From the NCBI GenBank assembly GCA_047967505.1, contig CM106538.1: a stretch of DNA of 64,000 nucleotides; one strand, 5' to 3'. The position numbers and the translations under genes were made by a program. The stretch's first letter is position 1. Each line of letters opens with the position of its first letter. This document shows, piece by piece, positions 1-64,000 of the stretch. The notes beneath the pieces were generated by a model, which saw only the letters and a program-made list of their open reading frames with translations, was not told the origin of the DNA and ran no database searches. Source of the stretch: Dipteris shenzhenensis (Eukaryota).

Positions 1-560
1 CTCCTGCCCATCAAATCTTAAAAGATTAAGTACCTACAACCTGCCCCCACCTCGCAAATGCCGTGCAACCTGCACGCACCTCGACATGACCTTGTGCAGA
101 CTTTGGTTTGCCATTGTCTTCTTTCAGGTATGTTGTCTTCTATTCTTTGCTTGCCTCACTAGCTAGCTTCTCTGTGTGTATTCTAGACTGATCGTGGCCA
201 TGGCATCAATGGCAACATGCAGCTCACCATGGCTTGTAAGAGAAGCAGACAGAGGTTGCGAGATAGGAAAGCCGAAAAGCTAGGTCACGGCAACAAAAGA
301 TACATTTGTAACATCTGCGAAGGGAGAAACAATGAGAACAAAGAAGATTACTTGTAGAGCAGTAGCAAGAAGCAGTTGCAGATGGACACATTCGATCATT
401 GCCATCGGAGCGAAGAACACGAGCTGTGGTGTCACGATTGGTGGGAGCATTAAAGGCAACAACATCAGGCCATTCACATGATTACCAGTCTTGAGTCTTC
501 ACAAGCTTTAGCCTGCACCCTAAAGTTCATAGAGTAACAACCCTACCAACACCTCAGGAG

Positions 561-2375
561 ATGCACACCGAAGAGGGGATGCTCTCTAACCTGAGAAATG
601 GCCTACAGAAAGTGAAAGGGGTGCATAGCTTAGATCAACTAGCTGCAAAGAGGGCGACATTAGCTATGTTGATGTCCCCTAAAACAAAGGAGAAATGGCT
701 TGAGTGCACAATGTCAAAGATGTTGTCAATCAGATGGACCAACATGGCTCTAGCAGTTGAACGTAGAGTAGAAGCAATGCACGATCATCCCAATACGAGA
801 AGTCTGTGGGCTTCAACAAAACACAAGAAAAGGAGAGACAGCCTAAGTGCAGAATTCATTGCTACAGTGATGACGTTTTGGCACAAAAATACGAGAGTTT
901 CTCTAAATAGAAAGGACATCTGTAAGAAGCAAACGGGATGTAAGGTTTTGAGGAGAACATCATACACATGCTAGATACAATGCAGGTCAGTGGTGCCTAA
1001 ACTAGCCCGGTGGTTGTTTGTGATTAAGCTTTGGGATAGTTTACTTGTTTCTTTTCTTAAACTAGGCTTGGACTAAATGTGATTGTCCTAAACCAGCCCG
1101 GTGGTTGGAACATCATGCAACCATAGGCTGGTTCAGCTCAATCTCTAGTGATATGATTGTCTTGAACTAGCGTAGTTGAACAGACATTAGTTATTGTCCA
1201 GCCTGGTGGCATGGTTGAGCAAAAATTAACAGCAATATATTGTTATTTTACTAAACCAGCTCGGTGGTTGGAACATCATGCACCCATGGCTGCTTCAGCT
1301 CAATCACTAGTTATGTGATTGTCCTCAACTAGCGTGGTTGAACAGACATTAGTTATTGACCAGCCCGGTGGTTGAAATTATTGTGTTTCTAAGTACTTAA
1401 ATTCATTACATTTAATTTCCTGCTATTCGGGTCATATACCACTATTAAATTGTGGAATTTAGAAATGAAAAGCAATATATTGTTATTTTCTAATGGTGAA
1501 ATTCAAAAATGAAAAGCAATATACTTGTTATTGTCTAATATGTGAAGTTGAGACCGTCAGGCTAAACCATCCCGATGGTTGAAACTGTGATAGTGTCCTA
1601 AACCATCTCGGTGGTTGAAACTATGACTATCGTAAACGTGTCCTAAACCAGCCCGATGATTGAAATTGTGGTTGTCCTAAACCATCACGATGATTGAAAA
1701 TTATTTTATATACTTTAATTAGATTATGTTTTGTATGCTTTTAGTAGTAGCAAAAAGGGGGCTCATTGTTCTATTGTTCCCGCATGTTGGGTCAGTAGAT
1801 GGAGTTGTATCTCAAGTTTGAGGATTAGAATCCGGACATTACAATTGGGTAGAGGAACTTTTGAGCATTGTAAGCCTTCGTACGTCTGGAAACTCAAAGA
1901 CAAGAATGTTTGTTGTTGCAAAACACACATAGACTTTGACCTAGCCTAGCAAGCTATGAATGACTTGAGATCTGGTCGTGTTAGAGCATTGCTCCATGGG
2001 GATCGATGTCCATGTCTCCTCAATGAATGCGCAGTTTGTGGGACGCCTAAATCCTCATCATGTGTTGCAAGGGAGGGCAGGTTTTGTAGCCTGAGGTCTC
2101 TGTGGGAGCTAGTGGCTTGTCCAAAGGGAGACCATGAGTGGCACAGGATTGAATGCATTCACGGCACATGCAAGCATTGTAGTTTGAAGCTGAAGAAGAA
2201 GAAATTCAATGTCTATCCAAATGAAATTAGGGAAGACAATCACGTTGCTCTAAAATGGAGGAGATTTGAGCACCCAGCCAAGGGAGCTTGTAGGTCACGT
2301 GGTTCAATCCATCCCAAAATATGTGCTTCACAATTTCACAGCCAGCTAGCAGGATAAGCAGTTTAGGACTCTACC
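561..2375 (+). pseudogene. Degenerate N-terminal part of a DNA-transposon transposase (Cys-rich, Sola2-like), split by an intron and 3'-truncated
   Basis: ORF pieces FWHKNTRVSLNRKDICKK (561-974), splice donor cag|gt at ~986, FEHCKPSYVWKLKDKNVCCCKTH (1731-1949), CPKGDHEWHRIECIHGTCKHC (1956-2357), then IPKYVLHNFTAS*QDKQF in another frame. The catalytic region is absent. The family call rests on recalled motif order only. Confidence 0.4.
998..1700. repeat. Dispersed array of an imperfectly palindromic motif TAAACCAGCCCGGTGGTTG (about 10 copies) in the putative intron
   Basis: Motif or variants near 998, 1089, 1252, 1358, 1563, 1599, 1645 and 1678. A ~170-bp duplication (~1090-1250 vs ~1255-1380) is also present. 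Confidence 0.75.
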
Positions 2376-2845
2376 AACTTATACACCCATATTAACTCCT
2401 CCTTTCGTTGGGGGTCCTCTTCATTCTGGTCTTTGCAGTCTATACATCTTTGCGCCGCTATCATGTCGTGCCAAAAGAAACCTACATCATGAGCTTGATA
2501 AGTACCTTAAAGGAGCAGGAAAAACAATAGCCAAGGAAATTAATATTAACCGTATGTGCCAACTCCAAGTAATAAACCCACCATCAAAGCATGTTCTCCT
2601 TGCAGCTATTTTCCTCCTTCTCTGAGTCTGTGTCTATGAGGATTTCATCCAACATTATTTTCAGATAGAACAAAAGCAATCCAAAGTCTTTTGGGTATGC
2701 CATAGATTCGCAATTGGTGGATCAGTGTAGAGAGTTTGAATCAGTGTACAAGTTTTGGGGCTAGATTTTGTAATGGGCTCTTAGTTTTGTGTGCACTGCA
2801 CTTAAATAGGGAGAGAGTTCATTGAGCCCGACCTTCTCATTCTTC

Positions 2846-3012
2846 AGTCTCATGTTAGTTGTCTAATCTAAATATTTTGTCTCACATTAGTTGTCTAATC
2901 GAAATCTTTTGTGGTACAATAGTTCACTAATCAAAATCTTTCAGTCTCACATTAGTGATCTAATCAAAATCTTTCGTCTCACATTACGTGTCAAATCAAA
3001 ATCTTTTGTCTC
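2846..3012. repeat. ~30-bp tandem repeat (TCTCACATTAGTTGTCTAATCGAAATCTTTTG-like), about 5 copies
   Basis: The repeated units are directly visible. Confidence 0.75.
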
Positions 3013-3165
3013 ATTATTATCACTGCACTAGTGTGAATCAAAGGACACTATCTAGTCACTTAGCTAAGAAAACATTGCCCAAGTAAACTCTAGAGAAGAT
3101 TAACAATTCAATAGATTATACACAGATTACATAGATTACAATCTCAAAGACTCCTTTACTTTAGA

Positions 3166-5120
3166 TTACATCTCAAGGATTCCTTGTTGAGCTCCCTGAT
3201 CGCAAGCTCGTCCCTCCTTGCTCCTTTCTAAAATGGGGCCAGTTCCTTCATATTTTGGCCCGACCCTTCCCTTCATGCCGCTTCCTCTTTTCTTGATTTG
3301 AGCTTCCTGGTTGCAAGATCGGCCCTTCTTGCTCCTTTCCTGAAGGGGGCTAGTTCCTCCTTTCAAGCTCCTTTTCCTCATAGTCAGGTTTGATCTTGGC
3401 CTTCTTCAACTTGATCTCCTTGTCTTTAATCTCTCTCGTCTTCCTGTTTGCAGCTTTGCTGTACATACAACCAACTTGCAAGATTTAAAGCTCAATTGCC
3501 TCAATTGAGCTGCAGCATCTACTTTCTCATCGTAGATAGCTATAGCAAGCAGACACATTTGATCTGTCCATGACCTAGGCAATGGCAAATGGCATTCTCT
3601 ACATACTAATTTTGTATGCACAAACACCCCAAAGCAAAAAATGTGCAAAGGGTGGTAGCATGCAAGCCATCGGATACACCAATCATCTATGATGGGGGTA
3701 TGGCAGACCATGCATTTCGAACCCTGTTGCATAACAGAATAGGCATCTAATTTAACTATTGCGGCTGTCAATACCACATTCTTGCTCTGTACATGACGAA
3801 GTTGTTTCTTGATGTTCCTCCCTCATCCTAAGGCTGCGGATGTTCTCCTTCATCTCCTCCACTTTTTGCTCACTCTGTGCAACAGCTTCATCTGAATCCC
3901 TCAGCATCTGTTGAACCCGCATAAATTGCTGAAAAACATCTTCATGGGCAGTTTCCAAGACTTCCACTCTAGTTTGGAAATCTCACAGGACGATGAACTG
4001 CTTTTCATAACTGTTGAAAGCCATGGCAAGCTTGTGCAAACATCTATCGTGATCTTCTCGCAGGGTATTGTAGGTTGCTGGAACTTGCTCCACTGCGGTG
4101 GCTGGAACTTGCTCCACTATGGTGGCTGGAACTTGCTCCACCATGGCTACTCTCTACATCCTTCCTGGCCTGGGGAGCTGCCTCGTTGTCTTCTCCACCC
4201 CGGTTGCTGTGTCTACCCCATCCTTCTTGGCCTTGAAGCTCTCTCGCAGTTCCTGCATCACCTTTCTGGTTTCTACATTCTCCCTTTTCAGCTCCTCCAT
4301 CATCTAGTCTTTTTCAATGTTCAATGCATTCTGCATGTTGCAGAGCCGTTGGTAAAGACCCTTCTTCTCAGCTCTCTGATCTTCAAGGTCCTTTCGCATC
4401 TTTTCTAGCTCCTTGTCCACCATGTCCCCCTCATTTCTCACTTCTTCGAGCCTATCTCAGAGCTCTTTTATGTGCTTCTCTACTTCTTCTCTTCTATGCC
4501 TTTCCATGTCGACCAATTTTGTAGTGGCCTCAACTTGCTCTTGTGCCTCGTCTACCTTGGCTTCTACACCTTCCTTGAGACTTTTCTCAAGTTGCGCTGC
4601 CTTTGCTGCATCAGTGGCTTTCTCTTGTAGAAAAGTCACCTTCTGAGACATTTGCTTCTTGTATTGCTCAAAAATCCCTTTGAGGGTAGATGCCATCAGG
4701 TGCATTGCAACTCCAGCAGACTGAGATGATAATTGGGATTTGCCATCCATGCAATTCTTCAAGTTGGTTAACATGCTCTTGGAGATCGCCCTTGAGAAAG
4801 ATACATCATGTCATTTCAATTGCTCTACTGCTACTTGAACCTTCCAAACTTGCAGGTTCCTCTCGTATCAGAAAAGAAGTGAATTGTCTTCTTCAACACA
4901 TCTTGGAGGCCTATTGGCAAGCTTGAAATCTTGACTCCACCATCTTTACTAATTTGAGCATTGGGGTATAGGTCTAGAATATCATGTCTCTTCCACTGCT
5001 TCTCGAAAAAGTGTTCTTGTGAACTGCCTCTAGAAATTCCTAGAGCCTTTTCAATCATGCTTTCATTTATGGTAATCTTCTGACCTTGACAGACTAGTTG
5101 CCCCTCCTTCACGTTCACCT
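3166..5120 (-). pseudogene. Disrupted TE accessory ORF: long coiled coil followed by a RING-H2 finger and a basic tail (copy 1)
   Basis: ORF pieces 4831-5118, 4457-4774 and 3752-3967 (E/K/Q-rich coiled coil) and 3406-3777 with CMVC-x14-CYHPLHIFC-x9-CREC. A 24-bp triple repeat lies at ~4074-4145. Homologous to 19250-20995. Confidence 0.7.
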
Positions 5121-5629
5121 CCTACACCATCTTGGTGAAGTTTTGTAGAGCATCCAAATTGGGTTTTTAAATAGTGAGAGAGGAGCTCCCATATGTCATG
5201 ATTTCAAGATCAGGGGAGGAGGGGTTCTTGCACTATGCTGCAGAGGGGGAGGAAACATTGTGTGAGGAGCTCTTGGACTATGCAGGGTCCATTACGAGAG
5301 GGGATAGAAGTTTTAGGAAGAGTGCAAGGAAGAAAGAAATGGTCGAGAGGGATAGAAGATGAAGCAGTGAAGGAAATGGAATAGTGGAGGCTTGATATTG
5401 CAAGTGAGAACGAAATGTTCGAGAGGGATAGAAGAGGAAATAGTTAAGGGAATGGAATAGCAGTTTGTAGCCTAACTACACTATCAAGGTGAGAGCCACC
5501 ACAGTGGTTGTAGCCCGACTACTATCAAGGAAGGTGAGAGCCAATGCGGTGGTTGTAGCTTGACTATAACTTCAAGGTTGGCCCGAATTTTGAATAATTC
5601 AAGGCAGCAATATTGACTTGCATGGTAAA

Positions 5630-6272
5630 GAATGATCAGAGGTGGTGGCATCTAAGATTCCCAGCCATGTCTGTGGTGGCGGCTAAGATCCACCGAGCTG
5701 TCAGTAAATTACCAGCCACTGCAGTGGTCCACAATTCCTCAGCTTCTAGTTACCACCACTAGGCTTGCATGCATGATTACTTACGAGTGCAGTAAATTAT
5801 GGTAATGAGGGATTAGAGGTGATTAGGCTTCACGATTTACTTTTGTGGGAATTACTGCCCGATGGTGGTGGCTATCACTAGCCACGTCTATCATGGCTAC
5901 GATTCCACCGTGCCACCGCTCACCCACCACCACGCTTTAGCATGCATGATCACTACGAGTGTAGTAAAAATTACCAGTCATCGGGCTCGCATGCTCAATA
6001 GAGAATTAGAGTGCATGGTAATGAGTGATTAGACATGGTAATGAGAATTACAGCCCGGTGGTGGTGGCTCTCATTAGCCATGTCTGTCATGGCTAAGATT
6101 CCACCGGGCTGGCAGGTAGTTAATTACCAGCCACTGGAGTGGACCACATGGCATCTTCTTCATGATTACCAGCCCGTCTAGGGGATTTTACCGCGGTGGC
6201 TTGCAATTAATATGGATGGAACCCCGGGCTCCCAGCCATTGTGGTGGCTCGAACTTTATAATATATATAAGA
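5630..6272 (-). mobile_element. Probable Helitron 5' terminus with a GTGGTGGC-rich subterminal region
   Basis: The minus strand reads a^TCTTATATATATTATAAAG from 6272, i.e. TC after A followed by an AT-rich leader. No 3' hairpin/CTRR or RepHel was found. Confidence 0.45.
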
Positions 6273-6939
6273 TCTATGGCATTTGGCATTTTACTACGTT
6301 GCTCTAATTGACCCATGCTCTGCTACTTTGCTCCACATCCCTCCTCTAGCTCTTTTTCGCCCCTACTCTACTTTTCTCCACGCTTCCTCCTCCAACTCTC
6401 GTCACTACATCTGCTCCCCTGCTCATCTTTTGCTCACCCACTCATCTTCAGCATGCCTAGTACCACCCCCCCTCGATGCTCTGTGATCCCAATCTCATAT
6501 AAGATGATTGTGTTGCACTCACTTGGAGTAGAAATGCTAGCACTAGTGGAGACCCTTCATTTCCATAGGTGACTCCCCACACATCTGAATGTCATCACCT
6601 TAGATAACATGCTCATAGAGGGCCTCTTTATGGTTGTGATGTATGGGTTCCCCCTAGATGTTGACGAAGGTCTCAATATTTTCACAGTAGAGTACTCTCG
6701 ACTTGCTAGGGGGGCCATAATCTGAGTCTTGGCAATGTTCATGGTCTTCGGCCCCTCCATCGTATCCTCCTTTGGCTCCCTAAAAATTTTTAATGCAACA
6801 AGCTAGACTGGCAAAAAATTGAGTTGTACAAATTCCATCTTGCTCAAATGAGGCTCTCAGCAATGGCTCAATGTAATCTTTTGGGCTCTCAAAATGATCT
6901 TTTGGCTCACTAGACGTAATGTTTTGGTCTCTAAGGCAT

Positions 6940-7440
6940 TTATGTAATCTCTTTTTGTGCAATTTTCAATGAATCCATGGCATAGTTTGCCAATAAAATC
7001 AAAAGCATTATGACCCAACTAGAAGGCATAAATGCAAAAGTAGGAGAAATGGATGCACTTGCAATCCTCCTTGAAAGCATGCCTAAAGAGTATAACACAT
7101 TGACAATGACTTTGAAGAATCTTCCGGATCCAAACTTTGAGGAATGTGTATCCTCTCTTCTTGAGAAAGAAAGAGAGTTGAAGGTATCGACATCGACACC
7201 TACATCAACACGCAGCAACAATAATGAAGAACAAGCATTATTTAGTAAAACATCAACAAAGTGTTACAATTGCAGAATGATGGGTCACTATCAAAGTGAC
7301 TGTAGAGTGAAGAACAAACCAAAGTGTCACCATTGCAAGAAGCTAGGACACAAAGAAGAAGACTGGAGATTGAAGAACTAGCAGGTCAACTATGTGGAGT
7401 CATCATCAGGTCTTGAGCAGAATGACAACAACAACATGTA
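6940..7440 (+). pseudogene. gag: Ty1/Copia gag fragment (UBN2-type core plus two zinc knuckles)
   Basis: ORF 7010-7381: AILLESMPKEYNTL...LLEKERELK...CYNCRMMGHYQSDC...CHHCKKLGHKEEDW. Confidence 0.85.
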
Positions 7441-7660
7441 TTGAGAAGCAAAAGCCTTAATCCATCTTTAGACTATATTCTTGTAATCAAACCTGACCAC
7501 CTGCAAAGTAGCCATGTAAGCACTCAGGGGAGGTATTAACATGTAAAGACCACACTTGACCACCTTAAGTAGCAATGTATGCATTAAGGGAAGATGATCG
7601 ATTTATAACTCACATCTGACCACCTTGCAGTAGCCAATGGATCATGGCACCAAGGGGAGG

Positions 7661-7952
7661 TGTTGAGGAATATGGTGCCATGAGCACATAACTAGAGGCT
7701 AAGGTATGGTATAGGAACATGTTAAAGTAGCCACCCTAGGATGTGGACTACATGATGTGAGGATGTGGATTGAGGACATCTACAAGGAGAGATGTAGATC
7801 AGAGGATCCCACAAGTGTTGACTATTCTAAAGGCTCTCTATATAAGAAGCCTATCATGTATTTTTGATTACACACATTGCAATAGATTGAGTGTTTGCTA
7901 CCCTATGTCTCTCTTGTGGTGCTTTGATCCTCCTTGATCTCTCTCTTTCACA
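7661..7952 (+). mobile_element. 3' LTR (292 bp) of an internally deleted Copia element
   Basis: The PPT AAGGGGAGG immediately precedes TGTTGAGG at 7661 and the LTR ends ...TTCACA at 7952. A TATA-like TATATAA lies at ~7839. Its 5' part matches 29157-29290 in reverse complement. Confidence 0.8.
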
Positions 7953-8206
7953 TAAGTTTCAGGTCCTCATAAATTTTTATCTCTATAGGGGAACATTTGG
8001 GTTGGGTGGGTATGCAGAATTCCACATTTGTGCACATGCATGGTGCATAGGTGCATCCAAATTGCATGTGTGGACCATCATGGAATGGTCAAGTGTCCGA
8101 TCACCATGCAAACTTAAGAGTGTCAATTAGATTAATTTCCATGTCCTTGCAAAATTTTGTGTTGATCGAGAAGCATTTGGGTTGATGAACATGAGAAATT
8201 CCCCAT
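7953..8206 (-). repeat. Fragment of the ~180-bp satellite (reverse orientation)
   Basis: Contains TGTGCACATGCATGGTGCATAGG and GTGGACCATCATGGAATGGTCAAGTGTC, the reverse complements of the 29291-32636 unit motifs. Confidence 0.85.
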
Positions 8207-8730
8207 TGTTTGCTCTTTCCCAAGCTTCCGCCAGAAGAGTAGGGTTTTCTCAATATGTAGGGTTCTAAGGCTTTTGTCACCTACAAATATATAGGTGTTG
8301 TCATTTGTAGTATAAGTGTAGCTTAGGACCTTGAGTCGTATTCTAGTGAGAGACGTAGGCTTAAGTGTGGTAAGCAAACATACTGCATCCATGTGTGAAA
8401 GGAACATGCATCATCATAGTTGGGGTAGTGAAGGCTTTCGCTTTCATTGGGGGTTGAAGGGTTTAGGAGGAGTTTAAGGTTTGGAGGGAGGTTTAGGGTT
8501 TAGAAAGAGGTTCCAAGGTTCAGAGGGAGGTTCCAGACTTTAGAAGAGGTTCAAGGATTAGGAGGAGGATCCAAGGTTCAGGGTAGAGTACATGGTGGAG
8601 AACTCATCTCCCTCATAGATCATGGACATTAAGGGTTGAGGAACTAAGGGTTTAGGGGGAGCATAGGAGTGGGAGAGGAAGAAGATGTAAGAGCATGGGG
8701 GGAAAGGAGAGAAAGTAGAAGGGAGAAAGA

Positions 8731-8790
8731 GGAGGGAGGAGGAGGAGGAGGAGGAGGAGGAGGAGGAGGAGGAGGAGGAGGAGGGAGGAG
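8731..8790. repeat. (GGA)n microsatellite within the probable 3' LTR/UTR region of the Gypsy element
   Basis: Directly visible; it explains the poly-Pro and poly-Leu ORFs. Confidence 0.9.
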
Positions 8791-9289
8791 GAGAGGGAGA
8801 GAATAGGTTGCAAGGTTAGAGGAGAGGGGAGGAATTGCAAGGTTAGGACATGCTTTTGGACGTGGAGTACAAGGAAGCATGGACACTTGAGACAATTGCT
8901 TGGAATACCAAAGTAGAACTCAACACAATGCCCCAAAGAGTGTGGGCTTCATTCCATTATGGGGTATTTATACAAGTTGGAGAGCTTCTCTCTCTACATG
9001 CAGGAATTGTAAGACATTCTCTCTCTACATGTAGAACTTTCATATAGAAGTTGCATGTAGGAGTTGTATGTAGAACTCATATGTAGCACATGCCTATAGG
9101 AATCACATGTAGGACTTACATGTAGAACATGCATGTAGGAGTTACAAGTAGAACATCTACAAGCGGAGCTTTTCCGCTTCTCTCTACACACACATTCTGT
9201 ACTACCTAAGTCCATGTTGGCACAGAGACAACATACTCTCGAATCCATTTTATTACCCATCCTCGGGTTATGGCTTATTGTGATCATGT

Positions 9290-12200
9290 AGTTGGGATGC
9301 CATGCGTGAAATCCAGTGGTTGTGGAACTTGTGTCATGCTAGTTGATCCTGTTGTAAAGCCTTGGCACCATACAATTTTTGCTGCCTTTATCCACCATTT
9401 GTTCGAACAGAGATATGTGGTGTGCTTCTAAGAAGATTAATATTTGATAGAGTCAGCTTGTAATCTGAGCATTGATCCATTCATTGGGATTGAAACTAAG
9501 TGGAGGCAAATGGCGGTCGAGGTGGCTAGGGACCTCCAAAATGTATTCCAATGTTTTGCAGATGATAGCACTTTGGCAAAGGAAACGGTCAATGTTGCCA
9601 CGCATTATTTGCTCATGTTGATGAAGTGTTGGAATTAGTGTGCCTTGGATATTCCATTCTACACCAGAGTATGGTTCGATCATTGGCTAATTAATGGTGT
9701 GATCTTCACCCAAAGTGTGTATGTTTTCTTCCCGTCTGTGACATCGTGGAACTACATAGAACTTGGAATGGGTTCTGAGACAAGGAGGTGCATGCAGGTA
9801 CTCTTTCAAGAAGATTACATCAAAGAGCTTGGGACGGCACCAATCAGGTTGGGGATCCAACTTGCTTATCCAATCTTCACTAATTTGATGCTGATGAAGG
9901 AAAGTTGCCATCCACCTTGAGTTTTTATATTAGGATATTTGCTCCAAAATTCTTTGATGGGGTTACTGGGAACTGGTATCTCATCAAGATCATACCCATC
10001 ATTGGAATTCGGCATGGGAGTACGAATTGGATTATCCCGATCCTAAGATTCAAAATCAAATAATGTGTCATTTTCTGCTGATGGCAGCACAAGTAGTGTT
10101 GGAGGTGATGATGGGGCAGGGAGAGAATCTGGGGACATGGGCGAGAAATATCAAAGAGTGTTAGTTGTGGAAGGGGGAGCAGAGGGGAGGGGGGGAAGAA
10201 CTGGGCAAATGGTTTGAGCAACTTGGTAATCTTCGAGGGTAGAATTAGCAAGGGAAGGGAAGAAGCTAGGTGTGAGGGGCTCATAAGTTTGTGACTATTG
10301 GGTTAGTTGAAAATGGTGAGAGGCATGAGCAAAGAGACAATAAAGGGAATAGATGTTAGGATGGAGCTCAAGGAAGTTTAAGAGGGTGGTAGCAGCAAGG
10401 GTAAGTGAGGCTATGAAGTTGGCAGAGAGAGTGGTTAGAATGGGAAGTTGGATGTGAGATAGGCCTTGTCATCTTTTGACACTTCTTTTTGTTGGTATGA
10501 TGGGATCATCAATTGCAAGAGTGGGATGTTGGCTATGTCATGCCTTGCAAATAATAGTGATGGCCTTTGTAGCAATGGCAACAAACCAGCAATAACCCTG
10601 AGGGGAGGACTACCCATGAGGCATACATATGCGATGAAAGCATCCGTCGTACGTGCTATAAGCCCGGCATGTGTAGATAGGCAGAAGATATTTTTCTCAT
10701 CTTTGGATAAGTCTTGGCAAATTATGCATAGAGTTTTGGTCCCTATGGAATGTTCCCATTTTATTGTTGGATGAGTGGATATGATCCTGATTTGGAGTTG
10801 CTTCCATTGGATAAGCACTTGTGTGTTGAGGTGATCTTTCGCTTGTAGAGCGGCCACAAGCTCTTGGTATACCACCGTTGTGCATTGTAGTGGGACTTCA
10901 TTGATGTTGTCTTCCATTGCCTCATTGTTGTGTACTAGTAGTTAGAGTTCAAGCTTGGAGATGACTATCTTTTGGGATTGCATTTCATTCATTTTTTCTT
11001 TATATTTATGGTAGATGGATGTATATGCCTCCTTAAGCTTTATCATTTGCAAGGTGACCTGCACTTATTGAGGAATGACTTCAGTGGTATTGGACCATTG
11101 GTCCAAGACTTGTGCTTGTGAAGTGTTGGCCTCTTTTAGTGGTAGCTAGCAAGTTGGTCCTTTAAGATTCTCCAGTCCCTTGTAAGCTCTTCAATGTTGA
11201 ACGTGCGTATTGCCAAAGACTGTTGCATGTCTTCAAGCTTGTCTTGGCAATCCTAGAGCTCTTCGTCTTTGTGGATTAGAGTGAGTCAACAGTGCCTCCG
11301 TCTGCTAAGCATGTGTAGAGGTCAAGGAGCTATAGTAGGTTTGTAGGATTGCCATTGCTTGTACTACTGCTGTCAGCTGTATTTGGCTTTGGTGGAGGTT
11401 GGAGGTCACATCCCTCACTGCCTTCTCTTGAGCTTGGAGAGCTTGGTTCATGCACACTTCTTCAACCTCCTTCTCATCTATTTGCTCCCAAATTGCCTTG
11501 ACCTCTCTGGCGATTCCTTGGAATTGGTTTGCTGCAGTTTGTCTTTCCAATTCTTATCCATGTTCCTCCTTTGCCGAGCTGGTGAATAGTTCTGACATTT
11601 GGAGCATGTGGCTAGCTTAATGATGGAGAATGACAAACAATGATGAGGACTGGTGATACTTTTGATACAATTGGTGCCCATGTAGCCATCTTTATGATTC
11701 TCTAGTACTTGTTGGGGGTTGTTCCAATGGTATTTCAGTCACTTGGGTATAGTAGTAATACTATTGATCTGGCACTAGCTCCCCTTGTGGCTCATGGATT
11801 GGCATGGTGTCAATGGGTGGTACTGGTGTCGATGTGTAGCCTCAGTCTTTGATGCCAATCTTGCCTTAGGATCTGACTGCTTGTTGCTATTGTTGGAGAT
11901 ATATTGGTTGTAGCTGTGCACCGAGTTGTAGCATCCCGTGGGGCACTTCCTCAATTCTAGCCTCCAGAATAGGCATTTCTTGTGAAGTATCTGCATTTGC
12001 CAATGTGATAGTAGAAGAAGTTGGTGACGGCTCCCATGCTAGTGAGAAGGGAATTTCCAACTCCTCAATAGGTTTTGGTGACTGGGGAAGAGTCATTTCT
12101 CGTTCCTGTAGCTCTTTATTGATGATTGTAGCCAATAAGTGTGGAATTTTATATTTTTGCCCTGATGAACCATCTAGTTTTCTTGTGAAGAAGATGACTA

Positions 12201-12894
12201 AGTGCTGGATCCAATCTTGCTTTATTTTCCTACTCGGCAAAACAAATGTGCGGAGTGGAAGGGATTGATTCTTGCCGCATTTAACCCCCAAGATTGTGGA
12301 TAGGAATTGTGTTGCTTCCTTGAGGTGAGGGTTAATGATGGTGCAAAGTAATATGCCATCTCTATGGAACATTGTGCCCCTAGTGAGGAGAGGCTATACT
12401 TTGAAAAATTTAGCACCAGAAAGCCTTGTAGGGTATTTGGCACCTTGTGTTGGGAGTGAGAAGGCACTTTGAAGATCGTGCCATACTTGCCAACCTGTGC
12501 ATTGTTGGAGTGGTAAGAATGGAGAAAGTCCCTGATGTATGTGGTCATTGTAGGACTGTCCTCCAAGGATTTTGAGGCTCTCATACAAACTACCTAGACC
12601 CCTTTGCTCTAAGAAAGATGTTGCATTGGAAAGAGCATAAGTCGATGTAAGTGGCCACACAAGTTCCAATGACTGTGCCCCGTCAATGGTTGTGTAGGCT
12701 AGTGGTGACTAGGGTGGCATTTGTTCTTCTTGGGTTTCCATGTCATGCACAGAATCCTCCTCAGAGCTATCGCTCTGAACCACAAATGCCTATGGTTGCC
12801 ATGGTTGAGAGGAGCTAGAATGCTGCAAACTCTAGAGGGGGTCTCGTGGTTGAGGCAGTGTTCTCTTTCTATGCATCCTCTTTAGTGGCGGCAT
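9290..12894 (-). pseudogene. Degenerate extra ORF downstream of Gypsy pol: coiled coil plus a frameshifted PHD finger
   Basis: Same strand as pol. Pieces at 12394-12669, 11887-12372, 11305-11550 (coiled coil), 10435-10917, 9687-9911 and 9453-9683. PHD-like ligands at 10570-10730 are spread across frames. Confidence 0.55.
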
Positions 12895-15012
12895 TGTTTC
12901 TGAAACTACATCCATGTTCATATGGTGTACCATTGATAATTAGATTAGTTGGCATGTAGGTATGACATTTGTGTGTGTTTGTGAGAGATCTTATTTTTAC
13001 ACATGCTTTGAGACTGTGGAATGAAAGTGTGTGGCACAATTATTCATGCAATTGACTATGTGTCTAAGCAAAAGCGTGTGAGTGCATGTGACCTAGTAAC
13101 TAGGTAGGGACTATCTATATGTTTTTTTTTTGGGTTATTGCTGGGATTTCATAGGGTAGCTAGGACTCAAGCATCACTTCTGAGCCCTAGGTTGAAATTG
13201 GTTGATGCTACCTATATATGCGAAGATGTACATATGCAAGTGAGTGCTTGTGATATAATCCAATCCTAACTAAGAAAGACTTGGGTTTCCCAAATCTTCA
13301 TTTTTGTCGGGGATGGCTTCACAATGGGATTCATCTTTCTGACTCGGTAGGGTCCTTGACCTAAATACTTGAGTTTTCCCTTATGTACTTTGGCATTGTA
13401 TAACAAGACTAAGTCACTTTCCTTGATGTCTTTGGCTTTAAGATTTTTGTCAAACCATGCCTTTCTTCTACGTTTTTTTTGTTGTCATGGCATGGTAGGC
13501 AACTAATTTGGTCTCTATGTGCTTCTCCAATTGATAGAGTTTTTCTTTCAAGCATGCATGATCTCCCATGCATTCCTGTACTACTATGCATAGGCTTGGT
13601 ATTACAAGTTCTAGTGGGACCATAGTTTCGAGGCCGTACACCAATTGAAAAGGTGTATTCCATGTACTGACCTTGAGTGTGGTTTGGTATGCCCATAAGG
13701 CTACATTTAGTTTCTCTGCCCAATCAGAGTGCAGTGGTTCTACTACCTTGGTGAGGATAATGCATAATATTTTGTTGGTGGATTTGGCCTGTCCATTCCC
13801 TTGGGGGTAGTAGGGTGTGGTTTTTCTATGGATTACCATAAAGCCAGACAAGAGTTCTTGAATTACCTTATTGACAAAATGTGTGCCTCTATCCCCAACA
13901 CAATTTCAATGGGGCATCTAAATCGGGTGATCACATTCTCATATAACAATCTTGTTGAGCATCTGGCATCTTCCTTTCTGACTGCTTTAGCTTCAACCCA
14001 TTTGGTAAAGTAATCAGTGGCCACAATGATGTAGCATACCTATCTTCCCTTTGCTTCAGCCCATTTGGTAAAGTAATCAGTGGCCATAATGATGTAGCGT
14101 ACCTATGTTCCCTTTGCTCTACTAGATGGATGGGACCCACATAGTCAATCCCCCATTTTTTAGATGGTTTTTATGCAACAACTGTTGTTAGGGGATTGAA
14201 GTTTTTGAGTTGGGGTTTAGTGGTCCGTTGGCAACATCACAACCTTTGACATATTCATAGGCATCTGCCCAAAGTGTTGGCCACCAGTAGCTTGTGAGGA
14301 GGAGTTTTCTTGCTGTGGCTTCCCCTTGGAAGTGTCCTCCTGTAATGCCTTCATGGACTTCACTCAGGATTGGCATGATCTCATGAGGCATTACACATCT
14401 TCTTAAAAGCTAGTCCTTGCCCATCTTGTACAGTTGTCTTGCAATGAGTTGATAGGGTGCAGCTTTTAAAATTAGTTTTTTCGCATCCACTACTTTCATT
14501 TCAGGGGGTGGTCTTCCTGCCATTAAGTACCCAATGATATCTCCACACCAATCTAGAATAGCATCTATCTGAAATAGTGTAGCATCTGGCAAGTCATCTT
14601 CTACTCTAGTGGCTTCTTCTCTTGACTTTACACGAGACATGTGATCGGCAATGTAGTGTTGGGCACCTTTGCAGACCCCTATTTTGAAGTTGAATTCTTG
14701 AAGCAAGAGGAGCCATCTGGTAATTCTACCTATTGTACACGGACGGTTCATAAGATAAAGCAATGCTTTAATCAGTGTAGAAGACAAAATCATTTGCCAA
14801 TAGATAGTGCCAAATTTCTTAACACTATACACCATTGCTAGGGCTTCTCTTTCAGTGGTGGTATAGTTAATCTCTACATCATTGAGTTGTCGACTGGTGA
14901 AGTATAATGGGTAGTCTTTCTTATGTTCACCAGGTTGACAAAGCACACAACTCCCCATTGCATACTTGGATCCATTAGTATGAACATGAAAATCAATATC
15001 CCAATTGGGAGA

Positions 15013-15259
15013 CTCGGGGGGGTCACTATGTATAAACCCTCTATATCACGTGCGTTCAAGGCCTATATTTAAAGTCCCTTATTTGTAAAAAATTTCATTA
15101 ATAAAATGTACCCCTTTTCTATACAAATCTGTAAATTTTTTCCAAAACTATTTTAAATAGTCCCTTATGTATATTTATTTCTGTAAATTTTAGAAATAAA
15201 AAAAATCCTTTTGTTGAACTCACGTGATAGGGTTACATATGATGAGTGACCCCCCCGAG
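15013..15259 (-). mobile_element. 247-bp MITE of the P-like family, inserted in the Gypsy RT/RNase H region
   Basis: TIRs CTCGGGGGGGTCACT / AGTGACCCCCCCGAG, flanked by a duplicated ATTGGGAGA (9 bp). The ends match those of 32637-44805. Confidence 0.95.
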
Positions 15260-17828
15260 ATTGGGAGATATAAGGACGGATGCTATGATTAGGCATCACT
15301 TTAAAGCTCAACGGCTTGGTCGCACTCTTGTGTCCATAAGAATTCCACTAATAATTTGTAAAGTGGTCTGGCTATCATGGGATACCGCAAGATAAATCTT
15401 TGATAATAGCCAGCATGTCCCATAAAGACCTGTATGCCTTTGGGATTTGTAGGAGGAGGCAATTCCATGATGACTTTGACTTTTTCCATGTCAGTTGCAA
15501 TCCCATGTTGAGAAACGATGTGTCCCAAAAGAACTTCGTGGGTGACCATGAATTGGCATTTATTGGATTTAGGGAGATGCCATACTCCTTGCATTTGATT
15601 AGAACTGCTTCAAGACATTTGAAGTCATCTTTTTTGTTTGAGTGGATGCACAAATCATCCAAGAACAACTGTAAAAACTTTTTCAAAAATGACTTGAAAG
15701 CTGTGAACATGACTCATTGGAATGTGGCTGGGGCATTACAAAGGCCGAATGGCATGACTCTATGGGCAAAAATACCCCATTCTATAGCAAATGCTGTCTT
15801 TTATTTGTCTTTAGGAGCAATTGGCACTTGGTTATAGCCACTCCAAGAAGCTATATATCTCGGAACCTGCCACCTTTTCCAACATTGTTTCTGTTAAGGG
15901 TATGGGATAGTGATCCCTAATTGTGGTGGCATTCACATTCTTTAAGTTTACACATATTTTGAGCTTTTTGTTGCATTTAGTCATCATGAAAATGGGTGAA
16001 ACCCAATCAGTGTGCTCTATCTCATAGATGGATCCAGCATCTAAGAGTTTTTCCAGCTCGTCATAAACCATGGTGCCATACTTAGGATTTGTTCAATAAG
16101 GTCCACATACCTTAGGGTGGGCACCTTCCCTTATAGGTATTGTGTGTACTGCCACATCTAGTGAAATTCCTTTCATCTCTTTGTATGACCATGCTAGGCA
16201 GTCATGGTATTCCATAAGGAGTGCTTTGAGTTTGGTTTCATCTTCTTGTCGAAGCAGTTTTCCAATGAAAACCAATTTCTCTTCCTCCCCTTCAAGGGTG
16301 AGGTTTATTGTTCGAGTTTTGCTAGTCCCTCATAGATTGGAGCTTCTCCAATGGTATCGGTTTCTTGAAATTCAGATTCTCTTAGTGGTCTTGGCATTGC
16401 TATGGGGACTCTGCCACTTGTGTAATTCTTGAAGTACTCCAGCACTTCTCGAAGATCAGCCTCTGATGGTGTTGAACTAGCCTAACAGTGCTATGGGTAC
16501 TATGTGGCATAGTATCATTAACCAATTTGTTAGGCTCTTGATGACTTTCTTTTTCTGAAGTCTCTTGATTGATCTTCATCCACACATGTGGCTTATACTT
16601 TTGAAACTTCTTACGTTGGGAATTGTGGGGTAACTTTTCCACTTGTAAGGTGTTTCCAAGTAAGGGTTCATTTGCTGCACATACTCCTTCCAGTCCCTTA
16701 GGGGACCATTCAAGTGGAGGTGGCTTAGATTTTGAAGGAGCTGGCTTTGTAAGATACAATTTGATGATCCTTGTTTGGACTCATTTGAATTCATCGAAGT
16801 GTTTGGCCTTGGATTTTTTGTGATTTTCTACTTCAGCTTTCTTGTGGGATCTTCTGCTATTATTCAACTTTGGAGGTTCAACTTTTGGAGGCTCGATTGC
16901 CATTAGGGCATGCAGAATGGCTGTGTCATTGTCAAAGAATTGATCTTCAATTTTAGCATTCTCAGCCTTAGTTTCAAGGTCCCAAGGAGAATCTGAGTCA
17001 TCATTGGTATGGGTACCTTCTACAGTTCATTATTCCACTCGAGGTAAGCCATAAAGAATGGCACCTCTAGATTGATCAGTTCTTCATGTGTGAGTTGAGG
17101 ATCTACCTATATCATCTTAGAATCTATCTACGAGAAGATGGGGTCTAATGAATGGCAGTTGTCGATGGTTGCCAATGTTTGTATCCAATTAGTAACATTG
17201 CTTTGTGTATCGCTCGCTATGGCATGTTGTTGCAGGGGAGCTAATTGGCTTGAGATCGTCATCTTGAAGAGGTTTCATCCAATGCTCTAGGCACAATTGG
17301 TTTTATTGTTTCTATCCTCACATTCACCTGAACTGCGATGTTGTGATTTTGGATTGTCAGTCTATTAGTTCCCCAATCATGGAGGACTGATTCTTCCTAC
17401 AACCAAGGACGTCCAAGGAAGATTTGATAGGATTTCTTAGGGAGATCCAAGATTGTGAATTGAAGGGAAAAGTGGACTATTGCAACTTTTATTGACACGC
17501 CATTCACTATTACCAAGGGTTTTGCCCGTGAATCATCGGTAAGGCAAATGTTGAAATTAAACTTTTGCATTGGTGGGAGACCCTATTCATCGTAGAGCTC
17601 CTTGGATAGGACATTTACACGTGCTCCACCATCCACTATGGCTTGTACTTCATTATATGCCTTGTGGAGGAAAGGCACAATGATGTTGCGTATGTCATCT
17701 CTCTCACCCATCTGCATAGGGATATCTTCGATGTCTTCCATAGGTGGAGGGGGATTTGTGTGTTCAATCTAGCCTTTGAAACCCTCCTAGAGATTGGGAC
17801 AATTTTGTAGTATGATTCCAATGGTAAT

Positions 17829-18106
17829 CATGGATGTTTTTATCGAAGCTATGCTTATATATTAATATAAAATATTGGCAAAAGTTTATTGAGCCCATTT
17901 TTAGGATGCAATCCACTTTTATATATTTTCTTTTGAATTTTGAATTATAAGATGTAAATCCTGGTGAAACTTTAAACTCTTTTACATAAAAGTTTTAAAT
18001 CCTGGCTAATCTTTTAAATGTTTATTTTTATTAGGGCGTATAAACTTTTGAGACCAATATAAAAGTTTAGCTTCTTAACGAAACTAAGTTGAGAAAATCA
18101 TCCATG
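17829..18106. mobile_element. 278-bp AT-rich MITE with CATGGATG TIRs and an 8-bp TSD (P- or hAT-type)
   Basis: Left end CATGGATGTTTT, right end AAAATCATCCATG. Flanks are ATGGTAAT / ATGGGAAT (7/8). It interrupts the Gypsy gag-protease region. Confidence 0.85.
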
Positions 18107-19249
18107 ATGGGAATTGACACAGGACAACTTAGAATGCTAAAAAGTGTGGCTCCTTCAAGTTGGCGGGATGGTACATTATGTTGCGGATTTTGTTGTTGGA
18201 ACAGAGGCTCAAGTATCAATACTCAGTAGGGCCAAGTTAGGGATTGGATGTTGTTCTTGCTTCTCAGCCTCAAATTGAGCTTGTCCCTTTTGTACCCATT
18301 GTTGAAGTGCCTAAAATCGAGCCTTCTCCACTTTTGCATTTGGGTATGGAGCTTCTTTTATTTGAGGCGCAGGAGCTGATGTGGATGAACCTACTCATTG
18401 CTTGGCAGAGGTAGAGGCACTTGTGCAGTCTTTTTAAGAAGTCATCTTGATTGAATTGGAATATTAGGGTCCTTGGTGGCTTCTTTTTGTTGGCATGTAA
18501 TTACATTCATAGGTTGTGATATTATGCTTGCCGGCCCAAGACTTTGATGGTCCACCCCAATAATGCCAATTGGGATGTCAGGCTTAGCCTTAGTTTGTTG
18601 TGGGACCTTATTTTTCATGGGACAATCCATACAGGCATGTCCTATGCCACCAGCATCACAAGCTCCAAGCAGCTCCTTTTCATCTACAATGTCCTTAAAG
18701 TCCTTCATCACCTCTTTAGCAACTTGCACACACAAGTTTTTGTGTCTTGGGTCCTTTAATATCCCAATGACATTGATTGATTTCAAAAAACCAGCTAGAG
18801 CATATGAACAAGCAATATCATTCCCGACCATTCTTCCCATCACATCTTCCATGAAGTTCCTAAAGAAGAACACAAGAAAACCTGAGCACAACTAATGTAG
18901 TGCAAAAGAGTGAAATTTCATTGGAACATTGGAGAACCAACCTTGTAGTTCGGACTCTCCTCTTTCTAGCACCAATAGTGGGTGCAAATGCATCCATATA
19001 TAGTAAGTGTATTTTCCTATCCTTCAATACCAAAGGTGTTTCCTTCATCTTTCACACTCGTTCCTCTGCCTTCTCTCATTCCTTCTCTACAACCCATTCA
19101 ACTTGGCTATATATAGATAATTCAAAACCTTTTTTGGTTTTGGCTAGCTTATAGAGTGATTCTTGCAATTCCTATCACTCCAAGCCCAAAACATTGCACT
19201 CCTAGTCCAATGCATTAGCTTTATCATGAGGATCCTTGTTCTGCCTTTG

Positions 19250-20995
19250 ATTAAAAAGGTGCTAGGCATTCTTGGAAGTGATTTGCAAGAACAATTCTTG
19301 AAGAAGGCATCGAGGAGATCATATTTTTAGATTTATAACCAAACAATTACATTAGTCCAGATGGTAGAGTCAAGGTTTTGAACTTGCTAACTGATGTTTA
19401 GGATGTGTTGAAATAGACAAGGTAGTACTTTCCTGATACGAGAGGAACCATGAAGTTTTGACATGTTCAAGCAACAATTGAGCGAGCGTACAATCTCTTT
19501 CTCAAAGGTGATCTCCAAAAGTGTGATGACTAACTTGAAGAATTGCAAAGATGGCAAATCCAAGTTGTCATCTTAGTGAATCAGAGTTGCTATGCACATG
19601 ATGGTAACTTCCCTCAAATAAGTTTTTGAGCAATATGATAGGAAGATAAATTTTCTACATATGAAAGCCACCGATGTAGCAAAGACAGGGCAACATGAAA
19701 GAATGTTTAGGGAGGGTGAAAAAGCCAAGGTGGAGGAGGTAGAAGAAAAGGTCTTGCAGGCAGAAGAGCAAAGTTGAGGATGCTAAAAAATTTCCCAAGA
19801 TGGAAAAGCATAGAAGAGAAGAAGTAGACTAGTGCACCAAACTACTACATCAGTAGCTTGATGATGTTAGATTGGATGGGGACAAAGCAAAGCAAGAGCT
19901 AGAGCCTAGTAAGGATGAAAAAAGCTCTCAAAGATTAGAGAGTCGACAAGGAGGCTTGTTACTAATGGTGGCTCTACAAAATGCAGAATACATTGGACAT
20001 CAATAAAGATGAAATGATAGAGTAACTAAAAATGGAGAATGTAGAACCAAAGCATTGATGCAAGAACTGCGACAGAGCTTCAAGTCAAGGAAGGATGCAA
20101 ATTGGCAGAGAGCACCCATGGTGGAGGAGACAATGTGGATGTGCAATTTTGGAAGGATATGTATGAGTCCATGAAATTGGATTGCACTAGGGCTCTATAA
20201 GAGCTTGCTAGGACTTTTGAATATTGCCTATGAGTCCTCCATCCTATCAAAACCCCAACAAATATTAAATCTCTTGAAAGATTCCTACAGAGAAGCGGCT
20301 ACACAATTTCACCAGGCTCAAGAGCAACTAATAGCATCAGATATAGCTATTGTAACGAGTGAGAAACAAGTGAAGGTGGTGCAAGAGATTGTCCACACCC
20401 TCAAAATGGGGTAGGAAGGAATTAAAAAATAGCTTGCTAATGCACAGGGTCCAACGGTGGTATTGATAGCTGTAATTATAGTTAAAACGGATGACTAGAT
20501 CCTCTTGAGATGCAGTAGGATAAGAAGTGCATGATCTATTGTCTACAGATCATAGATGAGTGCATGATCCAATGGACCCACTATGGCCATGTTCTACATG
20601 TGTTTTGCTTTGGGGTGTTTCTGGATACAAACTTTTGTAGAGATCCTTGTTGTGGCCTCCCATTACCCATGTTGTGGAAAGCTCACTTGTGCCTATCTGC
20701 TACATCTATCCACAAGCAAAAAATGAGATGCTACAGAAGAAACCTCTAAGTGGGTCTACCAGGAAAAAAGACAGGGCCTTGGCCAGCCCCCTGAAAGAAG
20801 TGAGTCTAAAGTAAAGAAGTCCAAGGTTGAGCCTTGGGAAGAAGAGCCAATCTCCCTAACAAGCTCAAAGCGACCTGATGAAGGGAGCTCAAAGCAAAAA
20901 GTAAAATGGGAATCAGCCCCTTGAAGAAAAGGAGTGAGAAGGGCCCATCCTCCAAGCGACCCAATGTACCTAAAAGACCTCCAAGCAAAATGATG
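19250..20995 (+). pseudogene. Second, more decayed copy of the coiled-coil + RING-H2 ORF
   Basis: Translated pieces align with 3166-5120 (KVLGI..., PDTRGT, MTNLKNCKDGKSKLS, HVLHVFCFGVFLDTNFCRDPCCGLPLP). Confidence 0.7.
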
Positions 20996-21813
20996 TAGTT
21001 GAAAGACCTCAATGTATGAGATGTATATGTTCAATTATTAATGAAACCACTCTTTAGTTGCTGCTGCCAGAGTGGTCAAATGTGTGCAACCAATTGAATG
21101 CAAGTTTCCTCTATACAAACTAAGCTATTTTAGGATCTTCTTTTATACAAACAAGTTGTTTTAGTATCGAAATCAGCATAGTGTAGTGCATCATAATTGG
21201 TCTCACAATTTAGGATCACAACCAACGAGGCAATAGTATAGGATAAGTAGTCATTAGCACGGTGGTTGGTTTCATATGATATATGGGCCCTTGGGGGGTC
21301 CCCTTTAGGAGCAAGGTCCATATTGACATGCTCCTAGTGATATAGGACATGTCGATATGGCCCTTGGCCATATCGACAATTACACAAGGTCCATATCAAC
21401 AATTGCATTTATATAAGCTGCTATAGGAGAAGGGTGGTTTTTTCTTCAAAATTATTACAAGATGACAATGGTCACCATCCCAATGGTTTTACAAGATAGG
21501 TGGCATGGGTGAAAGCATGATAAGGTGTCCAAAATAGTAGTGTCCCAGACATGTGCTATTTGAGTAGTAAAGCACTCATCTTTAGAGTCTTATATAATGT
21601 TTCATTACTAGCAAGTGCTTTTTTAGACTCTATAGTATCTTTGTTTCATAACATGCATCAAAAACTCAAAGAAATTGATTTATTGTGATAGATATTGGGT
21701 GCTATTTTTTACATATATAGCTAAAATAGCTAGACACCTTACCATACTTTCACTTGCATATTATATATATATATATATATGTATATAGGATTACTAAAAA
21801 AGCATGGTGGACC

Positions 21814-21951
21814 AATGGTTGTAAAACAAGCTCGGTAGGGATTTACTATTTGGCATTTTCGTTCAACAAGCACAATGGTAGTAAAAGAAGCACGGTAGGG
21901 ATTTACTATTTGGCATTTTCATTTAACAAGCGCAGTGGTAGTAAAACAAGC
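21814..21951. repeat. 60-bp tandem repeat (~2.3 copies) abutting the ABCG fragment
   Basis: AATGG(T/A)GTAAAA..AAGC.CGGTAGGGATTTACTATTTGGCATTTTC.TT.AACAAGC repeated with period 60. Confidence 0.85.
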
Positions 21952-22609
21952 ATAGGCGGTTTCCCTACGTTCATAGAAGACATGAGGGTAATTAGCTCCT
22001 TGAATTGCTCGTGTTGAATCCTATTGTGAGCAAGACTAAAACTAAAAGGACACAAGAGGTGCATCCGTGCTTAAGATGTCTCCCATCTCAGGTTTTCGAA
22101 AGAGAGATTAAATGGTCATTACGGTGTCGCATCCTTCGTTGTGGTGAACGCTGTTTCATCTACTCCTTACTTACTGCTGGTATCGATGCTTCCTGGAGCC
22201 ATAGCCTACTTCTTGGTTGGTCTCCACCATGGAGTGAAACCTTTCATCTACTTTGTACTCACACTGTACCGTTTGCATGCTTGTGGTGGAGAGTCTCATG
22301 ATGACGGTTGCAAGTGTAGTTCCAGATTTTCTCTTCGGTATAATTATAGGAGCCGGTATTTAGGTGGGTTGGGAATATATATAGAAGTCGTATTACGTCA
22401 GAATTGATATACAAGTATAAAGAAATGCTCTTGATATCCCAGACTAACGAACATAAGTGATGACATCACGGCCCATAAGCTCGTTTGAAATGTGCTTACA
22501 GGGCATATTCATTCTCGATAATGGATTCTTCCGTCTACCTCATGATACTCTGAAACCCTTTTAGAGATACCCACTTTCATTCATGGCTTTTTACATGTAT
22601 GCAAATCAG
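21951..22609 (+). pseudogene. ABCG half-transporter (ABCG11/WBC-like) transmembrane-domain fragment with 3 exons and 2 introns
   Basis: IGGFPTFIEDMR|gt (to 21987); ag|VFER..LNGHYGVASFVVVNAVSSTPYLLL...VVESLMMTVASVVPDFLFGIIIGAGI* (22092-22363, frameshifts and a premature TAG); ag|GIFILDNGFFRLPHD..KPF.RYPLSFMAFYMYANQ (22502-22609). Confidence 0.85.
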
Positions 22610-22770
22610 TTTCATGGGATCCTCATCACTCCGTGGATGTTGGTTCAATTTTGTTCAGTCGCTGGTTGACTGTAAGATTTTGGAGTCTAATATGCACAAT
22701 TCAAAGTTGGGTTGCTCATCCATCGCTTAGGATTCCTCATTTACCTTACTCCTTCCCCTTTACCTTACAT

Positions 22771-25700
22771 AAGCTCTCTAATAAGTGAAAAGGCAGTTTT
22801 GGGAATGACTCAACTAGAGTTTATAGCTTGCCTTCTACTAAGAGGATTTCTATTAATTGTCCCTTGGATTTATGCAGGTCACCAAGGAGACTCTCTGTTC
22901 GCTTTGTGCCTGGTTAGCAATCCAAAATCAAAACTATAATTGAAATAAAGGTATGATAGCTTTTCTTTCTCTGCTCAATAACCCATCTGTTGGCAAATTT
23001 TCGATAAGTTGATAAGTTTTTTTTGGGGGGGGGGTTTCTTCTTCACGTATGTTCGATGTAGTGTTGTCTTTTCATATAGTATGTCAATGTCATAACTTTT
23101 TTATTCTTGATATTACATGACTATTAGATATCGATGTAGTGTCGTATTTAGCCTTTAGACATAATATGTCAATCATCTGATTTGTAATGTAATATTTGAG
23201 TCAATTACTTGGGCCATGCATTTGCATGGTGCTTATCTTTCCGCATTGGATCGTATTACTCGATTATATGTGCGGTTAAGTAAGTAAGTCTGCATTTCAA
23301 CATTTGGTTGTAATATTCAACCTTTGATGTCGTTACAAGGACTCCTTTTCATTGTTTTGAAACTAGCTCGACACTTGGTCGTATCATTCGACTGTATGTG
23401 TCGTCTCTTGACCTTAGAAGAGTAATAGAATTCAACACTTTGTTGTTTATTTGACTTTTGGTGTTGTTCCTTAGATATATAATTTATAAAATAAGTAGGC
23501 TTTGACACTAGGTCGTTTATTTGGCTTTCAGTGTTGTCATAGCTTATTTCATAAAACAAATGTTTAAACTTTGACACAATTTACTAGAAGCTTACCTTGG
23601 ATCAACATTTTTCCATACTTCAATGGAGGGAGTATTGGAGACATGATGATGCAGCTACCCATGGATCAGATTTGTACACGGTTCTCAATGAACACACAAA
23701 GTCAAACTCTCATATCAAGTCGCTCATGACAAAAGATGAAAATCCAAAGGTAGCACTCACTGGCTTGCGAGGGCATCCTCGAAAGGATAAGGATCATGAT
23801 CCAAAGCAAAGATCTCTTAGCAACTTTTTGGTTTCAACAAAAACTAGAAGCCTAGGGACGAGTGCTTTCTCTGTTGATTAAAGTTTTAATAGAGAAAATG
23901 AATCTTCTTTTGTAAATTTTGACTTGCTATGTTGGGGCCTTTGGAGCCATGAGGTCAAAGTAGGTAACAAGTATGTCAAGATAAAGCCTTTCTTAGATGA
24001 TCAATGTGGCAGGAAGTATTGGTTTATAGAGCGTCATGTTACGGCAACGTTAAATAATGGATGTACTGATATTCATGTGGATGGATGCTTTTGTCACATA
24101 AGTTGCATACGCATTTCACAAGATGGGCAACCATTTAAAGGATTTACATGCCACCATTGCAAGGGGATAGTTAAACTTGCTCACTTTAGAATGAGATTGT
24201 ACAGAGAAGAGAAGGTTGAGAATAAGAGAGGAGATAGGGGTACCGGTTGTGGAAGAAGGCTAGATTATCTTACAAAGAGTGAGCTTAGAAATGCAAGTCT
24301 TTTTGCTAAAAGTCGAGTAAGACACCTTTCTAAGCAACTATGGTGGACAAAGTCTCAGGTTGCCATTCTTTCAGTAAGAGTCTACACTTTAAGAGAAGCT
24401 AGCATAGAGTCTCTCAATCGAAAGGATGTAAAACGATTTTGCAACAATATAATCGAAGCCCATAGATTGGAAAATTTTGGTGGTAAAGTTGCCTTATGGG
24501 ACTTTCTACAAGATGTTGCCACAAACATAATTAAGTCAAGTGCTAGACAAAGATATAGTGAGAACACAAAGGCAATATTTGAGGTTGCAAGAATGTGGGG
24601 AGGTCCAAGGTTACATGACTTCTTGAGTTCCAACCTCAATGGACCTTCTTTATCAACGAACAAAGCGAGGGCAAAGACTTGCTACTCAATTTGTACCTAG
24701 TATACATGGATATCTTTTTGATGCAATCACTAAAATTTATGAAAAAGAAAAAGAAAAGCATGGAATCATGTCAAGGATTCCCTTTATCATAGTGGAAGAT
24801 GAAACTACAATAAAGAAGTGGATAAGGTAGCCTCCTTTTTCTCTAAATTATTTTCATAATCTAAATCTTGTTTTTGAATGCAAGAGGATTGCATATGATC
24901 TTACAGACTTCTGCTTACTATTGCTTGTAGGTGGAATCCAAAGGATGACATGCTTGTGGGTTTTGATGGATATAAAGTAGATGATCATGAGTGCATGACT
25001 ACATGCATGATCAAAGGGGGAGAAGGACAAAAAGGATATGATCAGATTATTGATGCATTTCAAAATTGTGTCATTGGTGGACGTGTAAGAGTTTTTCTTG
25101 CCAATCCATTGCATGATGCACTCCCATGCTTGGTTCTTGCACTTCATTGCACTTGTGGCCGATTTGATGCAAATTTTGTTCGCAAGCAATGGGATGCTAT
25201 TTTAAACTTATGGAATGAGAAGCTAAAGACCACGGTTGGTCCAATTATTGGACATGCATCTAATGGTGATAGTCGGCGAAGAATATTGATGATCTCCGAT
25301 TATCTAGATAAAAGAGATAGTAGATTTGGGATAAAATGGGATGGATGGCCTCTCTCAGCAAAAGTTTTAGAAAATCAAGTTTTTGGACTGCATGATCAAG
25401 ATTTTGTACATAATGGAAAAAAGTTAGTCAATATTCTTGACAAGCCTAAGTGTCAATTGTCTATTGGCAATGTTTGGATCACCTTAAATCATGTCATTGT
25501 TGTGTATGATGCTTTTTCTATCGACAAGCATATGCTAAGGGAGGGAGACATTAGGCGAGATGACCACCAAAATTGGGCGAGAGCTCAAAGAATATGCAAT
25601 AGACAAGTGCAATGATGCTTGGGAGAATTGGCAAACAATGGAATTCTTAGAAAAGAGAGGAGCATGCTAGGAACACAAGCTTATCTTGAAATTGCTGGAG

Positions 25701-28243
25701 AGTACATCGACATCTTCTTATCTCCACATTTGAATCTTGTGGATCGAGTCTATATTGCGGGCAAAGTCTCTTTTTTCTTTCAAATTTGGAGGTCTTGGAT
25801 TTTTCATCATGCCAACTATACATTGAATAGAAACTTCATAACTAAGGAAGCTTTCTTAAATGTGCAACTCTCATGCGATTTTGTGGTCCTACTGTGATCA
25901 AGTACTTTAGAGAATTTTGTCTAGGCCTAAGGTGTCCTTTACATCTTACAGGTTTAGATGCAATTGAAATCTTCTACAGCAAGATTGGAAGCATGGTGGG
26001 ATAAGAACGCGGTTATGACTTGATGGATATGCTACATAGTGCAGGTAGTATGAATAGGCTTGCACACTTTGAATGAAAAGAGGATTGTCCTCTATTTACA
26101 AGGGCACATAAGAAGCAAGAACATGTTTGGAGAGAATTGAATCTCAAAGAGAACATGTGAGAAGCTAATCTAGGGGACTATGAGTGTGTGTCAACTGATG
26201 ATAAAATCATCGAAGCATTGAAGAAGGGACTAAAAAGTGCTCAAGAAAGGTGTGAAAGTTTGTGTAGGGTGAGAATATGAAGTGGTGGATGGAACCTTGG
26301 TCAAATGGATTTACAAATGCATATTCACAAGAATCTGATTCTGAAGAAGAAGACCAATGTCAAGCAAATCATGTGTCAGAAATAGATGATAATGACAACG
26401 ATGCCTCCATACGTGAAATCAGACATGTGGTGGATTCTCTCCTAGATGAACAAGAAGCAGTGAGCCCAGTTGTTACCATTGATGGTAAAACTCTCTTCAA
26501 GTCCACATTGGTAAGCCAACTTAATGGAAATCCCACACTCTCTAAAGATAGACTCACAAGGGTTCGCCAAGGAGTATACTACTCTAAGGAAGATATACCT
26601 CTTGCTACATCAAATGAGAACCTATTTGGAATAGGTTCCGATTGTGCCGCATTCTTTCACGAAGGACACAAAACAAGGAAAAGCAAAAGGAAATGCAATC
26701 CAAGATCTTTGCAAAAAAAGAAAACACAAGCTATATGGTACCTTGGACGAGTTCAAAAAATGAGGAAGGTTGGTGGGGGGTATGTAGAATATAAAAGAGG
26801 GTTCAACCTTTCAGATAGACCTTTTGGAGTAGAAGTCCAGCTTGGGTGGTATCAAACAGCAAACGGTTCAAGATGCTTCACATATGACCTTAGAGACCTT
26901 GACATGATAAATATTGAGAGCGTAATTGCATTGGCAAACCTCACCTATGAGTGTAATAGCAATAAGTATACTTTAGATGAGAATGATTGGAATGTATTCA
27001 ATGACTTTGTAAAGGGGCATTAAACACACTTGGTAGGGGCTTCTTTGTAATCTTTCTAATATGATAAAAGCTTTATTACAATTATTACTATGCGCTGAGT
27101 TTAGTTTGATTTGTCTTGATGGATTTTTTAAATTATTTTTTTGCAAGACCTTGAATCACAGAAGTGGATGATTTGCAACTGCCTAGGTACTTTTGTTTAT
27201 ATATATGCCATAAAGCAAGTTTGAAAATGCTATTTTAGCATCGGGTACAACAAGATGTTGTATGAATGTAGCCTCTATGGTTTTAATACCATGGTTTGAT
27301 ATGACTTAGTAAGGGTTTTCATGGAAGAAAAAAAGTGGAAAGGTCTTCTATAAATGTGACAAAGAAGAATGATATTTCCATCTTTTGCTTCTCTAATAAT
27401 CAAGACATGGAAAAAGTGGCAAGGCCAATCGTGAATGTGGCCGAAAGCATGGTGTTTTAGTTTTCTCTTCTCTACTCCTTCTCTAACAATAAAGACATGG
27501 AAGAAATTACTAAGTCTCAGATATACATTGTTTAAACAAGTTTCCAATCTTTCACATAAGAAAGCTCTAGACGTTTGTATTTGGCAAGAAATAAATATTA
27601 TATATCGTCATTGAATGCTTTGTAAAATTGGCTAATCTATCATCCCTTCTCCTAGCTGAAACACCCATACATATGGTTTTGTAAAAAATTGAAAGATATA
27701 AAGCATTTATAAAAGCTCCCAATATTTCATGTAGTATTTTTATAAAGGTTGTTTCTTGAGCTCTTTACGTGTTTCAAGTGACTTTTGCACAATTCTTTGC
27801 TTTTGGTGTATGGCACACATGATTTGTCTTGTTTGATATTTGTTCCTCTTAATTTTTGCACTATGTCTTTATTCTTTGTTTCTCTTGCCTTATGGCATCA
27901 TCAAGACACAAACCCATCTTAAACTTATGCATTGCCCATTATTACAGTCGGTACCTCAATTTTTTGTGTGTAGATTCAAATAATGCAGGTGATGTAGAGA
28001 TCTTGCATTCTAAATATCTCATCCTATCTAAAGGGACTCCAAAAGTAGTAGTGTATGACTCACATAAGGACTTTTAAAATTCCTCTAGGAAAATAAATAT
28101 ACTTACAAAAGGGGATTTATAAATTTTCCCAAAATTTACAGAGGGGATACTAGGAAATACTACAAATAGGTTACATAGGGATTTAGAAAAGAACCCTTGA
28201 ACACACGTGATATAGACATATTACACTAAGTGACCCCCCCAAG
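22771..28243 (+). mobile_element. P-like DNA transposon, 5'-truncated and internally deleted copy (inverted relative to 32637-44805)
   Basis: Highly similar to the reverse complement of ~32637-39840. About 2 kb is replaced by ~85 bp at ~23580-23663. The 3' TIR AAGTGACCCCCCCAAG ends at 28243; no left TIR was found. Confidence 0.92.
23664..27023 (+). pseudogene. P-element-like transposase pseudogene (copy 1)
   Basis: ORF pieces 23597-23881, 23924-24700, 24639-24830, a GT-AG intron at 24827-24930, then 24950-25615, 25619-25897 and 26277-27023. It has several stops and frameshifts, and the second Asp is mutated (HASNGD). Confidence 0.85.
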
Positions 28244-28344
28244 AATTTTGGTGTTTTATTTTTTGCCAAAATAGACAGTGTCTTCTCACTTCCTATTATG
28301 GGAAACCTTGCTTTAAGCTTGATGCAAGAAATTGGATAGAATTT

Positions 28345-28662
28345 CACAAAATTCATATTCTGATACCACAACTTTTTTAGATGGTGCAAAAAGGCATGAT
28401 ATCCATCTAAATCATGCCTTGTCATTTGATTTGATATGTAACATTATTTATATTTGACAATCAAAAGATTCAGGGATGTTAAAAACTCATCTTTTGGGCT
28501 AAAACAATCAAATGTTGACATCTTGCAAAAATACAAGGATGTGAAAATGTCTAAACAGGGTCATATTACATATCAAATCAAATGGCAAGGTGTGCTTTAG
28601 ATGATTATCATGTCTTTGTGCACCATCTAGTAAAGTTTAATGCACAAAAATATGAATTTGTG
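28345..28662. mobile_element. Fold-back/MITE-like inverted repeat (~95-bp arms, ~125-bp spacer)
   Basis: 28345-28441 (...TAGATGGTGCAAAAAGGCATGATA...TCATTTGATTTGATATGTAA) is the imperfect reverse complement of 28566-28662. Confidence 0.65.
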
Positions 28663-29156
28663 GTCACTTTTTTGCATTGGTAAGATTAGTGGGAGGTAAG
28701 AATAAATCATTAGGGAAGGATATTTTTGCAGTAACAAAGAAACATGGGCTTTGTTCCAAGAGTGAAAATAGTTAAAAAAGCTAAGCAATTACTTTGCATG
28801 GAATCTAGACTAATCCATGCAAGGAGTCCTTGGAAACACCCCACTTATGTGGAAGGTTGCATTGATGATCTCAATTACTCTAGTGGAAAGAGAGTACTTG
28901 ATTGCAGTAGGGTTTGTCTTTGATACAAACAATGACATGGAAATTAAACATACAAACTGGTTCATGGAAAATGTTAAATTAGTGTTAGTGGCTTTAAAGT
29001 TATATGCATATTTAACCTTCTAGCATTGAGGAAACATATAGACTTTTGAATAAGTTATTATTTTTTGCTACTAAAATGGGGGATTTATAAATCTTTTATT
29101 GTTTTAACCGCTCGCTTTTTTTGGCTTGCTTGCTTTTTGTCACTCGCTTTTTGGTA

Positions 29157-29290
29157 ATCCTCTCCTTGTGGATTTCCTCGATCCACATCCTCGCATCATG
29201 TAGTCCACATCCTAGGGTGGCTACTTTATTACATTCCTATACCATACTTTAGCATCTAATTATGTGCTCATGGCACCATATTCCTCAACA
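29157..29290 (-). mobile_element. Truncated 5' LTR of the same Copia family as 7661-7952
   Basis: The reverse complement starts TGTTGAGGAATATGGTGCCATGAGCACATAA, identical to the start at 7661. Confidence 0.85.
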
Positions 29291-32200
29291 ACTTGATCTA
29301 ATTAACACCCATGAAATTTTTCATAGCGATATTATACTTTCCATTCCACTCCCATTCCTTGATGGCCCACATATGCGATTTTCCTGCACCTACACATGGC
29401 ATGTGTGCATAAATGGAAGTTGCGCATGCCCACCCACCTAGACGTTTCCCAATCAACACCAAACTTTTAAAGGACGTAAAAATTACTCTAATTAACACTT
29501 TCACAAGGCTGCATGGCCATTTGACACTCGACCATTCCATGATGGCCCATAGATGTAAACTTCATACATTATGCACCATGCAAGTGCACAAAAGGGGAAT
29601 TTCTCATGTCCACCCACATAGATGTTCTCCAATCGATATGAAACTTTGTGAGGAAATGATACCTTTCATAATTACAACCCGTGAAAATTTTGATGGCCAT
29701 CTGACATTTGAACATTCCATGATGATCCACAAATGGGAATTTTATGCACCATGTATGTGCACAGATGGGGAATTTTCCATGCGCATCCACCCAAATGTTC
29801 CCCTATCGAGAGGAAAATTTTCAAGGACATGAAAATTACTCCAATTAACACCTATGAAAAGTTTCATGGCTATCTAAAACTTTGGACATTCCATGATGGT
29901 CCACAAATGTGATTTTCATGCACTTGCACACCACGCATGTGCACAAATGGGGAGCTTTGCATGCCCACCATTGAGCTAGATTTTCCTTGATTAATGCCAA
30001 AAGTTGTGTGAATTTGAAACATAATCTATTTAACATTTTTGCAAACTTGCATAGCCATTTGACACTTGTGACCATTCCATGATGGTGTACACATGTAAAT
30101 TTCATGTGCCTAAACACCATGCATGTGTACAAATGGGGAATTTTTCATGTTGACTTGCCCGCATGTTTTCCAACATTATGAAACTTTGCAAAGACATGAA
30201 ATATACTCTAGCTAGCACATGTGCAAAGTGGCATCGCCATCTGACACTTGAACATTCCATGATGATCCACACATATGAATTTCATGCACTTATGCACCAT
30301 GCTTGTACCCAAGTGGAGAATTTTGCATGCCCATTGACCCACATGTTTCCCGATTGACATGAAACTTTGTAATGACACAAAACCTATTCTAATTAACACC
30401 CATGCAAAGTTTCATGGCCATCTTTGACTTGACCATTTCATGATGGTCCACACATGCAAATTTCATGCACTTATGCATAATGCATGTGCAAAAATGGGGA
30501 ATTTTGCATGCCCACCCACCCAGGTGTTTTCCTGTTGATATGAAACTTTACAAGGACATGGAACCTACTCTAGTTAAACCTGTGAAAAGTTTCATGGTGG
30601 CCATATGACACTTGGACTATCCATGCTGGCCCACATATGAAAATTTCATGCACTTATGCACCATCATGTGCATAATTTATGAGGAGTTTTGTGTGCTCTT
30701 CGACCCAAATGTTTCCTAATCACACAAAACTTTGTTTGGCACTTGACCATTCCATGATGGTCCACAGGTGCAAATTCATGCACCTATGCACATGTCCACC
30801 CACCCAATTGTTTCACTATCAACACAAAACTTTGGAACAACATGAAAATTACTCTAATTAACACCCATGCAAATTTTCATGTCCATTTGACACTTGATAT
30901 TCCATGGTTATGTGATTTTCATGCACTTATGCACCACACATGTGCACAAATGGGAAATTGTGCATTCCACCCACCCATATGTTTCCCATTCAACATGAAA
31001 CTTTGTGAGAATATGAAACTTAATCTAGTTCACACTAGTGTAAGGTTGCATGGCCACCTAAAATTTGACCATTCCATGATGGTCCACATATGCAAATTTC
31101 ATGCACTATGCACCATGCATGTGCATGAAATGCCCACCCACCCAGATCTTCTCCCATTGATATGAAAATTTGTGAGGACATGAAACCTACTCTACTTATG
31201 ACTCATGTAAAGTCCGTGTCCATTGGACACTTGAGCATTCCATGATGGTTTTAGATGGGAATTTCATGCACCTATGCACCATGCATGTGCACAAATGGGG
31301 AATTTTGCATGCGCATCCATCCACGTATTCTGCTACTAACAAAGAACTTTGCAAGGACATGAAACTTACGTAATCAACACCAATACAAGTTTGAATGGCT
31401 ATGGAACACTTTGGACATTCTATGATGGTCCACAGATGCAATTTACATGCACCTATGCACCACGCATGTGCATAAATCGGGAGTTTTGCATGCCCATCAA
31501 CCAAGATGTTTTCCAATCCATATGAAAATTTGTACAAAACATGAAACTTTCTCTAATTAACACCCACAAAAAATTGCATGTCCATCTACCACTTGAAAAT
31601 TCCATGATGGTCCACCATGCATGTGCACAAATGGTAAATGTCACATGCCCACTCACCTAGATGTTTTTTAATTGATATTAAACTTTGTGAGGACATGAAA
31701 CCTACTCTACTTAACAAACGTGCAAATTTTTATGGCCATCGAATACTTGAGCATTCCATGATGGTCCAAATACTTGAATTTCATGCACTTATGCAGTGTG
31801 CACCATGCATGTGCATAAATATGGAGAATTTTGCATGCCCATCGACTCAGGTGTATCCCCATGGACATGAAATTTTGCATTTCCATATATTGCTTGGCCA
31901 TTCCATGATGGTCCACATGTGGGAATTTCATACACATATGCACCATGCATGTGCAAAAGGAACTTTTGCATTCCCACCCATCCAGATTTTTTTCGAGTGA
32001 TATGCAATGGTTTTGATGGTTCTTAAGCCTCACTGTAGAGGAAGGTCTACTAGTATCAATATTCTTTATGCTTTTTATGTAGAAGAGGACCTTGTAGAGA
32101 TAGTTTTAAAGATTTGGATTTCTCATATATAGGGTGGACTGTCATCTCCTTCACATGTGGCAATAGCCCTTTCTCATATTATTGATTTTTATCATTCGAT

Positions 32201-32636
32201 TGCTAGCAACATGGAACGAGAGATTATCAGATAGGATATTGATATTCGCTAGTAGTTGGCAGTCCTACAGAGAGGGAAGAGTTGATACAACATATAGATG
32301 CTTGGATACAGGATTGCCTTGTTGGAGCAAGGGCTCATCAATAGAGATATAAGTTTGCCAAAGAATCACCTATGCACCATGCATGTGCACAATGGGAAAA
32401 TTTGCATGCCCATTGACCCAGATGTTTCCCAATCAACAAAAAACTTTGCAAGGACATGAAAATTACTCTAATTAAAAGGGCCATCTGACACTTGAACATT
32501 CCATGATGGTCCACACATGCGAATTTCATGCACTATGCACCATGAATGTGCACGAATGGGGCTTGCCCATCCACCCAAATATTCCCCTATCAACACAAAA
32601 CTTTGTGAGGACATGTGACTTACTCTAACTTACACT
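29291..32636 (+). repeat. Diverged ~180-bp tandem satellite array (about 16-17 units), with an unrelated insert at ~32003-32368
   Basis: CATTCCATGATGGTCCAC-type motif recurs at ~29533, 29713, 29887, 30074, 30253, 30434 and 30618 onward. TGCACCATGCATGTGCAC also recurs in most units. Confidence 0.92.
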
Positions 32637-33598
32637 CTCGGGGGGGTCACTTAGTGTAATATGTCTATATCACGTGCATGCAAGGGTTCTTTTCTAAATC
32701 CCTATGTAACCTATTTGTAGTATTTCCTAGTATCCCCTCTGTAAATTTTGGGAAATTTTATAAATCCCCTTCTGTAAGTATATTTATTTTCCTAGAGGAA
32801 TTTTAAAAGTCCTTATGTGAGTCATACACTACTACTTTTGGAGTCCCTTTAGGTAGGATGAGATATTTAAACTGCAAGATCTCTACATCACCTGCATTAT
32901 TTGAATCTACACACAAAAAATTGAGGTACTGACTGCAATAATGGGCAATGCATAAGTTTAAGATGGGTTTGTGTCTTGATGATGCCATAAGGCAAGAGAA
33001 ACAAAGAATAAAGACATGTGTGCAAAAATTAAGAGGAACAAATATCAAACAAGACAAATCATGTGTGCCGTACACCAAGAGCAAAGAATTGTGCAAAGTC
33101 ACTTGAAACACGTAAAGAGCTCAAGAAACAACCTTTATAAAAATACTACATGAAAGATTGGGAGCTTTTATAAATGCTTTATATCTTTCAATTTTTTACA
33201 AAACCATATGTATGGGTGTTTTAGCTAGGAGAAGGGATGATAGATTAGCCAATTTTACAAAGCATTCAATGACGATATTTAATATTTATTTCTTGCCAAA
33301 TACAAACATCCACTAAGTCATATCAAACCATGGTATTAAAACCATAGAGGCTACATTCATACAACATCTTGTTGTACCCGATGCCAAAATAGCATTTTTA
33401 AACTTGCTTAATGGCATTCATATAAACAAAAGTACCCAGGCGGTTGCAAATCATCCACTTCTGTGATTCAAGGTCCTGCAAAAAAATAATTTAAAAAATC
33501 CATCAAGAGAAATCAAACTAAACTCTGTGCATAGTAATAATCGTAATAAAGCTTTTATCATATTAGAAAGATAACAAAGAAGCCCCTACCAAGTGCAT

Positions 33599-36500
33599 TT
33601 AATGCCCCTTTACAAAGTCATTGAATACATTCCAATCATTCTCATCTAAAGTATACTTATTGCTATTACACTCATAGGTGAGGTTTGCCAATGCAATTAC
33701 GCTCTCAATATTTATCATGTCAAGGTCTGTAAGGTCATATGTGAAGCATCTTGAACCTTTTGCCTTTTGATACCACCCAAGCTGGACTTCTACTCCAAAA
33801 GGTCTATCTGAAAGGTTGAACCCTCTTTTATATTCCACATACCCCCCACCAACCTTTCTCCTCATTTTTTGAACTCGTCCAAGGTACCATATAGCTTGTG
33901 TTTTCTTTTTTTGCAAAGATCTTGGATTGCATTTCCTTTTGCTTTTCCTTGTTTTGTGTTCTTCATGAAAGAATACGGCACAATCGGAACCTATTCCAAA
34001 TAGGTTCTCATTTGATGTAGCAAGAGGTATGGCGAACCCTTGTGAGTCTATCTTTAGAGAGTGTGGGATTTCCATTAAGTTGGCTTACCAATGTGGACTT
34101 GAAGAGAGTTTTACCATCAATGGTAACAACTGGGCTCACTGCTTCTTGTTCATCTAGGAGAGAATCCACCACATGTCTGATTTCACTTATGGAGGCATCG
34201 TTGTCATTATCATCTATATCTGACACATGATCTGCTTGACATTGGTCTTCTTCTTCAGAATCAGATTCTTGTGAATATGCATCTGTAAATCCATTTGACC
34301 AAGGTTCCATCCACCACTTCATATTCTCACCCTTTGGCTTCATATGCAAACTTTCACACCTTTCTTGAGCACTTTTTAGTCCCTTCTTCAATGCTTCGAT
34401 GATTTTATCATCAGTTGACACACACTCATAGTCCCCTAGATTAGCTTCTCGCATGTTCTCTTTGAGATTCAATTCTCTCCATACATGTTCTTGCTTCTTA
34501 TGTGCCCTTGTAAATAGAGGACTATCCTCTTTGCATTCAAAGTGTGCAAGCCTATTCATACTACCTGCACTATGTAGCATATCCATCAAGTCATAAGCGC
34601 GTTCTTGTCCCACCATGCTTCCAATCTTGCTGAAGAAGATTTCAACTGCATCTGAATCTGTAAGATGTAAAGGACACCTTAGGCCTGGACAAAATTCTCT
34701 AAAGTACTTGATCAGTAGGACCACAAAATGGCATGAGAGTTGCACATCTAAGAAAGCTTCCTTAGTTATGAAGTTTCTATTCAACGTATAGTTGGCATGA
34801 TGAACAATCCAAGACCTCCAAATTTGAAAGAAAAAAGAGACTTTGCCCGCAAGATAGACTCGATCCACAAGATTCAAATGTGGAGATAAGAAGATGTCAA
34901 TGTAATCCCCAGCAATTTCAAGATAAGCTTGTGTTCCTAGCATGCTCCTCTCTTTTCTATGAATTCCATTGTTTGCCAATTCTCCCAAGCACCATTGCAC
35001 TTGTTTACTGCATATTCTTTGAGCTGCAGCCCAATTTTGGCGATCATCTCGCCTAATGTCTCCCTCCCTTAGCATATGCTTGTCGATAGAAAAAGCATCA
35101 TACACAATAATGACATGATTTAAGGTGATCCAAACATTGCCAATAGCCAATTGACGCTTAGGCTTGTCAAGAACATTGACTAACTTTTTTCCATTATGTA
35201 CAAAATCTTGATCATGTAGCCCAAAAACTTGATTTTCCAAAACTTTTGCTGAGAGAGGCCATCCATCCCATTTTATCCCAAATCTACTACCTCTTTTATC
35301 TAGATAATCGGAGATCATCAATGTTCTTCGTCGACTATCACCATCAGATGCATGTCCAATAATTGGACCACAACCGTGGTCTTTAGCTTCTCAATCCATA
35401 AGTTTAAAATAGCATCCCATTGCTTGCGGACAAAACTTGCATCAAATCGGCCGCAAGTGCAATGAAGTGCAAGAACCAAGCGTGGGAGTGCATCATGCAA
35501 TGGATTGGCAAGAAAAACTCTTGCACGTCCACCAATGACACAATTTTGAAATGCATCAATAATCTGATCATATCCTTTTTGTCCTTCTCCCACTTTGATC
35601 ATGCATATGGTCATGCACTCATGATCATCTACTTTATATCCATCAAAACCCACAAGCATGTCATCCTTTGGATTCCACCTACAAGCAATAATAAGCACAA
35701 GTCTGTAAGATCATATGCAATCCTCTTGCATTCAAAAACAAGATTTAGATTATGAAAATAATTTAGAGAAAAAGGAGGTTACCTTATCTGCTTCTTTATT
35801 GCAGTTTCATCTTCCACTATGATGAAGGGAATCCTTGACATGATTCCATGCTTTTCTTTTTCTTTTTCATAAATTTCAGTGATTGCATCAAAAAGATATC
35901 CATGTATACCAGGTACAAACTGAGTAGCAAGTCTTTGCCCTCGCTTTGTCGTTGATAAAGAAGGTCCATTGAGGTTGGAACTCAAGAAGTCATGTAACCT
36001 TGGACCTCCCCACATCCTTGCAACCTCAAATATTGCCCTTGTGTTCTCACTATATCTTTGTCCAGCACTTGACTTGATTATGTTTGTGGCAACATCTTGT
36101 AGAAAGTCCCATAAGGCAACTTTACCACCAAACTTTTCCAATCTATGGGCTTCGATTATGTTGTTGCAAAATCGTTTTACATCCTTTCGATTGAGAGACT
36201 CTATGCTAGCTTCTCTTAAAGTACGGACTCTTACTGAAAGAATGGCAACCTGAGACTTTGTCCACCATAGTTGCTTAGAAAGGTCTCTTACTCGTCTTTT
36301 AGCAAAAAGAGTTGCATTTCTAAGCTCACTCTTTGTAAGATAATCTAGCCTTCTGCCACAACCAGTACCCCTATCTCCTCTCTTATTCTCAACCTTCTCT
36401 TCTCTATACAATCTCATTCTAAAGTGAGCAAGTTTAACTATCCCCTTGCAATGGTGGCATGTAAAGTCTTTAAATGGTTGCCCATCTTGTGAAATGCGTA

Positions 36501-37554
36501 TGCAACTTATGTGACGAAAGCATCCATCCACATGAATATCAGTACATCCATTATTTAATGTCACCTTAACATGACGCTCTATAAACCAATACTTCCCACC
36601 ACATTGATCATCTAAGAAAGGCTTTACCTTGACATACTTGTTACCTACTTTGACCTCATGGCTCCAAAGGCCCCAACATAGCAAGTCAAAATTTACAAAA
36701 GAAGATTCATTTTCTCTATTAAAACTTGAATCAACAGAGAAAGCACTCGTACTTGGGCTTCTAGTTTTTGTTGAAACCAAAAAGTTGCTAAGAGATCTTT
36801 GCTTTGGATCATGATCCTTATCCTTTCGAGGACGCCCTCGCAAGCCAGTGAGTGCTACCTTTGGATTTTCATCTTTTCTCATGAGCGACTTGATATGAGA
36901 GTTTGACTTTGTGTGTTCATTGAGAACTGTGTACAAATCTGATCTTGGAGGACATAAACGCAACCATGCATCATCATATTTGCATCGCACCTTCTATCAA
37001 TTGTATGCTGCATGCTTGCCTTCTATCAATCCTTTACCATAAAGTTCATTACACTCATGACACCAAATTCACACATGGGGCACCCCATTGAAGTCCTCAG
37101 AATGCAACTCAAACTTATCATCCCTTAACACTACCATTTCCTTTAGCTTTGATCTAACTCTATCAGATTCACGTTGCCAACATTCAAGAATAGTTGGGCT
37201 TAGTAATCTACTAGAAAGCTTTGAAGACATGTGCACTTGGGCATCAAGATTTATGTCATCAGCTAGTTGAGTGCAATGTCTTTTACATGGATAAGGAGTT
37301 TCCTCTATGCGGCATAGACTTCTCTTGATGTGCACTAAGAGTTGATCATTGATTGTCCATCGTTCCTCTTGCCGTTTGGTTATTATATATTCGTCCTCAA
37401 CAAACTCAAAGGGTTCCAATAGAAGCTCATCACCTTCAATTTGTTCACGAACATGAGAGAATGTGGGATGACTTGTGTCTCTTGTGACCCTAACAACACC
37501 TAATTCCTCCTTATTATCATAGTCAATCACTTGAATCGTGAAAAAAGATGCCAT
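33599..37554 (-). pseudogene. P-element-like DDE transposase (copy 2; near-complete, few lesions)
   Basis: ORFs 37069-37554 and 35779-36990 (same frame), GT-AG intron 35679-35782, then 35318-35698, 34008-35321 and 33599-34075. Motifs: GGPRLHDFL..GPSLSTTKR, IVEDET, HASDGD, QDFVHNGKK, DRQNWAAAQRICS, GTQAYL, SDAVEIFFS. Confidence 0.88.
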
Positions 37555-39656
37555 GATAGGAGACCGATGTACTTCAAAATAAAATGAGAACCTTAATTAT
37601 AACCCCCCTCCACCTGTGTGTGCATGACCTGCAAAATTTAGATTGCCAATTTGTGCATAACTGGTGAGTTTAAATTTAATCATTATAATAAAAATTTGTA
37701 TGCATGACTCATGGGTTTGAGTTTAACCATAATAAACACAAACTCTTCCCAAATTAATACACAATTCTAATACACAAATATAAAATTTTGAAAAAAAATA
37801 AAAATACATTCTAAGACACTTTACACTTTATTAAATTCAAATACTATAAACACATATACTAGTATTCAAAATGCAAGAAGTTACAGCACGAAGATAAAAA
37901 TTTGAGAATTTAAAAAATATATATATTATAGTACTTTATTAAATTCAAATAGTATAGATGCATATACTAGTATTCAAAATGCATTGAAAGAGTAACATTA
38001 TAGTTTATAAACATAATTGTCCAAGAGTAGCTTTATAATAAAATCGGATTAATAAAACTGAGGCATCCTCTCAACTGCAGGCTGCAAACATGCATGGGGT
38101 TGAGTGTTAAATCTTGCTAGTCGATTATTCATCTCGGCCAGTGTCATTCTATTTTGTTTTTCCACAAACATATAGTTAGTTGCATTGAAATAAATCTGCT
38201 GCAACTTGCCACTCCATGCTGACTGTTTTGTGTAATCCTCTTTGAAGTAGTATTCCTTACACTCCTTATAAAAATTAATAACCTCTTTAATCATGTATCC
38301 CATGGCAAACACATCTAATTCTTTGCTCCTTGCTCATCTTACTTATCCCTATACAAAGATGCCGCCTAATGACTTTGAGCCAATTTTTCCTTTGCTCTGG
38401 TTGCATCTTTTCACAAAAGGATTTCTGGCAAAACATGCATGAAAAAACCAAGTATTGAGAGAGAATCTAAAATATATTCATATTTTAAATAATCAATGAA
38501 CACAAAGTTAATTACAATAAAGAACACAACGAACTCCATTCTTATGAAATTTGCATCATGATTACATGGGCCTACCATTTGAGTGTGTGGAGAAGTGTGT
38601 GTTAGACACTAGATAATCAACATTGGAAGAGTATTTCAAATAATATCCAATGGTTGATGACCCACAATTGATTAAAGATAAGATTCAACTTAGAATCCTT
38701 ATACATAAGCAGCTTTCAAAGACCCCATGGATAGGCATTAATCAAAGACACAAATATCATTGGCTCTAGCATTGTTACCTTAGATGTATGAGCATGAATC
38801 TCAGATGTATATTTATTGGAAAGTTTACAACCTCTACACACTAGCATTTATGCAATGGTCCCCTATATTCTACACAAAATATTTCCAAAGAGGACAACAA
38901 CATCAAAAGTCGAATAAACGCGACCAAGTGTTGAAGCCGAAACTATCATACAACACTGATAACCTACAACAACACTGAAAGCCAAATAAATGACCATGTG
39001 TCGAAGTTTAAACATTTGTTTTATGAAATAAGCTACGACAACACTGAAAGCCGAATAAACGACCTAGTATTGAAGCCTAATTATTTTATAAATTATATAT
39101 CTAAGAAACAACACAAAAGTCGAATAAACGACAAAGTGTTGAATTCTATTACTCTTCTAAGGTTGAGAGACGACACATACAGTCGAATGATACGACCAAG
39201 TGTCGAGCTAGTTTCAAAACAATGAGAAGGAGTCCTGGTAACGACATCAAAGGTTGAATATTACAACCAAATGTCGAAATGCAGACTTACTTACTTAACC
39301 GCACATATAATCGAGTAATACGATCCAATGCGGAAAGATAAGCACCATGCAAATGCATGGCCCAAGTAATTGACTCAAATATTACATTACAAATCAGATG
39401 ATGGACGTATTATGTCGAAAGGCTATATACGACACTACGTCGATATCTAATAGTCATGTAATATCAAGAATAAAGAAGTTATGACATTGACATACTATAT
39501 GAAAAGACGACACTACATCGAACATACGTGAAGAAGAAACCCCCCCCCAAAAAAAAGCTTATCAACTTATCGAAAATTTGCCAACAGATGGGTTATTAAG
39601 CAAAGAAAGAAAAGCTATCATACCTTTATTTCAATTATAGTTTTGATTTTGGATTG

Positions 39657-40211
39657 CTAACTAGGCACAAAGGGAACAGAGAGTCTCCTTGGTGACCTGC
39701 ACAAATCCAAGGGACAATTAATAGAAATCCTCTTAGTAGAAGGCAAGCTATAAACTCCAATTGAAAACTCCAGTTGAGTCGTTCCCAAAACTGCCTTTTC
39801 GAGATGCAGTGCCTTATGAACAAACTTATTAGAGAGCTTGTGCTGTTTTGAAGCGGCATGACATCGTATTGCACTAAGCTGAATATTCACCGATCCAATA
39901 GTGCCAAATTCACTGCGACATTTTCTCATTTTTTGGCATGTTGTATAAAAAATACGCCCAAGCTTTTTGTCAAAGAATGCCCATTCAAAAGAAATAGCCC
40001 AAGAATCATTCCAAGCCAAACAAGCATTTTTAATTCTTAAGACATCATTTTCTTCACCCGGTCCTGGTATCTCTTGTAGATCTGAGTCGCATGTCACATG
40101 AGATGATGATGCTACATCAGACAAGGATTTTCTCACACTCTTTCTTTTCACGGGAGGGATCAATCTGGCCATTCCAGGAAAAGCAAAAAGAGTTGTTTGT
40201 CTTTGAGTCAT
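39657..40211 (-). CDS. Second ORF of the transposon, with a degenerate TTF/C17orf113-type zinc finger
   Basis: WNDSWAISFEWAFFD..GRIFYTTCQK...F..GS.NIQLSAIRCHAASKQH fits W..W...F.W....C..C...H.S..H, with the first Cys replaced by Tyr. Probably a pseudogene. Confidence 0.55.
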   Translation of the reverse strand: MTQRQTTLFAFPGMARLIPPVKRKSVRKSLSDVASSSHVTCDSDLQEIPGPGEENDVLRIKNACLAWNDSWAISFEWAFFDKKLGRIFYTTCQKMRKCRSEFGTIGSVNIQLSAIRCHAASKQHKLSNKFVHKALHLEKAVLGTTQLEFSIGVYSLPSTKRISINCPLDLCRSPRRLSVPFVPS

Positions 40212-41469
40212 GGTTGGGCGTAAATCTGTAAAATATTGCAGTGCAATGACTACTTAGATGCTTGCAAAATTCGGGTCAAACAACAAGCAGTTGAAAGTTG
40301 AATCAATAATTCTACATTTACTATTTAGCATAAAGTTCATGCAGGTCAAAGAATAGATTCAAGCTCTCAAAAAAAACAAATGCAGCAATCAGGTTGCAAT
40401 CATATGAGGTAAAAAGGAAGCAAAGATGGCCTAAGAAAACAACAGACCTGATACTGAAGAAAAAAACATCATAATAAGTACAAAAAACTTGCCTGGCACC
40501 TGACTAGAACTCGGGCTGAAGCTTTACGAGAAAGAAGGAGCTACCCCAAAGCAACCGTCACTGCACAAATGAAAGACAACACATAAGAAACCCCCTTTTA
40601 GAGAAACCAAGAAAGTAGTTGGAAGAATTTATAGTACCTGTATATCCAATAATGCAAAAATAGCATTACAAAGCTAAAGTATAGCAAATACATGTTTTAT
40701 TATATGTGTTGGCAGCCTGCTAATAACATGGATAAGGATGCCTCCATGGCCAATGCTTATGTGGTAGCAAGACTACCACATTGACGTGGGTGGGTGATCT
40801 GCCATGTGGCAGATAAGGTATCCACAATGTCTCGGCCAATCGCGCGACCTACATCTAGAGACGGGGCGCTGGTCCATCACTACCAGTGTGTTGTTGCAGG
40901 TTGTTGCAGCGTGTATGAGAGCTCGTCTAGCCATGTAGTCAAGGCTGTCTTGGAGTTGGCAGGAGCCATCATTGGTGCCCGTGAAGGAGCTCGTTTGTGA
41001 GCTGAGAGGCAGCTATAGAGAGTCATAGGAGGCTGGTCATCGTTGGAGACAGTGGCTTCTACGAGTAGCTTGACTGCATGGAGGAGCCGTTGTGTGGTGT
41101 TGGGCCATCGTGATGGCTATTGAAGCTCATTCATTGGTCGTTGGCTAGGGAGGCGCTTTGGAGCTCGATAGAGCTCACAGTCGTGTCATGATGGCTATTG
41201 AAGATGGACTAGAGGAGGCACTTTGGAGCTCGACGGAAACAGAGCTCGAACGTCCTCGGTGTGCCGATGCTATCCAAGCAATTGTCGAGTAGCTACGCGA
41301 AAACCCAAATGGCAGAGATGAGGAGTTCTTCCAATTGCATCAGTGCGCTCATGAAACATCCGAATCTCAGCTAGTGTGCTCATCAAACATCCGACACTCA
41401 GCTACTGTGCACACAGGAACAGAGAAACATCCAAATCTGAGCTACTGAGGACAGACAGAGAGCGCGAAC

Positions 41470-41853
41470 CTAAGAGACATCACGGCTGCAGCCACCGACA
41501 CTCCGGCTATGGAGTTGAGATTGGGAAGCTGCGAGAGGAGAAGTTGAGAGGAGCCGAAAATGACAATCCAGACAGACAATCCCAAGCTCTGGCAGCTGCT
41601 GCAAACCAAGGTATGGAAGTTGCGAAGGCATGTTCCACCGGTGACCATGTAAACAATGTCTACTCCAACTTCGACCAGCAATTGCTGGGGGACGACGATC
41701 CACAAGCCGAGCTCTCGACCAAATGCATACTGTCCTAGCTCGTGGTATCGATCAAAACGCTTCCCAGGCACCATTTCATGCATCTCTACCATTTTCCATA
41801 GCGTGTACAACGTAATCACCCAGGAGAAGATAAGCACCACCACTCCTAGTCCC
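41470..41853 (-). pseudogene. LHT: Captured single exon of a lysine/histidine transporter (AAAP family, LHT1-like)
   Basis: GLGVVVLIFSWVITLYTLWKMVEMHEMVPGKRFDRYHELGQYAFG..LGLWIVVPQQLLVEVGVDIVYMVTGG...LSQLPNLNSIAGVSVAAAVMSL. It is 384 bp, bounded by ttcag| and |gt. I recognised no other LHT exon in the window. Confidence 0.92.
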
Positions 41854-44289
41854 CTGAAATCAGCTCGCGCATTGATTATTGAATTGATGAAAGCTCAAAT
41901 TTTTTTGCAAATTGTGACCAGATACATCGATGATTTCGCAATCCAGCCTGGAGCCCTTGCCATTGTCGCAGATGCATGTCGAGGAGGTGTTGACGTTGAG
42001 ATGGAGCTTCACAGGACAGCCAACAGGGACTAGCGTCGATGGACAAAACACAACGGGAATCGAGCGACGCTCCTTCAGAACACCCAGTCGATGCACAAAA
42101 CACAAACATAGCCAACGGGTTGCAGCACCAACCTATACCTTGTGTAGATCTCTGCATAGATCTCTGCAGCAATCAAACTCCATCGACGACCTCCACGGGC
42201 TCCTACCAGTGATTGCTGCAAGTCCTGAGCCTCATGTGTAGGCAGCTGCCCTGACCCTGACTTGGGTGCAGTCCGTGTAGTAGTGCTCGGCACCCAGTAA
42301 TGCTGGATGAGAGTAGAGACTGTGAAGGGGAGGTTGTAGGAGCTACAAAACACAAGAGAGAGAGAGGGGTCGGCAGGGAGGGGGGGTTGAGCAGGGAAGC
42401 AAAAGAGGGAGGAGGAGGTTATGAATTGAGGCAAATTGTACACTAATGAAAGAAGAGGAGACTAAGCCAAACCTGGCAATGCCTTATAGGTTAGAAGGGA
42501 GATGAGGTTATCTTGATCCTCCTCCACAAACCATAATTCATTCAACTAAAACCCATATATCTAAAGCTATATAAATTTTACGTTTTTATATATGAAAACA
42601 TGCACACTTTAAAAACCTGCATTTATATTCTAGTCGACCAAAAAACAGGCATGTTTTATGAATGAAAAGCCATAAAATTTGCATTTTTAATCTTCCAAGT
42701 GTAATACCTATGAAACACTTACAAGAACAATTTCCATAAACCTGCAAGTAGAAAAAAGTCAGGTGAAACCTAAAACTTTGTAGTTTCATTGTAAGGCTTT
42801 GCAAGTTTTTGGGGAACACTGCAATGGATGCTAGGGCCTAGCCAAAGAAATGAAACTTTGTGACCGATGATGCCAAATAGATTCTGAACACAAGAGTCGC
42901 ATTATCATTGGTGTAGAGACAATAAAGGGAAGAGGATGGAGATGCAGTAGGCATTTAGCAAATATAGATTCCAACCCATAAGATCCATAGCTTATAATGG
43001 GTGGAATCCATAGTTTCCACACACACTAAATATTTGTGAAAATTATTTTTCCCTTTCATAGGCATATAACCATGGTGGATGCCCTTTGGCCTCCTTTGCC
43101 CCACTCTCTCCTAGTCCTCCTAGCAACACCTTGTGCCTCCCCTTGCCTTGTGGAAATAGTAGCCCTCCTGGCGAGCATTTTCTCTTTGCCTTACACTGAT
43201 CTCTGCTCATCCATTGCTTCAACTCGCCTAGCCATGTGGTTGCCCTCCTATCCACCAAGACTCCTAGCTATGGTGAAAGGGAGGTGGCTCAACGGGTTTC
43301 CTTGTGCCCCCCTCAACCCTGTGTACATTAGGTTAGCTACTTCTTGTTAAATTATGCTAGGTTTCATTATTACTGTACATTGTGTTAATTGGATGTATGA
43401 CTATAATATAACTGTATTTAGGACCTATGCTCCAACGCCATGCTAACACCTATGTACAACCACATCCATGACAACTTGGGGAAATTTTAGCATTGTCCTT
43501 CTAATAACTAATCCACCACTAGATGCCGCAAACAACAAGATGCCATTTCTAGGCATTTTTAGGCATTGTGTAGCATATGCTGCAAACAACAAGATGACAT
43601 TTCTAGGCATTGTATAGCGTATATAATACCTCAAGAAAAGATACGGTCTAAGGAAGCTAGAAAGGGTCTTCTTTAATCTTTGAAGATACCATACATAAGA
43701 GCCTTCTTTAGCTCTCAATGTAGCAGACACAAGGGCTTATGTTCTCCTAACCTACAAATAGCTTTATTCTTTCATTTACTTTGAATTCATCATTTTTACC
43801 ATATTCTAGTTCAAACTGTCACTGGTAGTGATGCTCATGGTACTTGTTGATCTACAACTCTAGGCACAAGTGCATAAAAAACCCTCAAACATAATAGGAT
43901 TCTCACTCAATAATAAATTCTCATTTTGCTTTTAATCCCTTGTTGCTATATGGATCCTATATTTTCCCAAGTGGGAGAATCCTTTTGAATAGGGCTATCT
44001 AAAAATAAATACCTTACTTCTTTACTCTCACAGGTTTTATCCAATGGATTTAATTATAGGAGTGGCTCTCCACTATCTATCCTTTTTTAAATAATAGATC
44101 AATTGTTTGAGAGCCAGAAGGATATTTACAAAGGCAGTGCTAAATAGACTGAGTAGAACTTAAGAAAATCAAGTATAAGAGGCATCAACTTCAAAATACT
44201 CCTCCACCATTGATTCAATGCAATCCCTCTGTGGATAGAAAGAAAAAAAAAGAGAATGACAAGATTTAAAAACTTCAAAAAATAAATTC

Positions 44290-44535
44290 AAGCATTCTAA
44301 TCTCATCCTAATGAAAAGGCCAAAAAAGAGCAATAAAGAGAGAAAATTATAGCATCATAACCTCATCCTAATGCAAAGGCCAAAAAGAGCAATAAACTCG
44401 CAATAAAGAGAGAAAAGTTTTTATAATTCTCTAGAATTCAAGAAAGCATAGTATCCTTATCTCATCCTAATGCAAAGGCCAAAAAGAGCAATAAAGAGAG
44501 AAAAGATTTTTAGAATTCTCTAGAATTCAAGAAAA
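44290..44535. repeat. Subterminal tandem repeat CTCATCCTAATGCAAAGGCCAAAAAGAGCAATAAA (3 copies)
   Basis: Copies at ~44302, 44362 and 44461. Confidence 0.8.
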
Positions 44536-44805
44536 TGCAAGAGGAGCGCTTACTCATTTCAAAAGGAAAATGCCAGTACTAGCATTTCAAAATGTCCCAT
44601 GACATAAGCCACTCTACGCAAATATCCATGTCACATGTTGCAAGCTTCTAGATAATTTTTAATATAAAATGCCCTTCTGTATATTAACCTTTGGGTATTA
44701 AATTACTTCCTTATGTATATATAATTATGTAAGTAATTGAATTAATAAAAACCCATCTGTTGAACTCACGTGATAGGGTTACATATGACAAGTGACCCCC
44801 CCGAG

Positions 44806-44876
44806 CTTACACTCATGCAAGTTTGCATGGCCATCTGACACTTGACTATGGTCCACATATGTACTTTTCATGCACG
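44806..44876 (+). repeat. Continuation of the ~180-bp satellite unit interrupted by the transposon
   Basis: CTTACACTCATGCAAGTTTGCATGGCCATCTGACACTTGAC...GGTCCACATATG continues the unit broken at 32636. Confidence 0.85.
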
Positions 44877-46237
44877 AGGTATAAGAGCACACACGATTTT
44901 TTTTCATGGGTAGCTTGAAGTTTTGACATGCTAACTAACCCTCAATCATTGCACTCTACAACATGCATGAGTTCCCATATTTTCAATTTGAGAGTCCATC
45001 TTGGATAATATTATATAACACCCATTGGAGCTACTAAAAAATAAGCAATATGTTTGTGATCAAAATGTGTTTCTCAAAATTTCCTTTTCAATTGAAATGG
45101 AATTTGAAGAGAGATGACACAACCTAGGCATCAAGAGGATTCAAATCATGTTTTTACATGCATCGCCTGCATTAAGCAAAGGGTTGTTTTTCTTTAAAAT
45201 CCTACTTGTGCACTATTTAGTACTTTATGGATATTAGGAGTTTAGGATTCAAAATATATGGAATAGGAGGGAATAGAGTTCTTTTTATTTTAATAATATG
45301 GAATAGGGGAAAATATGGATCAAGCTTTCCCCTACATTGGGTGTGAGGCCTAATTTGATAGGCACATTTTACATAGGGCCATGAGATGGGGAATTTATAC
45401 CCATTTAGTCAAGAAAATTTTCAAGGTATTTGGTCCTCATGTCTCACAAATCATTTCAAGGATGCACATGATAATTAGTAAACAAGCACCTATCATGGAC
45501 ACCATTGTGAAGAATGACTCAAACACCAAACCTCACATGTAGTTCCATTTATAAAAAACAACGTAAATATAAATAAAATCTTGTTCAAATCGATGAGGAC
45601 GGAGAAGTCCTCATATGCGACAATTAAAAAGTTAATGGATGCTCAATCAAAGAACTGTGTGGACAGAAGCAAAATGTGAAAGAACCTTGCAAGTGCTAGT
45701 CCAATTACTGGAAAATTTCTCATGGATGCTAGATGGAACATCCATAGTGGAAGAGATTACACCCACTAAAAAAATTTATCCATCAATCACCCCACTAAAT
45801 GTGAAGGAATATGCATTCCAATGGAGCGTATATAATCTTGCTCAACCAAGAAACATGGTCAATCCTACTACTTTTTTCTCTTTTCAATCACAAACACTGA
45901 GTCATTAAAAAAAATAACAAAATCATGCAAACCAAAACTAACAAGTGAGGAAAAGAGTTATAGAAGTTAGATAAATTCTTAAAAGAATTGGAAGTCGATG
46001 AAGCATAATAGACACATAAATTAATGAAACAAAGAATAAATGTTAATAGGAAAATAATTGCCATATTATATAGTGGCTGATCAAAGGTTAGTAACTAAAT
46101 AACTTGCACATAGTTAATCATACCATTGTAAGCTACAAAAATTTAGGAAAATGAGACTATTAGGAGGGATTAAGTAATTTGTCAAGAAGAGATATGTACT
46201 ATCATCAAATGTTTCCAAGAGGAAAAGTATCATAACA

Positions 46238-46450
46238 AAGGTGCTTTCCAATCAGGGCTCATCCATTTGTTTTTTGGCTTTTCTTGCCAAATATGGTCTA
46301 AGCCTAAGTTTAGCTCCACCTACATAGGCAATCTGCATCTTATAATTGATAAAAGCTATATAACTAAGCTTTAGATTGACATTAATTCTAGCAGTTTTTT
46401 TGTCCACAGGGGTTTTCATGATCGATTCTTCCTGTAAGATAAGAAACTTT
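46238..46450. repeat. Diverged dispersed repeat of unknown class, copy A (copy B at 49832-50048)
   Basis: Shared blocks TGCCAAATATG, AAAAGCTATATAACTAAGCTTT and CATTAATTCTAGCAGTTTTTTTGTCC. Confidence 0.75.
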
Positions 46451-47834
46451 TTAGTGAAATAAATTAAAGGTATTAGAACCAAGAGACATAACTTGGCAAA
46501 AATAGAAAAAAGCACTAGAACAATGTTAGTTGAAAGGTTAGCAAATAATTAAAAATTGCATAGTAAGTGGTAGCAATGTAAAGAGATGTATGCCCTAACA
46601 AAGAACCGAAGTTCTAGAGGGTAGTAATATGTTCAAAGCTCCATCACTATAAGCAAAATGCTAACACAGGTAACAAAAGCAGGCTAGTGTGTCCTAGGAG
46701 TCGGCCATTGCGTACCCCAGCTGTAGCAAATGCCCCCAAATGAGCACACTATTGCATAGTAACATAGAAACAAATCTAAGGGGGGACTAAGCAAAGAGTA
46801 AGAACTAGGACCCATAGCACTCAAAAGCACATCTTAATATTGAATCAACTACTAAGGAGAGCAAATCTTAATAAGGAAGCAATTACTAAGGAGAGCACAT
46901 CTTACTAAGGAAGCAATTATAAATTACCTATGAAAATGTAGCCGCACGTATATATATATATATATAAGGCTTAAAGATTTTAAAGTAAACTAGGCTTAGC
47001 ATAAGATAATGTAAAAGCAATAAAGCAACTATGGAAGTAACAAAAACTATAGGCTAACGTTAAACGCGAAGTACAACCCAAGAAATCCGTCGCCCATAAA
47101 CTACATAGCAAACTATGTATAAACTAGATGGCAAACGTCTCTTCTTAGCATAAACTAAATACATCCCATAAAAAGCAGAGCAAGCGTAAAGCGTAAGAGG
47201 AAGGGACACTGCGTAGAAGATTGTGAAAGGGGAGAAGAGCAGTCATGCATTAACCTGGGAGAAAAGCTAATGACCATGAAGAGCTACACCGAAGGCAGAG
47301 TGGAGACATGCAAAATAGGCCTGCAACAAGTAAGTCAGCGGCTCAGCAAGATAAGCAAACAGAAGGTGAGTATAGGCAAGTACGCTAGATCCCGTAATTC
47401 TTCACAACGTATTAGCAAGCTACGATCCACTAAAGGAAAGTCCTCATGTACGTAAACAACTGTGACAAGCGTTACAGTAACAATGCATGCACACACCCGA
47501 AGCAAGACGTAGCAAAAGAAATCAAAGTCACCACACAACGGCAACAACGCAGATCTACAATCGACCAAAATTTTTGCCCAAAGTCGATATTCAGCGAAAA
47601 TGCTGGCCACCAATAAACAATGAGTCTTTAAGAGCAAGGGGATATCGAGGGCGGCGGGCGGGAAGATAGAGAGGAAAGGCAAGGCACCTGAGACGATGCC
47701 ATCACGTAGGAGTAGGCTAAGTCGTTGTTTGTGCTTAGAGGGGGATGGATTAGAGGAAAAGCTTAGGAAGATAGGGAGAAAAGATAGATCATAGAGGCAG
47801 CTAAAGTTGGATAGAGGTAACAGAGGGAGTATAA

Positions 47835-48214
47835 CGGCCTTAGCACATGGATGGGGCTAGCATGGCTTTAGGATGGGAATCTTTTTGTCAACATTACTCT
47901 CGTCCTAAGCCAAGTGGTCTAGGATGGGTTTAGGATCGGAATAGCCACTTTTTTTCCCATGGCCTCAAGACCCTGGGAGCCAGAATGGGATCCCCTTTTC
48001 TAGGGATTTGGAAGCATGGAATGATGGCATGTGTCCTTGTCCCCACCTCCTAAACACATGAAATGATGCCATGTGTGCTCTCCCACCTAACCCATCCCTA
48101 GTTCTTTCGAGCGTTACCACATGGTGGGAAGGGAATAGGAATGAAATACATTTGAACATGGTTAGGACCACTTTTTCCCATTCCCATCATATTTCCTCCC
48201 ATGTGCTAAGACCC
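47835..48214. mobile_element. PIF/Harbinger (Tourist-like) MITE, 380 bp
   Basis: TIR CGGCCTTAGCACATGG / CCATGTGCTAAGACCC; flanks TAA / CAA. Confidence 0.7.
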
Positions 48215-49302
48215 CAAGTAGTTGCGACAAAGGAGGATAGAGGCAACATAGGGAGTATATAGATAGTTTGCACATAGAATAATAATGGCATCGCCAAGTA
48301 GGTCTATCAACCTTATCCCATGCTTGAATTGAGGAAGTATAAGATCATATTGCAAGCCCACGATAAGGTTAAAGAGTCAAAGGGTAATTTAAGATCAAAA
48401 TGAAGACCATATTCACTCTTCAAAGCTTTGCGAGATAGCCATATAGATCTAAAAGCCAAAGCACACCTTTATCTAATACAATTGTGTGTTTGCTTTGAGC
48501 CCTTGGGACTCATAACCTTACAAGAAGTGCATAATACAGAGGATTTTTTAGTTTCAAAAATTGACAAGGCACCATATGTAAAGAATTAGGGTCGATAAAT
48601 TAAAGGTAAATACAAAAATGATCCAACCAAAAGAAGCTGCTAGTTATATTGATGGTTGAATATGGCACCATTCTCTGTATCAAGCACTGTTGATACCAAA
48701 TCCTCTAGGTAAGCTGCATCATATCAACACCACATGTTAATACAATGTGCATTGTATTAGTGGTGACAGTGTGTACGTGTATTAATGAAAACAAATAATA
48801 AGTATGTGTGTGTGTGTGTATGTGTGTGTGTGTGTGTGTGTGTGTAAATAATTCAGTATCCCATCATATAAATGAACCATAAATTTATTTCCAAGTAATA
48901 TTACCAATAATTGAAAAAATGAATATAGTTTAGAATCGATATATATATACTACAAACAATATATTGATCCTTGCTGAATTGCATAATAGAAAATTTTATT
49001 TAAAATTTGATGAAATTCAAAAGGTAGTCGTGCATTTGATAGCATTAATTATTCGAGGATGGAAGAACTATACCTGCCAACCAACCAGACAATAACGAAA
49101 GTTAGAACTTTACTGGTTATTGAATGGGTGCCAAGTATCCAAACATTCTTCCCTCGCTTGTCATTGCTTTCATGAATAATATACATCAAATATACAAGAA
49201 CCACAGCTAGTATATGTCATAGATCATGAGTAAAAAATATAGAGGAAAGGTTAGGAATATATTAGATGCAAAACAAACAAATTTGACTTATATGGAGAAG
49301 AC

Positions 49303-49685
49303 ATTTCCTAGCCTTCCATAAAGGAGGCATGATAAACGATAGAGGCAAGAAGCCTACCATGTAGGAGGTACATTAAATTAGAGGTTAGTGAAACAACTTC
49401 CTAGCCTGCTGTCATAAAGGAGGCATTACAAATAATGTAGTTGTTAGGTCTTCCATTAGAGGAGGCACAATAACTGTTAAGTCAAAAAAAATCCTTAATT
49501 GATCCTTATTGAATTTCCTAGCCTTCCATATAGGAGGGATGATGTAAGATGGAGGAAACAAGCCTACCATGTAGGAGGCACAATACTTTAGAGGGTAAGT
49601 GAAATAATTTTCAAGCCTACCATAAAGGAGGCATTACAGATAAAGTAATTGCTAAGCCTTCCATAGAGGAGGCACAACAAATGTT
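49303..49685. repeat. Eight hairpin motifs AGCCT(T/A)CCAT..AGGAGGC arranged as a duplicated 4-mer (period ~210 bp)
   Basis: Motifs at ~49310, 49351, 49403, 49446, 49520, 49561, 49614 and 49655. Confidence 0.85.
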
Positions 49686-49831
49686 AGAGATAAATTAGAG
49701 AAATTGATCAAAGTTAGAATTTCAATATAGGGGTGATTGCTTGTTATTTATGGAGAATAAGATCATTAGAGAAATATACAAGAAGAAATATATATACTCA
49801 AGGAACGTTGTCAATACACAAGTACTCTATC

Positions 49832-50048
49832 AAAGGTGCTTCCCGAACAAAGATCATTGACTTTTTTCTTGGCATTTCGTGCCAAATATGTTTGAAGTCT
49901 ATATTTAGCTTCTTCTTCATGGGCCTTCTGCATTTTATGATTGACAAAAGCTATATAACTAAGCTTTCACAATTAGCATTAATTCTAGCAGTTTTTTTGT
50001 CCCCTAGTGTTTTCATGCTCGATTCTTCTTGTAAAATAAGAAAAATTT
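49832..50048. repeat. Diverged dispersed repeat of unknown class, copy B
   Basis: See 46238-46450. Confidence 0.75.
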
Positions 50049-51409
50049 AAGGAAAAAAAAAACCTTATAAGAGTGTTAGCTAGCAAATAATTAGATCTTA
50101 ATAATATAATAAGTGGTAGGAAGTGTATATACACTACACCTTCGACACGACCTAGAAGAGAGCACGTACGAAGTAAAACTACAAGTTACGAGTGAATGAA
50201 AACTAAGCACACATCAAAGACATACTGCGCTAATGAAACAACTCAACACAACATAGGTAGCAAGCATCAAATAATGACACAGCAGCAGCGCACTAAACAA
50301 TAAGTCTAAGACACCACAATAACAGCTTCTATACCATCGACAAAGCTTAGATGACAAGTAGTGTTTCTCTACACTGTGCGTATGTGATGACTACGTAGCC
50401 CGAGCAACATGGAGGTTTGTAGCCAATAGTAACATGAACATAATGCACCAAGAAGCCCATTAATGCCAGGAAGGATTCTAATAACTTACGGGAGATAGAC
50501 AGCTGGTTAGCACGTAACACAATAGCTAAGGAAAGACAACTAAGACCCTTGATCCACAAAACCCAAAGCTACGAGAAAGCAAGAGAACAAGTGTGCGCAT
50601 GCAACGCTGTTACGTACATGAGACAATGCCATCGAAAAGGTAAGCTAGGTCTTGGTATCGCAAAGAAGGGGAGCTAAAGACTGAGAGGTATGGGAAGGAG
50701 TGGCAAGCAACTGACAAAAGAGGCTACGACTAGAGGTAATGTAGTCGAGAAGAGAGGTGGCAACACAATTCGCAACTAAGGCAAATATAGGTAGCGTAGG
50801 TAGAAGGAATTTTAGTCAAGGTAGGGTTTTTTTAGATCGTTAGCTACCACACCTAGTAAAGGCACCGAAAGTAGGTCATCCACCATACCATGTACATAGG
50901 TAGAGCTAATTAACCTCCTATGGTCACAAATTAGGAGTAAATAGTAAAAAAGGACAAAATTACGGCCAAAATGACGAACCCCTTTATACACGTAATGGAA
51001 TAGTAGGCACAAGCATACCACAAATTTACAATAATTGTGTGAAGGCGTAGAGTCCTTGGAATAATCATCCTTATTAGAAATATAATGGAAACATTGATGT
51101 AGTTCCAAGAATTAACAAGGTTCCCAATGTATAGAATTAGGGTTCATTAATAAAAGGAACATACACCAAAAAAAAGGGTTTTATGGAAAGCAACTGCCAA
51201 TTACATCGATGTTTGAATACCATACCATCTTCTATATCAAGAGATACTGCCACCATATCCACTATGTGAGCTACATCAAACCAACATAAAATGTTAATAG
51301 AATGTGTATTACATGAGGGGTGTTAATGTGTTTATGTGTATATGACACACATGATAGGCAAGTCAATTGTGTGTAGCTTTGCATACGTTTGTGAGTGATC
51401 AAGTATATA

Positions 51410-51589
51410 TCATGTGTGTGTGTGTGTGTGTGCATATGTGTGCATGTGTATATTTGCAATGATTGTGCTTTACAAGTGTGTATATGTGTGTGGGTGTGTG
51501 GGTGTGTATGTGTGTGTAAATGTGTGCATATGTATGTGTATGTAGGCATAAGTAACATGTGTGTGCGTGTGCGTGTGCATGTGCATGTG

Positions 51590-51660
<71 letters not shown>
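51410..51660. repeat. Compound (TG)n/(AG)n microsatellite
   Basis: Directly visible. Confidence 0.95.
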
Positions 51661-51662
<2 letters not shown>

Positions 51663-51675
51663 CTCAAGATTTATG

Positions 51676-51922
51676 CTCGGGGGGGTTACTCATCATATGT
51701 AACCCTATCACGTGAGTTCAACAGAAGGGTATTTTCTATTTCTAAAATTTATAGAAATAAATATACATAAGGGACTATTTAAAATAGTTTTGGAAAATTT
51801 TTACAGATTTGTATAGAAAAGGGGTACATTTTATTAATGAAAAAATTTACAGATAAGGGATTTTAAATATAGGCCTTGCATGCACGTGATATAGAAGGTT
51901 TATACATAGTGACCCCCCCGAG
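51676..51922 (+). mobile_element. 247-bp MITE of the P-like family
   Basis: TIRs CTCGGGGGGGTTACT / AGTGACCCCCCCGAG; 8-bp TSD GATTTATG. Confidence 0.95.
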
Positions 51923-52134
51923 GATTTATGTGGAAGAAGAAACACACCTTACTGGGAGTGGATTATAACAAAGAACTTTCTTAGTTTTTTTCTCAAAAAG
52001 ATTGTTATCCTTCTATTTTTGTAAATTGAATGTATGAGAAACCTACTCTTGCGAGCATGGGGATCCATGAAATGTGACTAAAATGTAAGAAGATGTTTTG
52101 TTATTAAATCATAGAGATGAGCTACTTTGTCTTG

Positions 52135-52203
52135 GGAGAGAGAAAGAGAGAGGAAAGGAGGGAGGGAGGGAGAAAGGGAGGGAGGGAGGGAGGGAGGGAC
52201 GGG

Positions 52204-52234
<31 letters not shown>

Positions 52235-52283
52235 GGGAGGGGGGGGAGAGGGGGGGGAGGAGGAGGAGACAAAAAGAGAGGAA

Positions 52284-52322
<39 letters not shown>

Positions 52323-52368
52323 GGGAGGAGGAGACAAAAAGAGAGTAAGAGGGAGACTGAGAGAGAGA

Positions 52369-52407
<39 letters not shown>

Positions 52408-52436
52408 GGAGGGAGGGAGGGAGGGAGGGAGGGAGG

Positions 52437-52504
<68 letters not shown>
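52135..52504. repeat. Polypurine (GA)n/(GGGA)n/(G)n compound microsatellite
   Basis: Directly visible. Confidence 0.95.
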
Positions 52505-52510
<6 letters not shown>

Positions 52511-53140
52511 ATTTTTTATTTTAATAGTGTTTTTATTAAAGTATTTTTAGGGCAATTCCCCCTTTATAAAGTGCATTACTAAGTGTTATTTGAATCAGAG
52601 TCACTATTCACACTCCTATGTAACCTTACTTTCCATAGCCTTCTTTTTCATCTTCCCTAGCATCCTCCCACACTCATGGCTTCCCTTAGAGAAGACTTTG
52701 ACCAATGTATTTCACCCATGCATTTGCACACCTTAGCAGACCAGATTTACCTTATCTTTTGCAAGCAAATCCATGTCTAATCGTACTTGAAATCTTACAT
52801 TCCTATTGATAGTCCATCTCTTCAGTTTATTTATAGACTTATCCATGGGTAATCTATCATAATTGCTAACTCCCCTCACCAATGGGGCCCTTTGGATATT
52901 TTGATCTCTCTTGACCAAAGCGCTAACTTCAAGAAGACTCTAGGTAGGTCCATGGATAATGTCCATCTCTTGCTCTCTTCTTGAGTATGCTATTCCCCTT
53001 AGAGATGCTTCAACTTTCCCCCTGCATTTGATCGAGAGAGATATAGCCTTACTACTCTCCTCACAACTACCAAGTTTGATGAGGATGTTGAACAATAGCC
53101 CAAGGGTCCATAAGTGGTGGAGTGGGTCCATCCACAAGTG
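52505..53140 (-). mobile_element. Possible 3' end of a decayed LINE
   Basis: A decayed ORF-like stretch (PLHHLWTLGLL...) ends in an A-rich tail that runs into (CT)n on the minus strand. No RT motifs were seen. Confidence 0.25.
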
Positions 53141-53199
53141 GTGAGCCGCATGAGGTAAACCTAGACATAGAACCTAAGATATTGTTATAGACCTATGTG

Positions 53200-53403
53200 A
53201 TGCAGGAAATCGGTCTTTGACAGGATGAGGTACTATGCTAGCTTGAAAATGACACCAGCAAGGATATCATTGACTTTGGTTCTTCCATCGATCCAACAAT
53301 CAATGAGATCGCATGGTTGAATGAGTCAAGCCTCAGAAATTTAGAGGCAATCTATCTCATGCAAAAGGCAATCGAGGATGATGAGCTAGAGTACCATGAT
53401 AGC

Positions 53404-53463
<60 letters not shown>

Positions 53464-53616
53464 TGCACACGATATAGCTACATGTACACTAAGTTTATTG
53501 AACATGAGCATGAAGATATACATGTAAACCACTTAGGGTTATGGTTAGGGTTAGGGTTTTCCCCTAATGCCCTATAGGTTTGGTGGAATTTACACCATCC
53601 TCAACACCCCCTCTTA
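53200..53616 (-). mobile_element. PPT and start of an LTR of a non-coding LTR element; contains (AG)n at 53406-53460
   Basis: The minus strand reads TTAAGAGGGGG-TGTTGAGG, with the LTR starting at 53606. The distal LTR end is uncertain. Confidence 0.5.
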
Positions 53617-54889
53617 AATTGCACTGGATAAGTAGAGGGTGCATGTACAAGACCCTTTTGTGGATTGTGTTTGGTGCATATGATAGCATCCAAAATAAAA
53701 AAGAAAACTGAAAGAAATCAGAGTAGTATGTGCATGTGTGAGCACAGTGATGACTATGTAGCAGAAGCATATACAATGTTTACACCTTATGATCTTGTAC
53801 GTAACATGGATTTCCCCCTCTTAAGTTGTGGGTCATTCTTTGCCTTTCAGAATAAAACCCAGAAGATAGGTCGAAGGGACAAGGAAGGAAAACCAAAAAG
53901 TAAGATGCCCACTGGGATCAAAGACTGGTCAATCAAAAGATGACTGAGTGGAGAACTATGTGTATGGCTACATGTTGAACAAGTCAAATTTGAACATGTC
54001 ATAAGTCACTGCTATGGATGATGTAGCACTCTGAAGAAGAGGCATCTAGATGTGAGGCTAGTCGATGTAGTGAGTATCATCAACTATGTGATGAGAATAA
54101 CTCCATGCTGGAGGCAGTCTAGTGCTATGTCCAAGAGGCTTACCCATGTATTAGCGAGAGTGTCTACCTATGAGAACACTGTGTGAGAGATGCCACTATG
54201 GGGCTTGCGCTAAATGGTCAAAATCAAGTCATGTGAGAACTATGTATGCCAATAATCAAACCTGTAAAATGAAGATGACAATTGAGTGTCAGGTGTAGCC
54301 AAGAGGTTGTACAAGGCTAATATGTATGTGTAGGAACCAATGCCAAAAATAGTGAACAATGTGTGACTTTACATGGGTGGCATTTGTGTGCAAGATGTGT
54401 GCAACAATCCTAAATGCGAGAAGGAGAACTATGCCAAGTGACACACTGAGTGATGAACTACCGAATGCCAAGAGACTGAACTGGTGTCAAACATGTGAGT
54501 GTGTATATCGATGGTAGATCCAATGGGATTGACGCCGGTGGGAACTAATCAGGTAATGTGGCAATGGCTTACTTGGTTTGGTGGAGTTGGATCTCTGAGC
54601 TATGGCAATGCTAGTCTACAGCTAGACTACATGTTGAAGCATCAAATGCAACAAAATGAGTTTTAGTTTATTCATTTTATATGCTGGATGTGCTGCAAAG
54701 GACCACAAGGTGGTTTCATGAAGAGGATTTGATGATACTAGCCTGTGGAAAAGTCAAATGGAAGATCAAAGGACTCAGCACGTAGAGCACAATATCTGGC
54801 GAGCATTTTTTATTTTTGAATCACTGCAAAATTTTTCCTGGATCAAAAGTTATGGCTCCCAGAAGGATGGCTAAATTTTGATCCCATGA

Positions 54890-55136
54890 CTCGGGGGGGT
54901 CACTCATCATATGTAACCCTATCACGTGAGTTCAACAAAAGGATATTTTTTATTTCTAAAATTTACAGAAATAAATATACATAAGGGACTATTTAAAATA
55001 GTTTTGGAAAAAATTTACAGATTTGTATAGAAAAGGGGTACATTTTATTAATGAAAAAATTTACAAATAAGGGATTTTAAATATAGGCCTTGAACGCACG
55101 TGATATAGAGGGTTTATACATAGCAACCCCCTTGAG
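54890..55136 (+). mobile_element. 247-bp MITE of the P-like family
   Basis: Left TIR CTCGGGGGGGTCACT, decayed right TIR AGCAACCCCCTTGAG; 8-bp TSD TCCCATGA. Confidence 0.93.
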
Positions 55137-55144
55137 TCCCATGA

Positions 55145-56600
55145 GGGTGATCAACTACACTGCAGATAACACACCATATCCAATTCAAGGGAAAGGCATT
55201 GCCCCTATGAAAAAATTTACTGGTATGAAATAATTGGTGGAAAGATGTACTCTATGTTCCAAATCTCAGCAAGAACCTCTTGTTAATTGGGCAAATGATA
55301 GAACACAACTATCAAGTCATCTTTGACAAGGATGAATGCACAATCACAGACAAATCTAGAGGATATCGGCTAGTAGGAAAAACAGTCAAGGAAGGACGCT
55401 TGTTCAAAATGCTAGCTTCAGTACCAAATTTTCATGCCATGTCATCTCAACAGCAACAACTGATGCCACTTAACGCAATATGGCATAAGAGATATAATGG
55501 ACATGTCAATTTCAAAATGTTGATGCAACTAAGAAACTAGAATATTGCAATTGGAATCCCTAAGCTATGTGTAGTTTCTTGGAAAAGTTTCCAAAGCATG
55601 TTTCTTTGGTAAACAAAAGAGAACCAATTTTGGCAGAAGCACCTCTCAAGCAAGAGGTATTCTTGATTTGATACATACATATGTATGGGGTTATGCATAG
55701 ACCCGCAACATTAATGGTTCACTATACTACCTGACTTTCATCTCGATGACTATAGCAGATATTGTTGGGTCTACTTTCTAAAAAATAAATCTAAAGTTTT
55801 TTCTAGATTTCAAGAATTCAAAGCCATGGTTGAGAACCAAACAGGTAGAAAGATCAAAGTCATGAGATCAGACATAAGAGGTGAATACATGTCTTTAGCA
55901 TTCATGAACTTTTGCAAAAGTAATGGCATTCAAAGATAATTCACATGTATAGATACTCCTCAGCAAACTACAATAGCTGAAAGGAAGAACGATACTTTAG
56001 CAAACAATGCTAGAGAAATTCTTAGTGAGAAGCATCTTTCAAATCAATATTGGACCGAAGCAATTGCCACTGCAAAATACTTGCTTAATCGTCTTCTGGC
56101 TAAATCGATTCAAGGTATGACACCTTATGAGACATCAGTGGACATAAGCCATGCATTGGGCATCTCTGCATATTTGGTTGCTTAGCATATGCCCACATAC
56201 ATGACGATCATCGCAAAAAATTAGATGTTAAGTCACATAAATGCATCATGGTTGGCTACAATGAAGAGAGCGAAGCATACAAGTGTATGATCCCATCAAC
56301 CACAAGGTCATAATCTTAAGATGTTACTTTTTATGCGGAAACAAAATGGAAAACATCAAATACAAAAAAGATACACACATATTACTCAGTCACCTACAGA
56401 AAAGGTTGATGAAGAAGAGCAAGAATTGCTAGAGACACCCCAAGAAGAGTAGCAATGTAGACAGTCTACTAGGGAAAGCATACCACCATCAAGATTGACA
56501 TATTCTCAGAAAGGCAAGCAATTCAAATTGAAACCACCAATTATGATCTTATGACTACCATCATGGCTACAAAAGAGCTAGTATACTTCAAAGACATAGT
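55145..56600 (+). pseudogene. pol: Ty1/Copia pol fragment (end of protease, GAG-pre-integrase, integrase core)
   Basis: DVLYVPNLSKNLLLIGQM, IWHKRY.GHVNF, LDLIHT, DDYSRYCWVYFLKNKS, MVENQTGRKIKVMRSD, TPQQ..IAERKN; many lesions. Confidence 0.9.
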
Positions 56601-56602
56601 TG

Positions 56603-59050
56603 CACAACAAGACAAAGCACCCATAGACGCGCACACAGACGCGTTTATTGAACTAAATAAAAAATTTATGGGTGCGTCTATATGCGCATCTATTTTCGTG
56701 TCTGGAGACCCACGTCTAATAGCGCATATATATAGGACACACACGCGCGTATAAATGCACATTTAGACACTTAAATAGACGCTCTTATAAATGCCTTTAT
56801 AGACACAAAAATAGATGCTTGTCGAACAGACAGACGCGTATATAGACGTGTTTATAGACGCACTGATAGATGCGCTTTATAATATATTTTTTTAAATTTA
56901 CAGAATGTTGTGTATGTTGTGTATGCTATATAGTTACAAGAATCCCATTTTCACATTGTGTAATTCAATTCTTACAGCCAACCACATTTTAATTACAATT
57001 CCAAATAAAACATTACAACTCCAAATTGAAAGCTCAAAAAGTGCTTGTATGTACATATAGCACGAAGCTAAGCCACGTCATGTGGCTTCAAGTATAAAAA
57101 ATAAGGAAACTAAGCCACGTCATGTGGCTTCAAGTACAAAAAATAAGAGGAGTGTATATACAAGAGGCATGAAGCCAAGCCAGTGAAGCCAAGCCAGTGG
57201 CTTTAAGTACAAAAAAGAGTAGCTAGCACTACTTCTATGACTAATCCTCGCTGCCTTCCATGCTCCCTTCTGCGCTCTCCCTTCTGTGCTCCCTTCTATG
57301 CCTCCTTCCTCGTCTTCCTCGTCATCTTGTGCATGGGCCTATAAACAAGGGACAACATATATCAATGTATGAAAAATCAAATATTTACTTATAATATTGG
57401 CATTATTTAATTACTTTCAAATATTACCTCGGGGGCTGCTCCAGTAGCCCGGATATACTGCTCCTCAGTAATCAACCCGTCATCATAGAAGTGCCTCCAT
57501 GTATCTCCTTTGTGATGGTGGCGGTGGTAGGCTGTCTCCACAGGAGTAGGGTATCTGCCCATGATCTCAAGCTGCAAGATGACACAATTTGCGGAGGGAT
57601 TAGTACAAAGAAACAACCTCCTAATAAACTACATAAGCAATATAATTTGAGATCGATACTTACAAATTGGGCCTCCCATGATTCAACACCCCCTGCTCCA
57701 AAATGCGCGCTTCCATATTCCTCCATCTGGATCCTTCATGCCTCCACATGCTGTAGACTGGGGTCCTTCCTCGCTGACTTCATTGCTTTCTTCCACTCAC
57801 GCTTGTGAGTGGTGTGGGGCGGGCCCCTTGGTGGTTGACCTCCCTCGAGCCTGGCAAGCTTCGCTAGTGCCTGCCTCTCTTAAGCGAAGATCTTTTATTA
57901 CCAAGTATCGTAACAATCTTTGACTTGGCCCATTTATCTGTGAACTGGCGATTGGGGGGGTTAGGATACCTAGAGCGAATAGCAGTGAGGGTCTCATCAA
58001 CCAACCTCTTTGGCTGGTCTTTGAAGTGGATAAAGCAATCTCTATAATTGTTAGCAATTATAGAGCGCATGAAGGCCATGATGCCCTTCCCCTGCACATC
58101 CATCAAGATGCCTCCTGTCTGAGTGATGTCATAGAATATCGTACCATCACTCGGAGGCACGTCTAAATCATCTAAATCATCATCGTCCCCACCGCCACCC
58201 CTCCCAAAGCACTGTGCATGCATCCCCCACCGCTCTCCCTACTACTACGCCTACTACCGTGTCGTGTCGAGCTCGTACACTGGCCACTCATAGCTGGAGA
58301 TTGCACGGGACTATGTTGACCACTCGTAGCTGGAGAACCGAGTCTCGATTGCACAGGAGTACGTCGACGGCTCTACGAGACAGAAGGACCTCCTGACGGC
58401 ATGGGGGAAGGGGCATAAGACGGCATGGCAGAAGGGGCATAAGACGGCATGGGGGAAGGGGCATAAGATGGCATGGGAGATGGGCCTCAGTTGTGTAGCT
58501 GGCTGGGGGCTGTGCTGACTCTATTGGGGTGATCTCAGCTAGTGCGGGGTGGTTGGGAGTCTGTAGTGCTGACTCCTGGGGGGTGTTTAGAGTACTCGTC
58601 ATATACCCTTATAACTCCAGGACTAGGAGGGTGCCCTAAAAGGTTATAAAAACGTGTGGTTTTTATTGACGGTGCAGTTTCTTCAATGCATCTCTTTTTA
58701 CAAAGCAACAATCTTAAACTGGTAAGTCCCTCCAATTAGAATCCCAGGGATCAGGTGAGCTGGAAGCGCTTCCTAGCCACATGTTGAACTGGAAAAAAGA
58801 AAAAAAATCTATTACTGATGAGCTGAGAAGAAAGGGGAAGGGAAGAGAGGATTACTGTCAGAGCACGTCTGTAGACGCGTCTGATTAACGCGTCTATTTT
58901 CGCGTATAATAGTGCGTCTATAGACACGGCTATTTGTGTCTACAAACAGGCTAGACGCGCATTTAGACATGCTTGTAGATGCAGTTTTAGATGTGCTCTG
59001 AGATGCACCTATAGATGCGCTCCGACAGACGGACTTTTCTAAAAAGTAGA
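56603..59050 (-). mobile_element. Non-autonomous CACTA/EnSpm-like element with a decayed TnpA-like ORF
   Basis: The left end CACAACAAGACAA resembles CACTACAAGAAAA. Dense subterminal (A)TAGACGC / GCGTCTA repeats lie at 56620-56880 and 58860-59035. ORF pieces 58288-58602 (24-bp repeats), 57864-58223 and 57472-57726. The right TIR is not intact. Confidence 0.55.
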
Positions 59051-59057
59051 AAAGGAC

Positions 59058-61917
59058 CCCAGGGGATTCACTCTTCATTAAAGGGGGACGTCACCTGCGT
59101 GCATGAACTTCAAGAAAACCCCCTATTTAAGATCCATGTAGGATTATAAAACACCCCTATTTAAGCTTATAAGGTACAAGAAAAAGTCTAGTGTGCTCCC
59201 CCCCTTTCCTTAAACCTACGTCAAGACGGCTATCCTATTTTGTCAAACAACAAGACTATAAGACGGCTATCATATTTTGTCAAACATCCATCTGTCATCC
59301 GCACACCCTCCGCACACTTGTTACCATACATGGTTAGCATGGTGATTCTTGATTCAAGCCTAATAATGATGATAACAGCATTTGTTAAAGTTACATCTAT
59401 CAAAATAGATGTTCTTGATTCATGCATAATAGTGATGATAAGAGCACTCATGTGTTGGCATTACATCCATTACATGCTAATCACCTACATCGACATGCTA
59501 ACCAAGGCAACATTATACCATTTTGCATACGTATTGATTGTACATCTACAAAGAGTATACATATCCACCAATGTATTTCCATACGTAAAGCTCTTGAAAT
59601 ACTATCAAGATGTCTTTTCAAGTAAGCCTAGCCTCCTTCCTTGCCCAATACATATTCTCCAAGTATGTTGGAGGAACAGATACGAGGTATGATGATCCTT
59701 TTAATGGACAAGGCTATAAGTGGCATAGCCTGGGCATCCCTTAATCCCATCTCCTCTAATCCTCAATGGGAGCAACAGGTGTAGCTGGCCTTATCAAAGC
59801 TAGCTGCATATCATATGCATTACCTCCTTACAAAGGTGTAGCAGAAGCAATAACTAGATCTACAAGACAAGCCTCATCACCTCTACCATAGCCCCATATA
59901 CTCTTACCAACTAACACATTATTCACCATAGGACTCCACATGGAATACTTGGTTCCATCCAATTTATCCTCCCAGGCCAAAACTTCAAACACGTCTCCCA
60001 AATTTAGATTCAGATTTTGATTCTGAACCATCTTAGATGTATGCATAAACTACCCACTGATTCACATGCTGTGAATGGTATTGCACCAACAAAATCACAT
60101 TAACCCACTAGCCAATGCTTGGCTAAACAATGCACAAACCTCACTGAACTTCCAATGCAGACCTATACTTGCAAAACATGAACTAATTTGAATGTTGTAT
60201 TGCCAAATACAGAGGTAAATAGCTCCAAATCCTTTCCCATAATTGGCAACAGTCTCTAAACCTACTCAGAATAGTGTAGACAGCAACTACATTCACTGTT
60301 ATTGGGGCGGACAAGCTAGAAAGCTGTAGTAGACCCAATATATAGCGTATAAGAATGATTACACACTAACATAAACAAGTTTCTTCTCCCTTAAAAAACA
60401 AACACTAGAATGAGAAGCTAAAAAGCATCTTGGATGTTTAATAGTAGCAAATATGAAGTTACACAAGAGTAACACCTGAACAATCCATGAATCTAAACCA
60501 AAATTTGATAGAGTAGAAAACATAAAATGCATCTTGAATGTTTACTAGAAAAACTAAAAATTAAACAAGAGTAACACCCGAACAATCCATGTCTACAATC
60601 CATGTCTATAATCCATAAGTTTAGCATTGACACATCTATGGGCATCTTCTCATAAATGCTGCATCATGCCACATAGCTCGCCAACAAATTTATCCTGCAA
60701 AACAAACATAAGCTCCCTATCAAGTTACATGTTGCAAACCTAGGATCCCTATGTGATAAGAAGGATTGAAAGCACATTAACAAAAACATATGTTACCTTC
60801 ATCTACATCAGAGATTGGAGCAGTAGGGCTGCAAATGGACTAGGAAGGAGGGAAGGGAAGGGACGACTTCAAAATGGATAAACTTTACAAAAATTTAAAA
60901 AATAGAAAATGTACCTTTTCTGCCTTGCACATATTCATTGAAAAGTTTGTAGCCATTCTCATCAAGATGGTATTTCTTTGTTTGTCGATCATAGTTGAGA
61001 TTGGCCAAGGCTATTATAGATTCCAAATCCACACATTGGTTGTCAACAAGGTCATTGGCCAAGGCTATTATAGATTCCAAATCCACACATTGGTTGTCAA
61101 CAAGGTCATATGTGTAGGTCCTAGTTCCCTTTGCTTGTTGATACCATGACAAATGAATTTGAACATTCAAAGGCCTATCCAATAGATCAAAGGGTCCTCT
61201 TGTCTCTTTTAGACAATTTCCAACCTTTCTCCTCATGCTTACCACCCTTCCAAGGTACCACATGCCGTCTTACTAGTATTCCCAGCTTTTCCTTTTCCTC
61301 TTGTCTTTTTGTTTGCATTTATTGATGTGCTTTCAAACAATACTGCACAATCAGATCCAATCAGATCCTATACCAAGACATGTTCCTGTATGAATCATTG
61401 CCTTCTTCTCCAACAAAAAATACACTCCACTTTTTACCCTTGTTAATCTATCTTTAGATAGTGTGGGATTTCCATTCAATTGGCTGACAAGTGTGCTTTT
61501 AGAAATGGCTTTCCCATCCACTTCAACAAATGACGATATTTCACTAGCCACCTTCTCCTCCTCATCAATTAGACAATCAATCACATGATGAAGCTCACTT
61601 TCACTAGTAATTTCCTCATCCAGATCACCTCGAACACCACTATCAAAGTGATTATCTTCATCTATAAGTAGAACATCATCCAATGATTCATCTTCATCCA
61701 CATATTCAAGATTAGGGTTGAAGAGTTCTAAGAGATCTCCCTCCTCCCATGAGTCATTCCAAAAAGTTTCATCACGCATACCAAGTGTCTCACTTATGGC
61801 CTTTGCTTCTAATAATCCCTCTTTCAATGCAAATACCATATGGTTGTCACTACTCACACAAGCATAGTCTCCCAGGTTGGCCAAAGGAGTGTTGGGGTAA
61901 AGGCACTGGCCACCCTA
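59058..61917 (-). mobile_element. 3' part of a diverged second subfamily of the P-like transposon
   Basis: ORFs 61351-61884 and 60895-61263 align with the transposase C-terminus (ANLGDY.CVS.D, KSTLVSQLNGNPTLSKDRLTRV, GIGSD, WYLGRV..MRRKVG, ES.IALANL.Y), with a 54-bp in-frame duplication at 61001-61108. Candidate TIR CCCAGGGGATTCACT at 59058 (11/15 match) has CACCTG at +34, the same offset as CACGTG in the 32637 end. Confidence 0.75.
59640..60031 (-). pseudogene. gag: Copia gag N-terminal fragment
   Basis: EDKLDGTKYSMWSPMVNNVLVGKSIWGYGRG...RDAQAMPLIALSIK. Confidence 0.7.
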
Positions 61918-62128
61918 TGTAACAATTTTTAGTCTAGTACTGCTAAGTACACTAAGTATGCATTGTACTTAGTGCCTAGTGGTCCTAGCCTTATCCAAAG
62001 ATATATATATACTACTGTGTGTACTTGGGGAGGTACCACTCATTGTTTATCCCCACCTATTGGTGTCTACTGTGGGTGTGTCTCCCCTCCTCACTCCCAA
62101 ACTCCTACTCTCTCCCTCTTCTATGTCA
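61918..62128 (+). mobile_element. 5' LTR of a Copia element inserted into the P-like paralogue
   Basis: TGTAAC...TGTCA with a TATA box at ~62003, followed after 2 nt by a PBS. Confidence 0.8.
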
Positions 62129-62130
62129 AC

Positions 62131-62142
62131 TGGTATCAGAGC
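62131..62142 (+). promoter_or_regulatory. Primer-binding site complementary to the initiator tRNA-Met 3' end
   Basis: TGGTATCAGAGC. Confidence 0.9.
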
Positions 62143-63821
62143 CACTGCTCTACTACTCCTCTCCCGATCCCCTCCATCCTCTCCATCCTCACGGGTCACG
62201 CTTGTTCTCAGCCAGCCAACGGGCAGCGTCTTTTCCATCACGAAAGATTCAGCTCGCAACTCTCTCACTTAGCCAGCCAATGGGTGGCTTCACCATAGTG
62301 AGGGAGCAGACATTCAGTGTTGCATTCAGCAGCTAGTAGCTAGCAGCTAACAACCGACAGCCAGCCATTGCCGCAGCAACAGCACGCATATGTGACAGGC
62401 AAGCGAGCAACAGCACGCATATGCATCGAAGAGGCGGCAACAACCAACAGCTAACAGAACAGCTAACAGCCGGCAGATTGCAAACGTGTACGACAGACAT
62501 CGTGGGAGCTTTCAGACACATCATTGCACAGGTATAAGCGTGGGTGGTGCAAGGGCATCGAGTGCCTAGGGGCATGCATTTCTGCGTTTTCTCATATCTC
62601 GAGGGAAGCACACATATTGTGTTTCGTGTCTTCCTGCTTCTTGATGGTGATCTTTTTTTTGTCATCACACGTGGAGGATCTTCTACTGAGTCCTACTTGG
62701 GCTCATATATCGAGGAGGGGAATTTCTTAATTTTTCGTTGTCTACGAGACAACATTACTCTATCACATTTTGCCATTGGCATTTGAGCCAGGGGTTCTAC
62801 TTGTCGCAGGGCTTTTACTCGCACTGAGGCTTAGCTTATGCCGCAAACAATGTCGAGACAGGTCTATCACCTAGCCAGTGATTGTACGTCAATGAAATCA
62901 TTCGAGTACAGCCATTAATGCAGTGTATGCATTTGCATGATCTGTTGATTGACACTTGCAGTGTATGCCTTTGTTGGACGCAATTCAAGGGATTTGCAGT
63001 CACATGCCTTGTATAAGCTGTGGAGGACATTTGCAGTGTTTATGCACGGAATGTGCCATCCCAACATGGGGCTTTTGATGCTACAGTGATTTGAAGTATT
63101 GTTGTATTTTTTATGTAGAGAGTACCTTCACGCAGTGGGTAGATTTGTTCAATTTTGTCCAACTTTGACTTTTGTCAAATTGGGGCTTTTGTAGCCTGAC
63201 CGACAATTTGTCCAGTGGGAGTACTCAGGATGAATTCTCTTGTCTCGTGGAGTGCATCTATGCCTTGAAAGTGCAAAATAAATTTGGGGCTTTTAGTCAA
63301 AAGTCAAATTTATCAGGTTTTACGATCAAATATCTGATTATCTTCACGCATTCAGAGGGCTTTTGAGCCACTTCACCTCTAGACTGTATATTCAGTTGGG
63401 GGGGAAGCTATTGGAACATTTGGAGGTCTAAAATCAGGGATTTTCATCAAAAATCAGAGATTTCCTGTTTTTTTTTAACAGTCCGGGACTGTCACACAAC
63501 AGGTTTGACCAGTTTTGACCATCAGAGAGCCAAAAAGTACTGCTGTTTTTTATTCGAACTGTTTTGGATTTTTTTGGAGCATCTTGACACAGCTATACCG
63601 CACTTTCGCCAGTGAAAATCACAGGAACAGCTTGCTGTACCTTTTCTGTAGCAAGTGGGAGAAAGACTTTAAGGTGGTTTTGTGCCACTGAAACAGTGAA
63701 AGATCACTTTCAACTTCACTTCCGCTGCGGGAGATTTATTTGGAGTGACTTGTGCTTTAATTGCACACCTATACAGGGAGTCAGGCAGTTCCATTGAGGA
63801 ACAAACTCTTCTTTCTTTACC

Positions 63822-64000
63822 ATGAGTTCTAGCAGCGACGTGTCGTCCTTGTTCCAGATAAAGAAGCTCAAAGGAGCTAAAAACTACGACATATGGAGGA
63901 CACAATGCTACAATGTGTTGATGCAGAAGGACCAGTACAAACCTATAAAGGAGAAGGGTGTTAAGCCCTCCAACATTACTGATGAGCAGTGGGAGAAGAT
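63822..64000 (+). CDS. gag: Start of Copia gag (open to the window edge)
   Basis: MSSSSDVSSLFQIKKLKGAKNYDIWRTQCYNVLMQKDQYKPIKEKGVKPSNITDEQWEK is a typical Copia gag N-terminus (KL.G..NY..W). Confidence 0.8.
   Translation, partial: MSSSSDVSSLFQIKKLKGAKNYDIWRTQCYNVLMQKDQYKPIKEKGVKPSNITDEQWEK

Follow-up and report, generated by a model that had tools for sequence, protein, structure and literature searches.

A lysine-histidine-transporter gene fragment carried inside a bounded, P-like transposable element of Dipteris shenzhenensis

A 64-kb stretch of Dipteris shenzhenensis DNA (64,000 nucleotides, referred to throughout as the window) contains a transposase-bearing plant element, assigned here to the P superfamily, with a mosaic of host-gene cargo: a fragment of a gene for a lysine-histidine transporter (LHT) lies within the element together with the 5' end of a hAT-type gene. 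The anatomy of the captured LHT fragment and the borders of the element can be read directly from the window, and expressed, parent-type LHT mRNA ceases to follow the window at either end of the fragment. The phenomenon itself is familiar; the plant P-like family that serves as vector has no description in the literature that we searched. We consider it probable, with considerable room for doubt, that the LHT exon is cargo derived from a DNA-level copy of an LHT gene, acquired through template switching in an ancestral copy of the element, and that the composite then transposed.

The exon reported in an earlier note on this DNA proved sound: its limits (41853..41470), its open frame and both of its splice sites were borne out by Pfam, by tblastn and by spliced contigs (Table 1). 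The enclosing open reading frame (ORF; 41894..41442, minus strand, 150 aa) matched the Pfam family Aa_trans (E=1e-24; score 87.5 bits, cutoff 25.6), and its best relatives in the protein collection were lysine-histidine transporters; among the matches listed, the nearest single-copy proteins came, by source name, from the ferns Adiantum nelumboides (78%) and Ceratopteris richardii (74%). Searches by tblastn with fern LHT proteins gave identities of 101/130 (78%) and 106/145 (73%), at E=2e-63. An AG acceptor (41855-41854) and a GT donor (41469-41468) bound the exon, and reading resumes in phase across the 177-nt intron into the start of the next LHT exon. Those 58 nt, at 41292..41235, correct the statement in the same note that no other LHT exon was present, which otherwise stands: tblastn with six fern/lycophyte LHT proteins, for all of which two places alone recurred, found no further LHT exon in the 64-kb window, that is, none over 22 kb to one side and 41 kb to the other.

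The fragment corresponds to amino acids ~75-220 of a fern LHT. It comprises ~147 of ~450 codons and has no start codon, and for these reasons it cannot encode a transporter, the complete ~450-aa coding sequence being absent. No near-identical copies of the exon were found among proteins: within the best 120 matches of each search, the maximum identity was 78% for longer proteins and 76% for those of 82-263 aa (best 120 of 558), in a collection from which the species is seemingly absent. Decay is the likely fate of the fragment; that it might act on the parent gene through a chimeric RNA or an siRNA is speculation.

Table 1. Positions of the LHT fragment, the enclosing element and related features of the window
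Feature	Position	Strand	Basis or remark
Left TSD copy CTTACACT, 8 bp	32629..32636		Rebuilt empty site aligns with satellite monomers
3' TIR	32637..32652	minus; reads CTCGGGGGGGTCACTT on + strand	Same end in left copy (28243) and 3 MITEs
P-like transposase gene, right copy	33599..37596	minus	~100-nt intron near 35781-35681; at least 2 frameshifts (~35370, ~34015)
hAT-type gene 5' end	39837..40604	minus	5'UTR exon, 267-nt intron 40226-40492, ATG 40211, 125 codons
GC-rich island holding LHT fragment	40750..42450	minus	GC 0.49-0.53 by segment vs 0.33-0.39 for element
Next LHT exon, initial 58 nt	41292..41235	minus	LHT mRNA homology ends at 41235
LHT intron, 177 nt, GT..AG	41469..41293	minus	Joint 41292 to 41470 in contigs of X1, X2, X3
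LHT exon, complete, stop-free, 384 nt	41853..41470	minus	Pfam, tblastn, splice sites, spliced contigs
5' TIR	44790..44805	minus; ...AAGTGACCCCCCCGAG on + strand	Terminal ~108 bp match one MITE end
Right TSD copy CTTACACT, 8 bp	44806..44813		Satellite monomer goes on to ~44875
MITE, 247 bp	15013..15259		Same two ends; 8-bp TSD TTGGGAGA (9 bases match)
MITE, 247 bp	51676..51922		Same family; 8-bp TSD GATTTATG
MITE, 247 bp	54890..55136		Same family; 8-bp TSD TCCCATGA
Second (left) element copy	22767..28243	+	94-97% identical to right copy; 3' TIR present; transposase frameshifted
ABCG-type transporter pseudogene fragment	21946..22608	+	At least 3 exons with introns, one frameshift, one in-frame TAG

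The window was compared with contigs from three public runs of related samples (X1, X2 and X3). None of these runs is on record as RNA, none comes from Dipteris shenzhenensis itself, and each covers a share of only 0.07-0.09 of the stretch. All three contained spliced LHT contigs: one of 1,778 nt, one of 1,718 nt, and a pair of 1,442 and 616 nt. In every run these contigs omitted exactly 41293-41469, matched 41235-41292 with no differences, and differed from the window at 9-11 places over 41470-41847 or 41470-41854 (~97% match). They depart from the window before 41235 and behind 41854, and their loose ends, when translated, extend the LHT protein in both directions. Thus, close relatives have a complete, expressed LHT gene, and the window has a genomic-type piece of it alone.

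Eight of the exon differences were listed individually. Six are synonymous third-position differences, T in the window and C in the mRNA when read on the coding strand, five of them at CpG; two alter a residue, one at a Q that is invariant in six aligned fern/lycophyte LHTs. This pattern is compatible with decay of a methylated copy as well as with a parent that differed slightly, and we press neither reading. A contig joining the LHT exon to element sequence was not seen in the three related-sample runs, in which all LHT contigs enter LHT exons, a result that is not informative for the species itself. Two joints in X1 (40563 to 42319 and 42353 to 42769) have 30-nt sides and non-canonical ends; they were disregarded, since a shared GGAGCTAC word had probably misled the alignment.

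Genomic LHT loci on metagenome contigs (23 examined of 80 fetched) allowed a comparison of intron positions. Those bounding the exon recur in 11 and 8 of the 23 loci, respectively, and both occur jointly in three. At the position equal to 41235, all 23 loci continue without an intron. This absence makes 41235 more likely to be a capture breakpoint than a splice site and disfavours its interpretation as an exon-intron boundary, a candidate suggested by the GT that follows; an intron specific to this lineage at 41235, in place of a breakpoint, is less likely but conceivable.

The position of the exon between TIRs, as the earlier note had it, was also upheld: the exon lies in a 12,169-bp element, here termed the right copy, whose inverted termini (32637 and 44805) adjoin the 8-bp direct repeat CTTACACT on either side. 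Its 16-bp TIRs (CTCGGGGGGGTCACTT) and 8-bp TSD (CTTACACT) are both perfect, and a subterminal motif, TATCACGTG, is present ~30 bp inside each end and conserved in the MITEs. The motif GTGACCCCCCC occurs eight times in the window against 0.42 expected. The 3' sides of both large copies end in ...GTGACCCCCCC, and an occurrence at 44792-44802 is oriented as the 5' end of the right copy should be, so the element was defined as 32637-44805. Both ends of the large element align to the two distinct ends of the MITEs, and 8-bp TSDs accompany all four complete elements of the window (one large, three MITEs).

The element is inserted in a ~180-bp satellite that is present on both flanks. When the empty site was rebuilt from the flanks plus one TSD copy, it read as a continuous satellite monomer, 132/161 identical across the junction. 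The satellite flanks and intact borders together place the LHT fragment inside a bounded transposon insertion, not in a gene remnant beside one. An LHT gene relic split by a transposon is ruled out by the satellite flanks, the intact TSD and the lack of LHT exons outside the TIRs; the earlier note had held that the remaining LHT exons, if found outside the TIRs, would speak against capture, and tblastn of the whole window placed none there. The satellite covers 29290-32636 and 44814-44875, with an inverted patch at 7950-8217, and its monomers are 60-88% alike. Other repeats of the window include the remnant of a retrotransposon RT/RNase H region (14410-15045, minus strand; Pfam RT_RNaseH, E=1.4e-19) that is interrupted by the MITE at 15013-15259, long GA/CT- and CA/TG-rich low-complexity tracts at 51271-52546 beside a MITE, and a dispersed, inverted repeat pair (3510-5057 and 20736-19248) that is 66-69% identical.

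Read on the minus strand from the 5' TIR, the element consists of ~2.2 kb of AT-rich DNA, the 1.7-kb GC-rich island, a short AT-rich stretch and the hAT-type piece. Only the terminal ~108 bp of the AT-rich ~2.2 kb inside the 5' TIR match the MITEs. The island beyond the LHT exons and intron, comprising 40750-41234 (485 bp, with 65-78-bp repeats) and 41854-42450 (intron-like), has no recognised source, and a Pfam search of ten other ORFs in 40773-43736 (the island and the DNA 5' of it) yielded nothing meaningful. The captured LHT interval would comprise some intron-like DNA ahead of the whole exon, the 177-nt intron and the 58-nt piece; its 5' limit falls somewhere in 41854-42450, and the insert measures 0.6 kb or more and may reach 4.9 kb.

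The second foreign piece contains a zf-C17orf113 zinc finger (Pfam, E=5.9e-10). Contigs of X1 and X2 match 39837-40225 plus 40493-40563 (~97%) with the 267-nt intron removed, and diverge from the window before 39837. Among relatives of this piece (eight scanned of 22 found), zf-C17orf113 was present in all eight, DUF4371 in six at E<=2e-4 (one reaching the Pfam cutoff), and Dimer_Tnp_hAT above the cutoff in two; on the domains of these relatives the piece is identified as the 5' end of a hAT-type gene. The piece meets element DNA at 39837-39842, where a 6-bp CAYAAG is common to parent and element (microhomology), and homology between the left and right copies begins at 39842, exactly at this junction. 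Like the LHT exon, for which the earlier note had described the arrangement, it lies upstream of the transposase and on the same (minus) strand. An ATG-initiated ORF of 184 codons (39657-40211, minus strand) fuses the hAT-type zinc-finger N-terminus in frame to element sequence, and could, by prediction, specify a truncated DNA-binding protein. A TATAAA is located ~30 bp upstream of ~40604, where contigs from related samples start to match the hAT-type piece.

The transposase ORFs have relatives of 800-1,600 aa, mostly unnamed or 'hypothetical', whose few named sources are one fern and two liverworts; the best of these relatives is 71% identical over a 460-aa ORF. One relative, P0123 (1,122 aa), is covered by the window copies from aa 3 to 1099 in tblastn, at 45-56% identity, with the right copy at 47-56%. 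Given the transposase frameshifts, at least two in number, the right copy is probably unable to move by itself; at one frameshift place, a contig of the related-sample run X2 is without 2 nt at 35369. No Pfam family was assigned to the transposase in the window ORFs or in seven full-length relatives, except for a weak TNP-like_GBD match (E=0.13) in one relative, and a sequence profile of the transposase family produced a chance match alone against the PDB (E=4.9).

A structural model was more telling about the likely affiliation of the family. The model of P0123, built from a 40-sequence alignment (mean pLDDT 79, core >90), retrieved the Drosophila P transposase first in Foldseek (6p5a_A; E=3.1e-10, target TM 0.70). 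Compared by VIA with 6p5a and 6pe2, it gave Z 26.0-26.1 and rmsd 4.6-4.7 over 403-408 of 442-456 residues (chain residues 134-566), and the next folds were Transib (Z 12.0), RAG1 (<=10.2) and Hermes (<=9.0). The predicted fold, which is that of the relative and not of the broken gene in the window, is an RNase H-like core interrupted by a P-type (GTP-binding) insertion domain. Neighbours in a protein atlas carry TNP-like_GBD and RNaseH families, a lead only. The motifs EDET, SDGDS and SDxxE..FS, candidates for the acidic catalytic triad (D, D, E), are nearly invariant in the 40-sequence alignment and present in the window ORFs. Pfam matched no THAP domain in eight window ORFs or seven full-length relatives (E<=1); the N-terminus of the transposase has other Cys/His modules. 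We use the term P-like on the strength of the modelled P-transposase fold of the relative and the 8-bp TSD, which together support this assignment. The TIRs do not appear to belong to a hAT element: the hAT-type sequence amounts to 125 N-terminal codons alone, in one copy, and two copies having different flanks both show the P-like gene running without interruption to the 3' TIR.

Traces of related elements were also seen. A third, far more diverged P-like transposase remnant (60907-61914, minus strand), with ~40% amino acid identity to residues 810-1106 of P0123, points on sequence grounds to what may be an older family of the same superfamily. Contigs from related samples join 33474/39623, 35676/39622 and 39681/44771, a 14-nt filler being present in one case. 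They resemble family members in relatives that have undergone internal deletion, and their breakpoints cluster at 39622-39681.

The two large copies of the window are inverted with respect to one another (22767-28243, plus strand; 32637-39842, minus strand), with the ~180-bp satellite between them. The left copy is without a stretch equal to 36945-38996 of the right copy, and its 5' end was not found by TIR motif or by word-size-7 BLAST of 42451-44805 against 15260-22800. Upstream of the left copy, and in its orientation, an ABCG-type transporter fragment (Pfam ABC2_membrane, E=1.7e-8; score 34.7 bits, cutoff 26.9) abuts the element. Intron-like DNA connects the two at 22767, which is the same element coordinate at which the foreign DNA of the right copy begins. 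A search of the window with loose motifs revealed no ABCG nucleotide-binding-domain motifs or later exons. Finding two transporter fragments at one junction reflects either recurrent capture at a preferred break or coincidence. The earlier note had inferred that this P-like family transduplicates host genes. The LHT piece within a P-like element bounded by TIRs and TSD is in accord with that view; as a claim about the whole family, it goes beyond a single bounded copy and a suggestive, ABCG-abutted one.

In the origin that we favour, an ancestral copy would have suffered a gap or a double-strand break, and the LHT and hAT-type pieces would have been copied into the element by template switching as this lesion was mended; the composite element would then have transposed into the present satellite site. 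Both the repair route and the later transposition are suggested by established P-element biology (PMC8277862, PMC7776569) and by the microhomology; Drosophila P elements are known to undergo gap repair that leaves filler DNA (cited in PMC8277862), and such a route has been proposed for Pack-type elements too. A different sequence of events would have the element already resident in the satellite when an internal break was repaired from ectopic templates, in which case the cargo was never mobilised and the family does not truly move host DNA. Such in-place filling would agree with the presence of LHT cargo in one copy alone (the only TSD-bounded copy with that cargo in the 64-kb window), with the broken transposase of the right copy, with the microhomology at 39837-39842, and with animal Pack-TIRs, most single-copy examples of which are credited to a process of this kind in the sections of PMC8277862 used here, with TE-internal breakpoints and microhomology at junctions. 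The same sections describe a cis bias, the parent lying mostly within 15 kb in animals, whereas here the window is free of LHT exons over 22 kb to one side and 41 kb to the other, a modest argument. That the cargo comes from at least two unrelated sources suggests several events, and the left copy adjoins a fragment of another gene at the coordinate where the foreign DNA of the right copy begins. On balance, we regard in-place filling as unlikely.

The LHT block might instead have arrived in another element, such as a Helitron or a Pack-hAT with the hAT-type fragment as its 5' part, that inserted in the P-like element and then lost one or both ends; on that reading, capture would not be the work of the P-like family. 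A distance of 150 bp separates the hAT-type 5' fragment from the GC-rich island, with which it shares its orientation, and ~2.7 kb of the interior (40750-41234 plus ~2.2 kb in 42451-44697) is without a recognised source, as a decayed carrier might leave it. A hAT-like terminal candidate, CAGGC..., is present at 40719; however, it occurs once in the window, is equalled by 15 of 100 shuffles and, were it the hAT end, would leave the LHT block outside the hAT piece. A simple scan of 39843-44697 found no hairpin-plus-CTRRT 3' end on either strand, and no TIR pair or TSD surrounds the LHT block. The earlier note had itself named a separate nested element as evidence that would weigh against capture by the P-like family, and no TIR, TSD or Helitron-like end of such an element was found around the block; we judge this route quite improbable. 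Still more remote is a chimeric join in a repeat-rich satellite region, creating the LHT block or the whole inverted arrangement in the assembly. The region is indeed dense in repeats (two inverted copies, satellite and MITEs), but the 3-6% divergence between the inverted copies, along with their unlike flanks and indels, means that they are not the fold-back of one read; TSD, TIRs and satellite continuity are exact; and the 9-11 differences between the exon and the expressed LHT mRNA indicate a separate locus.

The proposed capture by an ancestral P-like copy, followed by transposition, invites comparison with known systems. In the sections of PMC8903248 used here, the plant elements with documented Pack-TYPE capture are MULE, CACTA, hAT, PIF and Mariner (see also, for Pack-TYPE transposons, the corresponding parts of PMC6379663); gene-fragment transduplication by these five groups is familiar from flowering plants. 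Like these, the present element is of the cut-and-paste type and holds intron-bearing host gene fragments between its TIRs, the whole flanked by a TSD, with mosaic cargo in an interior position. It differs in its vector, which would be a P element and thus outside the superfamilies surveyed in those sections of PMC8903248. Moreover, Pack-TYPE elements are defined as non-autonomous, with no transposase gene, whereas the right copy keeps a frameshifted one. The label 'Pack-type' applied in the earlier note is therefore a misfit, since a transposase gene corresponding to aa 3-1099 of P0123, with at least two frameshifts, is still present.

With Drosophila P and vertebrate P-like/THAP9 elements, as treated in the relevant part of PMC7776569, the element shares an 8-bp TSD, short TIRs with subterminal inverted motifs, and internally deleted derivatives; with the Drosophila P transposase it would also share an RNase H fold carrying an insertion domain (6p5a, 6pe2; Z 26), as modelled for the relative P0123. 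Drosophila P is 2.9 kb long, in contrast to 12 kb here, and the present element has a plant host and host-gene cargo. The protein is also longer (~1,100-1,500 aa) and has no Pfam THAP domain, unlike P transposases; THAP domains are described as confined to animals in the same part of PMC7776569. The MITEs recall BuT5, a Drosophila P-associated MITE, in that both are short, non-coding derivatives with the termini of a divergent P element; unlike BuT5, as portrayed in the portion of PMC3698922 consulted, the MITEs here are 247 bp long, lie in a plant genome and have no inversion role shown. Animal Pack-TIRs resemble the present case in having non-TE sequence within TIR-element sequence and microhomology at breakpoints, with gap filling or template switching proposed. 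In the sections of PMC8277862 cited above, 208 hAT and 115 TcMariner cases account for most of a set of 370, and the median insert is 224 bp, a length that the present insert, with 0.6 kb or more and perhaps as much as 4.9 kb, exceeds.

The literature searched contained no report of P-superfamily gene capture in plants, its scope being main texts and not supplementary tables, which may hold animal P-type cases. The terms 'fern' and 'P element' did not turn up in a term search of a 2026 review on plant gene capture (PMC13317346).

A broader possibility, which we put forward tentatively and consider rather doubtful as a general rule, is that a THAP-less land-plant branch of the P superfamily ('Pack-P') captures genes recurrently as a family. 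Repair of breaks at a single fixed internal coordinate would draw on host DNA, sister copies would acquire different cargo (LHT plus a hAT-type 5' end in one, ABCG in the other), and the composites would be mobilised.

The proteins of this P-like family currently stand as 'hypothetical' in fern and liverwort records. The window provides a clean and fully bounded example, complete with TIRs, TSD, MITEs that match it and a reconstructable insertion site, and such an example permits both annotation of the family and a catalogue of its cargo in fern-type genomes. In these genomes repeats dominate, and pseudo-exons derived from gene fragments can mislead gene prediction. If true, the common junction with two different transporter fragments would make the mechanism of capture directly testable.
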